This document shows, piece after piece, positions 1 to 64,000 of a DNA stretch of 64,000 bases. The stretch lies in NCBI GenBank assembly GCA_001791275.1, contig MGEH01000024.1, positions 11,097-75,096 of the forward strand, written 5' to 3'. The position numbers and the translations under genes were made by a program. This DNA is from Candidatus Uhrbacteria bacterium RIFCSPHIGHO2_12_FULL_60_25 (lineage in GTDB: Bacteria > Patescibacteriota > Patescibacteriia > 2-12-FULL-60-25). How positions within the stretch are numbered: position 1 is the first letter of the stretch; each line of letters begins with the position of its first letter. Under the pieces are notes generated by a model that did no database searches, was not told the DNA's origin, and worked only from the letters and a program-made list of their open reading frames with translations.

Positions 1-43
1 CGGTCTCGGGCGGAGCGACGCAGCTGATGTGGATGACTTTCAT
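1..43 (-). CDS. 5' end of a gene running off the left edge (possible glycosyltransferase N-terminus)
   Basis: Reverse complement of 1-43 reads ATG AAA GTC ATC CAC ATC AGC TGC GTC GCT CCG CCC GAG ACC (MKVIHISCVAPPET) and is open to the edge. Only 14 codons are visible, so the GT4-like call is a guess. Confidence 0.25.
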   Translation of the reverse strand, partial: MKVIHISCVAPPET

Positions 44-55
44 AGCATGCACGAC

Positions 56-154
56 CCCCGTGTACGGGCGCGAGCCTGCCCCGAGCGTAGCCGAGGGGTG
101 CGCCCCGTCGTTGTGCCTATGCGCTCGGGGCGCACGCAGTGCGCCCGTACGGGG
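56..154. repeat. GC-rich nested palindrome (REP-like element or transcription stop) downstream of the GT2 gene
   Basis: 56-71 CCCCGTGTACGGGCGC pairs with 141-154 GCGCCCGTACGGGG. 79-87 CCCCGAGCG pairs with 122-130 CGCTCGGGG. 98-106 GTGCGCCCC pairs with 127-135 GGGGCGCAC. Confidence 0.5.
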
Positions 155-176
155 ACGCGAATGATCGCCATCACAT

Positions 177-1346
177 TTACCATACAACGATAAATTTCAG
201 CACTGCGAAATACGTCTCCATCAACGGATTCGCGACCTTCCGCATGAACGGACTCTCCACGTCCTGATACGCGATTGCAGACACGAACCGTTTTAAGATC
301 TCGCGGTCCGAGCGTTTACGCAGGCTCCGCGTCTTGCGTCTCGTCGAGACAATGTAGCGCCACGTGGACGGCTTGAAGAACCAGGCCGTGGCGCGGCCCT
401 TCTCCTTGATCCAGCCGCCCTTGATCGCAAAGAGCCACGTGGCGATTTCAATCACGAACATCGCGGGCAACGTCAGAATGATTGTCCCGAGGCGATAATT
501 CATCAGAAAGACGGCCCAGCGGTTTCGCTCCATCCAGTACCACTTCTTCACCGAGCGTGAAAATTCGTAGCGGTGACGCAGGGTGCTCTTGGGCGCGAGC
601 AGGTTGTCGTGCCCCGCGATCATCATGCGCCAGCCCAGATCCAGGTCTTCGTGGTACGCGAAAAGCGTCTCGTCGAGCAGGCCGACCTCGCGGAGGACCG
701 AGTTGCGATAGAGGACGCCGGCACCGGACGCGTACGCGATCGGTTGGACGTCTCCCGGCGCTTCTGACACGGGTTGTTTGTACCCACGGCAGTAGCCGAA
801 CGCGGCGAAGTGGATGTCGTTCCCCGTGGAGTTGATCGTTGTCGGATCCTGCATGAGCACGAGGAGCGACTGGACAGAGCCCGCGTTCGGATGCGCTTCC
901 GCGACCGCGACCGCTTCGCGCAGCGACCCCTCTTCAAATGCCGCGTCGTGATTCAGAAGATAGCAGTAATCGGCCGTGGACGTCCGCATGACCAGATTGT
1001 TCCCTGCCGCGAAGCCCGTGTTCGACCCGGGTTCGTGCAACACGACCTTCGGCAGGTTTTCAGGAGGATTTGCGAGCACGGACTTCACGTAGTCCGCCGA
1101 CCCGTCGGACGACGCGTTGTCCACGATGTGGACCGTGAAGGCGTCGCGCGGGTAGTCCACGACGCACAACCCGCGCACGAGCTCTTCCAAATATGGCCGT
1201 GCGTTCCACGTGACCACGATGACGTCGACCACGGGAACCGGGAACCGGAAACCGGAAACCGGAAAATTGGAACAGGGTGGTGTTCCCCGTTCCCCGTTCC
1301 CGGTTCCCGGTTCCCGGTTCCCGGTTCCCTGTTCCCGGTCATTCAT
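177..1346 (-). CDS. Family 2 glycosyltransferase (GT-A fold) with hydrophobic C-terminal segments
   Basis: 389-aa ORF. VVDVIVVTWNARPYL...HIVDNASSDGS is a typical GT2 N-terminus. The first ~38 codons are encoded by the heptamer hairpin; an alternative GTG start lies at 1230-1232. Confidence 0.9.
   Translation of the reverse strand: MNDREQGTGNREPGTGNGERGTPPCSNFPVSGFRFPVPVVDVIVVTWNARPYLEELVRGLCVVDYPRDAFTVHIVDNASSDGSADYVKSVLANPPENLPKVVLHEPGSNTGFAAGNNLVMRTSTADYCYLLNHDAAFEEGSLREAVAVAEAHPNAGSVQSLLVLMQDPTTINSTGNDIHFAAFGYCRGYKQPVSEAPGDVQPIAYASGAGVLYRNSVLREVGLLDETLFAYHEDLDLGWRMMIAGHDNLLAPKSTLRHRYEFSRSVKKWYWMERNRWAVFLMNYRLGTIILTLPAMFVIEIATWLFAIKGGWIKEKGRATAWFFKPSTWRYIVSTRRKTRSLRKRSDREILKRFVSAIAYQDVESPFMRKVANPLMETYFAVLKFIVVW
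1233..1336. repeat. Inverted heptamer arrays (GGGAACC-type x6, spacer, GGTTCCC-type x8) forming a long hairpin
   Basis: Read directly. 1233-1274 = GGGAACC GGGAACC GGAAACC GGAAACC GGAAAAT TGGAACA. 1281-1336 = TGTTCCC CGTTCCC CGTTCCC GGTTCCC x4 TGTTCCC. Confidence 0.9.
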
Positions 1347-1683
1347 GTTTCTGTTCCGGAAGTTCTTTGAGCGCGTCCTTCCTCACCACGTCTGTCAAAC
1401 GACGCTCAACGCGATCAAGCGTCAAAAAAATCTTGAACACGAGGAAGAAAAGCGTGACGACCGACGCGTACAACACGAAGTCCACGCCGCGGCCAACGCC
1501 GAAGAAGTTCGCCACCGTCGTGGTGGTCTGCGGAAGGAGGATGATGACGCCAGCGATCACCCAGAGCACGCTCCAGCCGAGCGCCTCGCGCCACGAGATG
1601 ACACCCTGCGTGGCACGACGCCAGGTGACGTAGAGCGCTAATACGAGGCTTGAAATTAATACAATCTGTATGAGCATATTCAT
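1339..1683 (-). CDS. Small membrane protein, DUF2304-like (commonly partnered with GT2 genes)
   Basis: Real start is MNMLIQIVLISS at 1683, in an ATGA overlap with the upstream stop. About 114 aa with three hydrophobic segments. The longer 215-aa ORF is an upstream extension overlapping the GT2 gene. Confidence 0.75.
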   Translation of the reverse strand: MNMLIQIVLISSLVLALYVTWRRATQGVISWREALGWSVLWVIAGVIILLPQTTTTVANFFGVGRGVDFVLYASVVTLFFLVFKIFLTLDRVERRLTDVVRKDALKELPEQKHE

Positions 1684-2354
1684 CTTCCTCCAATAAGCAG
1701 TTGCCAGACAATTTTCAATGCATCTGCTGATCTTTGTCCTTTCGCGAGCGACTCGGACGTATAGCGGACGCGGATCGGGACTTCGAGCCAGCGCAGGCGC
1801 GATCGCGTCACGAGTCGAAGAATTTCCGAGCAGTGCGCCATGCGGTCCTGCCGGAAGTCGACGAGAAGCGCCGCCTCGCGCGTCATCGCGCGCATCCCGC
1901 TCTGCGGATCGGTCACGCGGCGAGGAATTCCCATCACGAGCGAGTTGAACGATCGCGCGGCCCGGAGCAAAACACGGCGCGACCACGGCATGTCGCTCGG
2001 CAGGAGACCGAGGAAGCGGGAGCCGAAGACGACGTCCGTCTTCCCCTCTTTGATCGGCTGGATGATGGACGGGATGAGCGAAGGGTCATGCTGTCCGTCC
2101 GCGTCCACGTGGACGATCACGTCCGCGCCAAGACGCAATGCCGCGTCCGTCCCGGTCCGGAGCGCCGCTCCCTGCCCGCGATTGATCGCGTGACGGATGA
2201 TCGTCGCGCCGGACTCGCGCGCGACCCCGGCGGTCTCGTCCGTTGACCCGTCGTCAACCACGATCACGCCGTCCACGAACGGCCGAACGCCAAAAAGCGT
2301 TCCGCCAATGCGCGAAGCCTCGTTATAGGCCGGAATGACCGCGTAGACCTTCAT
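1680..2354 (-). CDS. GT2 glycosyltransferase, DPM1/GtrB-like (polyprenyl-phosphate sugar synthase-like)
   Basis: 224 aa. VYAVIPAYNEASRIG...VVDDGSTDET...VDADGQHDP motifs. Confidence 0.9.
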   Translation of the reverse strand: MKVYAVIPAYNEASRIGGTLFGVRPFVDGVIVVDDGSTDETAGVARESGATIIRHAINRGQGAALRTGTDAALRLGADVIVHVDADGQHDPSLIPSIIQPIKEGKTDVVFGSRFLGLLPSDMPWSRRVLLRAARSFNSLVMGIPRRVTDPQSGMRAMTREAALLVDFRQDRMAHCSEILRLVTRSRLRWLEVPIRVRYTSESLAKGQRSADALKIVWQLLIGGR

Positions 2355-2386
2355 TGCAGGCTACGTTACGGGAAAACTCATTACAT

Positions 2387-2531
2387 GTCATCCCGACCGA
2401 GGCGCGTTCGACGCGCCGAGTGGAGGGACCCCTTTTCCGTACAAGCTGCGAGGCCATCAAACCTGAATATTTTTTACGGGAAAGGGGTCCCTCGACTCCG
2501 GGCCGTCTGACGGCCCTCCGCTCAGGATGAC
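2387..2531. repeat. MITE/REP-like composite palindrome with GTCATCC...GGATGAC termini
   Basis: The left end GTCATCCCGACCGAGG is inverted against the right end CCTCCGCTCAGGATGAC. GAGTGGAGGGACCCCTTTTCCGTA is inverted against TACGGGAAAGGGGTCCCTCGACTC. Each arm also holds a small internal hairpin (GGCGCG-TTCGA-CGCGCC and GGGCCG-TCTGA-CGGCCC). Confidence 0.55.
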
Positions 2532-2582
2532 TCTTTAAAAGTTACTTCGCTCGGGACACGAAAGTGCTACACTCCCTCCACT

Positions 2583-3221
2583 ATGCCGAACCACAAGCCT
2601 TACGCCTCGCTCGCCAAGCTCCCCACCTGCGCCATCATGGATCATATGCTCATCCAGCGCGTCGAGCATCCGGAAAAGGCGAAGCAGCTCGACGCGAAGA
2701 TCAGAAAGACGTTCGAAAAGACGGTGGCTATCATGGTGCTCGACATGAGCGGCTTCTCGCGGCTCGTGCAGCGCTACGGCATCATCCACTACCTCGCGAT
2801 GATCAGACGTATGCGACGGGTGGTCGCGCCGGCCATCGCGCGGAATCACGGCGTGGTGATCAAATTCGAGGCGGACAATTGCTTCGCCGTGTTCCCGAAA
2901 GCGGATGATGCGGTGCAGGCCAGCCGCGAGATCAAGCATGACCTGGACGTGGCGAACCTCGCGACGCCGGACGAGAGCGATATCTACGTGTGCATGGGGA
3001 TTGGCTATGGACCGACACTGCTCGCGTGCGACGACATGTATGGGAACGAAATGAACCTGGCGTCGAAACTCGGCGAGGATGTGGCGGAGAAAGGCGAAGT
3101 GTTCCTCACGGAAGCGGCGAAGAAAGCGTGCAAGAAAAAACACGACCTCGCTCTCGTCCCCCTCACCATCAGCGGCGTGACGATGAAGGCGTACAAACTG
3201 CGATTCACTCCTTCGGCTTGA
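2583..3221 (+). CDS. Stand-alone class III nucleotidyl (adenylate/guanylate) cyclase catalytic domain
   Basis: 212 aa. IMVLDMSGFSRL (metal Asp), KFEADNCFAVF (second Asp) and GNEMNLASKLGE (Asn present; the usual Arg position reads Lys). Alternative start at 2637. Confidence 0.7.
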   Translation: MPNHKPYASLAKLPTCAIMDHMLIQRVEHPEKAKQLDAKIRKTFEKTVAIMVLDMSGFSRLVQRYGIIHYLAMIRRMRRVVAPAIARNHGVVIKFEADNCFAVFPKADDAVQASREIKHDLDVANLATPDESDIYVCMGIGYGPTLLACDDMYGNEMNLASKLGEDVAEKGEVFLTEAAKKACKKKHDLALVPLTISGVTMKAYKLRFTPSA

Positions 3222-4233
3222 ACGCACCCAACAGTTTCTTGTTCGCGATCGTGTAATCAATCGCCTTTTTCAGACCGTCATCAATTGAAACAAGCGGCAG
3301 CCACGACAGTTTTTCTTTTGCCTTCTGGATCGAGGGAAGACCCAGCTGCGTCATGAAGAGGAGCGGCGGCTGGAAGGAGATGGTGGATTTTGACCCTGTC
3401 ATTTCAAGGATGCGCTGTGCCACTTCCACGAGCGGCATGTCCAGGTCCGATCCCAGGTTCACGGGCCCGATGTCGGCCGGTGCCTTCATGAGTTTCACGA
3501 GACCGTCCACCACGTCGTCCACGTAGACGAGCGACGTGCGGAACGTTTCGTCGCCGAAAATCTGGAGCGGCTTGCCGTCGAGTGCGTTCAGGATGAAGTC
3601 CGGAATCATGTGGCCGTCGAAGAGCGGCGTGCGCGGCCCGTACGTGCGGAAGATGCGCGCCACCTTCGTTTCGAGCTTGTGCACCTGGCCGTAGGTCGCC
3701 ACGACGGTTTCCGCGAACCGCTTGCCTTCGTCGTAACACGCGCGGGGCGACAACGTATTCGCCGTCCCCCACTCATCCTCCTGGAACGGCCGTCCGTCCG
3801 TAGGGCGCGGGCCGTAGACCACGGACGACCCGGTGAACAGGACTTTTGAGTTGTACTTCACGGCCGCGTCCATCACGTTCTTCGTGCCAATGGACATCGT
3901 GTAGAGCGTCTGCATCTTGTACTGGTCGAACTTCTTCGGGCTCGTGGGCGCGGCGAGGTGGTAGATCTCCTGGATCCCCTGGAACTTCAGCTTGAAGCGC
4001 GCGAGCTCCGGGAAGCTCTCGAGGTCGAACGGCACGTTGATGTCGTGCCGGATGAACTCGAAGTCGGGGTTCTTGAGCAGGAGATCAATGTTCGCCTCGG
4101 ACGAGGTCACGAAGTTGTCGATGCAGATCACCCGCGACTCCTTGAGCAATCGTTCGCACAGGTGGGACCCAATAAACCCCGCTCCACCTGTTACCAAAAT
4201 ATTCTTTTTATCAAAAACAACTTTGTCGGGCAT
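3205..4233 (-). CDS. Extended SDR, UDP-glucuronate decarboxylase (UDP-xylose synthase)-like, divergent copy
   Basis: 342 aa. [18 protein letters not shown] Rossmann motif and [11 protein letters not shown] catalytic YxxxK context. Carries an extra DLESFPELARFKLKFQG segment relative to the second copy at 59099-60028. Confidence 0.85.
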   Translation of the reverse strand: MPDKVVFDKKNILVTGGAGFIGSHLCERLLKESRVICIDNFVTSSEANIDLLLKNPDFEFIRHDINVPFDLESFPELARFKLKFQGIQEIYHLAAPTSPKKFDQYKMQTLYTMSIGTKNVMDAAVKYNSKVLFTGSSVVYGPRPTDGRPFQEDEWGTANTLSPRACYDEGKRFAETVVATYGQVHKLETKVARIFRTYGPRTPLFDGHMIPDFILNALDGKPLQIFGDETFRTSLVYVDDVVDGLVKLMKAPADIGPVNLGSDLDMPLVEVAQRILEMTGSKSTISFQPPLLFMTQLGLPSIQKAKEKLSWLPLVSIDDGLKKAIDYTIANKKLLGAFKPKE

Positions 4234-4267
4234 AGGATCCTAGTATAGCGCGCGACGGACGATGACG

Positions 4268-4714
4268 CTACGCCGCGTCATGCCTCGGATGGAACGTGTA
4301 CAACCGATGCGTGAAATAGCTAACGCCGGCCACGAGGAACGCGGAACCCACGAGGACGATGAAGTCGTAAATCTTCAACACTTCGTGCCCGATGTAAAAC
4401 AACGTCCCTGTCAATGCGGACCCTGCGACGACCACGCCGATGTATCTGGCGACCATGCGTGCATTGAATCCGCGCGCCTTGAACGTCCACGTCCGGTGCA
4501 TGGTGAAGTTGTACACGGCCGAGATCGTCACGGCGATCACGGATTCGAACGTTCGGTTCCCTTCCGTCCACAGAACGCGTGAGAGGAGTGCGTATACACC
4601 GGCATTGATTCCGAGCGATGTTCCCCCGACGACCCCGAACTTAAACAAATTCCACACCTCACTCCAAAGGAATTCCCACGTCACGTTTTTCTCTTTGAGA
4701 AATCTTCGAATCAT
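4268..4714 (-). CDS. GtrA-family small membrane protein (polyprenyl-P-sugar translocation family)
   Basis: Start taken at MIRRFLKEK (4714), because the upstream gene ends at 4740. FKFGVVGGTSLGINAGVYALL followed by four hydrophobic segments. Confidence 0.8.
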   Translation of the reverse strand: MIRRFLKEKNVTWEFLWSEVWNLFKFGVVGGTSLGINAGVYALLSRVLWTEGNRTFESVIAVTISAVYNFTMHRTWTFKARGFNARMVARYIGVVVAGSALTGTLFYIGHEVLKIYDFIVLVGSAFLVAGVSYFTHRLYTFHPRHDAA

Positions 4715-4739
4715 GGCGGAGAGTGTAGCAGGAAGACGT

Positions 4740-6599
4740 CTAACGCGGCCACTCGTCGTAGATGCGGAGGTTGGCGTCACCGGACGAACGCCCGGACGAC
4801 GTCACGGGCTTGGCCGCTTCCAGGTCCTTGAACGTGATGGCGGACCACCCGGTGGCGCCGAGTCGCGCGACGTCAAGGACACGGCTCCCGAGCGGCCCGC
4901 TCACCACGAGCGACGCCGGCCGTGACGGAGACGCAGGGAGCCGCGCGAGCGACCAGCGTCCGCGCGCGGACGTGCCGAACGGGAACGCGGAGACGAGCCG
5001 CCGTCCCTTCACGTCCGTCACCATGAGGTGCCCTCCCCCGCCGCGAGGGGCGAACGCGGCGGCGCCGGAGACGGACAAGAGATCGAGTCCCGTGCGATAT
5101 GCGTTTCCGTACGGTCTGAACAGCGTAGCCGTCCCGTCATGCAGAACGCCCCATGCGCGCCCGCCGCTCTGATCGGCGATGACGACGCCTCCTGTAACCG
5201 CCGTGATGAGCGCGCCGTTCACCAGGTCACGGACAATGGTTGACCGACGACGCTCGCGGCCGTCCAGTGTGTAGACCACATACGTCAGCTCGCGGCCGGA
5301 CGCAGGGACGACGACGATTTCGGGACTCCCGTCCGCATCAGTGTCTGAAAAGACGGCGCGCGCCCCGCGTCGATCCGTGGCGCCGTACGGCTGGAGTTCA
5401 AGCACGCTCGTTCCGCTCGAGATGCGAACGCGCGTGGGCCGCCCGGGCACGGTCGCGCCGACGGCATACGTCGCAACCGTACTCGTGGACACGTCCGCGA
5501 GTGCGAGCGCCGCATCGATCCGGCCCTGACCGAGCTTCCCCTGGTACGCGGCAAGCTGCATTCCTTCGATGGGAATCGCGGTCGACATGATTCGCGCCTT
5601 GAGTTCATCCGCCCGCCAAAGCGGATGGACGGACTTCAGGAGCGCGGCCGTGCCAGCAACGAGCGGCGCGGCGAGTGACGTGCCGCTGAAGTCGCCTTCG
5701 TACCCGATACGGGCCGCTGATGACGTCGACGTGAGCGAGACGGGTCGCGCACCGAACAAGTCGTACGACGGCGCGAGCACGTTTACGCACGAACCGTAGT
5801 TCGAGTAGAGGGCCTTCTGGTCGAGCGTGTCCGTCCCGCCCACGGCGATGACTCCGTACGACGGATCCCGGCTCAAACAGGCGGGGTAGACGCGTAGGAC
5901 GTCGAGATCAATCCCCAGCGGGTCTTCCGGAGCGTTGCCGGTTGCGGCGACGGTGAGTACGCCTTTCGACCTTGCGAATGCGAGCGCATCGGAGAGGTCG
6001 GCGGAATCCGTATATCCTTCGAGACTCAAGTTGATGATGTGCGCGCCGTTCTCCACGGCGTACCGGATGCCTTCCGCCACGTCGGACGACGACCCGCCGC
6101 CGGTTTCATCCAACGCCACGACCGGCATGATCTTCACGCGCCAGTTCACGCCCGTGACCCCGATGCCGTTATTCCCGCGCGCGCCGATGAGCGACGCCAC
6201 GAGCGTGCCGTGGACGTATCCCGCTTCCGTTGATCCGTCTTCTTTCGGCCGGACGTCGCCGGTCTTCGTCAAAAAATTCCATCCGTGCACGTCGTCCGCG
6301 AACCCGTTCCGATCATCGTCGACGCTGTTCCCAGGAATCTCGCGCGTGTTCGTCCAGATGTTTTCGCGCAGATCTTCGTGGTCGATCGCGACGCCCGTAT
6401 CAATCACCGCGACCACGACCTGATCCGACCCGGTCGTTTTCTCCCACGCGGCCTCCGCCCCGATCTGACGCAGGTACCACTGCTTCGTATAGAGCGGGTC
6501 GTTCGGCACGCGTGCCTGGGCGACTGGAACAACGGCTCCGAAGAAGAGCGCGATCATCACCAAAACGCTTCGATGTTTCAGACCGCCATAGTCTAGCAT
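4740..6599 (-). CDS. Secreted subtilisin-like (S8) serine protease with a C-terminal FG-GAP/beta-propeller-like region
   Basis: 619 aa. Signal-like N-terminus VLVMIALFFGAVVPVAQA. Catalytic triad contexts VAVIDTGV (Asp), HGTLVASLIG (His) and GTSLAAPLVAG (Ser). The C-terminus contains DTDADGSPEIVV-type repeats. Confidence 0.9.
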   Translation of the reverse strand: MLDYGGLKHRSVLVMIALFFGAVVPVAQARVPNDPLYTKQWYLRQIGAEAAWEKTTGSDQVVVAVIDTGVAIDHEDLRENIWTNTREIPGNSVDDDRNGFADDVHGWNFLTKTGDVRPKEDGSTEAGYVHGTLVASLIGARGNNGIGVTGVNWRVKIMPVVALDETGGGSSSDVAEGIRYAVENGAHIINLSLEGYTDSADLSDALAFARSKGVLTVAATGNAPEDPLGIDLDVLRVYPACLSRDPSYGVIAVGGTDTLDQKALYSNYGSCVNVLAPSYDLFGARPVSLTSTSSAARIGYEGDFSGTSLAAPLVAGTAALLKSVHPLWRADELKARIMSTAIPIEGMQLAAYQGKLGQGRIDAALALADVSTSTVATYAVGATVPGRPTRVRISSGTSVLELQPYGATDRRGARAVFSDTDADGSPEIVVVPASGRELTYVVYTLDGRERRRSTIVRDLVNGALITAVTGGVVIADQSGGRAWGVLHDGTATLFRPYGNAYRTGLDLLSVSGAAAFAPRGGGGHLMVTDVKGRRLVSAFPFGTSARGRWSLARLPASPSRPASLVVSGPLGSRVLDVARLGATGWSAITFKDLEAAKPVTSSGRSSGDANLRIYDEWPR

Positions 6600-6602
6600 A
6601 AA

Positions 6603-6663
6603 AATTTCTAATTTCTAATTTCTATAATAGAGTTTAGAAATTAGTCATTAGAAATTAGAAATT
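6603..6663. promoter_or_regulatory. AT-rich palindrome of heptamer arrays (TTTCTAA x3 / TTAGAAA x4) in a divergent promoter region
   Basis: 6605-6625 = TTTCTAA TTTCTAA TTTCTAT. 6634-6661 = TTAGAAA TTAGTCA TTAGAAA TTAGAAA. Lies between the divergent starts at 6599 (-) and 6717 (+). Confidence 0.5.
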
Positions 6664-6716
6664 CAACGCATCCTGACTCTTGCCAACATCGTCGCGTCCC
6701 CGTACCCTGCTCCCGC

Positions 6717-8096
6717 ATGTATAAGACCGCGTTGAACCTGAAACGACTTCTCTTGATCGGCGGAGACGTACTCGCGTTGCAAGCGTCGCTCCTTGCGACC
6801 CTCTGGCTTCGGTACGGCAAATTCGAAACGCTCGTCTGGCAGCAGCACCGCGTTCCGTTCTTCTACGTCACGGGTCTCTGGGTCGTGGGACTGTTCGTGG
6901 CCGGACTCTATGACCTGTCGAAAGCTCGAAACGGCCTCGCGTTTTTCCGCCTGTTCCTCGAAGGCATGATCGTGAACCTGCTCGTGGCGTTCGCGTTCTT
7001 CTATCTCATCCCCGTGTTCGGCATCGAGCCGCGCACGAACCTGCTCCTCTACTTCGCCATCTCGCTCCTCTTCGTGTACGTGTGGCGCCTGCTCTATAAC
7101 CGGTACGTCTCCCGCGGACTCTTCCGGAACCGCCTGCTCTTCATCGGCTCGTCCGAAGACGCCCTCGTGATCTGTGAGATGCTGAAAAACCGGCCGCTCG
7201 GCTTCCAGGTGTGCGCCGTGATCCACACGACGCCGCGCGCGTCGTACGCCGCTGACGGGCTTCGGTGGGACGATCGTCTGTCCGCGCTTGAGGACATGCT
7301 TGCCAGGGAACGGATCAGTTCCATCGTCCTGGGTCACAGTCTGGAGGCGCTCCCGGAGCTCCGTGACGCCCTGTACCGGACGCTGTTCACGTCGACGGCG
7401 ATCATCGACCGCAAGGAACTCGAAGAGACGCTGACCGGCCGCGTGCCTGTGGCGAGCGTCACGAAGGCGTGGTTTTTGGAAAACCTCCGCGAGTCGGAAA
7501 AGACCTGGTACGAGGCCGTGAAGCGCGCAATCGACGTGCTGCTCGCCATCCCGTTCGGACTCGTGACGCTCGCGATCACGCCGCTCGTCGCGCTTGCCAT
7601 CAAACTTTCGTCGCGCGGACCCGTATTCTATTCCCAGGTTCGCGTTGGGAAGGGCGGACAGCTCATCCGGATCTGGAAATTCCGCACCATGCATGCGGAC
7701 GCGGAAAAGGACGGTCCGACGTTTACGGCGTCCGCAAAGACGGACGCGCGCCTGTTCTGGACCGGGCGGATCATGCGTCAGTTGCGAATCGACGAACTGC
7801 CACAGGTGTGGAACGTCTTGAAGGGCGACTTGTCGTTCATCGGGCCCCGTCCGGAGCGCCCGGAATTCGTGGGGTCGCTCGTGGAACGCATGCCGTACTA
7901 CGCGCTCCGTCATCTCACGCGACCCGGCTTGACCGGGTGGGCGCAGATCCAGTTATTGACTCCCACGACGAGCCTGGAGGACAACCTGAAGAAACTCCAG
8001 TACGACCTGTACTACATCAAGCACCGGTCGCTCATCCTCGACCTCGCGATCCTGCTCAAAACCATCGGGATTGTGCTTCGGAGGCAAGGGACGTAG
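6717..8096 (+). CDS. Polyprenyl-phosphate glycosyl-1-phosphate transferase (WbaP/EpsB-type bacterial sugar transferase), initiating enzyme
   Basis: 459 aa. N-terminal TM segments followed by KRAIDVLLAIP...SRGPVFYSQVRVGKGG...FRTM...DELPQVWNVLKGDLSFIGPRPERPEF. Confidence 0.93.
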   Translation: MYKTALNLKRLLLIGGDVLALQASLLATLWLRYGKFETLVWQQHRVPFFYVTGLWVVGLFVAGLYDLSKARNGLAFFRLFLEGMIVNLLVAFAFFYLIPVFGIEPRTNLLLYFAISLLFVYVWRLLYNRYVSRGLFRNRLLFIGSSEDALVICEMLKNRPLGFQVCAVIHTTPRASYAADGLRWDDRLSALEDMLARERISSIVLGHSLEALPELRDALYRTLFTSTAIIDRKELEETLTGRVPVASVTKAWFLENLRESEKTWYEAVKRAIDVLLAIPFGLVTLAITPLVALAIKLSSRGPVFYSQVRVGKGGQLIRIWKFRTMHADAEKDGPTFTASAKTDARLFWTGRIMRQLRIDELPQVWNVLKGDLSFIGPRPERPEFVGSLVERMPYYALRHLTRPGLTGWAQIQLLTPTTSLEDNLKKLQYDLYYIKHRSLILDLAILLKTIGIVLRRQGT

Positions 8097-8116
8097 AGGC
8101 ATGGCGCGACATGCCC

Positions 8117-9031
8117 CTACATCGGCTCAATCCCCCATTCTTTCAATAACGACCGCAGACCCTCGTCAAAACGGATGCGCGGCTCCCACCCGAGGAGCTC
8201 TTTTGTTAATGAAATATCCGCGAGCGAGTCGCGTGCTTCACCTTTACGCGCATCCTGTCGCGTGACGGGTCCGCCGAAGAATCCGGCGATCTTGTTGATG
8301 GAATGGCGTTCGCCGGAACCGACGTTCAGCACCTCCCCCTTCCCGACGTTGGGCGACGTCATGGCACGAACGTTGGCGTCTACCACGTCCGACACGTGCG
8401 TGAGGTCGCGCGTTTGTCCCCCATCGCCGTGGATGGTGAGCGGTTGACCGGCGAGTTTCTGATTCTTGAAGACGGAAATGACCGTCACGTACGCGCCCTC
8501 GTCGGCCATCCCCGACCCGTAGACGTTGAAGTAACGCAGCGAGACCGTCTCAAGTCCGTAAAAGAACGAGAAGTGTCGGCAAAAGACCTCGCCCACCTGC
8601 TTGTGGAGCGCGTATGGATTCAGCGGGTTCACGGGCATGTCCGGCCGGAGCGGCAGTTCCGGCTGTGCGCCGTAGGCGGAGGACGACGCGGAGTAGACCA
8701 CGCGTTTCACGCCCGCGTCGCGCGCGGCCACGAGGACATTCAGCGTGCCGAAGATATTCGCCTGCGCCGCTTCAATGGGATGTTCGATGGAAAATGGGAT
8801 GCGCGGGAGGGCGCCCACGTGGAACACGCCGTCCACGCCTGCGAAATGCGGCTTGATCTCGTGGAGCTTCGTGAAGTCGGCCTGGATGAATTCCGCGGCT
8901 TCGGGCACGCGCTCACGCCTGCCCGTGGACAAGTTGTCGATAATGCGGACGCGGTGGCCGTCCGCAATCAGCCGTTTCGCGAGATGCGATCCGATAAATC
9001 CGGCACCTCCGGTGACGAGGTAGGTTGCCAT
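8117..9031 (-). CDS. NAD-dependent nucleotide-sugar epimerase/dehydratase (UDP-hexose 4-epimerase-like)
   Basis: 304 aa. [27 protein letters not shown] and YALHK (YxxxK). Confidence 0.88.
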   Translation of the reverse strand: MATYLVTGGAGFIGSHLAKRLIADGHRVRIIDNLSTGRRERVPEAAEFIQADFTKLHEIKPHFAGVDGVFHVGALPRIPFSIEHPIEAAQANIFGTLNVLVAARDAGVKRVVYSASSSAYGAQPELPLRPDMPVNPLNPYALHKQVGEVFCRHFSFFYGLETVSLRYFNVYGSGMADEGAYVTVISVFKNQKLAGQPLTIHGDGGQTRDLTHVSDVVDANVRAMTSPNVGKGEVLNVGSGERHSINKIAGFFGGPVTRQDARKGEARDSLADISLTKELLGWEPRIRFDEGLRSLLKEWGIEPM

Positions 9032-9038
9032 AGCGAGA

Positions 9039-9965
9039 TTAGAGCCTACTCGCGGGCGCCGGATCTGTCGAGGGAACGGGACGCGCGGTCACGATCATCA
9101 TGTCGCGCGGGTTGATGCGGACGGACAGGCGTTGCAGGAGCGGCCGTTCGGTGAGCCGTTTCAACCACTTCCATTCGAACCCGAGCCACCCCATGATGAA
9201 GTGGATCACGTAGGCGATCGTAAAATCCTTGCCGCGCCACTCGACGGAAACGAACTCAAACCCAGAGTCCGCCAGGCACGCCTTCATGCTCTGGAGCGAG
9301 AAGTAATGGATGTGCTGCGGAGGCGCCAAGAGCGTCCACCATCGGCCCGTGATGCGCGCGAACCAGGAGTCGCTCTGGGGCGTTGCAAACATGATGAGCC
9401 CGTCTGATGACATGATGCGTCGTATCACGCGGAAGAACTCGAACGGATCGCGCAGGTGCTCCACCACATCCCAAAGCGTGATCGCATCCACGCCCCGGAA
9501 CCGCTCGGCGTTCGCTTCGAGCGTCCCCTGCGCCACGTCCAACCCGCGCGCCCTCATGACCGTGGCCGCGTGCTCGGACAGTTCCACGCCGGACGCCTTC
9601 CAACCGCGTTCCTCTGTCATGCGCATGAAAAAACCCGTAGCCGCGCCCACATCGAGCAACCAACCCTTGGACGGTTTCCGCGCTTCGATGCGCTCGAGGA
9701 AATACGTGAAATCCGTTGCCACGCTCTGCTTGTCGCGATCGTAGTTCACGTACCCGTGCTTGGACGTATCGCCCTGGAAATACCCTTTGTCGTAGAACGC
9801 GATCAGCTCCGCCTCGGTCGGGATCGGGTGGATCCACAGGTGCTTGCACGTCCCGCACCGGTACAGCGACCAACGGTCTTTCGTGAACGCGAAACGGCCC
9901 GTGTGTCCGCTCTTCCCGGACGGACATGCGAGCTCGTTCGGACGCGATGCTACGGCTTCTTCCAT
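9039..9965 (-). CDS. Class I SAM-dependent methyltransferase with an N-terminal Cys-rich (zinc-ribbon-like) segment
   Basis: 308 aa. CPSGKSGH...YRCGTCKH followed by the LLDVGAATGFF SAM motif. Confidence 0.8.
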   Translation of the reverse strand: MEEAVASRPNELACPSGKSGHTGRFAFTKDRWSLYRCGTCKHLWIHPIPTEAELIAFYDKGYFQGDTSKHGYVNYDRDKQSVATDFTYFLERIEARKPSKGWLLDVGAATGFFMRMTEERGWKASGVELSEHAATVMRARGLDVAQGTLEANAERFRGVDAITLWDVVEHLRDPFEFFRVIRRIMSSDGLIMFATPQSDSWFARITGRWWTLLAPPQHIHYFSLQSMKACLADSGFEFVSVEWRGKDFTIAYVIHFIMGWLGFEWKWLKRLTERPLLQRLSVRINPRDMMIVTARPVPSTDPAPASRL

Positions 9966-11887
9966 ACGGAAACGTTATTGCCAACATGTTCTTCGACGTA
10001 CCCGGCCGGCAACTGCCAGAACGCACTCTGCGGATCCGGAATGATGACCCACGGACAGAACGCGCGGAAGGCGTACTTGTCCAACGTATGACGATTGATC
10101 GCCGCTTCGACGCGCTTCCAGTTCGCGTCGATCACGGCCTGACGGCACCCGATGAGTTCATTCGCCCGAGCCTGGTCGAACCCCATGCGTCGCAACACGT
10201 CCGCATAGAACGCATTGTGCGAATACTTGCTCCCTTCGGCGCACGGGATCGTTCGGTAGTGACCCGTGTAGAACCGGAAGAACCAGAGTTCGCCTGACGA
10301 CGTGACGCTGTATGCGCCCACCAGCGTCTCCAGATCGCGAATGACCTGCTCGCTTGAGTCGGGGTACGACAACGTGGGTTCAGCCGGATTCACGCGGCGT
10401 CCCGTATGGGCGGCGTAGAACGACGCGGATCCGGGATCGGCGCACATCATGTCTCCGGGCGGGACGTGAGACCTGATCCAGTCCACGACCGGGACGTTCA
10501 CCATGACCTCCGGGACCTTGGGAAAGTCCCGCAGGATGACGGGGATGCTTGCTCCGACCCCGATGGCTGCCATGGGCAGCGTGATGAGGATCGTGACGAC
10601 GGTCGTGTTCAGATGTGACGAGGTATGTCTCGACCGCCAGACCACGAGCCAGGCCGCCACGGCGAGCGCGAACCAGTGCGTCAGGTGGATCACGTACGAG
10701 TCGAACTTCCAGATATTCGATCGAAGCGGCTGCTGGAGCACGTAGACGAAGAACAACGTGGCGCCCGCGGCGACGACAAGCGGAAGTTGTTTGATGAGTG
10801 CATTTCCCAGTCCCCGTTTCCCAGTCCCCGTTTCCCAGTCCCCAGTCCCCAGACCCCAGACCGTGGCGAGCGAAAGCCATGCGAGCACGGCCACGGGCGC
10901 GATGAAGTGGTCGCTGTAGATATGGATGCCGGTGAACGGCGTGTTGAACCACAGGAAGAACAGGACGATCCATCCCCATGCCGCGAACGTGAGTCGATCG
11001 CGTGCGGCTGGCGACGCGGCGCGGCGCGCCAGTGCGAACAGGAACGCGATCCATGCGAGCATGGCAAGCACCGTGTTCGCGAAGAATGGCACGCGCGCGA
11101 ACACCATCCCGTTCCGCTCGTACATGCCCACGAGCCCTGCGCGCGCCGGATCGAGGAACCACTCTGCAAGCGGACCGGCGAGCGTCCACACGGTGATGAC
11201 GGAGAGCGCGACCAGGACCGGCAAGGTCCACGTGCGCAGCCGGACGAACCGCGCGGCCCAGATCGTGGCGAGCCAGAGTCCCGCGGGCATGAGGAACCAC
11301 GGGTAGAGGGTCGTGAGAAGGAGCGACGCGACGGACAGACCGATGGACCGGACGTATCGGTCTTTTTTCAGGGCTTCGTACGCCGGAAGGACGAGCGTAA
11401 GCCCGAGCATGCAAAACGGCAGGTACCACGAGTACATCCCGGGCCGGAGACTCAAGGGCAGGAGCGACAACCAGAGGCCCGCGATGACAGCGCGTGACGG
11501 CCAGCGCGCGATGCCTGACCACTGCTCCACGCACCAGGCGCCGATCCAGAGCGTGAGCGTGATCGCGATCCATCGGCTCACGATCCAGAGCTCCGGGACG
11601 CTCGCCCATGAGCCGACGAGCTTCCAGAGCGCCACGATGATAAGCGACCCGAACCATTTCAGGTGTCCGCCGTACGCGAGCCCGTTCGCCGCGGCGCCCA
11701 TCCAGTGCAGGTAGACGTACGTATCGAAGACCCCCGGAGTGACGGCGGGCACACGCCACCAACGTTCCACGTGCGCGGACACGTTCCAAATCCAATACGG
11801 CACCCAGGAGACAAGCCCTGTCAGGACCGGCACGCCGACCCACCATGCGCGCTCTCCATATCGCTTGAGGTCAAATGAGCGGGACAT
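9950..11887 (-). CDS. Large polytopic membrane protein, paralogue 1 of an unnamed family (GT-C-like candidate)
   Basis: 645 aa with many hydrophobic segments. Shares the VFDTYVYL loop motif, PFTGIHIYSDHF and four C-terminal Cys positions with the ORFs at 15274-17133 and 45625-47697. Confidence 0.85.
   Translation of the reverse strand: MSRSFDLKRYGERAWWVGVPVLTGLVSWVPYWIWNVSAHVERWWRVPAVTPGVFDTYVYLHWMGAAANGLAYGGHLKWFGSLIIVALWKLVGSWASVPELWIVSRWIAITLTLWIGAWCVEQWSGIARWPSRAVIAGLWLSLLPLSLRPGMYSWYLPFCMLGLTLVLPAYEALKKDRYVRSIGLSVASLLLTTLYPWFLMPAGLWLATIWAARFVRLRTWTLPVLVALSVITVWTLAGPLAEWFLDPARAGLVGMYERNGMVFARVPFFANTVLAMLAWIAFLFALARRAASPAARDRLTFAAWGWIVLFFLWFNTPFTGIHIYSDHFIAPVAVLAWLSLATVWGLGTGDWETGTGKRGLGNALIKQLPLVVAAGATLFFVYVLQQPLRSNIWKFDSYVIHLTHWFALAVAAWLVVWRSRHTSSHLNTTVVTILITLPMAAIGVGASIPVILRDFPKVPEVMVNVPVVDWIRSHVPPGDMMCADPGSASFYAAHTGRRVNPAEPTLSYPDSSEQVIRDLETLVGAYSVTSSGELWFFRFYTGHYRTIPCAEGSKYSHNAFYADVLRRMGFDQARANELIGCRQAVIDANWKRVEAAINRHTLDKYAFRAFCPWVIIPDPQSAFWQLPAGYVEEHVGNNVSVWKKP
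10803..10865. repeat. Nine tandem heptamers (TTTCCCA GTCCCCG ... GACCCCA) in-frame within the membrane-protein gene
   Basis: Read directly. The coding strand is TGGGGTC TGGGGAC TGGGGAC TGGGAAA CGGGGAC TGGGAAA CGGGGAC TGGGAAA, encoding GLGTGDWETGTGKRGLGN. Confidence 0.85.
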
Positions 11888-12560
11888 GGCGGAGAATGTC
11901 TTCAGGTTTCATGACGATCCAGCACCCGAGGCCGAGCGCGGGCCAGTCCGACCGGAAGCGGAATGGAAGACCGGGATACTTCTCCCGCGTATGTCGCGCG
12001 GAGAACAGTTCTTCATCCGCCCACACGCCCGTCCTGCCGAAGAAGCAGCTGTTCACCCAGAGGATCAAACGCATGTGCGGGGTGTCGGGCGGGAGTTCGA
12101 GGACCACCGCGTTCCGCGCGCATCGCGCGTGCTCACGCAGGATGCGCGCCTGTTCGTCCGGTTCAAAGTGTTCAAGGAGACCAAGAGAGTAGACCACGTC
12201 GAACGACGCGTCCGGGAACGGCATGGCCATGGCGTCGCCAAGGACGATCTCACACGCCGTGGCGTGCGCTTTGCCCAGCTCATAGGCACGCGGCGTCTTT
12301 TCGATCCCCGTGCATTTCGCGCCCGTCATCTGTTGCAGTCGGACGATCGTTTGCGCGGACCCCACGCCGACTTCCAGGTAGGACGTTGCCGGGCCCCCGA
12401 GCTCGGCGATGCGCTTTGCGAACAATTTCGAGAAATAGACCTCCCGGCCCCAGTGGATCATGCGGTCAAACCACCCCTTCTGGCCCTCTTCGGCCGCGTA
12501 GTAGCTGTCCCACATCTCGGGACTATTATTGTGTCGTTTCGTCTGTGGTCGGTCGTTCAT
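11871..12560 (-). CDS. Class I SAM-dependent methyltransferase
   Basis: Start taken at MNDRPQ (12560). YLEVGVGSAQT SAM motif and FDVVYSLGLLEHF. Confidence 0.8.
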   Translation of the reverse strand: MNDRPQTKRHNNSPEMWDSYYAAEEGQKGWFDRMIHWGREVYFSKLFAKRIAELGGPATSYLEVGVGSAQTIVRLQQMTGAKCTGIEKTPRAYELGKAHATACEIVLGDAMAMPFPDASFDVVYSLGLLEHFEPDEQARILREHARCARNAVVLELPPDTPHMRLILWVNSCFFGRTGVWADEELFSARHTREKYPGLPFRFRSDWPALGLGCWIVMKPEDILRHVPLI

Positions 12561-13353
12561 ACGCAGTGAGAGGTTTTCGGAATTTCCAGCCCAGGCGCCA
12601 CGGCATGCCAACGGCTTCAAGGATGATTCGCTTGTTCAGCTTGGACGCGCCGAGCGTACGGTCGCGGAACACGATCGGGACTTCGATGGCCGGGAAGCCC
12701 AGCCGGAACGCCACGAATTTCAGCGCCGTGAGGAACGAGTACCCATCACCCATGACGGGCTGTTTCAGGACGGAGCGGAGCACGTCCGCACGCCATACGA
12801 TGAACCCCGCCGTATTATCGCGCACCGGGTAGGATGGGTAAAACAGGCGGAGCACGGTGCGCGCGTACAGGTTCCCGCCGCGGGACAGGAGGACGCGCCG
12901 GTGGTCCCAGTCCGGCGTTGACCCGCCCTGCACATACCGCGAGCCGACCGCGACACCATACGTGCGCGCGCGTTCGATCAAGAGCGGCAGCATCTCGGGG
13001 TCATGCGAGAAGTCCGCATCCGTCTGGATCACGATCCCATACCCGGGGGCGTGCTCTTGCACCCAAGCGAACGCATCGAGGTAGCAGCGCCCCAATCCGT
13101 ACTTCCCCGTGCGCCGCATGAGGATGATGCGTCGCGGCAGCGACGGCGCGAGCCGCTCCACCGCGTCCGCCGTTCCGTCCGGGCTGCCGTCGTCTGCCAC
13201 GAGGACGTCCGCCGGGATCTCGAGGCCCGTGAGGGCCGTGAGCAACCGCTCGATGTTCCCCCGTTCGTTATACGTGGGAACGATCACGACCGCCCGACCT
13301 TGCGGCAGGCGGTCGTTCCACGTGGTGACCGAAGCGACACGGACGTCCGTCAT
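12526..13353 (-). CDS. Polyprenol-monophosphomannose synthase-like GT2 (Ppm1/DPM1 type), copy 1
   Basis: Real start is MTDVRV at 13353, in an ATGA overlap with the gmd stop. VVIVPTYNERGNIERLL...DDGSPDGT...TDADFSHDP. Confidence 0.88.
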   Translation of the reverse strand: MTDVRVASVTTWNDRLPQGRAVVIVPTYNERGNIERLLTALTGLEIPADVLVADDGSPDGTADAVERLAPSLPRRIILMRRTGKYGLGRCYLDAFAWVQEHAPGYGIVIQTDADFSHDPEMLPLLIERARTYGVAVGSRYVQGGSTPDWDHRRVLLSRGGNLYARTVLRLFYPSYPVRDNTAGFIVWRADVLRSVLKQPVMGDGYSFLTALKFVAFRLGFPAIEVPIVFRDRTLGASKLNKRIILEAVGMPWRLGWKFRKPLTAYERPTTDETTQ

Positions 13354-14396
13354 GCCTGTGTGAATTGGAGGTCCGGACGTTTGAGGCGCGCGACCTCCAC
13401 GTCCACCATGCGCGCCACGAGCGTGTCGAACGACATGCGCGTGGTCCAACCGAGCTCGCGTTTCGCCTTGGACGCATCTCCACGCAGCTCGTCTATTTCC
13501 GCGGGACGGAAGTGAGCGGGGTCGATCGTGATGACCGTCTGGCCGTTCGCTGCATTCTTCCCGATCTCGTCCGCACCCCGCCCTTCCCACACGATGGTGA
13601 TCCCCACGCGGCCGAATGCCCGTTCGGTGCATTCGCGTACGCTGTAGTTCTCGCCAGTGGCAAGCACGTAGTCGTCCGGCATCGGACGCTGGAGCATGAG
13701 CCACATCCCTTCCACGTAGTCCCCGGCGAATCCCCAGTCGCGCCTGGCTTCCAGGTTCCCGAGCCTGATCGGCTCGGACGATCCCCGTGCGATCTTCGCG
13801 GCTCCCGCGGCGATCTTGCGCGTGACGAACTCCGGACCGCGCATCTCCGATTCGTGGTTGAACAGGATCCCGTTCGTGAGGTACAGGCCGTACGACTCGC
13901 GATAATTCTTGATGGTCCAGAACCCGGCGAGCTTGGCCACGCCGTACGGGCTCCGCGGATGGAACGGAGTGCGTTCGTCCTGCGGCACGGCCTCGGCCTT
14001 GCCGTACATTTCGGACGTGGCCGCGAAATACATCTTTGTGCGTTGGCTGTATTCCTTGATCGCGTTCACGAAATTCAGCGTGCCACCGATGTTGATGTCG
14101 TACGTGGCCTTGGGATTCTCGAAACTCAACCCCACGAAGCTCTGCGCGGCGAGGTGGTAGATCTCGTCGTAGCGGTTCATGCGCACGAGCGAGTCGATGA
14201 ACGGATGGTCGAGCACGTCGCCCCAGTGCATCTTGATGCGGCTCCGTTCGTCCGGCGTCAGGAACACGAGCGTCCCGAGCGCCATCTGGCTGTTCCGGCG
14301 CGCGAACCCGTGGACCTCATACCCTTTTCCAAGCAGGAATTTCGCAAGGAAATATCCGTCCTGCCCGGTAATGCCCGTAATCAACGCCTTTTTCAT
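13350..14396 (-). CDS. gmd: GDP-mannose 4,6-dehydratase
   Basis: 348 aa. MKKALITGITGQDGYFLAKFLLGKGYEVHG is a classic Gmd N-terminus; full length is consistent with Gmd. Confidence 0.95.
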   Translation of the reverse strand: MKKALITGITGQDGYFLAKFLLGKGYEVHGFARRNSQMALGTLVFLTPDERSRIKMHWGDVLDHPFIDSLVRMNRYDEIYHLAAQSFVGLSFENPKATYDINIGGTLNFVNAIKEYSQRTKMYFAATSEMYGKAEAVPQDERTPFHPRSPYGVAKLAGFWTIKNYRESYGLYLTNGILFNHESEMRGPEFVTRKIAAGAAKIARGSSEPIRLGNLEARRDWGFAGDYVEGMWLMLQRPMPDDYVLATGENYSVRECTERAFGRVGITIVWEGRGADEIGKNAANGQTVITIDPAHFRPAEIDELRGDASKAKRELGWTTRMSFDTLVARMVDVEVARLKRPDLQFTQA

Positions 14397-14415
14397 AGCG
14401 CGAGGATGATAACCG

Positions 14416-15228
14416 TTACCTGCCGGACTGTGAAGGGTCGGACTTCCGGAACCGCCACCCCAATTTCCACGGCATGATGAACGCTTCGAACACGATATGC
14501 CGATTCAGTTTCGACACGCCGAGGCGGCGGTCGCGGAACACGATGGGGACTTCGATGGCGGGGTAGCCGAGCCGGAACGCAACGAGCTTGATAGAGGTCT
14601 GATACGCGTACCCGTCGCCGTAGATGGGATGGCGCATCACCGTGTCCAGGACATCGCGACGGAACGCCGCGAATCCGGCCGTACTGTCCTTGATGAGGTA
14701 GGAAGGGAAGAAGAGGCGCAACACCAGACGCGCGTAGATGTTCCCCACGTGCGACAGGAGGAAGCGACGATGGTCCCAGTCCGGCGTGGCACCGCCCTGC
14801 ACATACCGGGAACCGACCGCGAGCCCGTACGCCTCGGCCCTCGCCATGAGGAGCGGGATCATGTGCGGGTCGTGCGAAAAGTCCGCGTCCATCTGGAGCA
14901 CGAGGCCGTATCCGGGCGCATGCAGAAGGATCCAACGGTAGGCGTCCGTGTACGCCACGCCGAGGCCGAACTTCCCGGAACGACACATCAGGATGATCCG
15001 ACGCGGGAGCGAGGGGGCGAGCCGTTCGACGGCGTCCGCCGTGCCGTCCGGACTACCATCATCGACCACGAGCACGTCCACGCCAGGTTCAAGCGCCGCA
15101 AGCTCGCGCACGAGCGCCTCGATGTTGTCGCGCTCGTTGTAGGTGGGCACGACCACAAGCGCCTTCCCTTCCGGGAGGTGCGCGTTCAGCGCATCCACGC
15201 GAACGATCCGTTCCTGTTCGAACGACAT
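14416..15228 (-). CDS. Polyprenol-monophosphomannose synthase-like GT2, copy 2
   Basis: 270 aa. LVVVPTYNERDNIEALV...DDGSPDGTADAVERLAPSLPRRIILM (26 aa identical to copy 1)...MDADFSHDP. Confidence 0.9.
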   Translation of the reverse strand: MSFEQERIVRVDALNAHLPEGKALVVVPTYNERDNIEALVRELAALEPGVDVLVVDDGSPDGTADAVERLAPSLPRRIILMCRSGKFGLGVAYTDAYRWILLHAPGYGLVLQMDADFSHDPHMIPLLMARAEAYGLAVGSRYVQGGATPDWDHRRFLLSHVGNIYARLVLRLFFPSYLIKDSTAGFAAFRRDVLDTVMRHPIYGDGYAYQTSIKLVAFRLGYPAIEVPIVFRDRRLGVSKLNRHIVFEAFIMPWKLGWRFRKSDPSQSGR

Positions 15229-15273
15229 ATGGAAGGTGTCAGTGAAGCACGGTTTGGTGTGGCTGCCAAGCCT

Positions 15274-17133
15274 CTACTTTGCGCCGTATACGACGGCGGT
15301 CGCGTCTTCGTAGAGCTTGACGTAGGACAATGGGATTCGCCAGTCGTCCGAGAATCGTTCGTGAATTACGATCCGTTGGCAAAAATCGGAATCATTCGCG
15401 GTCTGTTGTGCCCATTGCAACTTCATTCGAGCGATCACTGCTGCACGAATCGCATTGGCCCGATCCTCGTCGCACCCGCTCAAAAATATACGCTGCGTCG
15501 CAGTAAATGGAATGAGGTTCAGGATCTGACGAGCGGTCGTTGACAAACAAGCGGCATCATGTGCAATGAGGATCATGTCGTCCATATACGAACGCTCAAT
15601 ACCTGCGTCTGGGTTCAAATACTTTGAGAACTCGACGAGGCGATCCTGAAGAACGCTCGTTGGAACGTGGTCGAACATCATCACCATCGCCGGACTGAAC
15701 GAAGCCCCGGTCGTTGAAGAGAGGTCGTCACCTGTTAGATAATCTGCACACCAACGACGCAAATGTACCTTCGTATCTTGGAGCATCCAGCTCCTTACAC
15801 CTATCAACTCAGAAGATAGCTGCGTTCGCTCCATTGCATACGCACCAACTGAAATAATACCTATCAGTGCATACACGAACGCTATGAAACACCAGATCAA
15901 ATTCAAACGAAGACGTGTGATTCCAGATAGGAGTCCGAGTGCAAGAAACGTCCAGCTTCCGATATGGATCAGGAGCGAGGAAAAATCCATGAATCGATAC
16001 ACGCCAATTGCATATTTAGAGAGGATATACATTGTAAAAGCGTATGCGACCATAGCGAGCACAAAAAGAATCGATCGCCAGCGGTTGAAAATTGACTCAC
16101 GTGCATATATTGGCCACGCCACAACTGAGAAAATAGAAAGGTGCCACACGGGGTAAATAAAATGATCGGATAATATCGAGATACCGGTCAGGAGCGATTG
16201 ATTCCAAAGAATTGCGACCGCTACCCACGCTGCGAGCATGACCTCTGTAGAAATACACCTCTGTGGAGATATGCGCCTCTGAAAAGATTGTGACCTTCGA
16301 AGTATCGTCCAAGCGATAATCCACAATATAATGATGAGTATGCTATTACTGAGGACAGGTAGGTGAGAAAATCCAAGTGCACCACGTTCCATAAGCTCAT
16401 AAGTCGAAGAACGTAAAAAAGTTTCCCACCAATCATGACGCATCAAGATAAGTCCTTCAGCAATTACGAAACCGACCGCGAGGATGATGATCGCCGACAA
16501 CGGCTCAAGAAATCGTTTCAAGAACAGCAGGACGCACGTAACAAGGATGACTGAAACATACCAGGGATAAACCGCCGAAATGAATAGTGCCACACCCCAT
16601 AACGCCGTGCCGCGTATTCTCTTTCCTATGGCAAGATCATATTCTCCGAGAACTACGAGGAGAAATCCGAGATAAAAAAATGGCACATACCACGAGGAAC
16701 CGCCTGGCCGAAGAATAAGAATTGATTGAACGGAAAGAAATGCGAGGAGACTATAAAATCTTGTTCCAACAATTGAGAGATCGGTCAATTTTTGTAACAA
16801 AATTGCAAGAAACCAAACGCTCAGGATTGCGGAGACGATAATACCAAGCACATAAAGTTCCGATAGTGATACATACGGCCAGATCAAACGTGCGACATAT
16901 TCCATCGGACGAAAATGAATTGGAAGAATGGTGGAACCATTAAATAGATCCTTTGACAAAATTTGCAAATAAAATGTCTGGTCAAAAAAAACTTTTGGTA
17001 AGGCCGAAATTCTTAGCCCCTTCGGTACTGAAAGGGCACCGAGCCCGAACCAATAGCTAGCACCGATCGCTACAGGCAGTACCCCATACCATACCCATGG
17101 CATCGAAAGCCACTTTTTCAATGTGAGTTTCAT
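15274..17133 (-). CDS. Large polytopic membrane protein, paralogue 2 of the unnamed family (lower-GC copy)
   Basis: 619 aa. FFDQTFYL loop motif, LLTGISILSDHF, and C-terminal Cys positions conserved with the 9950 and 45625 proteins. ATGA overlap with the upstream GT2. Confidence 0.85.
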   Translation of the reverse strand: MKLTLKKWLSMPWVWYGVLPVAIGASYWFGLGALSVPKGLRISALPKVFFDQTFYLQILSKDLFNGSTILPIHFRPMEYVARLIWPYVSLSELYVLGIIVSAILSVWFLAILLQKLTDLSIVGTRFYSLLAFLSVQSILILRPGGSSWYVPFFYLGFLLVVLGEYDLAIGKRIRGTALWGVALFISAVYPWYVSVILVTCVLLFLKRFLEPLSAIIILAVGFVIAEGLILMRHDWWETFLRSSTYELMERGALGFSHLPVLSNSILIIILWIIAWTILRRSQSFQRRISPQRCISTEVMLAAWVAVAILWNQSLLTGISILSDHFIYPVWHLSIFSVVAWPIYARESIFNRWRSILFVLAMVAYAFTMYILSKYAIGVYRFMDFSSLLIHIGSWTFLALGLLSGITRLRLNLIWCFIAFVYALIGIISVGAYAMERTQLSSELIGVRSWMLQDTKVHLRRWCADYLTGDDLSSTTGASFSPAMVMMFDHVPTSVLQDRLVEFSKYLNPDAGIERSYMDDMILIAHDAACLSTTARQILNLIPFTATQRIFLSGCDEDRANAIRAAVIARMKLQWAQQTANDSDFCQRIVIHERFSDDWRIPLSYVKLYEDATAVVYGAK

Positions 17134-17849
17134 TGATGCTTAGAAAATTTCTTATGGAACTGAAGCATCGCGCGACTCACACTCACCAAATTTTCCCAAC
17201 GCAATGCGGTGGACCGTCCTTGTCGTGGAAGGATACGCATAGGGACTTCTACAAACGATGCGCCTTCTCGAAGGAGCGTGAGTAGTATCTCTGCGGCATA
17301 TGCGAAACTTGGAGTTTCTGGCAATGCGCGACGAAGTTGATCGATCCGATATACATTAATCCCATTGAAGTAGCGGACACGACGATGGTACATGACATTT
17401 AATATTATCGTGAATACTCTCGAGATGAGACGTCGAAGCAACGACCGTACTTCAGGATTTTCCGTATACGTAACGACCATGTCGGCGGAACCAATCGCAC
17501 AAATGACGCGCGCGACAGATATACTGTCAATTTCATTATCTCCGGGAACCATGACCACATGATTCTTGGTCGCCGCCAAAACGGCGTTTCGATATTTTTC
17601 TCCGAGAAGCTGGTATGTAGGACTGTGAAGTACTCGAATGCGTGCGTCTGATGCCGCAAGCTCCTGTGCGATGAGCCGAGTTCGATCTTCACGCCCATCA
17701 CGATCCACGCACGTCACAATGATCATTTCATAATCCTGAATCTCCGCTTTCGTAAGAGCGCTGCGTACTCCCTGTATCGTCGCTTCAATATTACGCTCCT
17801 CATTCAATGCAGGGATGATGATACTCAAGGATATGTTCATGGCCTGCAA
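17130..17849 (-). CDS. GT2 glycosyltransferase, DPM1/GtrB-like
   Basis: 239 aa. LSIIIPALNEERNIE...VPGDNEID. Confidence 0.85.
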   Translation of the reverse strand: MQAMNISLSIIIPALNEERNIEATIQGVRSALTKAEIQDYEMIIVTCVDRDGREDRTRLIAQELAASDARIRVLHSPTYQLLGEKYRNAVLAATKNHVVMVPGDNEIDSISVARVICAIGSADMVVTYTENPEVRSLLRRLISRVFTIILNVMYHRRVRYFNGINVYRIDQLRRALPETPSFAYAAEILLTLLREGASFVEVPMRILPRQGRSTALRWENLVSVSRAMLQFHKKFSKHQ

Positions 17850-17892
17850 AGACTACAGAAGTGAGTCGCGATTGACAAGCAATATCGATCAC

Positions 17893-18396
17893 CTATCGAT
17901 CACGCTCAAGCCCAAGTGATCGAAAAAGATCTGAAGAATGGATGAGGAGCGACGGAGTGAAGATGACACGACCACCAATTGATTCCATCACTCGGATATC
18001 CTCATGAATTCCATGAGACGGATCCGCGAGCATCGGCAGATGGTCTTCCCCTTTCGTATAGAGATTCGGTCGAATGGTCCGCATGAGCGACCAGGGACCT
18101 TCTTCCTCATTTAACACTACGTAGTCAACGCTCTCGAGCGCCGCGACCCACGTGAGTCGTTGAATCTCTGAAAACCATGGCCGTCCAGGACCCTTCCTCA
18201 CATAGGCATCCGCGATCACGCCAACGTATACGAAGTCACCACGTTTTTTTGCTTCCTCGAAATAGTTCACGTGTCCCAGGTGGACCAAATCAAAAACTCC
18301 ATGGCAGTGGACGATGGTCAGGCCTTCTGCTTGAAGTGCTCGCACGATCCGTGCGAGCTCATCGGGTGTTTTAATTTTCTCAGTCGTGAAACGCAT
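17893..18396 (-). CDS. Cytidylyltransferase-fold nucleotidyltransferase (heptose-1-phosphate adenylyltransferase, HldC/RfaE domain II-like)
   Basis: 167 aa. HCHGVFDLVHLGHVNYFEEAKK (GxFDxxHxGH motif). Confidence 0.8.
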   Translation of the reverse strand: MRFTTEKIKTPDELARIVRALQAEGLTIVHCHGVFDLVHLGHVNYFEEAKKRGDFVYVGVIADAYVRKGPGRPWFSEIQRLTWVAALESVDYVVLNEEEGPWSLMRTIRPNLYTKGEDHLPMLADPSHGIHEDIRVMESIGGRVIFTPSLLIHSSDLFRSLGLERDR

Positions 18397-18398
18397 GA

Positions 18399-18983
18399 TC
18401 AGGAGGCTTCACCATAGATGGTATGGTCCAGCATGGCATGCAGAATGGTTTCGTGGCCAAGTTCGGCATGCCCATACGTCGTCGTGTTGAGATACACGTT
18501 GATATCTCCAAGTTTTCGCAGCGGATTATCCGCTCCGAACGCAGTAAGGGTGAGGACAAAGCAACCCAGACGTTTCGCCTCCGCGACCGCATTCACGATA
18601 TTCTTGGATCTCCCTGAACTGGAGATAGCCACGACCACATCGTGCGGCGCAGCGAACATCGCGATCGGCCTCGTGAAGACGTCCGGGTACCCGAAATCAT
18701 TCGCCGATCCGGTCAATAGCGATGCATCATTGAAGCACATCGCTCGCAACTTTCCATTCTTCCAGTAATCGTATGATTGATGGCTCGCGATCGCCGCGCT
18801 CCCGCCATTACCAAGAAAGATGATCTTGCCGCCTGCGGCATGCGATTCACGAAATTTCGCGATCGTCTGTTCGAGACACTGGATCAGATCCAATTCGCAC
18901 CCTGACGCGTCCGTCGCCAAAGCTCCCTGAACGCAGGATGCCAGATCTGTCGTGTACCGTTTGAAGTAGTCGCTCAAATTCAT
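18399..18983 (-). CDS. gmhA: SIS-domain sugar-phosphate isomerase (phosphoheptose isomerase-like)
   Basis: Start taken at MNLSDYF (18983), since the upstream stop is at 18988. IIFLGNGGSAAIASH SIS motif. About 194 aa. The gene context supports GmhA. Confidence 0.7.
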   Translation of the reverse strand: MNLSDYFKRYTTDLASCVQGALATDASGCELDLIQCLEQTIAKFRESHAAGGKIIFLGNGGSAAIASHQSYDYWKNGKLRAMCFNDASLLTGSANDFGYPDVFTRPIAMFAAPHDVVVAISSSGRSKNIVNAVAEAKRLGCFVLTLTAFGADNPLRKLGDINVYLNTTTYGHAELGHETILHAMLDHTIYGEAS

Positions 18984-18987
18984 ACCA

Positions 18988-20598
18988 TCAAGCCAAAATT
19001 GAATGAATCGCCGCGACGACCGACGGGAAATCGACGGTTTCACGGTTCCCCACGATCATGACGGCCCGCGAACCAACGATATTCCCGATAAACCCCACAA
19101 GATCCATCGGCATGCCGGCTGCCGCGCACGGAGCCGTGACGGCTAGGAACGCGTCCCCCGCTCCGACGGCATCCACGACGTTCTGCGAGAGGACCGGAAT
19201 GGATTGGAGTCCCGTGCCAGCTTCAAAGGTCAAGCAACCATGATGCCCTCGCGTGGCGATCGCTTTCGGACATGAAAGTCGCTCCGCGACACTGACAAGC
19301 AATGGATCGATCGGTCCGAAACGGTCGAGGGTCGCGAGGCGAAGTTCAGGCTCGTCAATGCAGATGTAATCCGCGTTCGGATAACGCGTGATGGGATTAT
19401 ACCCGATATTCGCCGCGTTCGTCTGCGTGTTCACGGCGAGGAATGCGGACTGACTGGCGAGCAGTTCGACCGTCCGTGAAGAGATCAGACCATGAAGGTA
19501 ATCCAGGCAGATCACGACGTCGTACTGCGGCAAGACAGTCAGGAGGTATGCGTGCAATTCAGCTTCCTGGTCCGCATGGAGCGCACCGTCATCGAAGCGA
19601 TAGACCTCGAAGAGTTTCGCAAGAAAGTTGGAATCGACGTAGCGGCGCTTGACGGTGGTCGGAACGCCCTTGCGATAGATCGCTTTCATCGTGACGTTCG
19701 TCTTCAAATGGTCACGGATGAATGTCTCTTTGGTGTCCGTCAGCCCAAGGCCCGTTACCACGTGGACCGTGTCACAGAATCCTGCCACGTGATTGGCGCA
19801 TGCGAAGATGCCACCAATGAACGCCTCATCGTTCAGAATACGCGAGGCGATGATATTCGCTTTCGACGTTTTGCCCATCGGCCGTACGTAGCAGTACTCA
19901 TCGATCACCGCGTCGCCGATGAGGAGGACCTTGAGCGGTCGGATGCGTTCGATCCGCCTGATCACGTCGTCCGCACGATACCGTTCCTGAAATTCTTGGA
20001 GAAACGCCCTTGTCTCTTCGGGGTAGCGATCGAGTCGGTGTGTTGCCGACGAGGCGGAAGGCATAATCAATCGACACGCTTCATCCATGGTCGTGACGCG
20101 ATCTGTCGCCTCGGACGCGTCGGCCGTGCCGAGCATGATGCGTCGCGGGATCCCCGCATCACGCGCCGCGATCATGTCACGCGGCGCATCGCCGATCATC
20201 GCTGCCTGTCGGGGGTCAATACCATGGCGCCGACACAGACCATTGATCATCCCCGGCAAAGGTTTGCGACACGCACACCCGTCCTCATCCCGATGAGGAC
20301 AAAGCACGCTGTCTACGATCTCCACTCCAGCCGTCGACAGCGCCGTGAGTATCTGTCGATGAAGTTCCTGAGCTTCTTCAAGTGTGATCAATCCGCGCGC
20401 CACACAGCTCTGATTCGAAACGATGAATAATCGCGTCCCAACGGACGTGAGAAGGCGGAGCGCTTCGGGCACTCCAGGCGCGAGGATGGCTTGTTCTGAT
20501 CGCAATACAAATGACCCAGGCGGCAATTGAGGCGTCACGACACCCTCACGGTCAAGGAAGACTGCCGTTGGTCTGATCTGGGTCTGTAGATCGATCAT
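18988..20598 (-). CDS. Fusion: GmhB-like HAD heptose-bisphosphate phosphatase (N) + PfkB-family sugar kinase (HldA/RfaE domain I-like, C)
   Basis: Start taken at MIDLQTQ (20598). N-terminal part: AVFLDREGVV, FIVSNQS and the Zn motif CPHRDEDGCACRKPLPGM. C-terminal part: PfkB motif VVDAVGAGDAFLA. Confidence 0.85.
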   Translation of the reverse strand: MIDLQTQIRPTAVFLDREGVVTPQLPPGSFVLRSEQAILAPGVPEALRLLTSVGTRLFIVSNQSCVARGLITLEEAQELHRQILTALSTAGVEIVDSVLCPHRDEDGCACRKPLPGMINGLCRRHGIDPRQAAMIGDAPRDMIAARDAGIPRRIMLGTADASEATDRVTTMDEACRLIMPSASSATHRLDRYPEETRAFLQEFQERYRADDVIRRIERIRPLKVLLIGDAVIDEYCYVRPMGKTSKANIIASRILNDEAFIGGIFACANHVAGFCDTVHVVTGLGLTDTKETFIRDHLKTNVTMKAIYRKGVPTTVKRRYVDSNFLAKLFEVYRFDDGALHADQEAELHAYLLTVLPQYDVVICLDYLHGLISSRTVELLASQSAFLAVNTQTNAANIGYNPITRYPNADYICIDEPELRLATLDRFGPIDPLLVSVAERLSCPKAIATRGHHGCLTFEAGTGLQSIPVLSQNVVDAVGAGDAFLAVTAPCAAAGMPMDLVGFIGNIVGSRAVMIVGNRETVDFPSVVAAIHSILA

Positions 20599-20698
20599 GT
20601 AAGACGGTATTTGAACCGAGAGAACCAGTCTTGTCAAACAGTAAAAGATAAAGAAAGAAGGGACCGCGTGAGTACGGGTCCCTTCCAGTGTCGCCGCG

Positions 20699-22732
20699 TC
20701 AGAACGGCGTTCCGATCGTGTTTGGTGCATCCATGGTTGCAATGTCCGTTGTAGGCTCTCTGCTCATCAGAGCGAAGACGCCTTTCACGATCTCCCGTGC
20801 GCCGGGGTAGTACGCCGTTTCGAGCGGTTCGGCCATGGGCGTGGGACCAGGAGGAAGACCGACGCGCAGAGGCGCCGCTCTCAAGCTCCCAAACGTCCGT
20901 TCGGTCACGACCGAGGCAATTTCCGCCGAGATCCCGAATGCGGTCCAGCCCGTGTCGGCGACGATGAGACGACCGGTCCTCGTGACCGATGCGCAGACGG
21001 CGCTCACGTCCCATGGCCGAATCGAGCGGAGGTCGATGACGTCCGCGCTGATCCCGTGCCGAACCAGCTCGTCGGCGGCGCGTTCGGCCTCGACCACCAT
21101 CTGGAGGACGGACACGATGGTTACGTCCGTCCCCCGGCGCACGATGCGCGCCTTGCCAATCGGGATGCGGTAGGGCTCCTCCGGGACCGCCGTATTCAAC
21201 GGGTGACACAACCGATGCTCCAGGAAGATCACGGGCGTCCGTCCTCCGAGCGCCGAGAGCAGGAGACCTTTCGCGTCGTACGCGTTGGACGGCGCGACGA
21301 CGTGGAGACCCGGAAAATGGGCGAACAGCGACTGCAGGCTCTGCGAGTGCTGACAGCCCTGGCCGCGCGACCGTCCGACGATCGCTCGGATCACGAGCGG
21401 AACCGTGAGTCGGCCTCCTGTCATGTAGTGCCACTTCGTGAGCTCGTTCCCGAGCTGGCTCATACAGAGCAGGAGAAAGTCGTTCCGCGCGTGAACGTGA
21501 AGCGGTCGCATGCCCATCATCGCGGCGCCGCCGGCAATCGAGGTGAGCGACGCCTCGGAGATGGGCGTCTCGAGGACCCGACGGGTCCCGAATTCCAGGA
21601 AGGCGCGGGTCGTGGTCCCGAAGACGCCGTTCGGGTCCGTCACGTGAAGTCCGAGAAGGAAGACGCCGTCGTCTTCTCTCATGGCCTGGACCGTCGCTTC
21701 GGAGATCGCTTCCGCGCAGCTCAACAGACGTTCACCGTGAGGCGTAGCCGGTTCCGAGACGGACGAAACGGCGTCGCCGACATTCTGGAGAAGGTCCGAC
21801 GCCTTCGGCGCCGGGCTCTCCTCGGCGAAGCGAAACGCTTCGACGACCTCCACCGACGCCTGCTGGTCGCACGCGTCCAAGTCCGCGGCAGGTACCCCGT
21901 GCCCGATCAACTCTTCCCGGAAGCGCTTCACCGGACACCGGGCCCTCCAGTAGCGAAGCTCGTCGTCGGGTCGGGCCATGATCCCATTGTTGTGCTCCAC
22001 GTGTTCGCGCATGCGGTACGTGGTGGCCTCAATCAACGTCGGTCCCGCACCCGCGCGCGCGCGTTCGACGGCTTCGCCCGCGACGGCGACGACCTTCAAC
22101 AGGTCGTTCCCGTCGACTCGAACGCCCGGCATCCCATACCCCGCCGCGCGTTCCATGATCGGCACATTCTGACGCACGTAACGCCGCGTCATGGTGGAGT
22201 AGTCGTTGTCCTCGCAGACGAGGAGGACGGGAAGCGACCAGAGAGAAGACACGTTCATGCATTCATGGAACACGCCAGACTCCACGGCCGCGTCGCCGAA
22301 GAACGCCACGCTCACGCGCGGCTGGTTGCGCAGTTTGAACGACAGCGCGGCTCCGACCGCAAGCGGGATGGAACCGCAGACGATCGCCGATGCGCCGTAC
22401 ATCCCGCGCTCCACGTCGACCAGGTGCATCGAGCCGCCGCGCCCGTTCGCGCACCCGGTCTCTTTGCCGTACATTTCCGCGATCATGCGCTTCATACTCC
22501 CGCCCTTGGCGAGGTAGTGCGCATGGCAGCGATGCGTGGAATAGATGACGTCCTGATCGGTGAGACCGTCGCACACGCCGACCGCGACCGCTTCCTGTCC
22601 GATGGACAGGTGGGTCGGGCACTTCATCCGATCTTCGTCGTAACGTTCTGCGATGCGCTCCTCGACCGCACGAATGCGGACCATAGAGCGGTACAGGTTC
22701 CGCAACACGGAAGGGTCCGGAATGAGTGTCAT
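20699..22732 (-). CDS. Fused E1 alpha + E1 beta thiamine-diphosphate-dependent 2-oxoacid dehydrogenase/acetoin-dehydrogenase-like enzyme
   Basis: 677 aa. The N-terminal half is E1_dh-like (RIRAVEERIAERY...THLSIGQEAVAVG...GGSMH). The C-terminal half is transketolase-pyrimidine/E1-beta-like (VFLLGLHV...RVLETPISEASLTSIAGGAAMMGMRP). Confidence 0.9.
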   Translation of the reverse strand: MTLIPDPSVLRNLYRSMVRIRAVEERIAERYDEDRMKCPTHLSIGQEAVAVGVCDGLTDQDVIYSTHRCHAHYLAKGGSMKRMIAEMYGKETGCANGRGGSMHLVDVERGMYGASAIVCGSIPLAVGAALSFKLRNQPRVSVAFFGDAAVESGVFHECMNVSSLWSLPVLLVCEDNDYSTMTRRYVRQNVPIMERAAGYGMPGVRVDGNDLLKVVAVAGEAVERARAGAGPTLIEATTYRMREHVEHNNGIMARPDDELRYWRARCPVKRFREELIGHGVPAADLDACDQQASVEVVEAFRFAEESPAPKASDLLQNVGDAVSSVSEPATPHGERLLSCAEAISEATVQAMREDDGVFLLGLHVTDPNGVFGTTTRAFLEFGTRRVLETPISEASLTSIAGGAAMMGMRPLHVHARNDFLLLCMSQLGNELTKWHYMTGGRLTVPLVIRAIVGRSRGQGCQHSQSLQSLFAHFPGLHVVAPSNAYDAKGLLLSALGGRTPVIFLEHRLCHPLNTAVPEEPYRIPIGKARIVRRGTDVTIVSVLQMVVEAERAADELVRHGISADVIDLRSIRPWDVSAVCASVTRTGRLIVADTGWTAFGISAEIASVVTERTFGSLRAAPLRVGLPPGPTPMAEPLETAYYPGAREIVKGVFALMSREPTTDIATMDAPNTIGTPF

Positions 22733-22884
22733 CGTCGCTCCTTTTGTAAAGAACCGCTCGGAATGTATGCAGATGGTTGCGTTCTGTCAAGGGCGCGTGG
22801 ACCAGCCCGTGGCTCATTGACATGACCGTCCGTCCCTGTCTACAGTCATCGCGCACTTTCAGACGACCAATACACGGAGGGAAG

Positions 22885-24033
22885 ATGGACTCAACCCATG
22901 AACTCGACGTCCTCGTCATCGGGGGCGGCATCGCGGGACTGTGGCTCTTGGATGAGCTGCGTCGCGCCGGCTATTCGGCATTGCTCGTTGAAAAGAACGC
23001 GCTGGGCACGGGCCAGACGGCGGCGTCCCAGGGGATCCTGCATGGCGGATTCAAACACGCCCTGACCGGGAGACGTGACCGCCACGTGAGCGCGTTCCAG
23101 CACATGCCGGCCGTGTGGAAGGAATGTCTTGCCGGTCGCCGCGAACCGGACTTGAGCCGCGCGGCGCTCCGTGGAGATCATTGCCTGTGCTGGCGCGCCA
23201 ATTCCGTCGGCGGGGTCTTTGGACTCATGGCGGCACGACTTGGATTCTCCGCGCAAACGGCCGTCATCCCGCGGGAGGAGCGACCGCTCCCCGTGAAGAA
23301 CTGTCACGGTGACGTTCTCCGGCTGAATGAACAGGTGGTGGACCCGACGAGCGTCGTCCAAGTTTTCGCGGAACGGAACCTGCGGCACATCGTGCATGCT
23401 GAGGTCGTCTCCGTCAGACGCACGGGTGGTGCTCGCGTCACCGGTGTGAGCATTCAACAGGGAACGGTCACTGCCCTGCTCCGTCCACGAACAACGATCC
23501 TGACGGCCGGTGAAGGGAACGCGGAACTGGGTGATGACTTCGGTGTGGCGACCCCCGTGATGAAACGGCTGCCGCTCTCGATCATGGTGGTGCGCGGTCC
23601 CCTGCCCGACATGAATGGGTTCTGCATCGACGGCACGCGCGCCAAAGCCGTCATCACGACGCACCGCGAAGGTCCGGACGCCGCCGTGTGGCAGGTCGCG
23701 TGTGAACGCGCGACGGACCCATTCCAAAAATCCGCGTGGCGTGAGCTTCAAGACAGCCTGTCGGGGTACCCCTGGCCGGATGTCACGCTCGACGCCTATC
23801 GGGTGAACCGGGCGGAACTGCCGTCTTCCGGAACGCGCGCGGATGACGTCCAAATGCAAGAACAGGACAACGTCATTGCGGCGTGGCCGACGAAATTCGT
23901 GCTCGCTCCCCGGCTCGCGGAACGAATCATGCGGCGATTGCCGCCGCCGGGCATCCGCGCAGACGTCACGACCGAATTTCGCGACTGGCGGCGGCCGGAT
24001 GTCGCCGTTTTCCCCTGGCAGAGGTCTCCCTAG
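22885..24033 (+). CDS. FAD-dependent oxidoreductase (DAO/GlpD-like)
   Basis: ATG at 22885 preceded by GGAGGG. DVLVIGGGIAGLW dinucleotide motif and GTGQTAASQGILHGG. Confidence 0.8.
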   Translation: MDSTHELDVLVIGGGIAGLWLLDELRRAGYSALLVEKNALGTGQTAASQGILHGGFKHALTGRRDRHVSAFQHMPAVWKECLAGRREPDLSRAALRGDHCLCWRANSVGGVFGLMAARLGFSAQTAVIPREERPLPVKNCHGDVLRLNEQVVDPTSVVQVFAERNLRHIVHAEVVSVRRTGGARVTGVSIQQGTVTALLRPRTTILTAGEGNAELGDDFGVATPVMKRLPLSIMVVRGPLPDMNGFCIDGTRAKAVITTHREGPDAAVWQVACERATDPFQKSAWRELQDSLSGYPWPDVTLDAYRVNRAELPSSGTRADDVQMQEQDNVIAAWPTKFVLAPRLAERIMRRLPPPGIRADVTTEFRDWRRPDVAVFPWQRSP

Positions 24034-24074
24034 ACGCTCATGGCGGTCTTTGCTAGGTTCTGGCCGGAGGATAC

Positions 24075-24779
24075 ATGACAAGAAACGCACTTTTCATCGG
24101 CGGGACCAAGGGGCTTGGACATGCGCTTTCGCAACTTGCAATCGCAGACCTCTGCGATGTCAGCATCGCCGGACGAACGGCGCACAAGTGCGATCTGGTC
24201 CGAGAGGGTCGCGCGATGCCGTTCATCGTGGATCTCGAGAGCGAAGACATGCGTCCATGGGTATCAATGGTACAGTACGATGTGATCGTGTGGGCCGCGG
24301 GCATCTACCAGGATGGCGCTTTCACGACGCTCACGCCAAACCAGGTGATGAAGTGTTGCCGGAACCATCTGGTGGGACCGATCGCCCTGCTCACGGCTCT
24401 CTTTCGCAGCAACAAGGAAAGTGCTCGTCCGTGTCATCTGGTCGTCATCGGGTCATCGAGCGCCTATCGCGTGCGAACGGACGAGTCGCTGTATGGCGCG
24501 CTCAAAGCGGCCAAAGCGCAACTCGCGCGAAACCTCGGCAAAGAGCTCCCCCGCGACTTGCCAGGCTCGAAAGTATTGCTCGCCAATCCCGGCGGGATGG
24601 CCACTCCCTTCTGGGACGGACGTGATCGCGATGTGAGCTCGTTCATGGATCCGAAAGACGTCGCGCGCGTCATCTGGGACGAAGTCCGACGTCAAGACAC
24701 ACCGTTTCTCGAAATTCAGGTGATCCGTCAGGCCGATCGCAGTCCTAAAGTGGAGTACGGCCCCAGACTGCCTGAATGA
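24075..24779 (+). CDS. Short-chain dehydrogenase/reductase (classical SDR)
   Basis: 234 aa. GGAGG RBS at 24066-24070. FIGGTKGLG and YGALKAAK (YxxxK). Confidence 0.8.
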   Translation: MTRNALFIGGTKGLGHALSQLAIADLCDVSIAGRTAHKCDLVREGRAMPFIVDLESEDMRPWVSMVQYDVIVWAAGIYQDGAFTTLTPNQVMKCCRNHLVGPIALLTALFRSNKESARPCHLVVIGSSSAYRVRTDESLYGALKAAKAQLARNLGKELPRDLPGSKVLLANPGGMATPFWDGRDRDVSSFMDPKDVARVIWDEVRRQDTPFLEIQVIRQADRSPKVEYGPRLPE

Positions 24780-24792
24780 TTTCAGATAACGT

Positions 24793-24829
24793 AAACGGCC
24801 TCCCGTGCAGATGCACAGGAGGCCGGTTT
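24793..24829. terminator. Bidirectional intrinsic-terminator-like hairpin between convergent genes
   Basis: AAACGGCCTCCCGTGCA-GA-TGCACAGGAGGCCGGTTT. About a 16-bp GC-rich stem flanked by A/T runs on both strands. Confidence 0.6.
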
Positions 24830-24842
24830 ATAGTCGTGCTTC

Positions 24843-26069
24843 TCACTTGATGAAGCTGCGAGTCGGCTCCGGGTTCATGAGGTCCCAGAGGTACCGATTC
24901 GGCATGTCCATCTGACAGCCGCGCATGCAGGTGTCCACGTCGAGTCCGCCTTCAGCAGGCGATTTGCGTGTGTACTCCCAACAGGCTTTACGACGTTCAC
25001 CGTGCCAGATGTCCATGAACGAGAGCTCGTTCACGTTCCCGAGTCGGAAACGGTGATCGCCCAGTTCTTTGCCGTGCTCCACGCGTCCCACATGAGCCGA
25101 ACAGGCCCACAACTCTCCGTCCGCCTCGATGTATGCCCAGTGGTACGGCGTAGAGTAGCAGGCCTTGTACCCGCGCTCCGCCGAATCTTCGTGCGCCATG
25201 GTTTCACGACGGATCGTGATCTCGAACTGATCGGTCTCAAGTGCTTCGACGTCGTCGAACATCTTGCTGATCTGGTCGTACGCAACGGTCGCGTACATGT
25301 TCGATCGCGACACATCCTTTTCCACGAGATGTTGCTTGTAGGGCTTCACCGCGAGGTTGTCCACGCCAATGTCACGCAAACGCGTAGCGAGCGGGAGGAC
25401 CGTGTGAATGTTGGACGGGTAGTTCTCCTGGAGGAGCGACCGTCGACGTTTGCCCTGCGCTTCAGGGACGACCACGATCTGGGCGAGTATCTGCACGCGT
25501 GCGCCGATGCGTTCGCGGATCTTCACCGCGTTCTCCAGATTCCGGAGGACCGTATCGAAATCCTCCGGCTTGGTGCGATGGATCGCGGCATACGTTTCAC
25601 GGTCGCCTGCGTTCAGAGACGTACGGACCCAGCGCAAGCGTTTTGCCTGGAACGCACGTTCCGCGAACTTCTCCGTCAACAGGACGGCGTTCGTGGTGAT
25701 CGCGGTATCGACGCCGACCGTGTCGGCATGCACGATGACGTCAGCCAGTGTCTTGCCCGTGGCCTTGTCTTTGTAGAGCAACGGTTCACCGGCTCCGGCG
25801 AACATCGCGGAGAGCAGTCCCTGTTGAGCCATGTCGGTGAGCGCGCGCTCGAGAACGGTGTACTCCAGCCGTGGAGCGTCTTCCCGATCGAGCATGTAGT
25901 CCACGCTGCAGAACGTGCATTCGTGGTTGCACACGCCCACCGGCGACACTTCCATGTAGATGGGGAAGATGTTTTTCGCCGTCTCCCATTCATCCTTCGC
26001 GGCGAGCCAATGGGCCACGCGCGCCGGATGCATGTCGAGCTTCTGGCCTTCGATCCTGGTCTTATCCAT
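24843..26069 (-). CDS. Radical SAM enzyme with a Cys-rich C-terminal (SPASM/twitch-like) extension
   Basis: Start taken at MDKTRIEG (26069) with an AAGGAG RBS. CNHECTFCSVDY is the CxxxCxxC motif. Additional C-terminal cysteines: ACYSTP, WACSAHVG and CMRGCQ. Confidence 0.88.
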   Translation of the reverse strand: MDKTRIEGQKLDMHPARVAHWLAAKDEWETAKNIFPIYMEVSPVGVCNHECTFCSVDYMLDREDAPRLEYTVLERALTDMAQQGLLSAMFAGAGEPLLYKDKATGKTLADVIVHADTVGVDTAITTNAVLLTEKFAERAFQAKRLRWVRTSLNAGDRETYAAIHRTKPEDFDTVLRNLENAVKIRERIGARVQILAQIVVVPEAQGKRRRSLLQENYPSNIHTVLPLATRLRDIGVDNLAVKPYKQHLVEKDVSRSNMYATVAYDQISKMFDDVEALETDQFEITIRRETMAHEDSAERGYKACYSTPYHWAYIEADGELWACSAHVGRVEHGKELGDHRFRLGNVNELSFMDIWHGERRKACWEYTRKSPAEGGLDVDTCMRGCQMDMPNRYLWDLMNPEPTRSFIK

Positions 26070-26157
26070 GTAAGGTGCACTCCTTTCTGGCGCGTCCATT
26101 GATGTTTGTTACACGTGCGATGCTACTCGCTGACGGGTTGTGCGTCAATCCGTGTGG

Positions 26158-26985
26158 TTAAGAGTTTTTCTTCGGGCTTCCTTCTTCCCACGTGATATCC
26201 AATCCCTGTGACTTCACCAGTTCATTATTATACGCCTCCGCGAGTTTCAGGAGCGTTAGTTCGACTCCCGCCCGATCACCGAGTTGGATGGTCGATCGTG
26301 CGTCTTTCGGCAAACACTTGCCACCATATCCGCGATACCCATTGTGATGGACGTCCCAGTGCATCTCCCCCATCCACGGTTCGGCTTTCAAACATTCTTT
26401 CACGTGATCGTACTCGAGACCCAGTTTCGTGCACAGATCATACATCTGATTCGCGTATGAGACCTTGAGTGCATAGAAGGAGTTGCCCATACACTTCACG
26501 AACTCCGCCGGCTTCGCAGGGATGATCTTCTCGAACGGTGCGCGTGGAAGGAGTTCCATGACCACTTCTGCGTCACCCCTGCTCGCGTCCGTGAATCCGA
26601 CTATCTGACGGTTCGGATGCTGCATGTCGAAATCCACACGCGACTCTGTGAGGAATTCCGGATTGAACAGGATCCGATGTTGGGGGAATTCGGCCTGGAA
26701 TCGATCCGTGGTCCCAGGAAGGACCGTGGACTTCAAGACAATGATCTTTCCGGTAACACGGACCGTGTTCAACGCAGCGCGGAGGTACGAGTCATCAAAC
26801 CCCGTCCCATCCAAGTAATGCGGCGTCGGGACCGCGATAAAGATGATGTCGGCCTGCTCGAGCACCGTCAAATCACCCAACCCCTTCGGCGGATCGAATA
26901 ATCCCGCATCGATGTTGCGAGTCTTGAAGAAGCGGTCCAAGGCGCTCCCCACGAAACCGGCTCCGATAATGGCGACTTTCTTCAT
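26158..26985 (-). CDS. Short UDP-glucose/GDP-mannose dehydrogenase-family protein (N-terminal and central domains only)
   Basis: Start taken at MKKVAIIGAGFVGS (26985, ATGA overlap). Catalytic-Cys context GGKCLPKD. Only ~275 aa, with no visible C-terminal nucleotide-sugar-binding domain. Confidence 0.8.
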   Translation of the reverse strand: MKKVAIIGAGFVGSALDRFFKTRNIDAGLFDPPKGLGDLTVLEQADIIFIAVPTPHYLDGTGFDDSYLRAALNTVRVTGKIIVLKSTVLPGTTDRFQAEFPQHRILFNPEFLTESRVDFDMQHPNRQIVGFTDASRGDAEVVMELLPRAPFEKIIPAKPAEFVKCMGNSFYALKVSYANQMYDLCTKLGLEYDHVKECLKAEPWMGEMHWDVHHNGYRGYGGKCLPKDARSTIQLGDRAGVELTLLKLAEAYNNELVKSQGLDITWEEGSPKKNS

Positions 26986-27806
26986 GTTTTCGGGGGTTCC
27001 AGCACCGCGATACTGCCATATCCCAGGTTTCGAAGCAATGGTGCAGACCGATGCTTGTCGAGCCATCTGATCAGAGGGATCAGCGCGGGAAGATAGGGCA
27101 TGACAAGCGTACTCGCTTCAAAACGGACGATCTTCCATCCGGTCGCTTGTTCTAAACAGCGGCGCATGACCCACGGGTAACGCCAGATATGCGGCAGTTC
27201 CTTCGAGCCAGCATACCCTTCCTGAACACCTTCGCCGAACACATGGCCGATGATGCGCAGGATCCCCCATGGCAATGCTTTCAGCGACGTTTTGCTGAAT
27301 TGCCAAAACCCATAATCACCGCCCAAGACGGCGGCCGCGCAAAGATTGAGGCATGTTGGGAGGGCGACGATCACGCGCGTTCGCGCCACGCGAACCAACT
27401 CTCGTGCGCCTTGATCAAAATTCGGCAAATGCTCAAGGACGTGAGAGCTAACGACGACATCAAACGAATCATCCGGTACGGGAAGGTGCTCAGCGTCGCC
27501 TTGCATAAACTGTGTCAGGTGAGAAACACCGCGATGCTGCGCTTCTGCCATCGCCGCAGCAATATTCGGTTGCGACAAATCAACACCCGTAGACGCAATT
27601 CCCTTGTCCGCAAGGAGCAGCGATAGTACCCCCTCACCGCATCCGGCATCCAAAATCGAAGATCCTTGTGGGACGAGCGAAAGCAACGCATCATACTGCG
27701 TGCGATGCGCGTACCGCCGTAACGGTTCAGGCGACTCGAACCGTTTCTTGATGATTTGGTCGCTGTACCCCTCATAAAACGACTTGATCGAGGATGGCTC
27801 TCTCAT
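26982..27806 (-). CDS. Class I SAM-dependent methyltransferase
   Basis: 274 aa. ILDAGCGEGVLS SAM motif and FDVVVSSHVLEHL. Confidence 0.85.
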   Translation of the reverse strand: MREPSSIKSFYEGYSDQIIKKRFESPEPLRRYAHRTQYDALLSLVPQGSSILDAGCGEGVLSLLLADKGIASTGVDLSQPNIAAAMAEAQHRGVSHLTQFMQGDAEHLPVPDDSFDVVVSSHVLEHLPNFDQGARELVRVARTRVIVALPTCLNLCAAAVLGGDYGFWQFSKTSLKALPWGILRIIGHVFGEGVQEGYAGSKELPHIWRYPWVMRRCLEQATGWKIVRFEASTLVMPYLPALIPLIRWLDKHRSAPLLRNLGYGSIAVLEPPKT

Positions 27807-27899
27807 GGCCTCACATCATAAATTGTTCATGGCAAATCGTAAATAGTCGTACGATGGAATAATTTACTTAATGTCATTTACACACTACTATCACGTCAC

Positions 27900-29201
27900 A
27901 TGGACTGGAAATCGAACCGAGCTGACCTCGCAAACTGGCTGACACGGACGTTAGAATTGGACGTCCGGTTTTATGGTCGTTCAATCGCTTTGCTCACATT
28001 CGGTTACGCGAGCAGCGTGTTTCGCGGCGTCGCAACCACGTTTCTCATGGCGCGCTGGCTTCCGAAGGAAACGCTCGGGCAATTCCGGTACGTGCTCGCG
28101 CTCTTCGGAATGGCGGGCATGTTCGCGCTTACGGGGATGAGCTCGTCCGTGATTCGCGCCGTTGCTCAAGGAGATACGATCGTCGCCCGCCTCGCATTCA
28201 AGCGGGTGCTCACGTTCGCGCCGCTTGGGAGCCTGGCGCTACTTCTTGCCGCAGCCGAACGAGCCTGGCACGGCGAACCCGTGGTCGCGAGTGCGCTCGC
28301 CTTTGCCGGCATCGCATTCACGCCATACGCCGTGAGCGGATTCTATGGACACATCCTCACAGGTCAGCAGAAGATCCGCGAACTCACACAGGTCGCCGTC
28401 GTGAACAACTTGCTCTTCGCGATCCTGTTCGTCATGCTTCTCCGCGCAAACCGCGGACTTCTGACCGTGACCGTCGCCTACTTCGGCCTGGACGTGGCGA
28501 TCCGCGGATATTTCACGTGGCGAGAAATGCGGCGCCTCCCGATTCAGGGGTCCGCCGAAGGACATCTCTCGCTCGGACATCATCTGTCCGCTATCGGTGT
28601 CATACAGACAATCGCCGCCCAGCTCGACCAGGTGCTCGTGAAATGGTTCGGAGGCTACGGAACGCTCGCAAGCTTCAGCGTCGCCACCGTGATCCCGGAA
28701 CAGATCAAGGACTTCGTGAACAGTATCAGCGGAACCGTCTTGCAGCGCCTCTCTCGCCACGAGCGCACGAATGCGCATGTTCGCGCGACGCGTCGTCATT
28801 TCTGGCTGGCCATGTGCGGATCCGCCGTCATCGTGGCCGGATATGCGATCGTCGCACCGTTCGTGATCCCCTGGCTGTTCCCGCAATATAGCGACGTCGT
28901 CCTGCCGTCCATCGTCTACGCCGTTGGTCTTCTCGCATTGCCGGCCGTCGTGGGCTTGTTCTTCTTCCAGGCGCACAACGAGATCAAGCGACTCTGGCGA
29001 TTCTATGTAATACAGACGGTCCTGCAGATGGCCGCGAACATCGCTCTCATCCCAACCTTCGGAGCATGGGGTGCCATCTGGTCGAAGACCGGAACCAGAC
29101 TCGTAAGCCTTCTGGTAAGCTACCCATCGTATGATCCGGACAGTGCGCGGTCGGCATCCACAGTGCGCCCAAACGACGGTCCTGACAGGGATGCAAAGTA
29201 A
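27900..29201 (+). CDS. Polysaccharide/oligosaccharide flippase (Wzx-like, MOP superfamily)
   Basis: 433 aa, about 12 hydrophobic segments, typical Wzx-like size and layout. No strong motif, so the family call is moderate. Confidence 0.75.
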   Translation: MDWKSNRADLANWLTRTLELDVRFYGRSIALLTFGYASSVFRGVATTFLMARWLPKETLGQFRYVLALFGMAGMFALTGMSSSVIRAVAQGDTIVARLAFKRVLTFAPLGSLALLLAAAERAWHGEPVVASALAFAGIAFTPYAVSGFYGHILTGQQKIRELTQVAVVNNLLFAILFVMLLRANRGLLTVTVAYFGLDVAIRGYFTWREMRRLPIQGSAEGHLSLGHHLSAIGVIQTIAAQLDQVLVKWFGGYGTLASFSVATVIPEQIKDFVNSISGTVLQRLSRHERTNAHVRATRRHFWLAMCGSAVIVAGYAIVAPFVIPWLFPQYSDVVLPSIVYAVGLLALPAVVGLFFFQAHNEIKRLWRFYVIQTVLQMAANIALIPTFGAWGAIWSKTGTRLVSLLVSYPSYDPDSARSASTVRPNDGPDRDAK

Positions 29202-29245
29202 GCCATATCCGCCACCCTGTACGAAGCACATATAACGTGTTAAAA

Positions 29246-30247
29246 ATGAGCGCCTCTCAAAAAAATATGCCTCATACCTTCGAATCCGCATTCCAGGGCT
29301 ACCATGGAAAACGTGTGCTCGTAACGGGCGCGGACGGTTTTATAGGTTCGCATCTCACGGAAAAACTGCTCGATCTGGGCGCGCACGTGACCATTTTTGT
29401 GCGCGGCACGTCCGTGCTCGGCACGCATCGCAACGATGTAAAAAATCTCGCCCACGTGTTGCCGCGCCTCAACGTGATCGCGGGTAATCTAGCCACGCAT
29501 GATTCCATCGAACTGATCCGCAGCGCAAGCCCCGACATCATCCTACATCTGGCAGCGGAAGCATACGTGCCAAAATCTTTCACCCAGCCTCTCGACGTAT
29601 TCGCGGTGAATCTTGACGGAACACTCAACGTGCTTGAAGCGGCCCGCGGGTTGCCTTCCGTCCAGCGCATGGTGGTGACGTCATCGAGCGAAGTCTATGG
29701 GAGCTATCCCGATCCGATCAGCGAAACAAATTTATTGAATCCGACATCCCCGTATGGCGCATCAAAGGTCGCCGCTGATCGCGCGGCTTATGCCTGGCAC
29801 GTGACCTGGCAGATGCCGATCGCCATCATCCGGCCCTTCAATACCTACGGCCCACGACATACCTATGACGTCATCCCCAAATTCATCGACCTGGCGCTCT
29901 CCGGCAAGCCGCTGACTGTTCATGGAACGGGTCAACAGAGCCGGGATTTCACCTACGTCAGCGATACTGTCAATGGATTCCTGCTCATGGGCATCCATCC
30001 AAAGGCAGTCGGCGAAGTGGTGAATTTCGGAGCCGGAGCACCCGTGAGCATCACCGACGTCGCCACCAAAGTGAAAGCCCTTACCGGCTCATCCTCGGAG
30101 ATCGTGCACGATATGAACCGTTTGGCTGAAGTCGCTACCCTTACATGCAACTGGAAAAAGGCACGTGCCCTGTTCGGATGGTCGCCTCTGGTGGATTTCG
30201 AGCAAGGCTTAACACTCAACATACAATGGTCAAAAGAGAACCAATAA
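29246..30247 (+). CDS. NAD-dependent nucleotide-sugar 4,6-dehydratase/epimerase (extended SDR)
   Basis: KRVLVTGADGFIGSHLTEKL, SSSEVYG and YGASKVAAD (YxxxK). Candidate starts at 29237 (GTG), 29246 and 29267 (ATG). Confidence 0.85.
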   Translation: MSASQKNMPHTFESAFQGYHGKRVLVTGADGFIGSHLTEKLLDLGAHVTIFVRGTSVLGTHRNDVKNLAHVLPRLNVIAGNLATHDSIELIRSASPDIILHLAAEAYVPKSFTQPLDVFAVNLDGTLNVLEAARGLPSVQRMVVTSSSEVYGSYPDPISETNLLNPTSPYGASKVAADRAAYAWHVTWQMPIAIIRPFNTYGPRHTYDVIPKFIDLALSGKPLTVHGTGQQSRDFTYVSDTVNGFLLMGIHPKAVGEVVNFGAGAPVSITDVATKVKALTGSSSEIVHDMNRLAEVATLTCNWKKARALFGWSPLVDFEQGLTLNIQWSKENQ

Positions 30248-30927
30248 AGGTGTTTCTGTTTGCGGGATATCTGCCCTCCTACGAAGTCATCTCTGGCTTG
30301 GTCAAAGCCGACGTCAAGCTGGTAGGCGCGCTGTTCGGATCGACGCGCGTTCGACGTCTGGGATGGCGCCAGCGTGTTCGGAATCTTTTCCGTCGCAGGT
30401 CATTCATGGAACCGGCGGTCTTACTCGCCAAGCACGGCGCCTCCGTCCACTTCGTGGACGACTACAATGGTCCGCAAGCCGAAGCAATCTTACGGGGCGC
30501 GCAACCGGACGTGCTGCTGCTCTATGGATCAAGAATCATCAAACCAAACATACTCTCCATTCCGAAGATCGGAACACTAAACGCACATTCGTCTCTGCTG
30601 CCAAAATACCGCGGATCGGCATCCGAATTTTGGATGTTGCGTAACAACGAACCACAGTATGCAGGCGTCACCATCCACTGGGTGACGCCGGGACTGGATG
30701 AAGGAGATATCTTCCTACAACGACCGCTCACGGTAATGACCGGCGTGGCACCCAGGACACTGCGTGAACAGAGCAGGCCGCTGGCAGGCGCGATGTTCGC
30801 TGAAGCGATCCATTCAATTGAAGACGGCCGTATCATCCGCATTCCCCAGAATGGATCATTGGCCAGTACATACAAACGACCGACAGCTGAAGATATAAGA
30901 GTCTTTGAGGAAACATATGGCCGATGA
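30226..30927 (+). CDS. Sugar N-formyltransferase (Fmt/ArnA-N/WbkC-like formyl_trans_N fold)
   Basis: Start taken at MVKREPIKVFLF. LNAHSSLLPKYRGSAS and HWVTPGLDEGDI (Asn-His-Asp catalytic pattern). Confidence 0.85.
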   Translation: MVKREPIKVFLFAGYLPSYEVISGLVKADVKLVGALFGSTRVRRLGWRQRVRNLFRRRSFMEPAVLLAKHGASVHFVDDYNGPQAEAILRGAQPDVLLLYGSRIIKPNILSIPKIGTLNAHSSLLPKYRGSASEFWMLRNNEPQYAGVTIHWVTPGLDEGDIFLQRPLTVMTGVAPRTLREQSRPLAGAMFAEAIHSIEDGRIIRIPQNGSLASTYKRPTAEDIRVFEETYGR

Positions 30928-32047
30928 CATGACATTTGCGGCTGCCGAATGGCTGCTCAATTCAGGTATTCAAAACCCCCCTGGGACGCACGAGATGCAC
31001 GGCGCAGATGTGGGCGGGAGTTTTAATGCATGGTTCAACCCACAGACGCATACCCATTCCTACATCTATACAGAGATATCCGGCTACGCGCTCACCACCC
31101 TCTTATACCTATACCGTCGATATGGAGACGCTCGATTCAAACGTCATGCGACTCTCGTGGGCGAGTGGCTCCACAACATCCAATTGCCAACAGGAGCGCT
31201 ACCAACCGCCTTCTATATCGAAGCGACGCCTTTCCAAAAATCTTCGGACCTTCATGCGTTCGACGTCGGCATGGTCCTGAACGGTCTCGTCTGTTTGCAT
31301 AGGGAGACCCTCGAAGAACGATATCTGCAGTCCGCGATACGCGCAGCCGATTGGATCGCGGGCATCCAACGCGGTGATGGCTCCGTTCCCGCCATGACGG
31401 ACGCGGTTACAGGAGCTACCAAGGATCATGAGGGTACATGGTCCACCCAGCCCGGGCCCTATCACGGGAAACTCGCGATTGGGTTGTTGAATCTATTCGA
31501 TCTCACACGGGATCCGCGCTACGCAGATGCGGCTCGCGCGTTATGCAACTACACGCTTACCCGTCAAAAAAAGAATGGCCAATTCCTGACCTACGGGAAC
31601 TTGGATGGAACAAACTTCCACCCCCATGCGTATGCATGCGAGGGTTTATACGCTGCCGGATGCTATCTCAATGAGCTTCGATATCTCGATGCTGCGCGAC
31701 GAGGCACCGAGTGGGCTCTCTCGCTCTGCAAGGACGGCATCATTCCCCGCCATATACATGACGAACGTATCAATTATCATGAGCGGGCGGACATTCAGAT
31801 GCAGATCTCGCGCCTCGCGACGCTCTTCCACATTCAGGACGACAATGCAACGCAACTGTTCCAGCGTTTGCCAGAATATCGTTACCGTCACGATCAGGAT
31901 ACTCAAGGAGGTGGATTCATCTTCGGCAAGAGCAGCGCCGGAGAACTGCTGCCACATGTGAACGCCTGGGTTACGATGTTCTCGCTACAAGCCATATCTC
32001 TTGGTGCTGATCCTGATGCGCAGTTCGATCCCTTCTATCTGATATGA
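30917..32047 (+). CDS. Hypothetical protein, probably an alpha/alpha-toroid fold (prenyltransferase/C5-epimerase/hydrolase-like)
   Basis: ATG at 30917 with a GAGGA RBS. Repeated aromatic/Gly-rich helical-pair segments (YTEISGYALT, AADWIAGIQRGDGS, HAYACEGLYAAG). No catalytic motif recognised. Confidence 0.6.
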   Translation: MADDMTFAAAEWLLNSGIQNPPGTHEMHGADVGGSFNAWFNPQTHTHSYIYTEISGYALTTLLYLYRRYGDARFKRHATLVGEWLHNIQLPTGALPTAFYIEATPFQKSSDLHAFDVGMVLNGLVCLHRETLEERYLQSAIRAADWIAGIQRGDGSVPAMTDAVTGATKDHEGTWSTQPGPYHGKLAIGLLNLFDLTRDPRYADAARALCNYTLTRQKKNGQFLTYGNLDGTNFHPHAYACEGLYAAGCYLNELRYLDAARRGTEWALSLCKDGIIPRHIHDERINYHERADIQMQISRLATLFHIQDDNATQLFQRLPEYRYRHDQDTQGGGFIFGKSSAGELLPHVNAWVTMFSLQAISLGADPDAQFDPFYLI

Positions 32048-33117
32048 ACATCCTTCATCTCGCCTACAGCGCGGATGTCCGATCCGGTTGGGGCCGCCTC
32101 ACATACGAGGTGATCACGCGACTGCGCGAACGTGGCCATGCGATCAACCTCCTCACGGAACACGCTTCAGGTTACCCGGAAGAAAAAAAACTGTTGGGTC
32201 GTTCGTGGCGTGCACTCACCGGTCTGAGTCAGATTCGCAAACATATACGAACCGCGGACATCGTCCACTCGTGGGAAGCGAATCCCTATGCCATCACAGC
32301 CTATGCGGCGGGGTGGGGTCTCAAGAGGAAGAATGTCATTATCGCCACCGGCGCCTATTCCGTGCAACCGCTCTATCACATCAGAACACGTGCCATCCTG
32401 AAACATGTCTATCGCCGCACGAATCGGATCATCTGCATCAGTCGCTACATTGAAAAAGAGATTCAGCGTGTGATTCCTGATGCTCGTACCGAGGTCGTCA
32501 CCTTGGGGGTGGACTTTGAAAAGTTCAGCGGTGAACGAATGCGACCAAAGGAGCGCTTCGTGTTAAGCGTTGGCAATGTAGGACACCGTAAAGGATATCA
32601 CGTTTCCATTCCTGCCTTTGCCGAAGTGGCGCGCCGGATGCCGGACATGAACTATTACATTGCCGGCAGCACCGATAACGCCATCTATCAGCGCCTTCAC
32701 GAACAAATCCATGAGCATGGACTGGGTGGGCGCGTTGTTTTCTTGGGAACTCAAAACGATGAACAGCTCAAGGAGCTGTATCTCACTGCGGAGCTTTTCC
32801 TTCTCACCTCCGTAAATTTCGACCATCATTTTGAAGGATTTGGTCTGGTGTTCCTGGAGGCTGCATCCGCCGGGCTCCCGGTGATCGGAACGACAGATAA
32901 TGGAATCGTGGATGCCATCAACGAGAGTAAAAATGGCCTGTTAGTACCCCAAAATGATCCGCACGCTACCGCGGAAGCGATGCTGGCGATCCTGCAGGAT
33001 CCTGAACGCAAACGATCATATGCACGGGAGAGCGTCGCATGGGCAAAAAAAAATAGCTGGGATAACACCGTAGATCGGTATATCGGGATCTATACCCAAA
33101 TCCTACATGAGTCCTAG
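32044..33117 (+). CDS. GT4 (GT-B) glycosyltransferase
   Basis: 357 aa. EGFGLVFLEAASAGLPVIGT (E-x7-E region). ATGA overlap with the upstream gene. Confidence 0.9.
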   Translation: MNILHLAYSADVRSGWGRLTYEVITRLRERGHAINLLTEHASGYPEEKKLLGRSWRALTGLSQIRKHIRTADIVHSWEANPYAITAYAAGWGLKRKNVIIATGAYSVQPLYHIRTRAILKHVYRRTNRIICISRYIEKEIQRVIPDARTEVVTLGVDFEKFSGERMRPKERFVLSVGNVGHRKGYHVSIPAFAEVARRMPDMNYYIAGSTDNAIYQRLHEQIHEHGLGGRVVFLGTQNDEQLKELYLTAELFLLTSVNFDHHFEGFGLVFLEAASAGLPVIGTTDNGIVDAINESKNGLLVPQNDPHATAEAMLAILQDPERKRSYARESVAWAKKNSWDNTVDRYIGIYTQILHES

Positions 33118-34508
33118 CGGGCGTTCGTCATTGTCGCAATACGACCATGCATGCGAATCACGATTGCAGCCCCCAGCATCGCAACGATCGCCATCCTCCA
33201 TGGTGTGATCGGCACGCCGTACCGGATAACGGCATCAACCGGCGCGTGGAGCAGCAGGGTATATAGGACAATAAAACCGGGTATAAATGTCCGGCGATAG
33301 TGTTTGAAACCGTAAACGAGGCCATAGAGTGTCAGAAGCACCCACATCCAATCGATGAAATGCACCACAAGCAAAGTTACGACCTGACGGATCGTCAGCG
33401 CACCGCTCGCTGCCTCCGCTATGTACATTCCTTCGATGGAAAAATCCGGAGTGCCTGGCGACGGAAGCGACATGAGACGCCATTCTTCGACGGGCGTCCA
33501 TGCGAGGTAGCGCAAGAATGTTTCAGGTGATGAGAAAATAATCCGCTTCGCGACCTTTAGAAGCGCCGCGTCGACCGCTTGGTCAGACAACCCTTGTTCA
33601 ACGAGTTCTTCATACGCCTGCCAGACCTTTCGCTGGTGCTGAGTAATGATCGGTTCGATCTCAGGGTACCAACGCTTCATGGACGCCTGACCGAACAATG
33701 CAGATCCTACAGACGCGGAAAGGGCAGACCAAGATTGTTCTGCATTCAGTGCCCGCACGTAGAGAACGACCCCAGCCCGCTGTGTGATTGCATACACTTG
33801 AAACGAGAGCGCATTCCGAACGAGCCAAGGGAGCATCACGGTTGCGGACGTGATGAAGACGACCCCAGCGACAGCCAACCGATGACGTAAAGTCTTTTTC
33901 ACAAGCGCGAACATGAGGATTGCGGCCATCAGAGCTCCAAAGAACTGGTAAATGCCCCTCGTGAGGCCCACTAGTCCTGCAGCAGTACCAAGCGCTCCGG
34001 CCCAGCACAGAGATCGACCGTTTGTATCGTCAGCCCGTAGCAGCTTCATGTACGCCCAGCCTGCGAACGCGAGGAGAAACGCCGTGAGTAATTCTGTAAG
34101 ATGACGCGACGCATACACGGCAAACCCGTATGCAAACGCCGACATCCAGGCGGTCGGTAGTTCGAGCCGCCGATCCATCTCTCCTGTAGCCTTCGCAACG
34201 AACCAAATCGTAGCCATGAGAAGCGCAACCTGCACCCACAGGATTACCGTCAGTTCGGTAGTGATGATGTTCACTACGGACCGCATGAGCGGATACAGTG
34301 GCTCTCGCAGCATGGTCGGCTTACCTCCCAGATCGTAGTGTCCCTGAAGGATGCTTTTCGCGATGGTGTCATACTCGAGTGCGTCTTTCATGATCGGCCC
34401 GTGATTCAACGTCACGAACAGTGCGGCCAGACAGCCCGCTGCGAACAAGGGCCAAAAAAATGACTGCCATGTAAATAATTTACGTACCATGCCTATGACG
34501 CCATACAT
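33114..34508 (-). CDS. GT-C fold membrane glycosyltransferase (ArnT/PMT, GT39/83-like)
   Basis: Polytopic. Loop-1 acidic motif KDALEYDTIAKSI and REPLYPLM. Start taken at MYGVIG (34508); the ORF maximum is 34547. Confidence 0.8.
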   Translation of the reverse strand: MYGVIGMVRKLFTWQSFFWPLFAAGCLAALFVTLNHGPIMKDALEYDTIAKSILQGHYDLGGKPTMLREPLYPLMRSVVNIITTELTVILWVQVALLMATIWFVAKATGEMDRRLELPTAWMSAFAYGFAVYASRHLTELLTAFLLAFAGWAYMKLLRADDTNGRSLCWAGALGTAAGLVGLTRGIYQFFGALMAAILMFALVKKTLRHRLAVAGVVFITSATVMLPWLVRNALSFQVYAITQRAGVVLYVRALNAEQSWSALSASVGSALFGQASMKRWYPEIEPIITQHQRKVWQAYEELVEQGLSDQAVDAALLKVAKRIIFSSPETFLRYLAWTPVEEWRLMSLPSPGTPDFSIEGMYIAEAASGALTIRQVVTLLVVHFIDWMWVLLTLYGLVYGFKHYRRTFIPGFIVLYTLLLHAPVDAVIRYGVPITPWRMAIVAMLGAAIVIRMHGRIATMTNAR

Positions 34509-34509
34509 A

Positions 34510-35334
34510 TTATGTGCTTCGACGTTTCTCCGCCCACGCTTTTCCATTCACCCACATGCTCCGCAACCGATATTCAAGAAAGATCTCGTTATATGACCAT
34601 GGAAGTGACGTCTCACCGCGGATAAGGCCGACGACCGATGCCTTGATCGCTTTCAGGAGCTGTCCCGTGAAACTACGGATGTTGTACCAGATGATCCAGC
34701 GGAACAGATGCGACCATGAGGTGGACGCGATCGTCTTCGCTTCAAGCGCGAGATACTTCATCTGCCGTTTGCGCCACACGCGTGCGGACGGTTGAGGATC
34801 AAGGATCGCTTCATCATGGTCAACGAGTTTCACGTCCGAAGGGAAGACGAGACGTTCATGGACCGCGCGTTCTCCAAGCGTCACACCGGACGAATGCGCG
34901 AAGATATTGGGATACCGATACGGATAGAACAAGGCGTTCAAGACCACGCGTTCATCCGGGAGCTGTGTGAGACGCTGGACCGTGTGCGCGGTATTCGTAT
35001 CGTTCTCGGCGACGATACGGCGCGCGAGATCCATCACCTCCGGCGTGGGGATCTCATCGGCGTCGACCAAGAACCGCCAGTCATGCCGACCCTTGGACCA
35101 CAAACGCAGACGCATGGCACGAAAATCTTTGATCCGCTGATCCGGCTCATCCGTATCAAATTGCTTTTCAACGCGTACACCCATGGATCGCGCGTACTCC
35201 ACCGTCCCGTCCGTACTATTGCCATCCATGATGTACACGTCATCAAACACCGGCACGATGATCGGCAACAACCGCTCAAGCTGCGTTTTCGCATTGAGCG
35301 TCAGGACCCCCACCGAGCAAGGGATCTTTTCCAT
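34510..35334 (-). CDS. GT2 glycosyltransferase
   Basis: Start taken at MEKIPCSV (35334). VGVLTLNAKTQLERLL...YIMDGNSTDGT...VDADEIP. Confidence 0.85.
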   Translation of the reverse strand: MEKIPCSVGVLTLNAKTQLERLLPIIVPVFDDVYIMDGNSTDGTVEYARSMGVRVEKQFDTDEPDQRIKDFRAMRLRLWSKGRHDWRFLVDADEIPTPEVMDLARRIVAENDTNTAHTVQRLTQLPDERVVLNALFYPYRYPNIFAHSSGVTLGERAVHERLVFPSDVKLVDHDEAILDPQPSARVWRKRQMKYLALEAKTIASTSWSHLFRWIIWYNIRSFTGQLLKAIKASVVGLIRGETSLPWSYNEIFLEYRLRSMWVNGKAWAEKRRST

Positions 35335-35335
35335 A

Positions 35336-36433
35336 TCAGCTGAAGAAGGCTCGGACCGCGGCAATGACCTCGTCGACCTCTGCGTCCGTCAATTCCGGGA
35401 ACATTGGCAACGAAAGCATGCGTGTGGCAGACGATTCAGCCACCGGACACTGTCCCTCTTTCCCACCATATTTCAAAAACGACGGCTGGAGATGTACGGG
35501 AATGGGATAGTGGATGCCCGTGCCGATCCCCTTTTCTTTCAACTGCGCCTGCAGTTCATCGCGACGTTCGGTCGCGATGACGAACAGATGGTAGACGTGC
35601 GCGTCTCCAGCGTCTGCAGGACATTCGGCCGCGTTGCCGAGACCGGAACGGTATCGAGCCGCGCTCTCGCGCCGTCGCGCATTCTTCGCGTCGAGCCGCG
35701 TGATTCGTGCAGACAGGTAGGCGGCCTGCAGCGCGTCCATCTTCAAGTTCAACCCAAAAATATCGTGGCGATACTTCTCCTTCATGATCCCATGGAGACG
35801 AATCGCACGAAGTCGTTCTGCCAATGCATCGTCATTCGTGACGACCGCTCCCCCTTCACCCAGCGCGCCAAGATTCTTCGTCGGATAGAAACTGAAACAT
35901 CCCATGTCGCCGAATGTGCCTGCACGCTTCCCGTTCAAGACGGCTCCGTGTGCCTGTGCCGCATCTTCGATGACCTTGAGACCGTGTTTCGCCGCGAACG
36001 CGAGGACGTCATCCATCGGCGCGACGCGACCGTAGAGGTGTACCGGAACGACGGCTTTCGTCTTTGGTGTGACAAGACGTTCGCAGGACGCGAGATCGAG
36101 CAGATGCGTCGTCGGATCAACGTCGCAGAAGACGGGCGTGGCGCCCACGAGCGCGACCGGTTCCGCCGTGGCGATAAACGTGTTGGCCGGCAGGATGACC
36201 TCATCGCCGGGACCGACCCCCAGTGCGAGGTACGCCGCGAGGAGCGCGAGCGTGCCGCCGTTCACGCCTACGGCGTGGTGCACGCCGAGGTAAACCGCGA
36301 ACGCTTTTTCAAACGCGTCAACCTCCGCGCCGAGACTGAAGACGCCCGAGTCGAGGACTCGGGCGGTGATGGCGATGTATTCGTCGCGATGATCAGCGAC
36401 GTCCCTCTTGAGGTCGACAAATGGGACAGGCAT
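35336..36433 (-). CDS. DegT/DnrJ/EryC1/StrS-family PLP sugar aminotransferase (WbpE-like)
   Basis: 365 aa. GCFSFYPTKNLGALGEGGAVVTND with the Schiff-base Lys present. Confidence 0.92.
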   Translation of the reverse strand: MPVPFVDLKRDVADHRDEYIAITARVLDSGVFSLGAEVDAFEKAFAVYLGVHHAVGVNGGTLALLAAYLALGVGPGDEVILPANTFIATAEPVALVGATPVFCDVDPTTHLLDLASCERLVTPKTKAVVPVHLYGRVAPMDDVLAFAAKHGLKVIEDAAQAHGAVLNGKRAGTFGDMGCFSFYPTKNLGALGEGGAVVTNDDALAERLRAIRLHGIMKEKYRHDIFGLNLKMDALQAAYLSARITRLDAKNARRRESAARYRSGLGNAAECPADAGDAHVYHLFVIATERRDELQAQLKEKGIGTGIHYPIPVHLQPSFLKYGGKEGQCPVAESSATRMLSLPMFPELTDAEVDEVIAAVRAFFS

Positions 36434-36926
36434 TTCGTTGTGCTGACAGCATTCGCAGAAGGAACGGTTTTCCCTCGCGGATGATCCCCCCGACCACGGT
36501 GTGCGGGTCCACTTTCGATTTCACGATGGCTCGTGCGCCGACGACCGATCCATGACCGATGGTCACGCCCGGCATGATGATGGCATAGTCGCCGATCCAC
36601 ACGTCGTCTTCGATCGTCACGTCCCCGGCCGTGATGGGATACTCCTTCTGGAGCAACGGCGACGTGTTGGGACCGGAATCGGTGTGGATCACCACACCGA
36701 CCGCGAGCGTTACGCGGCTGCCGAGCGTTAGCTGGGCCGATCCGCCGTGCAACTCGCATCGCGAGTTGATGTAGATGTCATCGCCCATGACGATCGGGCG
36801 CCCGCGTGATCCGAACAGGTTCGTTCCCCGTCGGATCTTTACGTTGATCCCAACACGTACGTAGCTAGGAGTAACGTCGGGTGATAGGTCCACGTCCTCT
36901 CCATGTACGAACTCGACATACTGCAT
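36393..36926 (-). CDS. Left-handed beta-helix (hexapeptide) acyl/acetyltransferase (WbpD/PglD-like)
   Basis: 177 aa. Hexapeptide periodicity IEDDVWIGDYAIIMPGVTIGHGSVVGARAIV. Confidence 0.85.
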   Translation of the reverse strand: MQYVEFVHGEDVDLSPDVTPSYVRVGINVKIRRGTNLFGSRGRPIVMGDDIYINSRCELHGGSAQLTLGSRVTLAVGVVIHTDSGPNTSPLLQKEYPITAGDVTIEDDVWIGDYAIIMPGVTIGHGSVVGARAIVKSKVDPHTVVGGIIREGKPFLLRMLSAQRNACPICRPQEGRR

Positions 36927-36994
36927 GATTCCTCCACAATGTGCGAGTGGAGGGTAGCAATATTCGGCTTGTTTTGCAAGATGCGGGGGAACGC

Positions 36995-38428
36995 CTATTC
37001 ATGCGGAATTCCGCACCCTTCACGATAATTCGCGAGGACGGCTCCACTCACGAGGTCCACGTGTCGATCCGTCATTCTCTGATGACATGGCAGAAAAATC
37101 GCCGCGTGGTGGTACCAGTTGCCGACTTCGACGCCGAAGCGGCGAACGAATGCGGACACGCGTTTCATTTCTTCTTCGTCTTTCATCTTTACGACGAATG
37201 CGCCAGGAAGAACGCCGGGCGGAAGATCGATGTAAGGCTCGATGACGGACTGGAGGCTGGATGCGTAACGTTTCCACACCCTCTGACGTGCATCGCGAAT
37301 GTCATTCAACGGTTGCCAATGCGCGGCGATGAGACCCAGCGACTCTTCTTCTTTTCCAGCATCCGACGCGGCATGGACATCCCACATGCGCTCGAACGGG
37401 ATCTTCATGCCGACAAGCGCACCGCCGAACTGGACGGGAAGAAGTTTCGTGAACGAATAGATCTTCACGTCTCCCCACGTCCCCGTCCCTTCACTCCCCC
37501 ATCCATACGCACAGTCCTCGATGAGTGGGATCTTTGCTGCGTCACAAAACTTCCGCAACTCCGCAGATCGCGGATTCGGGAATCCGAATTCGTGGATCAA
37601 AAAGACTGCGCGTGTTTTTTCCGACTGTTTCTGTGACCACCGACACACCGCCGCGATCGCGCGTGTGACATGCGAAGAGATGTACGGCGTTTCTGTCGTC
37701 GTCGAAATAAGGACCTCGTCGTCCGCCGTCAGTCGTCCCTGATCGCGATATTCGCGAAGACATGCCGCGATCGCATACATCGCACGCGGGAAGATCGTGA
37801 ATTCGTCCGTGCCGAAAGCATCGGCAAGGATCTGATGCCCCTTGTCTGGGTCTCCGAGCGCTACACCATACGCCTCTGTATCGAACGGCGTGATGCGGAG
37901 ATCGATGGGAAGTTCAGGCGGTTTCATAATGAGCGGATACTCGGCCTGACGAAATCCCTCAAAGTATTTTTGGAGCGATGGACGATATGATCCGCCAACA
38001 TCGAGCCATCGGTAATCACGTCCGACCCACGTCTTCACGGCGTGCCACAACAGCAGGTTCGGCGTCTGCCGATCTTTCCCTGCAGGCGTGGACGCATGGC
38101 ACAGCATGAAAAGTTTCGAGCCAACGCCGGCGAGCAGGATCCAGCCGAGACGTTCACCTGTGTCGTCTGCGATCGCGATGTATGCATGATGACGGTCCTC
38201 GAATTGCGCTGGGATGTCATCATCATTCGGAGTGAATGTGCGAACAGCCGCAAGCTCCTCCGCGGATCCGTCGAATGGACGAATGGTCACGCCCATCCCC
38301 TCGCCTTTGCGCACGCTGGTACGGACGCGCTTATCAAGTGCGTCCCATGCGTTGTCCGCGCTTGTGAGATCAAGCAGGTTGCCGCGGACCACGTAATCTT
38401 TCGAGATGTATTTCAACGGCTCATTCAT
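36995..38428 (-). CDS. Fusion: FemAB/GNAT-like acyltransferase-fold domain (N) + DegT-like PLP-fold domain (C)
   Basis: 477 aa. N-terminal ~190 aa: LGWILLAGVGSKLFMLCHAS...RWLDVGGSY. C-terminal part: AVFLIHEFGFP...IEDCAYGWGS...WGDVKIYSFTKLLPVQFGGALVG. Confidence 0.75.
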   Translation of the reverse strand: MNEPLKYISKDYVVRGNLLDLTSADNAWDALDKRVRTSVRKGEGMGVTIRPFDGSAEELAAVRTFTPNDDDIPAQFEDRHHAYIAIADDTGERLGWILLAGVGSKLFMLCHASTPAGKDRQTPNLLLWHAVKTWVGRDYRWLDVGGSYRPSLQKYFEGFRQAEYPLIMKPPELPIDLRITPFDTEAYGVALGDPDKGHQILADAFGTDEFTIFPRAMYAIAACLREYRDQGRLTADDEVLISTTTETPYISSHVTRAIAAVCRWSQKQSEKTRAVFLIHEFGFPNPRSAELRKFCDAAKIPLIEDCAYGWGSEGTGTWGDVKIYSFTKLLPVQFGGALVGMKIPFERMWDVHAASDAGKEEESLGLIAAHWQPLNDIRDARQRVWKRYASSLQSVIEPYIDLPPGVLPGAFVVKMKDEEEMKRVSAFVRRFGVEVGNWYHHAAIFLPCHQRMTDRHVDLVSGAVLANYREGCGIPHE

Positions 38429-39260
38429 GCGTGTAGTCCTTTGCCGCCTGTGCGGTATCCGTCGAGTTCACGTAGAGCCCTGACCCAAGTTCCGCGCCTG
38501 CGAACACCCCTTCGCGCGGCACGAACCGAAGTTCGAACCGTTCTCCGCGTTTCCGCGTGGAGTACATGAAAAAATTGAAATCAAGTTTTTTGCGACGGAC
38601 GTATCGGAAGCAGAGCGTCAGCGCCTCTGCGACGGAACGTCGTTCCGCGGCCGTGAGCTGACCGAAATCATGCGCGCGACGTTTGGTCGTGATCCGTACT
38701 TCGTGATCAAACGGTCCTTCGGGCACGGTAGCGGTGACGTGGCGGTCCTCAAAGAATGGGATCCCTCGTGTCGTTGTGGGTCGTCCACCGAGCGGACCCG
38801 TCACGGACATCGCCCACAGTTGAGCGTGCGGATGAAGCTGTGTTGCGCCCGCGTTCTTCCCTTCGTTCTTATAGAGGAGCACGGACGTGATGCGACGATC
38901 ACGGAACGCGCGACGGAAACGGCCTGCATAGAACGCGAGAAGTTTTTCGATCCGTCGAGCGTCCCAGGAAGCAAGTTGTTTCGCATGCTCGCGACCTTCG
39001 ACGATCAATTCCTGCCGTCCGTATACGCCGCTTCCGTCCGTGACGAAGATCGGATACGAGTTCGCGACCGACAAGAACGACCCAGCGCGAGCAAGGACCT
39101 TCTTGCTGTTCAGACCTTTTGGACAAAACGAACAGCCGCCGGTCTTTTTACCGAACCGTTTTGTGCGATGCGGCGCAAAGAATACGAGACCGCCCGTGCG
39201 GGCGTCCCGAGAGATCCAGGAATACGCGTTCCGTTTCATGGGTGAATTGTACTCCTTCAC
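38421..39260 (-). CDS. Galactose-1-phosphate uridylyltransferase-like HIT-superfamily nucleotidyltransferase/phosphorylase
   Basis: 279 aa. GGCSFCPKG Zn-site-like motif and LHPHAQLWA (HxHxQ). GTG start overlaps the upstream stop. Confidence 0.75.
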   Translation of the reverse strand: MKEYNSPMKRNAYSWISRDARTGGLVFFAPHRTKRFGKKTGGCSFCPKGLNSKKVLARAGSFLSVANSYPIFVTDGSGVYGRQELIVEGREHAKQLASWDARRIEKLLAFYAGRFRRAFRDRRITSVLLYKNEGKNAGATQLHPHAQLWAMSVTGPLGGRPTTTRGIPFFEDRHVTATVPEGPFDHEVRITTKRRAHDFGQLTAAERRSVAEALTLCFRYVRRKKLDFNFFMYSTRKRGERFELRFVPREGVFAGAELGSGLYVNSTDTAQAAKDYTHE

Positions 39261-40264
39261 GCGACTTCCACGAACCGACCGTCTTCTTTGAGCGAACGCA
39301 TCGCGGTTTCGAGGATACGGATCACACGAAGTCCTGAATGCCCATCGGTCTCCGGTGCGCGTCCTTCCTTGATCGCATTGAAAAACTCGCGGATCTGGAG
39401 TTTCAGCGGTTCTTCCTGACGGATGTTCGGGATGAATGTATGACCGGTCCGCAGCGACGGGTAGGCCGGCGTGTCCTGTTCCGGATCATACGTTCCGCGA
39501 TCGTACACTTTGATCGGTTCTGCCGTGTTGATGTCATCGTACACCGCCATCTTTTTATCACCCGCCACGACCATGAGACGCTGCTTGAGCGGTGAATACC
39601 AGTTCACGTGCACGTGACCCATGAGTCCGTCGCCGTAATCGAGTGAGAGGTGGACCATGGTCTCTTGCGGAGACGTTGGATGCGGCACATGCGATGCGCC
39701 GACGGCCGCCACGCGTTTCGGCATGCGGCCGCCCAGCACCGCTTCGAAGATCGTCAGATCATGCGGCGCAAGATCCCACATCACATTCACATCCGGACGG
39801 AACAGGCCCAGATTCACGCGGACCGAGTCCATGTACCGGATCTTTCCGAGTTCGCCGGACTTCGCGAGCTCTGCCAGTGCGCGAACTTCAGGCTTGTAAT
39901 GGAACACGTGTCCCACCATGAGTCGCCGGTCTGCCTGTTCTGCGCGTGCGATCAGATCTTTCGCTTCATCAGACGTTCGTGTGAGGGGTTTTTCCACCAT
40001 CACATGGAGCCCGGCGTCGAGCGCGGCGCGTGCTAAGTCTGCGTGCGTGTGAACAGGCGTTACGATGAACGCGACGTCGTACCGGTCACTGAATACAGCG
40101 GGGGCGGACTCTGCGACGTGAGTGCGCGGATAACGCTGAACAAGTTTCTGCGCCTTCGACGCATCCAGATCGGAAATGCCGATCGACTCAACTTCCGGGA
40201 ACTCCAATAGATTCCGAACGATGTTCGGTCCCCAATACCCTGCTCCGACAACGAGGACGCGCAT
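39257..40264 (-). CDS. Gfo/Idh/MocA-family NAD(P) oxidoreductase (WbpB-like nucleotide-sugar 3-oxidase candidate)
   Basis: 335 aa. MRVLVVGAGYWGPNIVRNL and EKPL motif. Confidence 0.88.
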   Translation of the reverse strand: MRVLVVGAGYWGPNIVRNLLEFPEVESIGISDLDASKAQKLVQRYPRTHVAESAPAVFSDRYDVAFIVTPVHTHADLARAALDAGLHVMVEKPLTRTSDEAKDLIARAEQADRRLMVGHVFHYKPEVRALAELAKSGELGKIRYMDSVRVNLGLFRPDVNVMWDLAPHDLTIFEAVLGGRMPKRVAAVGASHVPHPTSPQETMVHLSLDYGDGLMGHVHVNWYSPLKQRLMVVAGDKKMAVYDDINTAEPIKVYDRGTYDPEQDTPAYPSLRTGHTFIPNIRQEEPLKLQIREFFNAIKEGRAPETDGHSGLRVIRILETAMRSLKEDGRFVEVA

Positions 40265-40386
40265 ATGATGGGTATTCCTTACATGGAAAAAACGAATACA
40301 TCAAGAGAGAACCAAAAAGGAAGACATCTTAATATTTCAAACAAGCCTGAAAAAACCGCTATAACGTTTGTAAGAAAAGCACAACA

Positions 40387-41634
40387 TCATCGATCCGGCT
40401 TGTACAGCGTAAAAAAAATATTAAACGCCTCTGCAACGTACTGAATATCAGCTTCAGTCATCCCTTGATGAGAGCCTATATAAAACCCATTTCGCTGAAT
40501 CCAATCAGCAACTGGGTAGGACGAACTAAGATCGCCAAAGCGATCACGATAAAAAGGTTGTGAAATAAGTGGAAGCATGTCACGTGTTTCAATACCTCTT
40601 GCCTCTAGATGGTTAACCAAATCAACTTTCAAATATTGATCATGAAGAATGACGATCGGAAACATCATAAAAGCATGATCAGTATCAGTTGGATGGTATG
40701 GTAATTGGAGTTCTGTTGCGTACTTACGCAGTACTTCAAGTAGTCGCAAAGCTGTTCGTTTGTGACCATCAATAATTTCAGCCTTTCTGTCCAGCTGCGC
40801 GACACCAAGCGCTCCCTCTAGCTCCGTTAGGCGATAGCTGTAACCGAGTCGTACAAAATTAAATCTCCGTTGAACGACTTCTGCCAAATGATCAGTATCT
40901 ACGGCACTTTGTCGATCATCCATGCTGAAATAAATTGAGTCCCGACCATGATTCGCGAGACTACGTAGAATGATGGCGAGATTCTTATCTTTCGTTAGGA
41001 CGATACCACCTACACCAGTTACTAGCAGATGACACATATACGTCGAGAAGCAGGCAATGTCGCCGAAGGACCCTACTGACCGACCACGATAACGTGTGAA
41101 CATCGTTTCGCATGAATCCTCGACGATACGTAATTTGTGTTTCTTTGCAATCGCTTCGATCGGCTCCATATTACATGGTTGTCCAAAAAGGTGAACGGGT
41201 ACGATTGCGCGCGTTCGATCCGTAATGTGTGCTTCTATTTTACTTGGATCGATGTTGTATGTTCGGCGGTCGACATCAACGAAAACTGGGGTAAGACCAA
41301 GCTCAATCAGCATGTTCGATGTTGCCACGAAAGTCACGGCCGGAACGATGACTTCATCACCCATTTTCCATCCATCCAATTCTTTTAATGCAGCAAACGC
41401 TATATGGAGTGCACTAGTCCCGCTGTTCACAGCTACCCCAAAAGAAACATCATGATCTCGTGCAAAACGATGTTCAAATTCTTGCAGGAAAGGACCATAG
41501 GATAAACGGCCACTGTCAAGAACCCGTAGTATATTTCTACGCTCGCGTTCACCGATGTCCAAGCAGCCAAGGCCGATTCGTATTTGTTTAATGTCGGGTG
41601 CCATACCAATAGTTCTTTGGAATACTGCATTCAA
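40387..41634 (-). CDS. DegT-family PLP/PMP enzyme with His in place of the Schiff-base Lys (ColD/E1-type 3-dehydratase-like)
   Basis: 415-aa ORF (alternative start MAPDIK). FGDIACFSTYMCHLLVTGVGG aligns to FGDMGCFSFYPTKNLGALGEGG of the 35336 gene, with K replaced by H. Visibly AT-rich. Confidence 0.8.
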   Translation of the reverse strand: MNAVFQRTIGMAPDIKQIRIGLGCLDIGERERRNILRVLDSGRLSYGPFLQEFEHRFARDHDVSFGVAVNSGTSALHIAFAALKELDGWKMGDEVIVPAVTFVATSNMLIELGLTPVFVDVDRRTYNIDPSKIEAHITDRTRAIVPVHLFGQPCNMEPIEAIAKKHKLRIVEDSCETMFTRYRGRSVGSFGDIACFSTYMCHLLVTGVGGIVLTKDKNLAIILRSLANHGRDSIYFSMDDRQSAVDTDHLAEVVQRRFNFVRLGYSYRLTELEGALGVAQLDRKAEIIDGHKRTALRLLEVLRKYATELQLPYHPTDTDHAFMMFPIVILHDQYLKVDLVNHLEARGIETRDMLPLISQPFYRDRFGDLSSSYPVADWIQRNGFYIGSHQGMTEADIQYVAEAFNIFFTLYKPDR

Positions 41635-41758
41635 ACAGATCGACGATTAGGATAGTGTACTGTCAATCGTCATTTTTTTGCAAGGAATCAAGTTTCAAGA
41701 CAAATAACCCTTGCTATTGCAGTCGTTTCCCGATACAATTCACTCAATATTAATCGAT

Positions 41759-41968
41759 ATGGCATCACGTCGTAAGAGGGTGTTGGTCGTTGGAGCCAAT
41801 GGATTCATCGGTCGAGCACTCACATCACGACTCGTCTCCCTCGGTTATCATGTTGTGGCTGCGTCTCATTCACAATGTCATGGAATCTCTGCTTCGCAAA
41901 TACGAACTGGCGACCTACGCGACGCACGCTACTGTCGGCGTATTACGAGGGATGTTGACATTATTTAA
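41759..41968 (+). pseudogene. Truncated remnant of an NAD-dependent epimerase/dehydratase (Rossmann N-terminus only)
   Basis: MASRRKRVLVVGANGFIGRALTSRLVSLGYHVV... stops after 69 codons and abuts the 3' end of the convergent AT-rich membrane gene. Confidence 0.55.
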
Positions 41969-41977
41969 ATAACAGAC

Positions 41978-43672
41978 TCAATACTTTGCATATCGTAAGA
42001 AATATGGGTAGCCCAAATTTTTTGACTTCACCGTTCCATAAAGAGTGGTCACATTCTGCGGTGACCCATTTCGAACATCACATGAAGATGCATTAATGCT
42101 GATGCAAGAGTCTACATCTTCATTTTCAGTACACGATCTGGAACAATCCGATGTTACACGCCAGATGTGTTCGATGTGCGTTTGAGGTATAGGGAGCACA
42201 TCAAAAGATGAATTTTGATAATATACGATCGGACGGAAATCTATGAAGCGATCAATCATATCCGGATGATCAATTAAAAACTGATTTCGCCGTAACGCTT
42301 TCGTATTGACATCAAGAAATTGAAAAGAGGACCTGTTCAGAGGCAGTTCGAGGTGCTTAGCGTCTATCACGATCAATTGATCAGGGGTATTGTATTTCTC
42401 GTAAAAAAACTGGTAGACCTGCATTTCTGATGATGGTGACCAAAATAACAACATGACTTTTAGTAAAATGTATATTGCAAAAATAGCAAATGGTGGAATG
42501 AACAGGGTGAGAATACTGTTGGATAAAGTTGTAAAAAGAAATAAAAAACTCATCGTGATTGCAAGACTAAAAATAATGGCATATCTCGGATATCCAATAA
42601 GTCCCGCAATTACAACATCAGTCGTGAATACAGCTACTGGATAGAGTAGACATATCAAGAGGACGATCAGCTTCCTTCGTCTTGAACCTAGTTGATGAGA
42701 GTATGGTAGTTGGACAAGATAAAATGCGAAAATAAAGAGGAAAGAAACGACAAGTACTGGGTTGCTCTCCCATAAGGTCTGGAACAGCCATACAAATCTT
42801 TTCAGCCAGTCAATTGAACCATCCGGAAACAAGTAGTCCGTCCCATTCAGACTCGTACTGGTTGCAACAGACGACGTTAAATTAAGAATTCGTTGATAGA
42901 AACTTAATTGAGTAAGTATTATCAACAAAAAAATCCCGATGTGGCATTTTAGGGCTTGTACAGTTTCAGATATTGAAATATGACCAAGCAACATTGCGAA
43001 TACCACCCAGAGAACCACATGGATCATCATTGGTACTTGTAGTATTGCAAGGAATGCCAGCCATAACAGTAATGAAATATATACTCGCTTCTCAATAAGG
43101 AGATTTTTTGTTCGCGTAATGAAGTATTCCTGAAAAAGCACAAGCCCTCCAGCGGTGAGCATGAATAATGAACCAAGAAGCCAGACTTTGCCGGTATGTA
43201 TAAGCAATACGAATAACGGATTACTGAAAAGAACAGAAAGAAATAGTGCAGCAAGTAACCCAAGTTGTTTCAATCGATTACGCGTGTATAAAAATCTAAA
43301 AAAAAGGAACAGCAACAGTAGGACACTGAGACCATTAACAACTCGTACCGTATGTAGAAGATCACCATAGTGAACTGCAAAATATCCCATTAAGATTATA
43401 GGTGGATAAAAAAAGGTTAAGTCATATACAAATCTCGTGAGGACAGCAACCGTCACGAGGTATGTTTGCACTCCACCGTAATATGCTCCGCCCACCGTAA
43501 AATCCCATCCGGGGAGCGTATGATTACTCAATGCTGATAATGCACTGCTCAAAAAATACGATTCATCAGAAATTACGGCTGTATTATCCCCAAAGGGATT
43601 CGGATTAAGAAATAATGGTGATATAAGCAACGTTACTAGGATTGGAAGTGCAGATCGAAATTTCAAAAGCAT
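41978..43672 (-). CDS. Polytopic membrane protein, GT-C-like candidate (very AT-rich)
   Basis: 564 aa with many hydrophobic segments. Early loop motif ISDESYFLSSA (DExY-like). Cys-rich C-terminal soluble region. Confidence 0.8.
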   Translation of the reverse strand: MLLKFRSALPILVTLLISPLFLNPNPFGDNTAVISDESYFLSSALSALSNHTLPGWDFTVGGAYYGGVQTYLVTVAVLTRFVYDLTFFYPPIILMGYFAVHYGDLLHTVRVVNGLSVLLLLFLFFRFLYTRNRLKQLGLLAALFLSVLFSNPLFVLLIHTGKVWLLGSLFMLTAGGLVLFQEYFITRTKNLLIEKRVYISLLLWLAFLAILQVPMMIHVVLWVVFAMLLGHISISETVQALKCHIGIFLLIILTQLSFYQRILNLTSSVATSTSLNGTDYLFPDGSIDWLKRFVWLFQTLWESNPVLVVSFLFIFAFYLVQLPYSHQLGSRRRKLIVLLICLLYPVAVFTTDVVIAGLIGYPRYAIIFSLAITMSFLFLFTTLSNSILTLFIPPFAIFAIYILLKVMLLFWSPSSEMQVYQFFYEKYNTPDQLIVIDAKHLELPLNRSSFQFLDVNTKALRRNQFLIDHPDMIDRFIDFRPIVYYQNSSFDVLPIPQTHIEHIWRVTSDCSRSCTENEDVDSCISINASSCDVRNGSPQNVTTLYGTVKSKNLGYPYFLRYAKY

Positions 43673-43699
43673 AAGTGAATGAAAGATAACAATTTCCTA

Positions 43700-44407
43700 T
43701 CACGTTTTCCAATAGAGATCTTTAAGCAAGACAAAAATAAACTTTATTCCCATTATGGTCTTTAATTTTGATTTTCCCCACGCTCTCGCCTTTTCCCGAC
43801 TCGGAATTTCTACCAATCGACACTGCTTCTTTAAACATTTCACAACCATTTCCTGTTCAATGCAAAAATCATTCGACTTCAATCCTAAACTATGGAATGT
43901 CGATTTTTTTACGGCTCTAAAACTATACAGAATATCACTCAATTGAATTTTGAAACGTTGATTTACCAAAACAGTTAAGAAATCAGATCCGGCTGAACGG
44001 ATAATCCCTGTTAGACTCATATCTAGATCGTGACTTCCGCCAAGTCGCCTTGAAGTAATCACCATGTCCGCGGTCTCATCGATCAGCGGCTTGATGAGCT
44101 GTGGGATATCGCTGGCTTCATGCGATCCATCGGCATCAAAAAATACAATGATATTACCTGAGGCCGCTTCAACACCCATACGGACTGCATCCCCTCTGCC
44201 GAGACCATGATCGAGTAAGTATTTCGCTCCCTGCTCCAAGGTAATGTATCGGGTGTTGTCTTTCGAGTGGCCATCAACAACGATGACTTCGTCTGCATAA
44301 GGTTTAACCGATTCAATTATTTTTTTTATTCCTGCTCCTTCGTCTTTTGTTGGAATGACGATTGATATCCCGATATGATCGCTCATATTGCCGATGCTTC
44401 TAGTCAC
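43700..44407 (-). CDS. GT2 glycosyltransferase, DPM1/GtrB-like
   Basis: 235 aa. ISIVIPTKDEGAGIKKII...VVDGHSKDNT...FDADGSH. Confidence 0.85.
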   Translation of the reverse strand: MTRSIGNMSDHIGISIVIPTKDEGAGIKKIIESVKPYADEVIVVDGHSKDNTRYITLEQGAKYLLDHGLGRGDAVRMGVEAASGNIIVFFDADGSHEASDIPQLIKPLIDETADMVITSRRLGGSHDLDMSLTGIIRSAGSDFLTVLVNQRFKIQLSDILYSFRAVKKSTFHSLGLKSNDFCIEQEMVVKCLKKQCRLVEIPSREKARAWGKSKLKTIMGIKFIFVLLKDLYWKT

Positions 44408-44530
44408 AGATATTAACTTTCAGACTTAAGAGATACAGGCTAAGGGATACTAAGCACTACGTCAAATTGATACAAGAAAAAAGAAAAAATATAAACGTCG
44501 CGATTGTACATGCATATCATGAATTTCATG

Positions 44531-45613
44531 TTATCTTTTTAATATATCGAGGACCTTCACCGCCGTCGTTCCGTCCCCGAACGGGTTCGTCCAATCGCGC
44601 GCTTTCGCCATCATGCGCCGCATCGTATCCGCAAGGGATGCCGGGTACGCCTCGAAATGGAGCGCGTTCGAGCCGGCGTCGAGCGTCTCCGGCCGTTCGG
44701 TGTTCGCGCGCAACGTGACGCACGGCACGCGCAGGATGCACGCCTCTTCCTGAATCCCTCCGGAATCCGTGAGCACCACATCCGCGGACGACTGGAGCCG
44801 TAACAGGTCGAGATAGCCGACGGGTTCCGTGAGGATGAACGGATCGCCGAGTGAGAGATGCGCGGCGTCCATAGCCGCCTTCGTCCTCGGGTGGACCGGG
44901 AACACCACCATGAGTCCAAGCGTACGCGCGGCGTCCCCGATGGACGAAAGGATGGCGCGAAGCCGCGCGGGATCGTCCACGTTGCTCGGACGGTGCATGG
45001 TGAGGAGCGCGTACGGACGGTTCGTGACGCCCAGACGCTCCGCGATGTCGCTCTTGTCGTACGCGACCTTCGTATAATGAAGTGACGCGTCCACGATCGT
45101 GTTGCCCACCACGTGCACGCCGTCGTGATCGATCCCTTCTTTCAGAAGACGCTGACGCTGCAGGTCGGTCGGACAAAAAAGCCACTTGGACAGACGGTCC
45201 GCCAGGACGCGATTGGATTCTTCGGGCATGTCCCAGTCGTCGCTCCGAAGTCCGGCCTCGAGGTGTGCGACCGGAATGTTGGATTTATATGCCGCGAGCG
45301 CGCCAGCGAGCACCGAGTTCGTATCCCCTTCTACCATCACGATCTCCGGCCGTAGTTCATCGAACACGTCGTGTAGACGCTGCATCATGAGACCGATCTG
45401 GCGCGACGCCGGGTGCGAACCCACGTGCACATGCGCGACCGGTTCGGGCAGATTTAGTTCGGAAAAGAAAACGCCGTCCAGCTCCGATGAGTAGTGCTGG
45501 CCCGTATGGATGATGCCCACAGGCAACCCGCGCCGTTGCGCTTCCAAAATGACGGGAGCGCACTTGATGAGCTCCGGCCGGGTGCCGAGGACGACCCCCA
45601 AAAACGGTTTCAT
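44531..45613 (-). CDS. wecB: UDP-N-acetylglucosamine 2-epimerase (non-hydrolysing), copy 1
   Basis: 360 aa. GTRPELIKCAPV, HTGQHY and HLEAGLRS. Confidence 0.92.
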   Translation of the reverse strand: MKPFLGVVLGTRPELIKCAPVILEAQRRGLPVGIIHTGQHYSSELDGVFFSELNLPEPVAHVHVGSHPASRQIGLMMQRLHDVFDELRPEIVMVEGDTNSVLAGALAAYKSNIPVAHLEAGLRSDDWDMPEESNRVLADRLSKWLFCPTDLQRQRLLKEGIDHDGVHVVGNTIVDASLHYTKVAYDKSDIAERLGVTNRPYALLTMHRPSNVDDPARLRAILSSIGDAARTLGLMVVFPVHPRTKAAMDAAHLSLGDPFILTEPVGYLDLLRLQSSADVVLTDSGGIQEEACILRVPCVTLRANTERPETLDAGSNALHFEAYPASLADTMRRMMAKARDWTNPFGDGTTAVKVLDILKR

Positions 45614-45624
45614 GGAGCTCGAGC

Positions 45625-47697
45625 ATGCCCGTTTTTTCCGCCGCCGTCAAACCCCCGGGATGGCTCGGTTATGCGGCTTTCCGCTTGACCATGGGCGTGT
45701 ATGAGCCTAGTCTGCATGTCATGTCCCCCTTCGCTGTCGCTCCGGGGGACGCGTGGAGCATGATGACACCGAAGGAACCCCGTCCCACGAAGCCCCGCAT
45801 ATTGCGGGGCGAAGTGGAATGGTGGCTCGGCGCGCCCATCGCGGTCGCACTCCTGACCTGGGGGCCGTATTGGGTCCGGAATCTCGCGATCGGACGCAAA
45901 GACTGGACTCGCATCCCGGCGCTCGCGGCGACCGTGTTTGACCTCACGGCCTATCTGCAACCGATCGGGCAAGCGATGACGGGTGTCGTGACCGCACATC
46001 TCATCGGTCCTTTCGCGCTGCTCATGCGTCTCATCGCGCTCACGTTCCCGAACGCGAGCGTGCCCGAAGCCTGGTTTGTGGCACGATGGATGGCGACGAC
46101 CGCGGCGCTGTTTGTATTCGCATGGTGCCTTGAGCGCTGGTCCGGAGTGGGTCGTAACATGGCGCGCCTGCTGTCGCTCTCATTCTGGATCGCGTTCATC
46201 CTCGTGCTCGGCATGAAACCCGGATTCGCCTCGTGGCTGTTCCCGTTTGGTGTGCTTGGGATGGTCGGTGTGACCATCGTTGGTGAGCGTCTCACAAAGC
46301 GACGGATCATTTCCGCGATCGTGTGGTCTGCCATCGCACTCACAAGTTCCTCGCTCTATGCCTGGTACTTTTTATTCGTTGCCGTGTGGCTCGGCGTGAC
46401 CTGGTTCCTCTGGCTCGTAAAAAATACTCCACGCGTCGCACTCTCGCTCGCCGCGATCGGGTCCGTATCCGCTTGCGTATTCGCCGTCGTGTTCGCCTAC
46501 TGGATCACGCTCACTCCCGCAGGCATCGTCTGGATCGAACTGACCCAACGCCTGTCATTGAGCTACACGCACATGATCTTCATCTCGGGATCCGTGCTGC
46601 TCACGATGCTCTGGACCGTTCTCTTCGGAGCAATCTATGCGGTCGCGAGTTCGGACGATCGACCAAAGATCGAGGTGACGGGCATTGCCTGGCTCTCGCT
46701 CCTCTTCACCTTCTTCCACTCCCCGTTCACCGGCCACTACATCCAGAACGATCACTTCCGAAGCGCCGCCGCGATCCTTTCCTGGTTCGCCCTCGCCGTC
46801 ATCTGGTCTCTCGTTCATCAAAGTCCGACGACGCACGACGCACGACGCACCCGTTTCATCCCCTATCTCACCCTCTTCATCTCCCTCGCCTACGTGATCC
46901 GCATCCTCGCCGCCCCCTATGCCTGGAACCGTGACTTCTTGAACGTGCTTCAACTCACGCACTGGTTCGCACTGCTCATCGCATCATGGCTCGCGATTCG
47001 ATGGATGCAAGGAAAGAAACCGCTCGAGACAAAGACGTTCGCGACCATCGTCCTTTCCGGATCACTCCTGATCGGAGGCAACGCAATGGCAGCGACCTAC
47101 TTCTATGAATTCAAAGACCTTCCAAAGATCGAAGCGCTCATACCCGTCTTCAACTGGGTGAAAGCGAATGTGCCACCAGGAATCTCAATCTGTACAGGCC
47201 AGGGAGGAGAAGGATTTAATATCGATGACATGTTGGCCGCTCAGACAGGACGTGTAGTGCATTTCTCACATACCACCATGTACCACAAAGAACGAGACGT
47301 AGCTCTTCTTGACAGGCTACGTGTTATTTCCGGTTTTTTTGATGCGGGAACGGCTGGTGATCAAGTAAACTGGCAGCTCTTGAGCTCAGAAAACCAATTC
47401 ATCGTCTGTGCTCAGTATCCCGTGCAGGTGAAGCTGTTCCATGCACTCGGTCTCTCTGAAGATCGTATTGATGCGCTCATCGGCTGTCCTCGAAAGACGA
47501 TCGATGCACGCTGGGCGTATGTGAAGGATGCGATGGATCACCCGATCCGAGACATGGAAGCGTTCAAGCGTGTGTGTCCATTTGTCGTCGTCCCGAACGC
47601 AAAAAAATCGTATTGGCATTTGCCGGATGACTATCGTGAAATCCCTGTGACGAACGAGATATACGTGTTTGCATCTATATCAACCGATCTTCGATGA
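45625..47697 (+). CDS. Large polytopic membrane protein, paralogue 3 of the unnamed family
   Basis: 690-aa ORF. By comparison with the paralogues, the start is likelier at 45721 or 45760. VFDLTAYL, PFTGHYIQNDHF and the conserved C-terminal Cys positions are present. Confidence 0.85.
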   Translation: MPVFSAAVKPPGWLGYAAFRLTMGVYEPSLHVMSPFAVAPGDAWSMMTPKEPRPTKPRILRGEVEWWLGAPIAVALLTWGPYWVRNLAIGRKDWTRIPALAATVFDLTAYLQPIGQAMTGVVTAHLIGPFALLMRLIALTFPNASVPEAWFVARWMATTAALFVFAWCLERWSGVGRNMARLLSLSFWIAFILVLGMKPGFASWLFPFGVLGMVGVTIVGERLTKRRIISAIVWSAIALTSSSLYAWYFLFVAVWLGVTWFLWLVKNTPRVALSLAAIGSVSACVFAVVFAYWITLTPAGIVWIELTQRLSLSYTHMIFISGSVLLTMLWTVLFGAIYAVASSDDRPKIEVTGIAWLSLLFTFFHSPFTGHYIQNDHFRSAAAILSWFALAVIWSLVHQSPTTHDARRTRFIPYLTLFISLAYVIRILAAPYAWNRDFLNVLQLTHWFALLIASWLAIRWMQGKKPLETKTFATIVLSGSLLIGGNAMAATYFYEFKDLPKIEALIPVFNWVKANVPPGISICTGQGGEGFNIDDMLAAQTGRVVHFSHTTMYHKERDVALLDRLRVISGFFDAGTAGDQVNWQLLSSENQFIVCAQYPVQVKLFHALGLSEDRIDALIGCPRKTIDARWAYVKDAMDHPIRDMEAFKRVCPFVVVPNAKKSYWHLPDDYREIPVTNEIYVFASISTDLR
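46830..46850. repeat. (GACGCAC)x3 perfect heptamer tract in-frame in the membrane-protein gene
   Basis: Read directly. Encodes part of TTHDARRT, in the loop homologous to the tract at 10803-10865. Confidence 0.8.
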
Positions 47698-49533
47698 AAA
47701 TTTCTTCCACCACAACTGAAACGTGAGGATTGACCAGATCGCGTGCAAACCATACGCACGCTTGGACAGGTGATCATCGAGGATCTTGTTCGCGGCCGCG
47801 AAATCAATGAACGCCGCGGTCTCCGGGTTATAGGATGGTGACAGGACCTCGCGGACGAATGGAAGCAACGGACCGCGGATCCATTTGGCGGCCGGGCTCA
47901 TCCATGCGCGCTTCTCTTGGTCTAAGACGTGTGACGGAAGATACGGACGCATCGCGTCGATCAAGACCTTCTTTCCCTGCGTCCGCGAATCGAGTTTGAA
48001 ACGTGTCGGGATGCGAAACGCGTATTCAACAAGATCCACGTCGAGTAACGGCACGCGCTCTTCAAGACCATGCGCCATGGTGAGTTTGTCCGTACGTACG
48101 AGCGACTCATCCGGCAACCAGGTCTGCACGTCTGCGGCCATGAGCTGATTCGTGGCATCTCGCCATTCCGAAGCGAACGAAGGCGCGAGCGCAGAACGGA
48201 CGTCGCCCGGAGTCTTTAGGAACGACCGGACCGATACTTCTTTCTGCATCACGAATGACAAGTGACGCTCAAGCCCCGGCGTCGTCGCGGTCTTCTTCGC
48301 GAATTCTTTGCTCAAGCAAAGTCCGAGCGCCTGTCGTGCAATCGGGATCCGTCGGATGAGATCGATCTTCTGTGCGTACCAGTACCGCGGATATCCCCCG
48401 AACAATTCGTCTCCCCCATCGCCGCCGAGCGCGACCGTGATCGTGGGCTTTGCGAACTTTGCGAGCAGATATGTGGACGACTGGACGTGGTTTGAGACCG
48501 GTTCATCCATGTACAAAGCGATGTCATCGAGACATGCGAGCACGACTGCCGCGGTCATCGTGAATTCGTAATGTTCCGTCTTAAAATGATCCGATGTCTG
48601 TCGTGCGAGTCGCGCGTCCGCGTTGTATTTCTGCGGATCGATCTCCGTCTCATAACCAACCGAAAACGTTTTAATCGTTCCCGACGGATCCAAATCGCGC
48701 ATCATTGCGAGCACGGACGTCGAGTCGACGCCGCCAGACAAAAAGACGCCGAGCGGTCGGTCAGACACGAGTTGACGCTGCACAGCGGAGCGGACGCGCT
48801 CACGAACGCCAACGACCGCATCCTTGTATGACGTGATCTGTTTCCCTTCTTCCAGCTTCCACCACTGTTTCATCGCGACCTGTCCGTCCTTTCCGCCAGA
48901 GGCTGATCCACCTTTGGCGGAGAACGTCAGTGCATGCCCAGGTTGAAGTTTTTTCACATCGCGAAACATCGTTCGCGGACCCGGGACGTAGAGAAGACGG
49001 AAATACTGACCCACCGCTTCCATATCCACGACTCGTGATACGTCATGTTCCAGGATCGCTTTGATCTCTGAAGAAAAGATCAGACGCGTTCCGTCGACAT
49101 GGTAGTACAGCGGCTTGATCCCGATCTGGTCGCGGACCAACGTGAGCGATCTTTCGTCTCGGTCCCATACCGCGAACGCAAAGATGCCGTTTAGCTTGCG
49201 CAGACCGTCCACGCCCCATCGCGCAAAGAATCTCAAAAGAACCTCGGTATCTGATTGAGACGTGAATGTCTCGCCAAGCCCTTCAAGCTCACGCTTCAGC
49301 TCGCGATAATTATAGATCTCCCCGTTGTAGATGATGGTGTAACGTCCGTCAGGGCTCGTCATGGGCTGATGTCCGCCCGGAGACAGGTCAATTATGGACA
49401 GACGATTGTGCGCGAACGAAATTCCGGGCGCTTCAAAAAAACCCTCGTCATCTGGACCACGATGTGTCGTCGCCCTGTGCATGCGTCGCAACGCATCGGC
49501 GTCGTTCCATGTAAAACCATTGACACCGCACAT
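47680..49533 (-). CDS. Asparagine synthase (glutamine-hydrolysing)-family amidotransferase, copy 1
   Basis: 617 aa. MCG N-terminal nucleophile and [11 protein letters not shown]-loop. Confidence 0.92.
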   Translation of the reverse strand: MCGVNGFTWNDADALRRMHRATTHRGPDDEGFFEAPGISFAHNRLSIIDLSPGGHQPMTSPDGRYTIIYNGEIYNYRELKRELEGLGETFTSQSDTEVLLRFFARWGVDGLRKLNGIFAFAVWDRDERSLTLVRDQIGIKPLYYHVDGTRLIFSSEIKAILEHDVSRVVDMEAVGQYFRLLYVPGPRTMFRDVKKLQPGHALTFSAKGGSASGGKDGQVAMKQWWKLEEGKQITSYKDAVVGVRERVRSAVQRQLVSDRPLGVFLSGGVDSTSVLAMMRDLDPSGTIKTFSVGYETEIDPQKYNADARLARQTSDHFKTEHYEFTMTAAVVLACLDDIALYMDEPVSNHVQSSTYLLAKFAKPTITVALGGDGGDELFGGYPRYWYAQKIDLIRRIPIARQALGLCLSKEFAKKTATTPGLERHLSFVMQKEVSVRSFLKTPGDVRSALAPSFASEWRDATNQLMAADVQTWLPDESLVRTDKLTMAHGLEERVPLLDVDLVEYAFRIPTRFKLDSRTQGKKVLIDAMRPYLPSHVLDQEKRAWMSPAAKWIRGPLLPFVREVLSPSYNPETAAFIDFAAANKILDDHLSKRAYGLHAIWSILTFQLWWKKFSSKIG

Positions 49534-49534
49534 A

Positions 49535-50554
49535 CTAGTTGCCCGGACGGATATAGACGGACATCTTCTCGATCAAACTCTGCAAGCTGTGACGCTCCTC
49601 GACGATGCGCCGCAATTCTGCGCGCGACTTCTGCGTCATGGTCTTGATGAAAAGCGCGACAGATTCCGGCGAGTCGTCCGCAGGAGCGTCAGGATACCCG
49701 ATCGCGTCCGCGTGCGCGCAGTTGATCACGGGAGTGAGCCCGCAGTACATGGCTTCGAGCACCGTTTTATCGATCGTCTTCGGCACCATGTTCACGAACA
49801 CGCGATACCGCGGATAGATGTTACGGAGTTCGGGCATGGGGATCGCGCCCATGAATTTCACGCGGTCCTTCAGACCGAGCGACGAGACAAGCCCTTCGAT
49901 CTCCGCCGCATACTCCGGGTCCTGGCTCGGGTCCTGCGGTCGGCCGTAATGCGTGACGCAGTATTGCGACGGAAGGAGCGCGAGCGTTTTCAACACGATC
50001 TCGAACCGCTTTGACCGCGAGATGCGGTGGACCACGAGCAGGTTGGTCATGGGTTCGCGTTCCGCGTCCGGAACGTCTGCGACGTTCCAGTACGCCGTAT
50101 CGATCCCGTGGCCGGTGACGATCTTTCGTGGGTCGCCTTCGAACTGCGGAAGGCTTTCTTTCGTGGCCGCGAATATGCGCGAGAGACAGATCTCGCCGAT
50201 GCGGAACGTGATCGTGCGCGTGTAGTGCGTGAACCACAGGTACGTGGGGATGCGTCGGATCCACCAGTACCACGCTCCGGCCGCAAGCCATCGGGTGTTC
50301 ATGTGCACGAACACACGGTCATATTTCAAGGTGACGATCAGTTTTTGGAAACGCAGAAAAGACCGGAGCCACGATCCGCCCTGTGCGTGTCCCACGCTCA
50401 AGACCGGGAACGGGAGCGAGTGCGACACCACGTCGCCGGCGATCACCGTGACCTCATATCCCGCATCCGCGAACGCCTTTGCCCACAAACTCGCGAACGC
50501 CAGGTCGTCATGGCGTTCGTCTATTTTTGGAGTGATGAAAAGCAGTTTAAGCAT
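49535..50554 (-). CDS. GT-B fold glycosyltransferase (GT4-like)
   Basis: 339 aa. MLKLLFITPK..., with a C-terminal VLEAMYCGLTPV region. Confidence 0.78.
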   Translation of the reverse strand: MLKLLFITPKIDERHDDLAFASLWAKAFADAGYEVTVIAGDVVSHSLPFPVLSVGHAQGGSWLRSFLRFQKLIVTLKYDRVFVHMNTRWLAAGAWYWWIRRIPTYLWFTHYTRTITFRIGEICLSRIFAATKESLPQFEGDPRKIVTGHGIDTAYWNVADVPDAEREPMTNLLVVHRISRSKRFEIVLKTLALLPSQYCVTHYGRPQDPSQDPEYAAEIEGLVSSLGLKDRVKFMGAIPMPELRNIYPRYRVFVNMVPKTIDKTVLEAMYCGLTPVINCAHADAIGYPDAPADDSPESVALFIKTMTQKSRAELRRIVEERHSLQSLIEKMSVYIRPGN

Positions 50555-51623
50555 TCTTCAAAATATCGGCGATCCGTTCTGCGGCGTGTCCGTCCCAAAG
50601 CGGATGAAGTCCCCCTTTCTTCCAGCGACCGTCCATGACGCTGGAGACGGCGTCAAGGATCTTCGATCGATCGCGACCCACCACTTCGCTCGTTCCGAGT
50701 TCGACCGTCACGGGTCGTTCGGTCTGTTCGCGGAGCGTGATGCACGGAACGTTGAATGCCGCCGTCTCTTCCTGCAGTCCACCTGAATCGGTGAGCACGA
50801 CTTTCGATCCTTTCAGAAGCGCCAGCATGTCGATGTACCCGACGGGCTCGATGGCGCGGATGGTGGGCGGGATCGAGAGTCCGAACGCGTCGAACTTGGC
50901 GCGCGCACGGTGATGCATGGGGAACACGAGCGGCAGGCGGACGGACGCAGCCGAGATCGCATCCCAGAGCGGCCTCAACGTGTCCACATCGTCCACATTC
51001 TCCGGACGATGGAGCGTAAGCGTCCCGTATGATCCGGGCATGAGCCCCAGATCGGTCAGGATGCGCGAACCGGCCACGGCCGGTTCCATGGCACGCAGAC
51101 TGTCGATCATCACATTGCCGACCAGGTGGACGCGATCGTGCGTGATCGATTCGTTCTTCAAGTTCGTCATCCCGGCCGGTTCGGTCACGAAGAGCCAGTC
51201 GGAATGGTGGTCCGCGATCATTCGGTTCAATTCTTCGGGCATCCGCCAGTTGAAACTGCGGAGGCCTGCTTCAACGTGTCCGACACGAATCCCGGCTACC
51301 GTTCCGGCCATGGCACCGGCCGCCGTGCTCGTGACATCGCCGAACACGAGGAGCGCGTCCGGCATTCGTTCACGAAGGACAGGGACGAGCGCGTCCATGA
51401 TTTTCTTCGTCTGCGTCATGCGATCACCGGCGCCGACTCCAAGATGGACGTCCGGCGCAGGGATCCCCAGTTCCTTGAAAAAAACATCCGACATGGCGGC
51501 GTCGTAATGCTGGCCCGTGTGGACAAGGATCGTCGAAACCCCCCGAGCCGCGAGTGCCCGATGCAACGGCGCCACCTTGATGAAGTTCGGCCGCGCCCCG
51601 ACGAGCAAAACAATATGTTTCAT
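50547..51623 (-). CDS. wecB: UDP-N-acetylglucosamine 2-epimerase (non-hydrolysing), copy 2
   Basis: 358 aa. GARPNFIKVAPL, HTGQHYD and HVEAGLRSF. Confidence 0.92.
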   Translation of the reverse strand: MKHIVLLVGARPNFIKVAPLHRALAARGVSTILVHTGQHYDAAMSDVFFKELGIPAPDVHLGVGAGDRMTQTKKIMDALVPVLRERMPDALLVFGDVTSTAAGAMAGTVAGIRVGHVEAGLRSFNWRMPEELNRMIADHHSDWLFVTEPAGMTNLKNESITHDRVHLVGNVMIDSLRAMEPAVAGSRILTDLGLMPGSYGTLTLHRPENVDDVDTLRPLWDAISAASVRLPLVFPMHHRARAKFDAFGLSIPPTIRAIEPVGYIDMLALLKGSKVVLTDSGGLQEETAAFNVPCITLREQTERPVTVELGTSEVVGRDRSKILDAVSSVMDGRWKKGGLHPLWDGHAAERIADILKNA

Positions 51624-51669
51624 TGAAGTCGCATGGTAATGAAAAACGACTGTTTTGGCAACCGTTTTG

Positions 51670-52368
51670 CTATGACCAACCGAGTCGCATTTTCACCATC
51701 CGCCACACGAGGCGGAGGTGCCTTTTCATTTCCTTCTGATAGTCTAATTTGCTCTCCCCGTGCACGCGTTGCGTAAGCATGGCCGGTACCTCAACCACGC
51801 GTTTACCGCGCCGAACAAGGTAGAAAAGAATTTCCGCGTTAATGTCAAACCCCGTGGACTGGAGCGGCAGGTCCACCACGTCCGCGCGGCGATACAGACG
51901 GAAGATCGGCGTGACCGCCGTGATCTTCCGTCCAAAGATCACCGAATACACGAGCGTGGACAGCTTGCCGACGAGCACGCGGTACGACGGAATGTCTTTT
52001 CCATATCCGGCGAGCTTGGGCGAGCCGGAGACGATATCCACGTCGCCGCGATGGAAACGTTCGAGGAGCAAGGGGACGAGCGAAGGTGAAAACGTGAGGT
52101 CCGTATCCATCGTCACCACGAGGTCACCTCTCGCTTCTTTGATCCCGGTGCGGATGGCGACACCCAGCCCACGGTTCCTGTCGTGCTGAACGAGCCGGAC
52201 CCGTTCCCCGAGACCGCGTGCGACGGCTGCCGTGTCGTCCACGCTGCCGTCGTCCACGACGATGATCTCGTACGGCTCTCCGATCCGCTCGAAGACAGGA
52301 ACGGCCTCAACCGGAAACCGTTTCAGATTTTCGGCCTCGTTGTATGCGGGAAAGATGAAGCTGATCAT
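51670..52368 (-). CDS. GT2 glycosyltransferase, DPM1/GtrB-like
   Basis: Start taken at MISFIFPAYNEAENL (52368, ATGA overlap). VVDDGSVDDT and MDTDL. Confidence 0.85.
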   Translation of the reverse strand: MISFIFPAYNEAENLKRFPVEAVPVFERIGEPYEIIVVDDGSVDDTAAVARGLGERVRLVQHDRNRGLGVAIRTGIKEARGDLVVTMDTDLTFSPSLVPLLLERFHRGDVDIVSGSPKLAGYGKDIPSYRVLVGKLSTLVYSVIFGRKITAVTPIFRLYRRADVVDLPLQSTGFDINAEILFYLVRRGKRVVEVPAMLTQRVHGESKLDYQKEMKRHLRLVWRMVKMRLGWS

Positions 52369-53516
52369 ACTCTGTGAACGCGACGTTGAAGCGACGCAAC
52401 CCATTCAAGGATTCTCCTGGAACGCTCCGACCAGGTGTATCGCGCGCTTAACGCGAGCGCAGCCGCCGCCTTGGCGCGCGCTTCATCCGGACGATCCATG
52501 GCGCGCACGATCTGGAGCGCGAGCGTGTTGACATCACCGGGCAAGGCGAAAAACGCCGACCGTTCATCCACGATCTCGCGGACCGAGGGCAGGTCCGTCA
52601 CGACCATCGGCACGCCGCTCATGAGATACTCAAAGAGCTTTAGCGGAGACATGTACAACGCGTAATGTTCCGTATGCGGAAACGGCATGAGGAGCAGGTC
52701 TGCGGCGGCATAGAACCGCTTCAGATCCGCTTGCGGAACATGCCCGCGCAGTTCAGTCCCGTCCTGGACACGGGGACGGTACCGCGCGATCTCTTCCGGC
52801 GTCCCGCCGACGGCGATCAGCCGGAGCTTCCGTTGTTTGCCGCGAAGATGCGCGACAGCCACAATCGCCTCATCCAGACCCTTCGGCATGCCCATGGTGA
52901 GAAACTTCCCGGTATAGAGACAGACGAATTCGCCATCCGGAATGCCGAGCGCGCGCCGTGCCGAAACGCGATCAGGCGCGCCTGCAAACAACGCTGGATC
53001 GACCGCGTCTGGTTCCACGAGGATCCGGTCGGACGGAAACCCGAACGACGAAAGGCGTTCTTTTGACGCGCGCGTGAGTGTCACGATCGCATCCATCGTG
53101 CGCATGGCGCGACGGCCGAACCACGACGAGTGGACACGGTGCGATTCCCATACGCGAAGCCCTGGAACGTCGCCGAATGAAAAAACGTACGGTTCGCGGC
53201 TGTACACGAGGTCGGGTCGGTATGTGAGCAGCCGGGGACGAAGCGCTCGGATGAACGTCGCCGTCTGAATCCAAAATCCAAGCGCGCCGAGCCAATGCCA
53301 ACGGAGCGCGTCGGCGCACGGCACGCGCTCGAACACGAATGTTTTCGGCTTGTCGTAATAGGCAAACGGATCATCCGCGACCACGGGCGTGCGATCCGTA
53401 ACATACAGGCGCACCTCATGACCGAGCGCCGCAAACGCCGAACACACGGCCATCACCTGGTCGCTCTGCGCTTTTTCCGACGGGAAACGGCTGTTTGCGA
53501 TGTAGGCGATTTTCAT
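52365..53516 (-). CDS. GT4 glycosyltransferase
   Basis: 383 aa. MKIAYIANSRFPSEKA, with a C-terminal SPLKLFEYLMSGVPMVVTD region. Confidence 0.88.
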   Translation of the reverse strand: MKIAYIANSRFPSEKAQSDQVMAVCSAFAALGHEVRLYVTDRTPVVADDPFAYYDKPKTFVFERVPCADALRWHWLGALGFWIQTATFIRALRPRLLTYRPDLVYSREPYVFSFGDVPGLRVWESHRVHSSWFGRRAMRTMDAIVTLTRASKERLSSFGFPSDRILVEPDAVDPALFAGAPDRVSARRALGIPDGEFVCLYTGKFLTMGMPKGLDEAIVAVAHLRGKQRKLRLIAVGGTPEEIARYRPRVQDGTELRGHVPQADLKRFYAAADLLLMPFPHTEHYALYMSPLKLFEYLMSGVPMVVTDLPSVREIVDERSAFFALPGDVNTLALQIVRAMDRPDEARAKAAAALALSARYTWSERSRRILEWVASLQRRVHRV

Positions 53517-56059
53517 ATCTTTTTCTTACGTCGCAATCGGTCCCAAATGACGACGAGCGCCATCGCCGCCAGAATCGCGAGCAGATTATCCAACGGAATC
53601 CGGTACTTCGTGTACCCAGCGATGATGGAATGCAACGCGGAATACACCGCAAAGACGATCAGGATCGGGACGATAACCCCGAACATCTTCCGTCGCTTCG
53701 CGAGGACGAGTCCGGCGAGCGTCAAGACTTCAAGTGCGAAGACGTACCCAGCGAGCGACCAGCGCGCCGCCATGATTTTCCAGCCCGCGTCCGCGAATGA
53801 CCATTGCGCGCCGTATTTCAACCCAGGCTGAAGCATCGGTGACCAGAACCCGGCGACCTTCAACGCCTGCAACTTCCATCCTTCAGACCAGTAGTTTTGC
53901 TTCAACCAATCCATCCCAACCTTCGTCCAGTAGTCGTTGAACTCCGGCTCGCTCATCGCTCCAGTATCCTTGCACGATGTCCGACTGTCACCAGGTTCAT
54001 GAGGATGCCACTCGGTGAACAGTCGTGACGGTTTGAGCCAACCCCGTTCGCGAAGCGCCGCTTCGACTTCCGGCAGCATCACGTACCGCACCTCCTGCGG
54101 GTTGTCCGGATTGAACACGCGCTCGCTCGTCTGCACTTCCTGCGGGAATCCGAGGACCGTGAGACCGTACATATTTTCGCTGTTCGCCTTGGCCAAGGCA
54201 TGTCCCAAATCCGTAGTCAGCGGCACGAACCGGTGGAACGCCTGCCAGTTCCGGTACGTCCACGGCGCAATGAGCGCGGCCGAGACGATCCCCATGATCG
54301 CGATCGCGAGCACTGCGCGCTTCACGTCCTTTCGCCAGCGCCACAAAAGCCATGCGGACAAAAGGACGGTCGCGGGCAGAATCGTCCCTTGGACGTACGC
54401 CAACGCCGCGATCCAAACGCCGGTCCCGACGGCCCATCGCATTCGCTTCGTCTCTTCGAGACGCAGCAGACTGAAGAGCAGCGTCACGAGGAACAAGCCG
54501 GACAGCACCGTGTGGTAGTACTGCGTGTAGTGATAGAAGGTGTACGGATGGATGGCGGTCAGAACCGCCGCGACGAGACCGACTCGACGGTCTTTCGTGA
54601 GCGCCCAGCCCAGGCGGTAGACCATGTACGTGAGAAGGACGGCCAGAGCGTTTTGGACGACTGCCTGCGCAAAGAAATTCGCAAACCCGAACAACCCGTA
54701 CACTCCCGTCAAGAAAAACAAAAAGCCGGGCGAACGGTACGCCGACACGCACCCGACGTCCTGCACGAACGAGTAGCCGTATCCCAGGAACCAATTCTGC
54801 ACGAGGGTGAAGAATCCCCACTCGCGATTCGCACCAAGCGTCTTCCAGAAAAGCGCCACGGACAGGCCTCGCACGAGAACCGCGAATCCGATCACCCCCG
54901 CCGTCCACATCCATACACGACGGCCGGGAACCGGGAACGGGGAACCGAGAACCGTCCATGCAGCGTGCTGCCGACGGACGAGCTCCCCAGCATCAGGAAA
55001 CTCCTTCGATCTCTCATACGCATTCTTCACCATCCACTCGCGGCGCTCTGACTCCGACAGTTGCTCGCGAATCGCCGCGACGAGCCCCGCGATATCATTA
55101 GGTTGGACGACACGACCATCTATTTGCGGCCTGAAAAACGATCCCACGCACCCCACATCCGTCGTCACGATCGGCACGCGCGCGGCCATTGCTTCCACGA
55201 TCGTCCTCCCCCACCCTTCATATCGGGAAGACAGAACGAACAGGTCAGCACCGCGCCACAGGTCTTCCTGTGAAGACCAAGGCTCGATCGTGACGATATC
55301 ACTCAGCTTGAGATCATGAATAAGCCGTTCGACGGCTCGCCGGAGCGGTCCTGCGCCGACAAGTCGCGCTCGAAAATCGACACCTTGCTCACGAAGCGAC
55401 GCGAGCGCACGGACGAGCACATCCAGCCCCTTCTGCTTCACGAACCGGCACGGCGCCACGATCGTCGGCGCCTTGGACCAAGGCTTTGGTTCTCGCGAGA
55501 GAAGACCCGTCAGGTTCTGCGCAACCGGAATAACGCTGATGCGGTCGGCCGCGACGTGACATCGCCGGACCAGATGATCGCGTACCCGCTCACTCACGAC
55601 CCTCACGCCGTCCGCGCGGCGCAGGAAGAACTTTCCCCACCCGGCCATGACTTCGTGAAAAAACGGCAATTCGCGCTCCCACGCGCCCGAATAGTAGTCC
55701 GCGTGCTCCTGGACCTCGTACGGAACGTCGAGCAGCCGTGAGACGAGAAAAGCGACGAAACCGGCCGCGAACGGATCTTGCGCCGTGATGATCGGCGTCT
55801 CGCCGGTCTTGCGCGCTCGCCTGACCGCCCGCATGACGGCGACGGTTGCTTTCCACACGCGGACGATTGCATTGCCGCGAAAACCGTACACGCACGTCTG
55901 CGAATCTCCGCGCTCCGCGTTCTGATGCGCGTTCGCGAGCAACACCGCGGTCACGCGGACGTCGTCTGACGCGAGAGCCGCGAGACGGCCCGAAGATTCT
56001 GACGCCGGATCCAGGAATCCGCGCTCGTACGACAGCATGATGATGCGGAGCGGCTTCAT
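53513..56059 (-). CDS. Fusion: GT4 glycosyltransferase (N, ~385 aa) + GT-C/PMT_2-like polytopic membrane domain (C, ~460 aa)
   Basis: 848 aa. N-terminal part has YEGWGRTIVEAMAARVPIVTTDVG. The C-terminal part has many TM segments. The domain junction is encoded by the heptamer tract (SPFPVPGR). Confidence 0.88.
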   Translation of the reverse strand: MKPLRIIMLSYERGFLDPASESSGRLAALASDDVRVTAVLLANAHQNAERGDSQTCVYGFRGNAIVRVWKATVAVMRAVRRARKTGETPIITAQDPFAAGFVAFLVSRLLDVPYEVQEHADYYSGAWERELPFFHEVMAGWGKFFLRRADGVRVVSERVRDHLVRRCHVAADRISVIPVAQNLTGLLSREPKPWSKAPTIVAPCRFVKQKGLDVLVRALASLREQGVDFRARLVGAGPLRRAVERLIHDLKLSDIVTIEPWSSQEDLWRGADLFVLSSRYEGWGRTIVEAMAARVPIVTTDVGCVGSFFRPQIDGRVVQPNDIAGLVAAIREQLSESERREWMVKNAYERSKEFPDAGELVRRQHAAWTVLGSPFPVPGRRVWMWTAGVIGFAVLVRGLSVALFWKTLGANREWGFFTLVQNWFLGYGYSFVQDVGCVSAYRSPGFLFFLTGVYGLFGFANFFAQAVVQNALAVLLTYMVYRLGWALTKDRRVGLVAAVLTAIHPYTFYHYTQYYHTVLSGLFLVTLLFSLLRLEETKRMRWAVGTGVWIAALAYVQGTILPATVLLSAWLLWRWRKDVKRAVLAIAIMGIVSAALIAPWTYRNWQAFHRFVPLTTDLGHALAKANSENMYGLTVLGFPQEVQTSERVFNPDNPQEVRYVMLPEVEAALRERGWLKPSRLFTEWHPHEPGDSRTSCKDTGAMSEPEFNDYWTKVGMDWLKQNYWSEGWKLQALKVAGFWSPMLQPGLKYGAQWSFADAGWKIMAARWSLAGYVFALEVLTLAGLVLAKRRKMFGVIVPILIVFAVYSALHSIIAGYTKYRIPLDNLLAILAAMALVVIWDRLRRKKKI
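54926..54953. repeat. Four GGGAACC-type heptamers at the GT4/GT-C domain junction
   Basis: GGGAACC GGGAACG GGGAACC GAGAACC read directly on the plus strand. The gene is on the minus strand, so the coding strand reads GGTTCCC-type units. Confidence 0.75.
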
Positions 56060-57219
56060 AGATTCAGGGCTTCCAGCGTCTTCTTCACCATGGTCTCAAA
56101 TCGCAACGCGTCCGGCACGGCCGGCGTCGTCCGTTCAGGCCATGGTCCTGACAGGGCGGTACGCCATGCGCCGACGTCACCATACGGCAAGACGCGCACG
56201 AGCTCGCCCAAGAGCTCGCGCGTCTCCGGGTTCCCGCCCTTGTCGCTCACGAAGCTCGGCAGACCCACGGACGCGGCCTCGGGCACCACGTGCGGGAAGC
56301 CTTCGTATCCGGACGGAAGGACGAACAGGTCGGCCGCGCGGTACCAGTCCGCGAGCGCCGTGCGGTCGAGTCTGCCGACAAACCGCACTCGGTCACCGAC
56401 GCCCCGTTCAGACGCGAGTTTTTTCCAGTCGTCCAACGATGGCCCGTCGCCTGCGACTACTAAGACGACGTCGCTGGGCAGGTCGGACATGATCCCGATG
56501 ATAAAATCCACGCCTTTCCAAGGCACGCATCGCACCGCCGTGAGCATCACGCGCTTACCCTCGATGTTGAGTCGCATCGTCGAAGAGGGCAGCGGTTCTG
56601 CCGCATTGTAAATGACGCGAATGCGTCCTTCCGGCACGCCCCATGCCTTCACGACAGACGCGAGATACCGGCTCGGCACGATCATGCGGATCGCCCGTTT
56701 CGCCGTCCATCGCTCGATCCATTCCAAGACGCGGACCGTCCCCACATGCCGATGCGTCAAAAATTCATCCAACAATTCTTTTCGTCCGGTTCCCGGTTCC
56801 CCGTTCCCGGTTCCCCGTTCCCGGTTCCCGGCTTCCCGTTCCCCGTTCCCGGTTCCCTGATACATCTCCCATGCATAATCCCCAACCACCTTCATCACCG
56901 TGGATTTGCCAGCGAGCATCGCACCGATCGTGCCTGGCAGACCCTCCGAGACAGGCCCTTGAAGATAAACGACGTCAACGAGCCGTGCTCTGCGACGTAC
57001 GGTATCCGCAAACTTCCAATATCGTGCCAAAATGTTGCGATTGCGTCCGATCCGTTCAACCGGATATCCGTCCACGTGCTCAATCCCGTCTTTCTCGCCG
57101 TATGCGACCACCTGCACTTCGTGCTCTGAAGACAACGCTGCCCGAGCAAAGGCCCGGGTGTATGTGGCAGGTCCGCCTGCGTCCGGCGGATAGATGCCAG
57201 TTGCAAGAAGTATCTTCAT
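56056..57219 (-). CDS. GT4 glycosyltransferase carrying a repeat-encoded insertion
   Basis: 387 aa. MKILLATGIYPPDAGGPA and YEGFPHVVPEAASVGLPSFVSD. Contains an internal QGTGNGEREAGNRERGTGNGEPGTGRK segment. Confidence 0.9.
   Translation of the reverse strand: MKILLATGIYPPDAGGPATYTRAFARAALSSEHEVQVVAYGEKDGIEHVDGYPVERIGRNRNILARYWKFADTVRRRARLVDVVYLQGPVSEGLPGTIGAMLAGKSTVMKVVGDYAWEMYQGTGNGEREAGNRERGTGNGEPGTGRKELLDEFLTHRHVGTVRVLEWIERWTAKRAIRMIVPSRYLASVVKAWGVPEGRIRVIYNAAEPLPSSTMRLNIEGKRVMLTAVRCVPWKGVDFIIGIMSDLPSDVVLVVAGDGPSLDDWKKLASERGVGDRVRFVGRLDRTALADWYRAADLFVLPSGYEGFPHVVPEAASVGLPSFVSDKGGNPETRELLGELVRVLPYGDVGAWRTALSGPWPERTTPAVPDALRFETMVKKTLEALNL
56788..56857. repeat. Ten tandem GGTTCCC-type heptamers in-frame within the GT4 gene
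   Basis: GGTTCCC GGTTCCC CGTTCCC GGTTCCC CGTTCCC GGTTCCC GGCTTCC CGTTCCC CGTTCCC GGTTCCC, read directly. Confidence 0.9.
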
Positions 57220-57225
57220 AAGATT

Positions 57226-57248
57226 GTCACCCTGAGCGAAGCGAAGGG
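57226..57248. repeat. Solo GTCACCCTGAGCGAAGCGAAGGG motif, related to the termini of the 2387-2531 element
   Basis: Fills most of the 30-nt gap between two minus-strand genes. Resembles the reverse complement of the 2514-2531 terminus (GTCATCCTGAGCGGAGGG). Confidence 0.3.
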
Positions 57249-57249
57249 C

Positions 57250-57954
57250 TCATGGTTTCTCCAAGACCAACGTCGTTGACCACATGACGTTGTCCAACTG
57301 TTCAGGCGTGAACAGCGACCCCATCCGGTCTTCAAGCCCATACCAGACTCTGATGGCGTCGTCCGACGCGCCGCGCATGAAGCCTTTCAGTGGATGCAGG
57401 TTGTGCTTGCGGACCGCGATCACACGAAACCCCTGCGCTTCGGCTTGGCGACGAAACTCCGCGTCGTCCACGCGCTTCATGTACGGCCCTTCGATGCCGA
57501 AGACCGTGAGAGCTTGGCTAACCGGAACCATGAGGCGCTCCTTCCAGTCCGAGGACCGGAAGTGCCCCGCGTCGTAATTCAAGTATGCGACGCCTCCAGG
57601 CTTGAGCGCGGTCCAGACCGTCTTCAAAAAAGCCGGACGGTCCACCACGTGTTCGATCGCGCTCATGGCGACCACCGCGTCGAACGTCCCCTCCTCGACC
57701 GGGCGCTGGGCGTCGAGAACACGCAAATCGACCTGCGGGACACCCTGAAACTCCGACCGTCCGCGTTCGACCGCAACCGCGTCCGTGTCCACGCCCACGA
57801 CGCACCACTCGGGATGTGAAACAACGAATGAAGACCATTTGTGTCCATTGCCGCACGCGAGGTCGAGCACGCGCGCATTCGCCCGGCCGAAGCGACGGTC
57901 AAGCTCTCCCAGCATCCACTGTTTTGCGGCATTGCCGCGTTCGTAGATCATCAT
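57250..57954 (-). CDS. Class I SAM-dependent methyltransferase
   Basis: Start taken at MMIYERG (57954, ATGA overlap). VLDLACGNGHK SAM motif and FDAVVAMSAIEHV. Confidence 0.85.
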   Translation of the reverse strand: MMIYERGNAAKQWMLGELDRRFGRANARVLDLACGNGHKWSSFVVSHPEWCVVGVDTDAVAVERGRSEFQGVPQVDLRVLDAQRPVEEGTFDAVVAMSAIEHVVDRPAFLKTVWTALKPGGVAYLNYDAGHFRSSDWKERLMVPVSQALTVFGIEGPYMKRVDDAEFRRQAEAQGFRVIAVRKHNLHPLKGFMRGASDDAIRVWYGLEDRMGSLFTPEQLDNVMWSTTLVLEKP

Positions 57955-59102
57955 GGTCGTTGCAGGTTCACGAGCATGCCGCGGATACGAGACGCAATCC
58001 CATCCCATCCGTATTTCTCACGAACGACCCGTTCGCCGTTCGTAATGAGTCGTGACCGGAGCGCGGGATCGTTCTGGATGCGGAGCACGGCGGCTGCGAT
58101 CGAGTCCGGATCACGCGGCTGGCAGAACACGCCGGTCTCGCCGTCCGTGAGAAAATCCGGGATGCCTCCCACCGGGGTACCGACGACCGGAATGCCTGCT
58201 GCCATGGCTTCCAGGAACGAATTCCCGAGTCCCTCGGACAGAGACGCGCGCACAAAGATGTCAGACGCCTGCAAGATGCCGGGCAGTTCGTCGTGCGGCT
58301 TCGACCCTAAGAAAACGACGCGACCCTGAAGACCTTTCTGCGCAGTCAGCACTTCAAGCTTCTGACGGTCCTCTCCGTCTCCGGCGATCAAAACCTTGTA
58401 GGACGCCGGCAGCTTCACGAGCGACCGGATGAGGTCATCAATCCCGTTCTTGAGCGACAAGCGCGAGGCGGTCGCAAGGACGACGTCTCCGTCGTTGAAT
58501 CCATACGACGCCCGGAGCTCACCGCGACGAACGGATGAAATGCGCGTCGTAAACTTCGCGATGTCCACGCCGTTCGGAACCACCTCCGGCTTTCCCTTAA
58601 ACCCCATTTTGATCGACCACTCCGCCAAAAAACGGCTGATCGCCTGCACCGCATCCGCGCGCTGGAAGACCTTCTTATGCAAGAACTCCAACTTGCCCGC
58701 GCGCTTCGCGTAGTGTTCAAGCGGATCCCCTTCCTGCAGCGTCAGCAAGAGCTTCGTCTTCGGTCTCACCCACGTGTACGTCAAGGCGGCGAATCCTCCG
58801 TAGCTCGCCATGAGCGCCCATGCGGCGTCGAACCGTCCAAGCGTGAGCGCCTTCACGGTCCCGAGGACGGGCAGCAGATACTTATCAAACGTCCGCCCGA
58901 AACCGACCCGGTGGACCGTGATATTGCCGATATTTTCGGTAGACGCGAGTCCCGGCTTCAGACGCGCGCAGACCATGTGAAACTCCACGCCTGTGGTGAG
59001 CGAAGTCGAACCATCCGTGATCCGGTCCGTCACTTCGCGCATGGCAATTTCCGCCCCGCCCACGAGCGGAAAGTAGACGGTGGAAAAGATCATGACTCTC
59101 AT
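57951..59102 (-). CDS. GT4 glycosyltransferase
   Basis: Start taken at [18 protein letters not shown] (59102, ATGA overlap). [27 protein letters not shown]. Confidence 0.9.
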
Positions 59103-60028
59103 ACGACGCTCTTGAAATAGTCGATGGTCCTCTTGAGACCCTCGCGTAATTCGATCTTCGGTTCCCACCCGAGCTTCGCCTTCGCGAGCGCGATGTCCGC
59201 CTGTCGCTGTTTCGGATCGTGCGGCACAGGCGGCAGGTACGTAATCTCGGACGAAGACCCCGTGAGCTCAATCACCAGGTCCGCGAGCTGCTTGATGGTG
59301 AACTCGCCGGGGTTCCCGATGTTCACCGGTCCTGTGAACCCTTCTGTCTCCATCATGCGGACGAGACCTTCCACCAGATCATCAACGTATTGAAAACTTC
59401 GCGTGTACGAACCATCGCCGTAGACGGTGAGCGGCTCGCCGTGGAGCGCCTGCAGGATGAAATTCGACACCACGCGGCCGTCGTCTTTCGCCATGCGCGG
59501 GCCGTATGTGTTGAAGATGCGGACCACGCGGATGTCCACCCCGTACTCGCGGTGGTAGTCGAAGCACAGCGTCTCGGCGCAGCGTTTCCCTTCGTCGTAA
59601 CACGCGCGGCGTGACGTGGGGTCCACGTTCCCCCAGTACGTTTCGTCTTGCGGATGGCAGAGCGGGTCGCCGTAGACTTCGCTCGTGGACGCCTGGAGCA
59701 CGCGCGCGCCCGTGGCTTTTGCGAGCTCGAGGCACGTGATCATGCCGAGCACGTTCGTACGGATCGTTTCGACCGGGTCATGCTGGTAGTGCGGCGGAGA
59801 GGCGGGACAGGCCAGGTTGTAGATGCGATCAAACTGTCCCGTGAACGGTTTTTGGACGTCCGCTTCGATGAACGTGAAGTTCGGATGGCGCAGGATGTGT
59901 TCGATATTGCGCTTGGACCCGGTGAAGAGATTGTCGAGGCACGTCACCGCATGGCCGTCCTGGATGAGACGGTCACAGAGATGGCTGCCGACGAATCCGG
60001 CGCCACCGGTCACGAGAATGTGATACAT
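59099..60028 (-). CDS. UDP-glucuronate decarboxylase (UDP-xylose synthase), canonical copy
   Basis: Start taken at [21 protein letters not shown] (60028). [21 protein letters not shown] and [11 protein letters not shown]. Confidence 0.9.
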
Positions 60029-60030
60029 GA

Positions 60031-61935
60031 CTACATCGACGGGCGTCCGTAGCGCGAGAGCCAGATGGAGAGCGCAAGCAGCATCCAGAGCCGATTCCCG
60101 TGATTCGTGCCGCGCGTATTTTCGTCGAACAGGCGCTGGACGGCCGGGAGCTGCACGTACGCCGCGAGCGGCCCTTTCGGGTCGATGCACCGTTCGCGCC
60201 AATAGCCATTCAGAGGGCCCCGGAACCAGTCTGCGAGCGGCACCTGGAATCCACGCTTTTTTCGGCTCAACACAGCGCTGGGAACGATGCCACGCAAAGC
60301 GCGTTTCAGTGCGACTTTCGTCTTACCATGATGCACCTTCTCGTTCAACGGGAGGCGGAGCGCGTAGGCCACGAGGTACTGGTCCAAAAACGGGGCGCGC
60401 GCTTCCAGCCCATACGCCATGGTGGCGCGATCCATCTTCACGTTCAGATCGTCGGGAAGATAGCTCATGAGATCGAAACGCAAGGCGCGAGCCAATGGCT
60501 CGCCGTCAGTCCCCATCTGCTTCGCGATGAACGCCGCGGGGTCATCGCCAGACGTCTGCTCTAAAAAATCGTGATGGAAGACCCCGGCCGCCTGCGTTGA
60601 TGAGAAGTATGAACCGCAGAAGAGCTCGGCATAGGCGCGATTCGGATCGCGCTTTGCCCAAGGCGCCGCATCGGCCACGCGGATGAATCGCGGATCATTG
60701 AACTCCGTACCGACGATGCGCGCGAGCGGCGGAGCGATGCTCCGGAACCCCGGAATCGCGGCGAGGCGGAGCGCGCGATCAAACGCGACGTACCTTCGAT
60801 ACCCGCCGAACGTCTCATCTCCTCCGTCCCCCGTGAGCACCACCTTGATCTGCTGCGACGCTTGCTCCGAAAGAAGCATGAGCGGCAGCGATGACGAGTC
60901 CGCGTACGGCGCGTCGTACTGATTGATGACGTACTCGGCGACGCGGGCGAGATCGTCCGGTTTCGCTTCGAACTCGAGGTGATCCGTATGGAATGCCGTC
61001 GCGATCTCGCGCGCCTCCGCGCGTTCGTCCATGCCGATATTCGGGAATCCCATCGTAAATGTACGCAATGGACGGTCGAGATGCTTTACGGCCAACGCGA
61101 CGACAGCCGCGGAGTCCACGCCTCCCGAGAGAAACGCGCCAACGGGGACATCCGCCTGCAATCGAATCTTCACGGCGTCATCAAGAAGCGACACGATGTC
61201 ACGCGATACGTCGCCGCTCGCGCTGACCGGGATGCTGGCCCAGTCGTGGTACGACTCGATGCGCACGCCGTTCGCATCCGCGTATCCGCGGTGACCCTGC
61301 GGAACGCCGACGATTTCCCGGAATCCCGTGCGCGGCGGCGGCACGTACTGCAGTCCGATGAATTGGCGCAACGCCGCGGGATCGATCGTGACAGGTTCAA
61401 GCGGGATGAGCGCCTTGAGCTCGGATGCGAACGCGAACGATCCGTTTGTGAGGACGCGGTAAAAAAACGGCTTCTTCCCGATCCGGTCGCGCGCGAAGAA
61501 GAGACGGCGCGTCGTGGCGTCCCAGATCACGAACGCGAACATCCCGCGAAGGCGTTTCACGGAGTCCTCTCCCCAGCGACGGTACGCTTCGAGGATCACC
61601 TCGGTGTCTGACGTCGATCGAAATGTCGAGCCGAGCCGTGAGAGCTCCTCACGCAACTCGCGGAAGTTATAAATTTCGCCGTTGTAGACTATGGTGAATC
61701 TTCCATCCGGCGCCTGCCCTCCGAAGCCCGAAGGGCGTAGGAGGGTCATCGGTTGCGCGGCGAGTGGCGACAAGTCCACGATGGCGAGCCGTCGGTGGCC
61801 CAAACCGACGCCTGGCTTGATCCAGACTCCCTCACCATCACGTCCGCGGTACGGGATCGCATCCATCATGCGCCGAATCAACCCCTCGTCCGGAGGAGAT
61901 CCGTCGCGCGTGACGATACCTGCAATGCCGCACAT
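60031..61935 (-). CDS. Asparagine synthase (glutamine-hydrolysing)-family amidotransferase, copy 2
   Basis: Start taken at MCGIAGIV (61935). [13 protein letters not shown]-loop. Confidence 0.92.
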
Positions 61936-61943
61936 ATAGATAA

Positions 61944-62004
61944 GTGCTTGGGTGCTTGAGTGCGAGAGACCCTCGTGCACTCAAGCACTCAAGCACTCAA
62001 GCAC
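61944..62004. promoter_or_regulatory. Palindrome of octamer arrays (TTGAGTGC-type x2.5 / GCACTCAA x3.5) in a divergent promoter region
   Basis: 61944-61963 = GTGC TTGGGTGC TTGAGTGC. 61977-62004 = GCACTCAA GCACTCAA GCACTCAA GCAC. Lies between the divergent starts at 61935 (-) and 62055 (+). Confidence 0.5.
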
Positions 62005-62054
62005 ATTATCCGTAGTTGCTATTTGTGACGAACCTCTCTACTCTAGCCTCAACC

Positions 62055-63242
62055 ATGGGAAATTCCAAGCGTCTCCTCATCGTCGTGACCCAGGCAGAAT
62101 GGGGTGGCGTTCAGGGCTATGTTGCGCGCTGCGCCGCGGAGGCGAAACGACGCGGATTCGAGGTGCTTGTCGCCGCGGGAGGGACAGGCGAGCTTGAGTC
62201 CCGTTGTCTCAATAACGGCATCCCCTATCGCCGCCTGTCACGGCTTCGACGAGACATCTCACCCTTCGCGGACGTATCTGCAATCCGGGAGCTCGTCGCG
62301 CTCATGCGAGAGTGGCGACCGGACGTTGTGTACCTCCACAGCTCAAAAGCTGGCATCATCGGGAGCATTGCCGCGCGCATCGCAAAGGTCCCGCGCGTCG
62401 TGTACCGCATCGGCGGGTGGTCGTTTCTGGACCCGGTCTCGCCGTTGCAAAAGATCATCCGACGCTGGAGCGAGAAACTGACCGCGGGAATGAAAGACGT
62501 CATCATCACGGTCCACCCCGGAGACGAGGAGCTCGCGCGACGCGTGGGCATCCGGCCGCGCGAGGCGCTCGTAACCGTTGCAAATGGGATTGACCTCAAT
62601 GCGTTCGACGCAAACCTGCTGTCTCGCGATGATGCACGCGCACTACTGCGCGGACTCTGGCGCGAGGGTGTCCCTTCCCACGCGTCCATGGATGAACACG
62701 ATCAACTTGTCCTGACCGTGGCAAATTTTTATCCTGCAAAAAACCTGATCGGATATCTGGATGCGGTGAAGCTCATCAACAAAGAACGACCACGGACTCG
62801 TTTCCTGATCATCGGCGACGGAGAGAGTCGGACCCAGCTCCAGACAGAACGTGCAGCGCTTGGTCTCGACGCGATCGTCTCCCTCCCAGGTAAACGCGAC
62901 GACGCGGCATCACTCCTCCAAGGCGCCGACGCCTTCGTCCTGCCGTCGGTCAAGGAAGGAATGTCATGGGCCGTCCTCGAAGCCATGGCCGCGTCACTCC
63001 CATGCGTTGTGACGGACGTGGGCGCGAACCGATGGATGGCGGAAGACGCGTGCGCCGTGGTCCCTCCGCGCGACCACCAGGCGCTCGCGCATGCGATCCT
63101 TCGGCTCCTCGACGACAAAACCGCCGCGGACAGGTCGGGAGCGCGAGCGCGAAACGTCATCGAACGACGATTCACGGATCGCGCGATGTGGGATGCAACG
63201 TTCAACGCACTCTTACCGCCTGGGACCACTGCCGCCGTTTGA
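62055..63242 (+). CDS. GT4 glycosyltransferase
   Basis: Start taken at MGNSKRLLIVVTQAEWGGVQGYV. EGMSWAVLEAMAASLPCVVTDVG. Confidence 0.9.
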   Translation: MGNSKRLLIVVTQAEWGGVQGYVARCAAEAKRRGFEVLVAAGGTGELESRCLNNGIPYRRLSRLRRDISPFADVSAIRELVALMREWRPDVVYLHSSKAGIIGSIAARIAKVPRVVYRIGGWSFLDPVSPLQKIIRRWSEKLTAGMKDVIITVHPGDEELARRVGIRPREALVTVANGIDLNAFDANLLSRDDARALLRGLWREGVPSHASMDEHDQLVLTVANFYPAKNLIGYLDAVKLINKERPRTRFLIIGDGESRTQLQTERAALGLDAIVSLPGKRDDAASLLQGADAFVLPSVKEGMSWAVLEAMAASLPCVVTDVGANRWMAEDACAVVPPRDHQALAHAILRLLDDKTAADRSGARARNVIERRFTDRAMWDATFNALLPPGTTAAV

Positions 63243-64000
63243 AACGGGTGCCGTCGGTGGCGCGGGAGTTTCGCTCGTTGTCGAACTCGTCGGTACGGAC
63301 GACTCGACCGGTGGATTGATCTCGATCGCGATCGGTGTCATGTCAATCGAGGCGTCGATGGAGGTCGCGTTCCCCTTGCGGAGCGCGTCGAGTTTGGGGG
63401 CGATGCTCGGATCGACTTGTTGCAGTGCGTTTAAGATGAGGTTCCGTTCTTGGAGGAGACCCATCCGCTCCATGATCCGTGCGATATCGAGATACATGGA
63501 CGAACTTCCGCCGCCGAGCGTAGGAAGCATCGGAACGACCGATTTCAGGGTCTCCGGGTCGTTCTTCATCTCCGCCGCCTGCGCCAGGATGAGGGCGTCC
63601 CTCACGCTCCGCAGGGGGTATTTGGACTTCGCTTTGACCGCCTCGAGGATCGCCTCCGCGCCCTCGTCCGGCTTGCCGAGGTCGAACCATGCGGTCACGC
63701 CCACGTACCACCAGCTCTCGCCGATGTTCCGGTTGAATTCGAGCGCCTGTTTCAACACGTCGAGCGACTCCTCCTTCCGGCCGAGCAGGGAGTACATGCG
63801 CGACAGGCTGTAGTAGAGCTGCTGCCGCTTCGGTGACGTTTCGATCGCCGCCCGGTACTCACGCTCCGCCAGTGCGATTTCTTTCGCCTGCTCTTCGGGA
63901 GGAATGAGCGGCAACACCTCATTCACCAGCCGCGCGTAGATGAAGTGCGTATGCGTGTTCCGTGGATGTTGCGCCACGAATGTCTCCGTTATTTTCTTCG
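63213..64000 (-). CDS. TPR-repeat protein, C-terminal part (gene continues beyond the right edge)
   Basis: The reading frame is open from 63213 to the window edge, with no stop upstream of the GTG at 63975-63977. TPR-like helical repeats (YYSLSRMYSLLGRKEESLDVLKQALEF). Low-complexity P/S/T-rich tail. Confidence 0.75.
   Translation of the reverse strand, partial: KKITETFVAQHPRNTHTHFIYARLVNEVLPLIPPEEQAKEIALAEREYRAAIETSPKRQQLYYSLSRMYSLLGRKEESLDVLKQALEFNRNIGESWWYVGVTAWFDLGKPDEGAEAILEAVKAKSKYPLRSVRDALILAQAAEMKNDPETLKSVVPMLPTLGGGSSSMYLDIARIMERMGLLQERNLILNALQQVDPSIAPKLDALRKGNATSIDASIDMTPIAIEINPPVESSVPTSSTTSETPAPPTAPVSNGGSGPRR

Follow-up and report, generated by a model that had tools for sequence, protein, structure and literature searches.

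A heptamer repeat inside a coding sequence

The locus studied here raises the question of whether a 63-nt, G-rich repeat of 7/14-nt units, placed in frame within gene 9950-11887(-) of Candidatus Uhrbacteria RIFCSPHIGHO2_12_FULL_60_25, is a functional element of that gene or a sequence that the gene merely tolerates. We analysed it together with the surrounding DNA, a stretch of 64 kb referred to throughout as the window. The repeat is composed of two parts:

10803..10843, (-): array of 2.9 perfect copies of a 14-mer (Tandem Repeats Finder and direct sequence reading)
10844..10865, (-): degenerate heptamers GGTCTGG GGTCTGG GGACTGG, flanking the array on its 5' (coding) side (Tandem Repeats Finder and codon view)

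The plus strand carries the 14-mer TTTCCCAGTCCCCG at 10803-10816 and 10817-10830 and a third copy at 10831-10843(/44) with its final base altered; beyond this copy, up to 10865, the units GTCCCCA, GACCCCA and GACCGTG are found. The sequence at 10803-10865 reads as it had been put in a preliminary description, namely as a 14-mer array degrading into heptamers. Tandem Repeats Finder reports period 14 with 2.9 copies, 100% matches and a score of 82 for the array, period 7 with 7.7 copies and 72% matches for 10803-10862, and period 7 with 95% matches for 10834-10862. On the coding strand the 14-mer is CGGGGACTGGGAAA, built from the heptamers GGGGACT and GGGAAAC, to which GGGGTCT is added as a further unit of the tract; in oligonucleotide notation, the G-rich unit is GGGGACTGGGAAAC. 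Read on the plus strand, the GTCCCCA units at 10838-10851 give the cyanobacterial repeat STRR1, which we take to be CCCCAGT. The G3-4 run claimed for every 7 nt of the coding (minus) strand is borne out by eight such runs at 7-nt spacing, and the translation of the tract is GLGTGDWETGTGKRGLGN, corresponding to aa 345-362 of the 645-aa open reading frame. Perfect 14-nt periodicity extends over 41 nt, yet comprises only 2.9 copies; judged by their sequence, these perfect 14-mers must be recent. An inverted-repeat search of the window revealed no partner for the tract, and no Rfam family reached its gathering score anywhere in the 64 kb.

A probable GT-C-fold enzyme as host

9950..11887, (-): host gene of the tract, encoding a 645-aa polytopic membrane protein, probable GT-C-fold glycosyltransferase (open reading frame, orthologues, AF2 model, Foldseek)

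The gene product (OGL73296.1/OGL78752.1 of Ca. Uhrbacteria) has 23 orthologues at 93-100% coverage. It gives no Pfam match at E<=0.01 and no NCBIfam match, and so stands outside the curated GT-C families (PMT_2, STT3, ArnT). The AF2 model (pLDDT 88.8, pTM 0.88) consists of 13 long transmembrane (TM) helices followed by a C-terminal domain of 180 aa. The best 13 PDB matches obtained with Foldseek are all GT-C enzymes (STT3, ArnT, DPY19, EmbA/EmbC, PglB), with probabilities of 0.96-1.00 but with E-values of 2e-3 to 3e-2 and TM-scores of 0.3-0.45. The protein shares with PglB/STT3, ArnT, EmbC and DPY19 the 13 TM helices and the extracytoplasmic C-terminal domain, the conserved motifs at the external loops flanking TM10, and a first external loop that is long and bears a nearly invariant Asp, here D55, whose catalytic role is putative; unlike the enzymes compared, it is without sequence-family membership. 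F54-D55, which puts an acidic residue into this loop, reaches a conservation of at least 90% among 25 homologues, and the C-terminal domain has three invariant and one nearly invariant Cys. On this model, the product is probably a GT-C-fold glycosyltransferase.

The gene had been described as one of three paralogues, and pairwise comparison confirms the relationship: the host protein is 29.5% identical to the product of 45625-47697(+) (E 3e-93) and 22.5% identical to that of 15274-17133(-) (E 3e-17). For annotation, the gain is a three-paralogue family, contained in one cluster and lacking a Pfam or NCBIfam model, for which a confident GT-C-like structure model is now available.

Position of the tract in the protein

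10844..10915, (-): predicted TM10, aa 325-348 (DSSP helix in the AF2 model)
10811..10843, (-): TM10-TM11 coil, aa 349-359, GDWETGTGKRG, predicted cytoplasmic (AF2 and K/R counts)
10721..10810, (-): predicted TM11, aa 360-389 (DSSP helix in the AF2 model)

TM segments were assigned from the AF2 helices together with K/R counts, Kyte-Doolittle calling being too coarse. The invariant pair D326-H327, part of the SDHF motif, stands at the start of TM10, and the MAFFT alignment places the tract directly after SDHF...LAWLSLATVW, as had been seen by eye. The degenerate heptamers at 10844-10865 overlap the codons of T342-V343-W344 at the end of TM10, the codons of the coil fall wholly within the repeat, and the repeat still encodes the first three residues of TM11, L-G-N. 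With a pLDDT of ∼52 (<50 at 356-358), aa 349-359 are modelled by AF2 as a coil of low confidence that separates two long helices, consistent with the expectation that the tract would lie outside a TM helix.

Loops alternate in their charge, with 16 K/R in 78 aa (20%) on the side assigned as "in" and 10 in 145 aa (7%) on the side assigned as "out", and this bias supports an N-in/C-out orientation. The 13 helices, the Cys-bearing C-terminal domain and the K/R bias, taken together, place the TM10-TM11 loop inside: from helix parity and the positive-inside bias, it is most likely cytoplasmic and hence would not be a surface-exposed variable loop. In silico, changes of ±7, ±14 and ±28 nt shorten the product to 389-511 aa, with the loss of TM11-13 and of the C-terminal domain.

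The loop among orthologues and paralogues

46828..46850, (+): ACGACGC x3.3, heptamers of unrelated sequence in paralogue I, 45625-47697(+), at the corresponding TM10-TM11 loop (Tandem Repeats Finder, 100% matches; alignment)

Formal alignment of 23 orthologues and two paralogues reveals a hypervariable TM10-TM11 loop of ∼5 to 26 residues without a single conserved column, in agreement with the earlier view of a non-conserved segment. Loops of the orthologues are unrelated, mostly Arg/Lys-rich and of many lengths, the minimum being ∼5 residues. Two further details given earlier are recovered in the alignment, the short ARESIFN loop of the second paralogue and the different heptamer tract, ACGACGC, of the third. 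The idea that the loop is expanded had to be given up as regards the orthologues: it has ∼18 residues in the host protein, several orthologues are equal or longer, and it is long only by comparison with the second paralogue.

The proposal of a lineage-specific expansion rather than an ancestral sequence fares less simply. In its favour, the perfect 14-mers appear recent, and the 7-nt periodicity is absent from this loop in orthologues P0003, P0004, P0007 and P0020. Against it, GGGGGAC CGGGGAC TCGCACG CGGGAAC CGGGGTC stands at the same position in P0002, which at 64% identity is the nearest orthologue, with 24 of 31 aligned bases identical to the tract; a G-rich heptamer tract therefore either predates the lineage or arose twice at this site. 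At 64% protein identity, the P0002 heptamers represent a longer persistence than would be expected of a purely neutral repeat, unless they were repeatedly renewed by slippage or arose twice, and to this extent they count against a passenger.

Period-7 arrays in the window and in relatives

1232..1265, (-): (GTTTCCG) x4.9, inverted partner of the array at 1282-1339 (Tandem Repeats Finder, inverted-repeat search)
1282..1339, (-): (CGGGAAC) x8.3, same repeat class, at the 5' end of the GT2 gene 177-1346(-) (Tandem Repeats Finder, sequence, canonical G4 motifs)
54924..54954, (+): CCGGGAA x4.4, same unit, located in 53513-56059(-) where a linker joins the GT4 and PMT_2 domains (Tandem Repeats Finder, Pfam domain limits, sequence)
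56786..56857, (-): (GGGAACC/GGGAACG) x10.3, same repeat class, in the coding strand of the GT4 gene 56056-57219(-) (Tandem Repeats Finder, translation, Pfam, G4 motifs)

Scanning the whole window for periodicity gave seven period-7 tracts, four period-14 tracts and one period-8 tract, and none at periods 4-6 and 9-13 within the 64 kb, the expectation from shuffled sequence being 0.00-0.03 tracts. Four of the tracts found by Tandem Repeats Finder are G-rich (1282-1339, 10803-10865, 54924-54954 and 56786-56857). All four lie within open reading frames, with homology continuing on both sides and no preference for non-coding DNA, and each sister tract occupies a permissive site: an N-terminal extension (GT2), a domain linker (between Pfam domains 195-350 and 443-601 of 53513-56059(-)) and a loop inside the GT4 N-domain, where the tract is translated as QGTGNGEREAGNRERGTGNGEPGTG. 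Interruptions bring the sister tracts down to 86-94% matches. Inverted-repeat arrays are present at 1232-1339, 6603-6663 and 61943-62004; in the first, the arrays at 1232-1265 and 1282-1339 form a hairpin with 34-nt arms (inverted repeat I1, 85% complementary).

The G-rich strand is the coding strand in three of the four G-rich tracts, the exception being 54924-54954, where it is antisense to the gene. This orientation is reportedly under-represented in Xanthomonas and Nostoc (PMC4692102), and it counts as a second observation against a passenger.

Pfam assigns glycan-related functions to nearly all genes in the window. The location of all tracts in envelope-glycan genes carries no weight for this reason, and glycan-gene enrichment was dropped as an argument for phase variation.

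Comparison with relatives points to gain and loss of such arrays: a protein 90% identical to the GT2 protein is without the GT2 tract, no arrays reach the scan threshold on the contigs that carry P0002 and P0003, and the more distant relative L127 has seven period-7 arrays in 22.5 kb. The heptamer-repeat class is typical of the Uhrbacteria genome and some relatives. The sister unit (GGGAACC)3 occurs at >119 loci, most of them within long open frames, in many phyla (Gemmatimonadota, Acidobacteriota, Planctomycetota, Actinomycetota, Proteobacteria and others), which rules out a lineage-specific mobile element as carrier of the unit.

Relation to described repeats

This kind of repeat is known, from the GGGGACT repeats of Nostoc and from the excess of heptamer SSRs in prokaryotes. 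Rehm et al. 2015 (PMC4692102) described G-rich heptameric, G4-forming SSRs with the units GGGGA(C/T)T in Nostoc and GGGAATC in Xanthomonas. Like these, the present tract is composed of tandem heptamers with a G3-4 run and 3-4 other bases, and has the at least four consecutive G-tracts that an intramolecular G4 requires; its unit GGGGACT is exactly that of Nostoc. The arrays of the window resemble them in forming some inverted pairs, in varying in copy number between relatives and in having no demonstrated function (PMC4692102); with four G-rich tracts in 64 kb, they may also resemble them in being dispersed over the genome in several copies. The SSRs of Rehm et al. lie for the most part between genes and are under-represented as coding-strand sequence of open reading frames, whereas the G-rich tracts of Uhrbacteria are all intragenic and in frame. 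Their hosts are a large-genome proteobacterium and a cyanobacterium, in contrast to the roughly 1-Mb-class CPR bacterium considered here, and the present array differs further by its higher-order unit of 14 nt. The Calothrix/Nostoc STRR are likewise tandem heptanucleotides dispersed in the genome (Mazel et al. 1990, as cited in PMC4692102). These repeats are cyanobacterial and mostly intergenic, whereas the tract lies in a CPR gene.

Mrazek, Guo and Shah 2007, as relayed in PMC4679880 and PMC4692102, identified heptanucleotides as the dominant class of long SSRs in prokaryotes and raised the hypothesis of 7-nt polymerase slippage. The spectrum of the window, with its seven period-7 tracts and none at 4-6 or 9-13, exactly matches the heptamer excess reported there. 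According to the summary in PMC4679880, long-unit SSRs were associated with large, high-GC genomes of non-pathogens, and repeats in coding regions tended to units divisible by three; unlike that tendency, the Uhrbacteria tracts lie inside open reading frames despite units that are not. The heptamer bias of large high-GC genomes and cyanobacteria is seen to extend to a CPR genome in which most tracts are intragenic.

Probably a tolerated product of replication slippage

Based on these observations, the tract is probably a heptamer/14-mer SSR that was created by slippage and recently re-expanded, and that is carried as a tolerated passenger, not as a conserved functional element. What is shown comprises the repeat and its frame, its place in the model, its lack of conservation, the excess of period 7 and the truncated products; the slippage origin, the cytoplasmic side and the neutrality are what we infer. 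Replication slippage would have created the G-rich repeat and then, recently, expanded it anew. The tract would occupy the most permissive site available, a short cytoplasmic TM10-TM11 turn of a 13-TM GT-C-fold enzyme, and would at its present length preserve the reading frame; the permissive site and the frame-keeping length together may explain its survival in this gene, where it would be translated as a flexible Gly/Thr-rich loop. Slippage biased to 7 nt is suggested as the underlying process, with the repeat as its passenger. Two latent properties would arise from the anatomy of the tract: any change of ±7/±14 would cause truncation after TM10, and the coding strand could fold into a G-quadruplex. 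The locus may illustrate what a frame-breaking microsatellite needs in order to persist in a membrane enzyme that looks essential, namely a permissive cytoplasmic turn and an in-frame length.

Stability of the tract and the possibility of phase variation

The first of these latent properties invites an explanation by phase variation, in which slippage by one 7/14-nt unit would reversibly toggle the GT-C enzyme and, at the sister tracts, the GT2 and GT4 enzymes, to generate a combinatorial surface glycan in a small-genome episymbiont. We consider this rather unlikely. The anatomy is suggestive: the unit is not divisible by three and lies inside the open reading frame of a surface-glycan enzyme, as in the phase-variable glycosyltransferase and O-acetyltransferase genes described for Haemophilus (lic/lgt), Campylobacter (CPS/LOS) and E. 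coli K1 (neuO, with a heptanucleotide), and changes of ±7, ±14 and ±28 all truncate after TM10. Related tracts are found in several glycosyltransferase genes of one cluster, as is outlined for the LOS genes of Haemophilus and Campylobacter, and the accounts of phase-variable systems similarly have several repeat-bearing genes per cluster and truncation upon unit change. Heptanucleotide switches in coding regions are known, NeuO being the example taken from PMC13001214. Moreover, an in-frame state after heptamer expansion would imply either steps of three units or frameshifted intermediates.

Against a switch speaks that the tract has only 2.9 perfect copies, that its sisters are interrupted, and that it is located mid-gene (aa 345-362 of 645) and not close to the 5' end; compared with the phase-variable glycan genes as they are summarised, it is short, partly degenerate and free of length polymorphism at the consensus level. 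In the assembly, not one of the five intragenic tracts is out of frame. An exact match to the wild-type protein is encoded by 21 contigs as well as by two NCBI MAGs, and the strain variant P0024 carries the same tract, as do members of the protein cluster. Exact look-up of 19 predicted slippage alleles (nine of this tract, ten of two sister tracts) in a collection of 15 billion proteins returned none. These allele tests apply at the consensus level, where neither the two MAGs, the 21 contigs, the strain variant nor the predicted alleles reveal any polymorphism of tract length. In JGI metagenome contigs, the flank-plus-gap pattern GTTGTTTGATGAGTGCA-N{49,79}-GCGAGCGAAAGCCATGCGAGC had no match, the original allele included, nor had a 27-nt piece of the array; since even the original is missing, the population is evidently absent from the JGI collection. 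The glycan-gene location is uninformative on this point, the whole window being a glycan cluster.

The wider proposal that Uhrbacteria, and perhaps other regulator-poor CPR episymbionts, use the GT-C, GT2 and GT4 heptamers as contingency loci, with low-frequency slippage producing glycan subpopulations and the G4 raising the slippage rate, is an outside chance. Were it true, such subpopulations might, for example, escape phage or alter host attachment, and minority alleles would be hidden by consensus assemblies. Were unit counts to prove heterogeneous at the level of reads, repeat-driven phase variation of surface glycans would be indicated for the first time in the Candidate Phyla Radiation, with a bearing on the dealings of episymbionts with their hosts and phages.

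G-quadruplex, peptide selection and assembly

The second latent property leads to the suggestion that the tract persists as a functional G4, in which the eight G-runs, folded in the coding strand or in the mRNA, would pause transcription or translation just after TM10 emerges, or modulate replication or recombination. A G4 on the coding strand or RNA is indeed predicted. Two canonical G3+N1-7 motifs fall in the tract; the window has seven such motifs, of which six, all of them coding-strand motifs, belong to three G-rich heptamer tracts. ViennaRNA gives a minimum free energy of -50.7 kcal/mol when G-quadruplexes are allowed, with a G4 in the predicted structure, compared to -39.9 kcal/mol otherwise. 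GGGGACT-type oligonucleotides form G4s in vitro (PMC4692102), and G-runs are kept at the same loop in P0002. Among the DNA sequences compared, however, G-runs are absent from the loop of four other orthologues and of paralogues C and I, the same unit has the opposite orientation in gene 53513-56059, and Rehm et al. assigned no regulatory role to such repeats (PMC4692102). A functional role of the G4 is accordingly judged to be decidedly improbable.

Selection at the protein level is given very little credence; here the Gly/Thr-rich peptide would be kept because it forms a flexible hinge on the cytoplasmic side, linking TM10 to TM11, and the DNA repeat would be no more than the route to building it. 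The loop is coil in the AF2 model, and heptamers read in all three frames yield the same hydrophilic, stop-free repeat of 7 aa/14 aa; but the orthologues place unrelated, mostly Arg/Lys-rich loops of down to ∼5 residues at this site, and the DNA copies are perfectly identical including synonymous positions, which argues for recent duplication rather than for selection of the peptide.

Lastly, repeats are sometimes mis-assembled in short-read MAGs, and an assembly or sequencing artefact of the short-read metagenome has next to no probability here: the 63-nt tract is shorter than the read length, reading frame and homology run across it, and two Logan assemblies made independently, from SRR2090157 and SRR2090153, agree on the DNA of the gene throughout, hence it is no product of assembly; the two NCBI MAGs likewise have the identical gene.

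Results

The repeat and its frequency in the window

Read directly on the plus strand, the tract at 10803-10865 runs TTTCCCAGTCCCCG TTTCCCAGTCCCCG TTTCCCAGTCCCC-A GTCCCCA GACCCCA GACCGTG; its coding strand is GGTCTGG GGTCTGG GGACTGG GGACTGG GAAACGG GGACTGG GAAACGG GGACTGG GAAATGC. Tandem Repeats Finder reports period 14 (2.9 copies, 100% matches, score 82) and period 7 (7.7 copies, 72% matches). The preliminary description of a 14-mer array that passes into degenerate heptamers is borne out in every detail. The tract is in frame and translated, giving G345-LGTGDWETGTGKRGLG-N362 of the 645-aa ORF 9950-11887(-) (gene B), and protein homology runs on at both flanks. A period scan of the 64-kb window returned seven tracts of period 7, four of period 14 and one of period 8, and none with periods of 4-6 or 9-13, compared to 0.00-0.03 tracts per period expected from shuffled sequence. 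Based on these counts, the tract is real and far above chance, with the excess confined to period 7.

The host protein and the place of the tract in it

Gene B encodes the same protein as OGL73296.1/OGL78752.1, which come from Candidatus Uhrbacteria bacterium RIFCSPHIGHO2_12_FULL_60_25 and from a sibling MAG; it has no family match in Pfam or NCBIfam. Its paralogues in the window are 45625-47697(+) (paralogue I; 29.5% identity, E 3e-93) and 15274-17133(-) (paralogue C; 22.5% identity, E 3e-17). The AlphaFold2 model, for which 25 homologues were the input, is confident (mean pLDDT 88.8, pTM 0.88) and comprises 13 long helices followed by a C-terminal domain of ~180 residues. The best 13 PDB matches from Foldseek are all GT-C glycosyltransferases (STT3/OST, ArnT, DPY19, EmbA/EmbC, PglB), with probabilities of 0.96-1.00, yet E-values of 2e-3 to 3e-2 and TM-scores of 0.3-0.45. 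The protein is a probable GT-C-fold enzyme outside every curated family. All three 13-TM paralogues (9950-11887, 15274-17133, 45625-47697) lack a Pfam or NCBIfam family and, as the model indicates, constitute a probable glycosyltransferase family of CPR bacteria that has so far escaped annotation. The family shares the conserved external motifs F54-D55, E257-R258, TG..DHF and QQP.R..KFDSY as well as a Cys-rich C-terminal domain, in which the gene B protein has three invariant cysteines and one nearly invariant.

In the model, the first residues of TM10 (helix 325-348) include the SDHF motif's invariant D326-H327; a coil at 349-359 (pLDDT ~52, <50 at 356-358) leads directly into TM11 (helix 360-389). 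The model thus does not bury the segment inside a transmembrane helix; the coil separates TM10 from TM11. With the N-terminus taken as inside and the helices as alternating, the predicted inside loops carry 16 K/R in 78 residues, compared to 10 in 145 for the short outside loops, and the Cys-bearing C-terminal domain is predicted outside, as is the C-terminal domain of GT-C enzymes. From the model and the positive-inside rule together, we infer that the tract codes for the last turn of TM10, the first of TM11 and the cytoplasmic turn between them.

The loop in orthologues and paralogues

When 23 orthologues (32-64% identity) are aligned with the two paralogues, the loop is seen between a conserved upstream flank (FTGIxxYSDHFIxPxxxLAWxSLAxVW) and a conserved downstream flank (GATLFxxYILQQPxR..KFDSY). 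The loop itself varies in length from ~5 to 26 residues and has zero conserved columns among the 25 sequences, hence is not a segment conserved across orthologues; the gene B loop is within the usual length range. In P0002, the nearest orthologue at 64% identity, the loop DNA is GGGGGAC CGGGGAC TCGCACG CGGGAAC CGGGGTC, with 24/31 bases identical to the tract (MAFFT). The 7-nt periodicity is absent from the loop DNA of four other orthologues (P0003, P0004, P0007, P0020) and of paralogue C. Given degenerate heptamers in the nearest orthologue and aperiodic loops in the other four, the perfect 14-mers are a recent re-expansion within this lineage. G-rich heptamers at this site either predate the lineage or originated on two occasions. 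In paralogue I, the corresponding loop contains a heptamer unrelated to the tract (ACGACGC x3.3), from which we read the TM10-TM11 loop as the spot in the fold where such repeats can survive. Of the earlier proposal (a variable loop with an expansion specific to the lineage), the variable loop and the recent age of the perfect copies stand. It requires amendment in that the loop is no longer than in orthologues, the nearest of these has a related tract, and the loop is probably cytoplasmic.

Sister arrays in the window

Sister and other tandem arrays of the window, besides the tract and the paralogue I heptamer
1232-1339, 5' end of GT2 gene 177-1346(-): (CGGGAAC) x8-8.3, then after 8 nt an imperfect inverse (GTTTCCG/GTTyCCG) x4.9-6
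6603-6663, intergenic: AT-rich (AATTTCT) x3, then inverse (AGAAATT) x4, 91% complementary, period 7
54924-54954, GT4/PMT_2 linker of fusion 53513-56059(-): CGGGAAC unit x4.4, G-rich strand antisense to the gene
56786-56857, N-terminal domain of GT4 gene 56056-57219(-): (GGGAACC/GGGAACG) x10.3, 14-nt higher-order unit
61943-62004, intergenic, just 5' of asparagine-synthase-like gene: octamer (AGTGCTTG) x2.6, then inverse (GCACTCAA) x3.5, period 8

The hairpin at 1232-1339 has 34-nt arms (85% complementary), and with the annotated ORF its repeat yields the peptide MNDREQGTGNREPGTGNGERGTPPCSNFPVSGFRFPVPV. A relative (P0027, encoded on L125) that is 90% identical to the GT2 protein has a repeat-free, unrelated N-terminus. 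The true start of 177-1346(-) could be a GTG right before the GT2 domain, in which case the hairpin would belong to the 5' UTR. The 56786-56857 array encodes QGTGNGEREAGNRERGTGNGEPGTG and is unchanged in the sibling MAG, and that at 54924-54954 encodes GSPFPVPGRRV of the 848-aa fusion protein. The array at 6603-6663 separates divergent genes for an S8 peptidase (start 6599, minus) and a Bac_transf protein (start 6717, plus) and may be an operator or 5' UTR structure. For the asparagine-synthase-like gene, the conserved N-terminal MCGIAG starts at ATG 61935 and the listed GTG start 61980 is probably wrong; with the start at ATG 61935, the hairpin 61943-62004 falls in the 5' leader. An inverted repeat without tandem units lies at 2413-2503 (32-nt arms, 84% complementary, 27 nt apart).

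Heptamer arrays in other genomes

At the scan threshold used, arrays are absent from the P0002 and P0003 contigs, and the P0007 contig has one. The DNA around orthologue P0020 (L127; 40% identity, related 1-Mb CPR genome) contains within 22.5 kb seven arrays of period 7 and three of period 8 (positions including 2318-2662, 6863-6947, 9926-9990 and 17695-17766), several within ORFs and several in inverted pairs. The pairing of an array with its inverse looks like an architecture that recurs in the clade; a possible origin is template switching, with one arm copied onto the other. A methyltransferase ORF of L127 contains (GGGGAGT) x5 upstream of the SAM-binding motif and, in frame within the domain, a (GAGTCGT)n...(ACGACTC)n hairpin. 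Further array-hairpins of L127 lie in spacers between genes and at the 3' ends of genes.

The unit GGGAACC is not lineage-specific, since (GGGAACC)3 or longer is found at >119 loci in GTDB genomes from numerous high-GC phyla; perfect copies number up to 13, and several genomes have 3-4 loci each. Open frames of ≥300 codons include 86 of 125 (GGGAACC)3 tracts (~69%); for random positions within these loci the share is 83%, and the tracts are thus only mildly depleted in coding sequence.

Discussion

The tract is a G-rich heptamer SSR of a kind already described, and it is noteworthy chiefly for its in-frame position within a CPR membrane-enzyme gene. Rehm et al. (PMC4692102) reported dispersed repeats with units GGGAATC in Xanthomonas and GGGGA(C/T)T in Nostoc, which form G4 in vitro and have no function assigned. 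They are intergenic for the most part, under-represented on the ORF coding strand, different in copy number among relatives and at times in inverted pairs. Mrazek et al. 2007, as cited in PMC4692102 and PMC4679880, found heptanucleotides to be the commonest class of long SSR in numerous prokaryotes; the ~7-nt stretch held by the polymerase is a possible cause. Our literature search found no paper linking tandem repeats to Uhrbacteria.

With moderate confidence, we understand the tract as a tolerated passenger of slippage. Slipped-strand mispairing would have created and renewed it; its inferred location in a cytoplasmic turn whose sequence is not fixed would have allowed it to be tolerated; and selection would demand merely an in-frame tract length. 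In silico, any ±7, ±14 or ±28 change yields products of 389-511 aa that lack TM11-13 and the C-terminal domain.

Phase variation driven by a coding-region heptanucleotide repeat is known from neuO, as outlined in PMC13001214, and the tract might be such a switch, which we regard as unlikely. The array is short (2.9 copies) and mid-gene. The exact 645-aa protein is present on 21 contigs from independent assemblies, the gene DNA being identical in two of these; a strain variant with three substitutions elsewhere retains the tract unchanged, and the sister tracts are also identical on 10-11 contigs each. Nine slippage products of the tract (-28, -14, -7, two +7, +14, +28, in-frame -21 and +42; two -7 versions yield one product) and ten of the GT4/GT2 tracts, among them eight predicted alleles of the GT4 tract 56786-56857, are absent from a collection of ~15 billion proteins. 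These tests register consensus alleles and would miss a minority of switched cells; they gave no positive evidence of switching. That all tracts lie in glycan genes was considered as an argument for switching and is without force, because the window as a whole is a glycan cluster.

A functional G4 is suggested by two canonical motifs on the tract's coding strand and by a predicted RNA energy that goes from -39.9 to -50.7 kcal/mol once G4s are allowed; six of the seven canonical motifs of the window are in the three G-rich tracts, on the coding strand in all. We nonetheless consider this role very improbable, and give even less credence to a flexible hinge selected as such in the low-confidence coil. 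An artefact has next to no probability.

Gene B has GT2 enzymes, methyltransferases, epimerases and a Bac_transf priming transferase as neighbours, and essentially the entire window is an envelope-glycan cluster. The membrane protein carries a fused N-terminal methyltransferase in P0002 (L001 10001-12568) and a fused GT2 domain in P0020 (L127 10001-12571), Rosetta-stone-type evidence to suggest that the enzyme may work together with a methyltransferase or GT2. The methyltransferase of the window is a separate gene upstream of B (11871-12620), whose end overlaps the B start by 17 nt. Low-GC islands in the cluster, at 16001-18000 (46%) and 40001-44000 (38-46%) compared to ~60%, hold paralogue C and a second large polytopic protein without family (41978-43672); their composition suggests that they may be horizontally acquired cassettes.

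Follow-up and report, generated by a model that had tools for sequence, protein, structure and literature searches.

The STRR heptamers of cyanobacteria are the same repeats as the G-rich heptamers of Nostoc. Such G-rich heptameric SSRs have been described for Xanthomonas (GGGAATC) and Nostoc (GGGGA(C/T)T), where four units are preferred, 70–75 convergent inverted pairs occur, and the function is unexplained (Rehm et al. 2015, PLoS One, PMC4692102). Their arrays are mostly intergenic and lie at gene boundaries between co-oriented ORFs, with a minority of 7–11% inside genes; GGGNNNN repeats form G4 in vitro, and phase variation was judged unlikely (PMC4692102). Further heptamers are known from other contexts. 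TAACTGA direct repeats of Beggiatoaceae, cyanobacteria, and Bacteroidetes were proposed to act as translational regulators (MacGregor 2015, PMC4679880), and SSR contingency loci are described for phase-variable glycosyltransferase genes of Haemophilus, Neisseria, and Campylobacter as well as for the hmw promoters of H. influenzae with their 7-bp repeats (PMC8262952, PMC2651432). For the tandem repeats of Borg elements, strong selection in favor of new intrinsically disordered regions is reported (Schoelmerich et al. 2023, PMC9879509). For CPR/Patescibacteria, our literature search found no report on heptamer repeats.

Here, we describe a heptamer tract within a stretch of 64,000 nucleotides, referred to in its entirety as the window, from the genome of a groundwater member of the Patescibacteria. 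Positions 54926–54953 of the plus strand read GGGAACC GGGAACG GGGAACC GAGAACC, exactly as the original prediction had it, with GGGAACS as consensus unit. TRF calls an array at 54924–54954 (period 7, 4.4 copies, 87% matches, score 48). The tract is imperfect: 3 of 24 lag-7 comparisons are mismatches, perfect repetition extends over 15 nt at most, and the fourth G-run is interrupted by A54948 (GAG), which leaves three intact G3 runs. It corresponds to nucleotides 1107–1134, and thereby to codons 369–378, of a minus-strand gene with the following layout.

53513–56059, minus strand: gene of a GT4 + GT-C (PMT_2-type) fusion glycosyltransferase, 848 aa; its start ATG shares 4 nt with the TGA of the upstream gene
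54944–56059, minus strand: cytoplasmic GT4 (GT-B fold) module, residues 1–372, last helix 357–372 (Pfam, model, Foldseek)
54926–54953, plus strand: heptamer tract, G-rich strand being the template strand of the gene; codes for V370–P378 (VLGSPFPVP)
54917–54943, minus strand: non-regular linker, residues 373–381 (SPFPVPGRR), where the pLDDT of the AlphaFold2 model falls
53516–54916, minus strand: membrane GT-C module, residues 382–848, first TM helix 382–408 (Pfam, model)

Across the junction, the ORF reads ...RRQHAAWTV LGSPFPVPG RRVWMWTAGVIGFAVLV... on the minus strand. Pfam places Glycos_transf_1 at residues 195–350 and PMT_2 at residues 443–601, and the AlphaFold2 model of the fusion protein (pLDDT 85.8, pTM 0.75) consists here of helix 357–372, coil 373–381, and helix 382–408, with the pLDDT going down to 68 in the block 371–380. 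Both bear out the predicted location: the tract sits at the GT4/GT-C domain junction, where the last GT4 helix is joined to the first membrane helix. The best Foldseek matches are MshA and BshA, and the top 50 are GT4 structures without exception. The GT-C assignment rests on Pfam PMT_2 (32.9 bits, cutoff 26.1), because a PDB sequence search with the GT-C module as query returned zero matches and the Foldseek top 50 comprise GT4 structures throughout. With both modules in one ORF and a position within a large, syntenic surface-glycan cluster, the 848-aa gene belongs to the GT4 + GT-C fusion family. A separate translation of the GT-C module was rejected, as no Shine-Dalgarno-like sequence precedes the nearest in-frame ATG (codon 384). 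No internal promoter, terminator, or structured RNA was found at the tract.

The tract is not the only array of its kind. Twelve exact matches to the three-unit pattern GGGAACNGGGAACNGGGAAC lie in the window (expected 0.00 from 100 dinucleotide shuffles), with one of the matches beginning at 54926, and the 12 fall into three GGGAACS loci, which comprise four arrays within 64 kb. The tract at 54926–54953 is a lone array and not itself half of an inverted pair. Other arrays of the window are listed here.

1232–1265, plus strand: left arm of an inverted pair (GGGAACC/GGAAACC), GGGAACS family, between the stop of a DUF2304 gene and the start of a GT2 domain
1282–1339, minus strand: right arm of this pair, 8.3 units (TRF)
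6603–6663, no strand assigned: AT-rich heptamer inverted pair (AATTTCT ×3.1 / TTAGAAA ×4.3) in a divergent intergenic region; its unit contains stop codons
10803–10862, minus strand: second G-rich heptamer family (GGGGACT/GGGAAAC), in a loop of a 645-aa membrane protein (..WGLGTGDWETGTGKRGLG..)
56786–56857, minus strand: ten-unit array, GGGAACS family, G-rich strand being the coding strand, inside the neighboring GT4 gene 56056–57219

The predicted opposite orientation is hence confirmed by the same unit on the other strand at 56786–56857 and 1282–1339. Also, the ORFs stay open in both orientations, since the unit bears no T on the plus strand and no A on the minus strand and no frame can therefore contain a stop codon. 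The ten-unit array contributes ~20 aa (GTGNGEREAGNRERGTGNGEPGTG) that are absent from the relative L010. It lies 1.8 kb upstream of the tract, is complementary to it, and belongs probably to the same operon. The pair 1232–1265/1282–1339 folds into a hairpin of ~45 bp (−90.6 kcal/mol, z −9.3).

On the genome and lineage level, period 7 is the sole over-represented period. Lineage DNA of ~302 kb holds 87 non-redundant period-7 arrays—about one per 3.5 kb—whose copy number peaks at four (34 of 87), and this four-unit preference is also seen for units that are not G-rich. The contig depth over GGGAACC arrays amounts to 40–43 times the genome depth in four samples of differing abundance, which points to about 40 more GGGAACS-type loci in the same genome. 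Independent local slippage alone hardly accounts for the same unit at ~40 loci, and some copying or sequence-specific process is implied. A second inverted pair of the same genome is present in Logan contigs. The unit is not specific to the lineage, as cyanobacteria, Acidobacteriaceae, and others are among the matches listed in a contig scan for (GGGAACN)4.

With its 7-nt GGGNNNN unit, many dispersed copies, four units, convergent inverted pairs, and an unexplained role, the family falls into the class of G-rich heptamers known from Xanthomonas and Nostoc; the second family of the window (GGGGACT, 10803–10862) has the Nostoc unit itself. In contrast to these systems, the host is a member of the Patescibacteria (CPR) with a small genome, and, of the window's three GGGAACS loci, two undergo translation—a count of three loci only, with one at a gene boundary and two inside ORFs. 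Moreover, relatives use many units without G-runs while retaining the four-unit preference, and arrays recur at one orthologous protein linker. As TAACTGA repeats (2–6 copies, close to start codons), the arrays are genome-wide heptamer direct repeats. TAACTGA, however, is one conserved unit across taxa, whereas the units here are specific to each genome and locus.

The original prediction left it to relatives to tell whether the two domains are fused or separate and whether the junction carries the repeat. The fusion is kept in ~96 full-length homologues with coverage up to 100%, synteny of the glycan cluster holds in L010, L011, and L133–L135, and the junction repeat is present in many orthologues, yet with different units. 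Among the ~96 full-length homologues and the split cases inspected, no relative is split at a repeat. Four candidates for such a split were rejected: L136, the one relative that is split, carries a frameshift ~50 nt upstream, at a T-run outside any repeat, and its genome has zero heptamers but several further split genes; for P0038, the split is an artefact of gene calling, the 896-aa ORF being intact; P0099 begins where its contig ends; and L137 lacks the GT-C module altogether.

The linker segment itself varies in length from 13 to 35 aa and is unalignable among 28 orthologues; in the closest relative (82% aa identity), the linker DNA is unrelated and non-repetitive. In at least 17 of 39 orthologues of ~850 aa, a heptamer array with a different unit encodes the linker, and for six of these such arrays were confirmed at the DNA level.

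L133: GACCCCC ×3.4
L134: ACGGACA ×3.9
L135: CTCGCTC ×4.3
L139 and L142: GCGGCGA ×4.1 and GCGCCCT ×3.9
L146: CTACAAC ×2.9

A back-translation scan detected heptamer-compatible peptides in 39 of 108 homologues versus 4 of 108 shuffled controls. The linker peptide is heptamer-compatible in 20 of the 96 full-length proteins (17 of 39 at ~850 aa), and the further hot spots are linkers, loops, and tails. Since arrays of different units encode the linker in so many orthologues, it looks like a permissive site that has been rebuilt repeatedly by the heptamer-generating process of this Patescibacteria lineage. Rather than being conserved and non-repetitive, the junction is non-conserved and often repetitive, which fits a permissive site as well as a switch. 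P0024 and P0029 (88% identity) have their linker in common. The array of P0005 is perfect, and its unit departs at 2 nt from the one in its relatives' array; arrays do, therefore, contract and re-expand over evolutionary time. In-ORF units of Borg repeats are reportedly divisible by three, whereas the unit here is 7 nt long, its peptide is read through three phases, and only frame-preserving lengths survive. Borg repeats are otherwise alike: nucleotide tandem repeats that originate independently of one another, evolve rapidly, and extend proteins by unstructured peptide segments.

The tract is a near-consensus four-unit copy of GGGAACS, the dominant G-rich heptamer repeat of this genome, and we consider it probable that it occupies an unconstrained GT4/GT-C spacer and is translated as a passive flexible linker. 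The Uhrbacteria-like Patescibacteria lineage would produce arrays of ~30 nt—four heptamers—at high density, and selection would spare those that lie between genes, where inverted pairs are frequent, and those in protein linkers, loops, and tails. Such dense production together with selective survival in linkers would account for the many orthologues in which this linker consists of another heptamer array. Bounded by the last GT4 helix and the RR-anchored first membrane helix, the spacer would be the one segment of the gene that is free of constraint in both sequence and length. All three phases of the unit would be translated, giving the Pro/Gly-rich VLGSPFPVP, and the tract would persist because no frame of the unit can contain a stop and length changes survive selection only if they keep the frame. 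We infer that the tract arose by replication slippage or local re-expansion and that it has no regulatory role; most likely, the tract serves as a passive Pro/Gly-rich spacer.

Selection for a slippage-prone tract would be expected, too, to concentrate arrays strongly at one junction across many species. Hereby, the tract would be a contingency locus selected across species, at which slippage reversibly shifts the frame, truncates the protein to a stand-alone GT4, and varies the surface glycan. As in SSR contingency loci, the unit is not divisible by three, the gene sits in a surface-glycan cluster, where phase-variable genes are usually found, and the frame shifts upon a change by one unit; in addition, many orthologues carry arrays at this junction, and arrays turn over during evolution. 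The predicted end of the protein after the GT4 module upon a one-unit change applies to the loss of a unit, which yields a clean GT4 of 386 aa (stop at residue 386, or at 393 with two units gained; either leaves a complete GT4 with a short tail). It does not apply to the gain of a unit, which gives no clean stop but a nonsense tail of ~310 out-of-frame residues up to residue 689 (682 with two units lost). SSR contingency loci are long perfect tracts near the 5′ end that vary between isolates and within populations; the tract is a short one of four imperfect units in the middle of the gene at a domain junction and is invariant in the available data. It is identical in nine independent assemblies from different samples, and in five covering runs (X1–X5) contigs span it with a word depth of 15–46 and no indel allele. 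This run evidence stems from Logan contigs (the locus is present in 15 runs), which are blind to frameshift alleles below roughly 5–10% of the population, and in three further runs no contig extends across the tract. A 1826-nt joint 54956>56783 in four runs was considered as a deletion and rejected; it derives from a separate contig of the same genome, which carries an inverted array pair with a 12-nt spacer. Between the populations of L139 and L142, 53 substitutions over 2392 nt (2.2% nucleotide difference) come with zero gaps, and both of their linker arrays are thus unchanged. All 96 of the 96 full-length homologues are in frame, none of the relatives is split at the tract, and intergenic spacers and other loops bear arrays just as commonly, which makes a special selection unnecessary. 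With the verdict of Rehm et al. on phase variation of G-rich heptamers also standing against it, a contingency locus is very unlikely, and the switch of the original prediction is not borne out. The same idea can be widened to a conserved contingency switch of any unit sequence, which uncouples GT-C from GT4 across many Patescibacteria and under which the apparent stability would reflect the contig level of the data. We regard this as highly improbable; if true, uncoupling of the membrane GT-C from the cytoplasmic GT4 would vary the cell-surface glycan.

Two further explanations concern the repeat itself rather than the reading frame. A structure might form—a template-strand G-quadruplex or a pairing of the mRNA with the ten-unit array—and cause pausing of transcription or translation at the domain boundary or influence mRNA stability. 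The in vitro G4 formation of GGGNNNN repeats is in line with this, as are the four-unit preference, which equals the four G-tracts required, and the complementary array 56786–56857 in probably the same operon. However, four intact G-tracts are found in the arrays 56786–56857 and 1282–1339, whereas the tract has three G3 runs; the mRNA bears the C-rich strand, and its local fold is no better than those of shuffles (z −0.48). The orthologous linker arrays are mostly devoid of G-runs (CTCGCTC, ACGGACA, CTACAAC), and the extension of the four-unit preference to such units argues against the G-quadruplex explanation proposed for it. A structure-forming regulator thus has a very low probability. It is likewise unlikely that heptamer arrays were brought in by a small mobile element of a MITE- or REP-like type. 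Such an insertion would agree with the same unit in both orientations at ~40 genome loci and with the complete replacement of the linker DNA relative to the closest relative. Yet, a comparison of the flanks of the four GGGAACS arrays in the window revealed no common flanking sequence, terminal repeats, or target duplication, and array length varies from 4 to 10 units. Relatives show the same architecture with many unrelated units, which speaks for a process rather than a master copy. Hence, the family does occur in either orientation within open ORFs as predicted, but its predicted insertion finds no counterpart in the flanks.

The tract is, then, an ordinary copy of a known, still unexplained bacterial heptamer class and most likely serves as linker-coding DNA only. 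This class is abundant in the Uhrbacteria-like Patescibacteria lineage, where about one array is found per 3.5 kb, and the back-translation scan offers a simple protein-level test to detect such arrays. At least 17 of 39 orthologues have this linker encoded by arrays that differ in their unit; a repeat with a unit length indivisible by three can therefore regularly supply the sequence of protein linkers and loops.

The fusion gene, whose product joins a GT4 and a GT-C (PMT_2-type) glycosyltransferase module, bears a heptamer tract in the linker between both modules. This tract and the other heptamer arrays of the window, several of them built from the genome's dominant G-rich unit GGGAACS, are:

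Features of the window
53513-56059, minus strand: fusion gene ORF, 848 aa
54926-54953, plus strand: linker tract, GGGAACC GGGAACG GGGAACC GAGAACC
56786-56857, strand opposite to the linker tract: GGGAACS array of ten units, inside the neighbouring GT4 gene 56056-57219 (minus)
1232-1339: GGGAACS inverted pair, from the DUF2304 stop codon (1339) to the GT2-domain start (GTG about 1233)
10803-10862: GGGGACT/GGGAAAC heptamer array, in a membrane-protein loop encoded by gene 9950-11887 (minus)
6603-6663: AT-rich heptamer inverted pair AATTTCT/TTAGAAA, RNA fold z -5

The linker tract is real rather than a product of chance, since the pattern GGGAACNGGGAACNGGGAAC has 12 matches at three loci of the window versus 0.00 expected from dinucleotide shuffles. 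TRF delimits it at 54924-54954 (period 7, 4.4 copies, 87% matches). Its repetition is imperfect—no perfect stretch exceeds 15 nt, and the fourth G-run is interrupted by A54948—and it occupies nt 1107-1134 of the fusion gene, i.e., codons 369-378. Pfam assigns the GT4 domains Glyco_transf_4 to residues 28-178 and Glycos_transf_1 to 195-350, and PMT_2 to 443-601. An AlphaFold2 model with 28 homologues as input (pLDDT 85.8, pTM 0.75) displays a helix at 357-372, a coil at 373-381, and a helix at 382-408, with confidence falling to 68 at 371-380. Both agree with the original prediction that the tract sits at the GT4/GT-C junction. Judging from this model and the domain positions, the tract codes for the final residues of the last GT4 helix and for a brief spacer ahead of the first, RR-anchored membrane helix.

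The gene belongs to a conserved syntenic glycan cluster with Wzy_C, Asn-synthase-like genes, epimerases, a methyltransferase, several GT4, GT2, and UDP-GlcNAc 2-epimerase, and glycan genes are abundant across the entire window. Two low-GC islands (~15300-18400 and ~40400-44400; 38-46% GC versus about 60%) resemble variable portions of this glycan region that were gained by horizontal transfer; they contain GT2 genes together with genes for a DegT-type aminotransferase, a cytidylyltransferase, and two large proteins that match no family. Rifle-type groundwater samples, GCA_001791145.1 among them, yielded the same contig.

Homologues of the fusion protein come from the Patescibacteria group, Candidatus Uhrbacteria, and Parcubacteria. 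As to whether relatives encode the two modules fused or separately, the GT4 + GT-C fusion is retained in ~96 full-length homologues. Those of ~850 aa share the layout of the window's protein, and many relatives of ~1200 aa (e.g., P0104 and P0048) are triple fusions with an extra N-terminal GT4—in the window the separate upstream gene 56056-57219, which overlaps the fusion gene by a 4-nt ATGA (56056-56059). Comparison of both forms indicates that fusion and fission in this family take place at the GT4|GT4 and not at the GT4|GT-C boundary. In the relative L010 (3897-6587), the two halves of the fusion gene differ: the GT4 part has much lower GC and has diverged further than the GT-C part, the only one called by the gene caller, whose identity to the window is 82%. 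This suggests that one module was replaced by recombination.

At the DNA level, the orthologous linker is a heptamer array of a different unit in five further loci:

Linker arrays of orthologous loci (all DNA-confirmed)
L133: GACCCCC x3.4
L134: ACGGACA x3.9
L135: CTCGCTC x4.3
L139/L142 (two populations of one orthologue): GCGGCGA x4.1 plus GCGCCCT x3.9
L146: CTACAAC x2.9

A back-translation scan, which asks if a peptide could come from perfectly 7-periodic DNA, found perfect 8-aa segments in 18 of 121 proteins (0.3 windows expected) and 10-aa windows with <=2 mismatches in 39/108 homologues versus 4/108 shuffled ones. Such a peptide lies in the linker of 20 of the 96 full-length proteins (17/39 of the ~850-aa forms); the remaining ones are mostly found in the GT4 inter-subdomain loop, the C-terminal tail, and the GT4-GT4 linker, another hot spot with seven cases in triple-fusion forms. 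Repeats at the junction recur among orthologues. The closest relative (82% amino acid identity) bears an unrelated, non-repetitive linker; as judged by this relative, the GGGAACS tract arrived recently. In one subclade (P0009, P0010, and P0004) the array decays through substitutions and 3-nt indels, and P0005 bears a perfect array whose unit differs by 2 nt; arrays thus shrink and expand anew over evolutionary time.

Within the window, 7 is the only over-represented period. The ten-unit array, whose G-rich strand is the coding strand, lies in the N-terminal half of its GT4 gene and adds ~20 aa (GTGNGEREAGNRERGTGNGEPGTG) absent from L010. Of the tracts of this locus it is the most prone to slippage; its length is the same in six assemblies, and Logan assemblies (assembled contigs of sequencing runs) break within it. 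The inverted pair at 1232-1339 fills the whole 105-nt spacer and forms, when folded, a ~45-bp hairpin (-90.6 kcal/mol, z -9.3). Were translation to begin at an upstream ATG at 1346, the pair would become a 37-aa N-terminal extension; elsewhere in the genome, a second locus likewise has an array behind an ATGA start (loose ends). Contig depth over GGGAACS arrays is 40-43x genome depth in four samples of differing abundance, which implies ~40 further GGGAACS loci in this genome. The array at 10803-10862 encodes the loop WGLGTGDWETGTGKRGLG of a 645-aa multi-pass membrane protein without a match in Pfam or NCBIfam; its unit is that of the Nostoc/STRR repeat. The AT-rich pair, whose unit contains stop codons, is intergenic, between divergent subtilase and Bac_transf sugar-transferase genes.

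These repeats fit the class described by Rehm et al. 2015 (PMC4692102): GGGAATC in Xanthomonas (about 186 loci) and GGGGA(C/T)T in Nostoc, whose unit is also that of the window's second family, GGGGACT. Rehm et al. report a preference for four units, 70-75 convergent inverted pairs, about 90% intergenic and 7-11% intragenic copies, and G-quadruplex formation in vitro; they regard the function as unknown and phase variation as unlikely, and cite the idea that a heptamer corresponds to the DNA segment at the polymerase active site. In the literature searched, no account of repeats of this kind from CPR bacteria turned up; the genome-scan matches listed for (GGGAACN)4 include many cyanobacteria as well as Acidobacteriaceae and other groups.

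Could slippage of the linker tract toggle the enzyme? In silico, loss of one unit or gain of two places the stop codon at residue 386 or 393 and leaves a clean stand-alone GT4, whereas gain of one or loss of two yields ~310 out-of-frame residues; the expectation that a one-unit change ends the protein after GT4 thus holds for loss (stop 386) only. Against such a contingency switch—which we consider very unlikely—stand the poor quality of the tract with its 15-nt longest perfect stretch and the lack of variation in contig-level data, which rare variants could escape. Both tracts of the locus, the linker tract and the ten-unit array, are 100% identical in nine assemblies from different samples. 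For the linker tract, Logan contigs of five covering runs (word depths 15-46) contain no indel allele; in three further low-abundance runs no Logan contig spans it. Cluster members from another run retain the same peptide, and the L139 and L142 sequences, 53 substitutions apart over 2392 nt, align without a gap, with both linker arrays unchanged. Among the relatives, none is split at a repeat: P0038 has an intact 896-aa ORF, P0099 runs into a contig end, L136 bears a frameshift ~50 nt upstream without heptamers, and L137 is devoid of a GT-C module.

That the tract acts as a structural or regulatory element is likewise very unlikely, given the broken fourth G-tract, the C-rich mRNA strand with a local fold z of -0.48, and orthologous linker arrays that are not G-rich. 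The family does lie in open ORFs in either orientation, as originally observed. The GGGAACS unit has one strand without T and the other without A, which precludes stop codons in any frame and, hence, leaves ORFs open in both orientations; its copies share neither flanks nor conserved ends, and a mobile-element origin is therefore improbable. Most likely, the linker tract is a copy of the dominant repeat with a passive, linker-coding role, which is tolerated because the spacer between the domains is free of constraint.

Relatives, too, are rich in period-7 arrays (20 in 22.6 kb of L134, 15 in 22.5 kb of L135), with own units per locus and many inverted pairs at gene boundaries or inside ORFs. 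L134 (1-22649), L135 (1-22559), L144, L151, and L164 carry one array per 1-2 kb, with a dominant unit particular to each genome, e.g., GCGTCGG at four L134 loci; the more distant L136 and L137 contain none. L165 (1387-1574) and L163, contigs of different metagenomes, are set apart by a 188-nt insertion/deletion and match at 99% elsewhere. Among 87 non-redundant arrays in ~302 kb, copy number peaks at four (34/87) and length is 30-34 nt in 30/87. The peak at ~4.3 copies (30 nt) holds for units without G-runs too, so that G-quadruplex formation does not cover this lineage's four-unit preference. It is this lineage-wide pattern, rather than the linker tract itself, that is noteworthy: the lineage writes ~30-nt arrays of any unit sequence at high density, and these repeatedly supply protein linkers, loops, and tails.

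Follow-up and report, generated by a model that had tools for sequence, protein, structure and literature searches.

In the 64-kb stretch of Candidatus Uhrbacteria DNA analysed here (the window), which is a glycan cluster, the gene of a surface-glycan glycosyltransferase of family GT4 carries in frame ten head-to-tail heptamers of the form GGGAAC[C/G] on its coding (-) strand (70 nt, Table 1). We regard this tract as a simple-sequence repeat that probably grew in place by slippage in a permissive loop, is tolerated by the enzyme and is now degenerating, most likely with no function of its own. The same unit forms four arrays in the 64 kb, two per strand and from 4.4 to 10.3 units long, and in six orthologues of the enzyme, all from other Patescibacteria, the same loop holds arrays of different heptamers.

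Table 1. Positions in the window of the host gene, the focal tract and the other heptamer arrays discussed in the text.
Feature	Position	Strand	Description
Host gene	56056..57219	-	intact, 387-aa GT4 (GT-B) glycosyltransferase; tract = codons 122-144
Focal tract	56788..56857	-	encodes GTGNGEREAGNRERGTGNGEPGT within loop QGTGNGEREAGNRERGTGNGEPGTGRK
Sole scrambled unit of focal tract	56830..56836	-	GGCTTCC on + strand, GGAAGCC on coding strand
Longest perfect periodic stretch of focal tract	56789..56829	-	period 14 (GGGAACC GGGAACG), 41 nt, 2.9 copies
Downstream overlapping gene	53513..56059	-	848-aa GT4 + PMT_2 fusion; second in-frame GGGAAC[C/G] array inside
GGGAAC[C/G] array	54924..54954	+	4.4 units; G-rich strand antisense to gene; read as SPFPVPG in GT4/PMT_2 linker
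Hairpin left arm	1232..1265	+	GGGAACC/GGAAACC, 4.9 units
Hairpin right arm	1282..1339	-	GGGAAC[C/G], 8.3 units; same orientation to its ORF as focal tract
In-frame heptamer array	10803..10862	-	CCCCAGT / TTTCCCAGTCCCCG on + strand; loop of 645-aa membrane protein
In-frame ACGACGC array	46828..46850	+	3.3 units; aligned loop of 690-aa paralogue of the 645-aa membrane protein

On the coding strand the units of the tract run GGGAACC GGGAACG GGGAACG GGAAGCC GGGAACC GGGAACG GGGAACC GGGAACG GGGAACC GGGAACC (on the + strand GGTTCCC GGTTCCC CGTTCCC GGTTCCC CGTTCCC GGTTCCC GGCTTCC CGTTCCC CGTTCCC GGTTCCC), and TRF reports them as one repeat at 56786-56857 (period 7, 10.3 copies, score 107). The 13-mer GGGAACSGGGAAC has, allowing at most one mismatch, 20 matches in the window against 0.27 expected. 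An earlier note, made from the letters of this DNA alone, had read the coding strand as ...VVGDYAWEMYQGTGNGEREAGNRERGTGNGEPGTGRKELLDEFLTHRH..., which is exactly its translation, in an open reading frame that is intact. The same note described the tract as the longest uninterrupted one: it is the longest array, but not an uninterrupted one, its perfect period-7 runs reaching at most 16 nt against 34 nt in the right arm of the hairpin (1296-1329), the longest perfect heptamer run of the window. Perfect periodicity extends further at period 14, and a 14-nt repeat is the better description of the tract. The insertion is in frame, as had been proposed, but at a net length of about 19-21 residues relative to orthologues (nine units, 63 nt) it is shorter than the approximately 25 residues first given. 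A stop codon occurs in none of the six frames of the unit, and nine extra units amount to 21 codons, so that the reading frame is kept.

The assignment of the host to GT4 is borne out by two Pfam domains above their thresholds, C-terminal Glycos_transf_1 (93.4 bits, cut-off 26.4) and N-terminal Glyco_trans_4_4 (54.6 bits, cut-off 29.7), and by an AlphaFold2 model (mean pLDDT 89.2, pTM 0.86) that shows the two Rossmann domains of a GT-B fold, like solved GT4 enzymes, with BshA, MshA, sucrose-phosphate synthase and HepE as its best Foldseek matches (E ~1e-17). Both glutamates of the EX7E motif, E306 and E314 in YEGFPHVVPEA, are invariant in 32 orthologues, and the stop of the gene overlaps the start of the next by 4 nt. 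The tract is flanked by two invariant motifs, GDYAWE (residues 113-118) and LLDEF (149-153). Low pLDDT is confined to residues ~121-150 of the model, dropping below 50 at 131-144. The structure prediction that the earlier note had suggested as a check thus renders the tract as a low-confidence loop, probably a disordered one on the surface of the N-terminal Rossmann domain.

That enzymes of the family normally have a short loop at this position, as the earlier note had stated, is confirmed by the orthologue alignment. The spacing from GDYAWE to LLDEF is 9-13 residues in 90 of 119 orthologues (exactly 9 in 20 of them) and 30 in the window protein; across both the 32 and the 119 orthologues the loop varies and the two flanks are invariant. 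When the ten units are collapsed to one, what is left is MYQGTGRKE followed by LLDEF, a 9-residue loop within the usual range. Together with the imperfection of the tract, this normal loop fits the suggestion, made on the strength of the scrambled unit, of a decayed slippage product. Of the 119 orthologues, 29 have a lengthened loop, with at least 14 gain or loss events on a neighbour-joining (NJ) tree, and the long loops are mutually unrelated in sequence, with a composition that tracks the local DNA unit: acidic and Gly-rich in the window protein, and rich in Asn, Ile and Lys in AT-rich genomes. The units found at the loop of orthologues include AATTAAG, CCAAATT, ACATTGA and CGAACTA, all of them AT-rich or devoid of G-tracts, and a CCAAAT[T/A] array is shared there by two orthologues with just 62% identity to each other. 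In the long loop of one orthologue, P0015 (locus L138), we saw no clear heptamer array. The loop residues QGT recur in orthologues P0018 and P0041. These other arrays in the same loop had escaped the earlier note, as had the occurrence of heptamer repeats as a genome-wide and bacteria-wide phenomenon.

Within the window the unit was matched, besides the tract, at 1233-1265 (+), 1282-1336 (-) and 54926-54952 (+), and it is shared with the right arm of the hairpin at 1233-1336, in the same orientation relative to the gene, as had been noticed before, and the other in-frame arrays of the window likewise lie in linkers or loops. Several neighbouring glycan genes carry heptamer arrays as well. Perfect arrays of at least three units were counted in the window and in a further 83 kb from loci of other Patescibacteria, all of them glycan clusters. 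We found 4 and 10 arrays of period 7, respectively (14 in 147 kb), compared with 0-1 in the same 147 kb for each of periods 5, 6 and 8-12; shuffled sequences give 0. Most arrays in the compared Patescibacteria genomes have only 3-5 units. Units are reused inside genomes other than that of the window, CCAAATT occurring twice in locus L137 and CGTACAT/ATCGTAC together with its reverse complement in L136, and among 146 arrays there are 13 inverted pairs whose members stand less than 200 nt apart. Each genome has its own favoured units, and orthologous and paralogous loops are struck repeatedly. The triple-unit GGGAAC[C/G] pattern was found in a search of genome contigs at at least 119 loci in many phyla, among them Gemmatimonadota, Lysobacterales, Cyanobacteria, Planctomycetota and Chloroflexota, with no Uhrbacteria contig among the matches listed.

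We propose that the tract started from a single native heptamer, since the codons of the loop residues Q-G-T-G (CAG GGA ACC GG) contain GGGAACC, and that replication slippage would have turned this one unit into ten, by which a structurally permissive surface loop gained 63 nt, equal to 21 codons. Such an expansion may have survived for three reasons: the unit would bring no stop in any frame, the nine added units would leave the reading frame as it was, and the encoded heptapeptide, rich in Gly, Asn, Glu, Arg, Pro and Thr, is hydrophilic and presumably disordered, because of which the enzyme could tolerate the insert. The tract is one copy of an array family dispersed in the Uhrbacteria genome; it is now degenerating and is stable at the level of the population consensus. 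Slippage as such leaves unexplained why GGGAAC[C/G] stands at four separate loci of the window and why units are reused in other genomes, why period 7 prevails inside genes over the frame-neutral periods 6 and 9, and why six orthologues have heptamer arrays at the same GT4 loop. That neutrality is assumed also counts against it.

Thirteen contigs, produced by several assemblers from at least four samples, encode the exact 387-aa protein; all of them come from one aquifer population and were compared at the level of the consensus. At five of these loci the DNA matches that of the window with 100% or 99.99% identity across 8.9-18 kb. A search of metagenome contigs for closer strain variants of the protein returned only relatives of 30-39% identity, and its 90%-identity cluster consists of one sequence with two start calls; these searches brought up no second strain closely related to the first. 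The idea that unit-number variation is best sought here accordingly did not hold up: the consensus tract is fixed in all 13 contigs, and a fixed length is what the earlier note itself had named as refuting it; the tract has imperfections, and the run at 1296-1329 would make a cleaner substrate. A hypervariable reading of the tract is not supported.

We consider it unlikely that the tract is a phase-variable contingency locus, in which the frame would shift whenever one 14-mer, or one or two heptamers, were gained or lost, turning the GT4 off, possibly along with translationally coupled downstream genes, so that the surface glycan of the episymbiont would vary under pressure from phage or host. 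A surface-glycan glycosyltransferase in a 64-kb glycan cluster belongs to the classic class of genes switched by simple-sequence repeats; the unit length is no multiple of three, and a change of one or two units leads to stops at codons 147-159 and a change of three stays in frame. The stop/start overlap with the next gene and the heptamer arrays in neighbouring glycan genes point the same way, as does the related sequence P0017, which shows a 143-nt deletion starting inside the tract, where no other variant has a breakpoint. However, P0017 comes without a traceable source and is counted as an anecdote because no DNA is on record for it, and no length polymorphism of the kind expected of ON and OFF alleles was seen among the 13 contigs of several samples at consensus level. 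Established switches are, moreover, long perfect tracts near which this one falls short, with 16 nt of perfect period 7 and 2.9 copies of period 14; most arrays of the compared genomes are small, and this array sits mid-gene in a loop, away from the 5' end. Mis-assembly, to which repeats in a short-read metagenome-assembled genome can be subject, we rejected and consider next to impossible, given that the 70-nt tract is shorter than a read, that the ORF is intact and in frame, and that independent assemblies from different assemblers and samples (JGI, ENA k141, NCBI) agree on an identical sequence. It seems very unlikely that the loop is a selected feature of the protein, for example a hydrophilic tether that is flexible and, lying close to the acceptor-binding face of the N-terminal domain, helps interaction with a membrane or partner; the frequent elongation of the loop among orthologues, its position four residues past the invariant GDYAWE and the retention of one array in two distant orthologues would agree with this, but the long loops are unrelated, with composition set by the local DNA unit, the extension is missing in most orthologues, and the AlphaFold2 model has no structure there.

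Among explanations that place the cause in the nucleic acid, a functional structure seems rather improbable to us. Ten G3 tracts with 4-nt spacers on the sense strand match the G3N4 motif ten times and might form G-quadruplexes in the mRNA or the non-template DNA, modulating transcription, translation or mRNA stability in the operon, as proposed for GGGNATC repeats. Related units of Xanthomonas and Nostoc form quadruplexes in vitro (PMC4692102), ViennaRNA with quadruplex energies places two three-layer quadruplexes in the minimum-energy fold of the tract (-33.5 versus -31.1 kcal/mol without them), and the hairpin that this unit forms upstream of a GT2 gene is very stable (-96.9 kcal/mol, z -9.2). 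The gain of 2.4 kcal/mol is small, however, and lies inside the spread of shuffled sequences (mean -21.5, sd 6.4, minimum -52), the neighbouring gene holds the unit in the opposite orientation, and the units of the orthologue loops cannot form quadruplexes, which are therefore not the common factor of the site. We also doubt, somewhat less strongly, that the unit was specifically inserted or copied into the loop as a tiny mobile or templated element. This would account for the identical unit at four loci of the window in both orientations, for the reuse of units within other genomes, for the spread of GGGAAC[C/G] over many phyla and for the inverted pairs of arrays. Rickettsia palindromic elements and cyanobacterial small dispersed repeats are selfish mini-insertions that stand in frame in protein loops, and the tract is like them a short repeated DNA in a surface loop of an otherwise conserved protein that it does not destroy. 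They are defined, non-tandem elements with characteristic ends or palindromes, whereas the tract is made of tandem units and nothing else, the first of them consisting of native loop codons (QGTG, with QGT also in two orthologues); it has no element termini, target-site duplication or non-repeat core, and the units at the GT4 loop are wholly different between lineages. A mobile mini-element, lacking at the tract any characteristic terminus, palindrome or core, was rejected. It is tempting to go further and speculate, with little confidence, that Patescibacteria possess a generator of repeats specific to period 7, tied to a polymerase footprint, a repair pathway or templated copying, that repeatedly seeds and homogenises genome-specific heptamers. 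New disordered heptapeptide loops would then arise, because three heptamers equal seven codons, at permissive sites that different lineages share in their envelope-glycan enzymes and membrane proteins, and occasional frame-switching would vary or inactivate surface-glycan genes of these ultra-small episymbionts.

The tract falls into an established class, the dispersed G-rich heptameric repeats and more generally the heptameric long simple-sequence repeats (SSRs) that accumulate in bacteria, among which the G-rich GGGNNNN type has been studied best: it has more than three tandem units, far beyond chance, and its unit stands at several separate loci on both strands. Heptamers are the most abundant class of long SSRs, for which polymerase slippage has been proposed (Mrazek 2007, as reported in PMC4679880). 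The dispersed heptamers of the GGGNATC type, GGGAATC in Xanthomonas and GGGGA(C/T)T in Nostoc (Rehm et al. 2015, PMC4692102), resemble ours in having head-to-tail 7-nt units with a G3 tract and a 4-nt spacer, in many copies scattered over both strands of one genome, some of them intragenic, and in unit numbers that for both start at 2-3, peak near 4 and reach beyond 10; GGGAAC[C/G] is itself abundant in Lysobacterales, relatives of Xanthomonas, and in Cyanobacteria. The GGGNATC repeats are mainly intergenic, in large genomes, and G-rich heptamers are reported to be under-represented on the coding strand of ORFs (PMC4692102), a tendency that members of the class need not follow, whereas the tract lies within the ORF of an enzyme, in frame and on its coding strand, in a Patescibacteria genome, and related Patescibacteria loci use many kinds of unit, including AT-rich ones incapable of quadruplexes. 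The rarity of G-rich repeats on that strand counts against the slippage reading. Three tandem heptanucleotides from Calothrix PCC 7601, the cyanobacterial STRR (as cited in PMC4692102), are comparable in being tandem-heptamer families scattered over a genome. They differ from the present case in that the host is no cyanobacterium and that STRRs are mostly non-coding. The CCCCAGT of the array at 10803-10862 is, we presume, the STRR1 unit. The contingency loci of Haemophilus, Neisseria and Campylobacter, including a heptanucleotide example in H. influenzae HMW1A (PMC8262952), likewise have an SSR unit that is not a multiple of three, in or beside a surface-glycan or adhesin gene, where a change of one unit would switch the frame; unlike those long perfect tracts of polymorphic populations, the focal tract is interrupted and does not differ among 13 assemblies. 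In the collection of papers searched, none tied heptamer repeats to Patescibacteria.

Taken alone, the tract is a repeat expansion of an ordinary kind that is tolerated. It offers a clean and datable case of a 7-nt repeat making protein sequence, with one unit becoming ten and 21 residues being added beside an invariant motif of a working enzyme. The wider pattern is of more interest, in that heptamers are nearly the sole tandem arrays in the small genomes compared, and it bears on an old question, the preference of bacteria for 7-nt repeats and the spread of identical units within a genome. Should the arrays prove variable among reads, they would rank as the first contingency loci reported from bacteria of the candidate phyla radiation.

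The 387-aa protein encoded by the host gene carries the Pfam domains Glyco_trans_4_4 and Glycos_transf_1, which place it in glycosyltransferase family GT4. Its AlphaFold2 model, built on an alignment of 32 orthologues (pLDDT 89.2, pTM 0.86), finds its closest structural matches among the GT4 enzymes BshA, MshA, sucrose-phosphate synthase and HepE, and both glutamates of the EX7E motif (E306 and E314) are invariant in that alignment; the family assignment made in the earlier note is thereby borne out. Entries of two metagenome-assembled genomes of Candidatus Uhrbacteria, recovered from the Rifle aquifer (RIFCSP series), match the protein at 100% identity. Of the two NCBI records, one starts the gene at an internal GTG (353 aa, MQVVAYGE...; window 57117-57219 is affected) and drops a conserved N-terminus, MKILLATGIYPPDAGGPATYT, that is present in all orthologues; on sequence conservation, the 387-aa call, not the 353-aa one, is the correct annotation. 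The entire 64-kb window is a glycan-biosynthesis cluster. Within it, islands of low GC at 16001-18000 (0.46) and 40001-44000 (0.38-0.46), against about 0.60 elsewhere, hold a GT2 gene, a DegT-type aminotransferase gene and two ORFs (619 and 564 aa) without a Pfam hit, which suggests horizontally acquired cassettes.

On the + strand the tract (56788-56857) consists of ten head-to-tail [G/C]GTTCCC heptamers, the seventh of which (56830-36) is scrambled to GGCTTCC; the coding strand reads GGGAACC, GGGAACG, GGGAACG, GGAAGCC, GGGAACC, GGGAACG, GGGAACC, GGGAACG, GGGAACC, GGGAACC. The intact reading frame translates as ...VVGDYAWEMYQGTGNGEREAGNRERGTGNGEPGTGRKELLDEFLTHRH..., in agreement with the earlier note's reading of ten in-frame units. 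TRF delimits an array at 56786-56857 (period 7, 10.3 copies) whose score of 107 is the highest of all arrays in the window, and a two-unit GGGAAC[C/G] probe with at most one mismatch has 20 matches in the window where shuffles predict 0.27. The proposal that this is the window's longest uninterrupted tract stands only as to length: no other array is longer, but this one is interrupted, and the alternation of C and G at unit position 7 limits perfect period-7 runs in it to 16 nt. The window's longest perfect heptamer run, 34 nt, is at 1296-1329. A 14-nt period describes the focal tract better and holds without mismatch over 41 nt (56789-56829). None of the six frames of the heptamer unit contains a stop codon and, since three heptamers equal seven codons, its sequence reads as the same cyclic heptapeptide from all three sense frames.

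In the orthologue alignment, GDYAWE (113-118) and LLDEF (149-153) show little or no variation, and the stretch between them differs in both length and sequence. The spacing is 9-13 residues in 90 of 119 orthologues and at least 14 in the other 29; in the window protein it is 30, so the suggested insertion into a short loop is real, although the net gain is about 21 residues rather than about 25. Removing nine of the ten units in silico leaves CAG GGA ACC GGA CGA AAA, or MYQGTGRKE, a 9-residue loop of a length found in 20 of the orthologues, and QGT occupies the same loop position in the orthologues P0018 and P0041. The tract is therefore most simply one native heptamer grown to ten, the nine extra units (63 nt, 21 codons) keeping the frame. 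In the AlphaFold2 model, poor definition is confined to residues about 121-150 (block means 62, 41 and 60; 131-144 below 50), consistent with a disordered surface loop.

Orthologues have heptamers in the same loop. Among seven long-loop orthologues whose DNA was fetched, six carry tandem heptamers in this loop, each with its own unit (see table); in the seventh (P0015, locus L138) no clear heptamer array is seen. In the long-loop proteins other than that of the window, residue identity is 0.147 at lag 7 and 0.04-0.075 at other lags, except 0.107 at lag 9. A neighbour-joining tree with long and short loops as labels requires at least 14 changes, against a mean of 26 (minimum 20) for shuffled labels, so that gains and losses are numerous, with some clustering. 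P0057 and P0050, 62% identical, have a common CCAAAT[T/A] array at the same loop end, which, from the sequences, can mean either that arrays persist or that the same genome-favoured unit recurs. Single genomes do use a unit more than once: CCAAATT occurs at two loci in L137, the sequence that holds P0050. The P0072 gene (GCA_014728435.1; L136 3502-4679) holds three separate heptamer arrays (3663-3689, 3861-3895 and 4577-4605), two of which use one unit (CGTACAT, or ATCGTAC rotated), with its reverse complement at L136 347-374. The window and 83 kb from other Patescibacteria loci together contain 14 perfect arrays with three or more units at period 7 and 0-1 at periods 5, 6 and 8-12, with none in shuffles, despite periods 6 and 9 being frame-neutral within genes.

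Host gene, neighbouring gene and heptamer arrays of the window and of orthologous GT4 loops
Feature	Position or locus	Strand	Unit or remark
Host GT4 gene	56056..57219	-	intact ORF, 387 aa
Downstream 848-aa GT4 + PMT_2 fusion gene			start overlaps host GT4 stop codon by 4 nt
Left hairpin arm	1232-1265	+	GGGAAC[C/G]
Right hairpin arm	1282-1339	-	GGGAAC[C/G]
Array within 848-aa fusion gene	54924-54954	+	GGGAAC[C/G]; in frame, opposite orientation
Membrane-protein loop array	10803-10862		CCCCAGT-type
Membrane-protein loop array	46828-46850		ACGACGC
GT4 loop, P0002 (75% identical)	L126		GGCAGTC, 3.6 units
GT4 loop, P0018	L127		GAGAGGC, 4 units
GT4 loop, P0057	L128/L129		ACATTGA/ACATGGA, 5 units; CCAAATT/CCAAATA, 4 units
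GT4 loop, P0087	L135		AATTAAG, about 6 units
GT4 loop, P0072	L136		CGAACTN, 4-5 units
GT4 loop, P0050	L137		CAATAAT; TCCAAAT, 4.7 units

The focal unit does recur, as had been noticed, in the right arm of the hairpin near the window's start (probe matches at 1282-1336, - strand); further probe matches form arrays at 1233-1265 and 54926-54952, both on the + strand. The inverted arrays at 1232-1339 fold as a very stable, periodic-armed hairpin (RNA fold -96.9 kcal/mol, z -9.2). On one side it is bordered by the stop codon of a DUF2304 gene (1339-1341), on the other by the conserved start of a GT2 gene (VVDVIVVTWN). The GT2 gene has a possible GTG start at 1232-1230; its longest ORF begins instead at ATG 1346, and both arms would then be translated. 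The array at 54924-54954 is translated from the opposite strand as SPFPVPG in the GT4/PMT_2 interdomain linker of the fusion protein. Two paralogous membrane proteins (645 and 690 aa, 30% identical, no Pfam hit) carry in-frame heptamers of unrelated units at the same aligned loop, mirroring the pattern of the GT4 loop across orthologues. Two further inverted pairs lie at divergent junctions. An AT-rich pair of heptamer arrays, AATTTCT x3.1 facing AGAAATT x4.3, occupies 6603-6663 in the 117 intergenic nt that separate a Peptidase_S8 gene (4740-6599, -) from the sugar-transferase gene Bac_transf (6717-8096, +), and could be an operator or promoter structure; the octamers AGTGCTTG x2.6 and GCACTCAA x3.5 face each other at 61943-62004, where an asparagine-synthase-like gene (60031-61980, -) adjoins a GT4 gene (62016-63242, +), and repeat the periodic-arm design of 1232-1339 with an 8-nt unit.

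In the species-representative genome collection, exact (GGGAACS)x3 is present at more than 119 loci, from many phyla. Hosts among the matches listed include Planctomycetota, Acidobacteriota, Streptomyces and others, and especially Gemmatimonadota, Lysobacterales (Rhodanobacter, Dyella, Pseudoxanthomonas), Cyanobacteria, Phycisphaerae and Chloroflexota; these matches comprise 146 arrays with 3-14 units each, and 13 inverted pairs whose members lie close together resemble the window's hairpin. They match the G-rich heptameric repeats that have been described as dispersed in genomes, with GGGAATC as the unit in Xanthomonas and GGGGA(C/T)T in Nostoc (PMC4692102), and the focal tract belongs to this known class of GGGNNNN type. 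What is unusual is that it lies in frame on the coding strand, and that the genome is one of Patescibacteria; our literature search found no paper linking heptamer repeats to Patescibacteria. The arrays also agree with an earlier result, summarised in PMC4679880, by which heptanucleotides are the commonest long simple-sequence repeats of bacteria, with polymerase slippage tentatively blamed.

The focal tract is probably such a slippage-born repeat. One native heptamer would have expanded to ten, and the enzyme would have accepted the encoded loop, the tract being tolerated because it is stop-free, preserves the frame and encodes a hydrophilic disordered loop; it would since have been decaying and be fixed in the population. 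A contingency switch is unlikely. Gain or loss of one or two units would truncate the protein at codons 147-159, and of three would retain the frame, so the architecture of phase variation is present; yet the tract is imperfect and polymorphism was not seen among the assemblies compared. The exact 387-aa sequence occurs on 13 contigs (JGI and ENA assemblies of several samples, and two NCBI genomes), five of these loci match the window at 100% or 99.99% identity along 8.9-18 kb covering both the focal tract and the array at 54924-54954, and the 90%-identity protein cluster holds no length variant, all of which speaks against the unit-number variation for which the earlier note had singled out this tract. 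The nearest relative in the collections searched is 78% identical. The sole exception to a constant tract is P0017, a 225-aa database protein corresponding to window about 56676-56876. It starts at an out-of-frame internal ATG (gene nt 344), runs in the +1 frame across the tract's first four units and into the fifth (nt 344-400) and resumes at PSRYL (nt 544), equal to a 143-nt deletion with its left end inside the tract, plus four substitutions. Read from the protein, it may be a disrupted allele of a related strain or an artefact; having no DNA record, it is treated as an anecdote.

A process that copies or inserts this particular unit would account for its presence at many loci, and has about as small a chance of being right as the switch, the tract having no element ends and its first unit being native. 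Improbable, too, is a regulatory element based on a G-quadruplex: the motif is present in the tract, but in-silico support is weak and orthologous loops carry AT-rich units unable to form one. Selection for a flexible loop is more doubtful still, and the chance of an assembly artefact is next to negligible. None of these explanations, slippage included, accounts for how strongly period 7 is favoured inside genes, for the use of one unit at several separate loci or for the recurrence of arrays in homologous loops. By itself the focal tract is ordinary; it is the recurrent-loop and period-7 patterns that carry the added interest.
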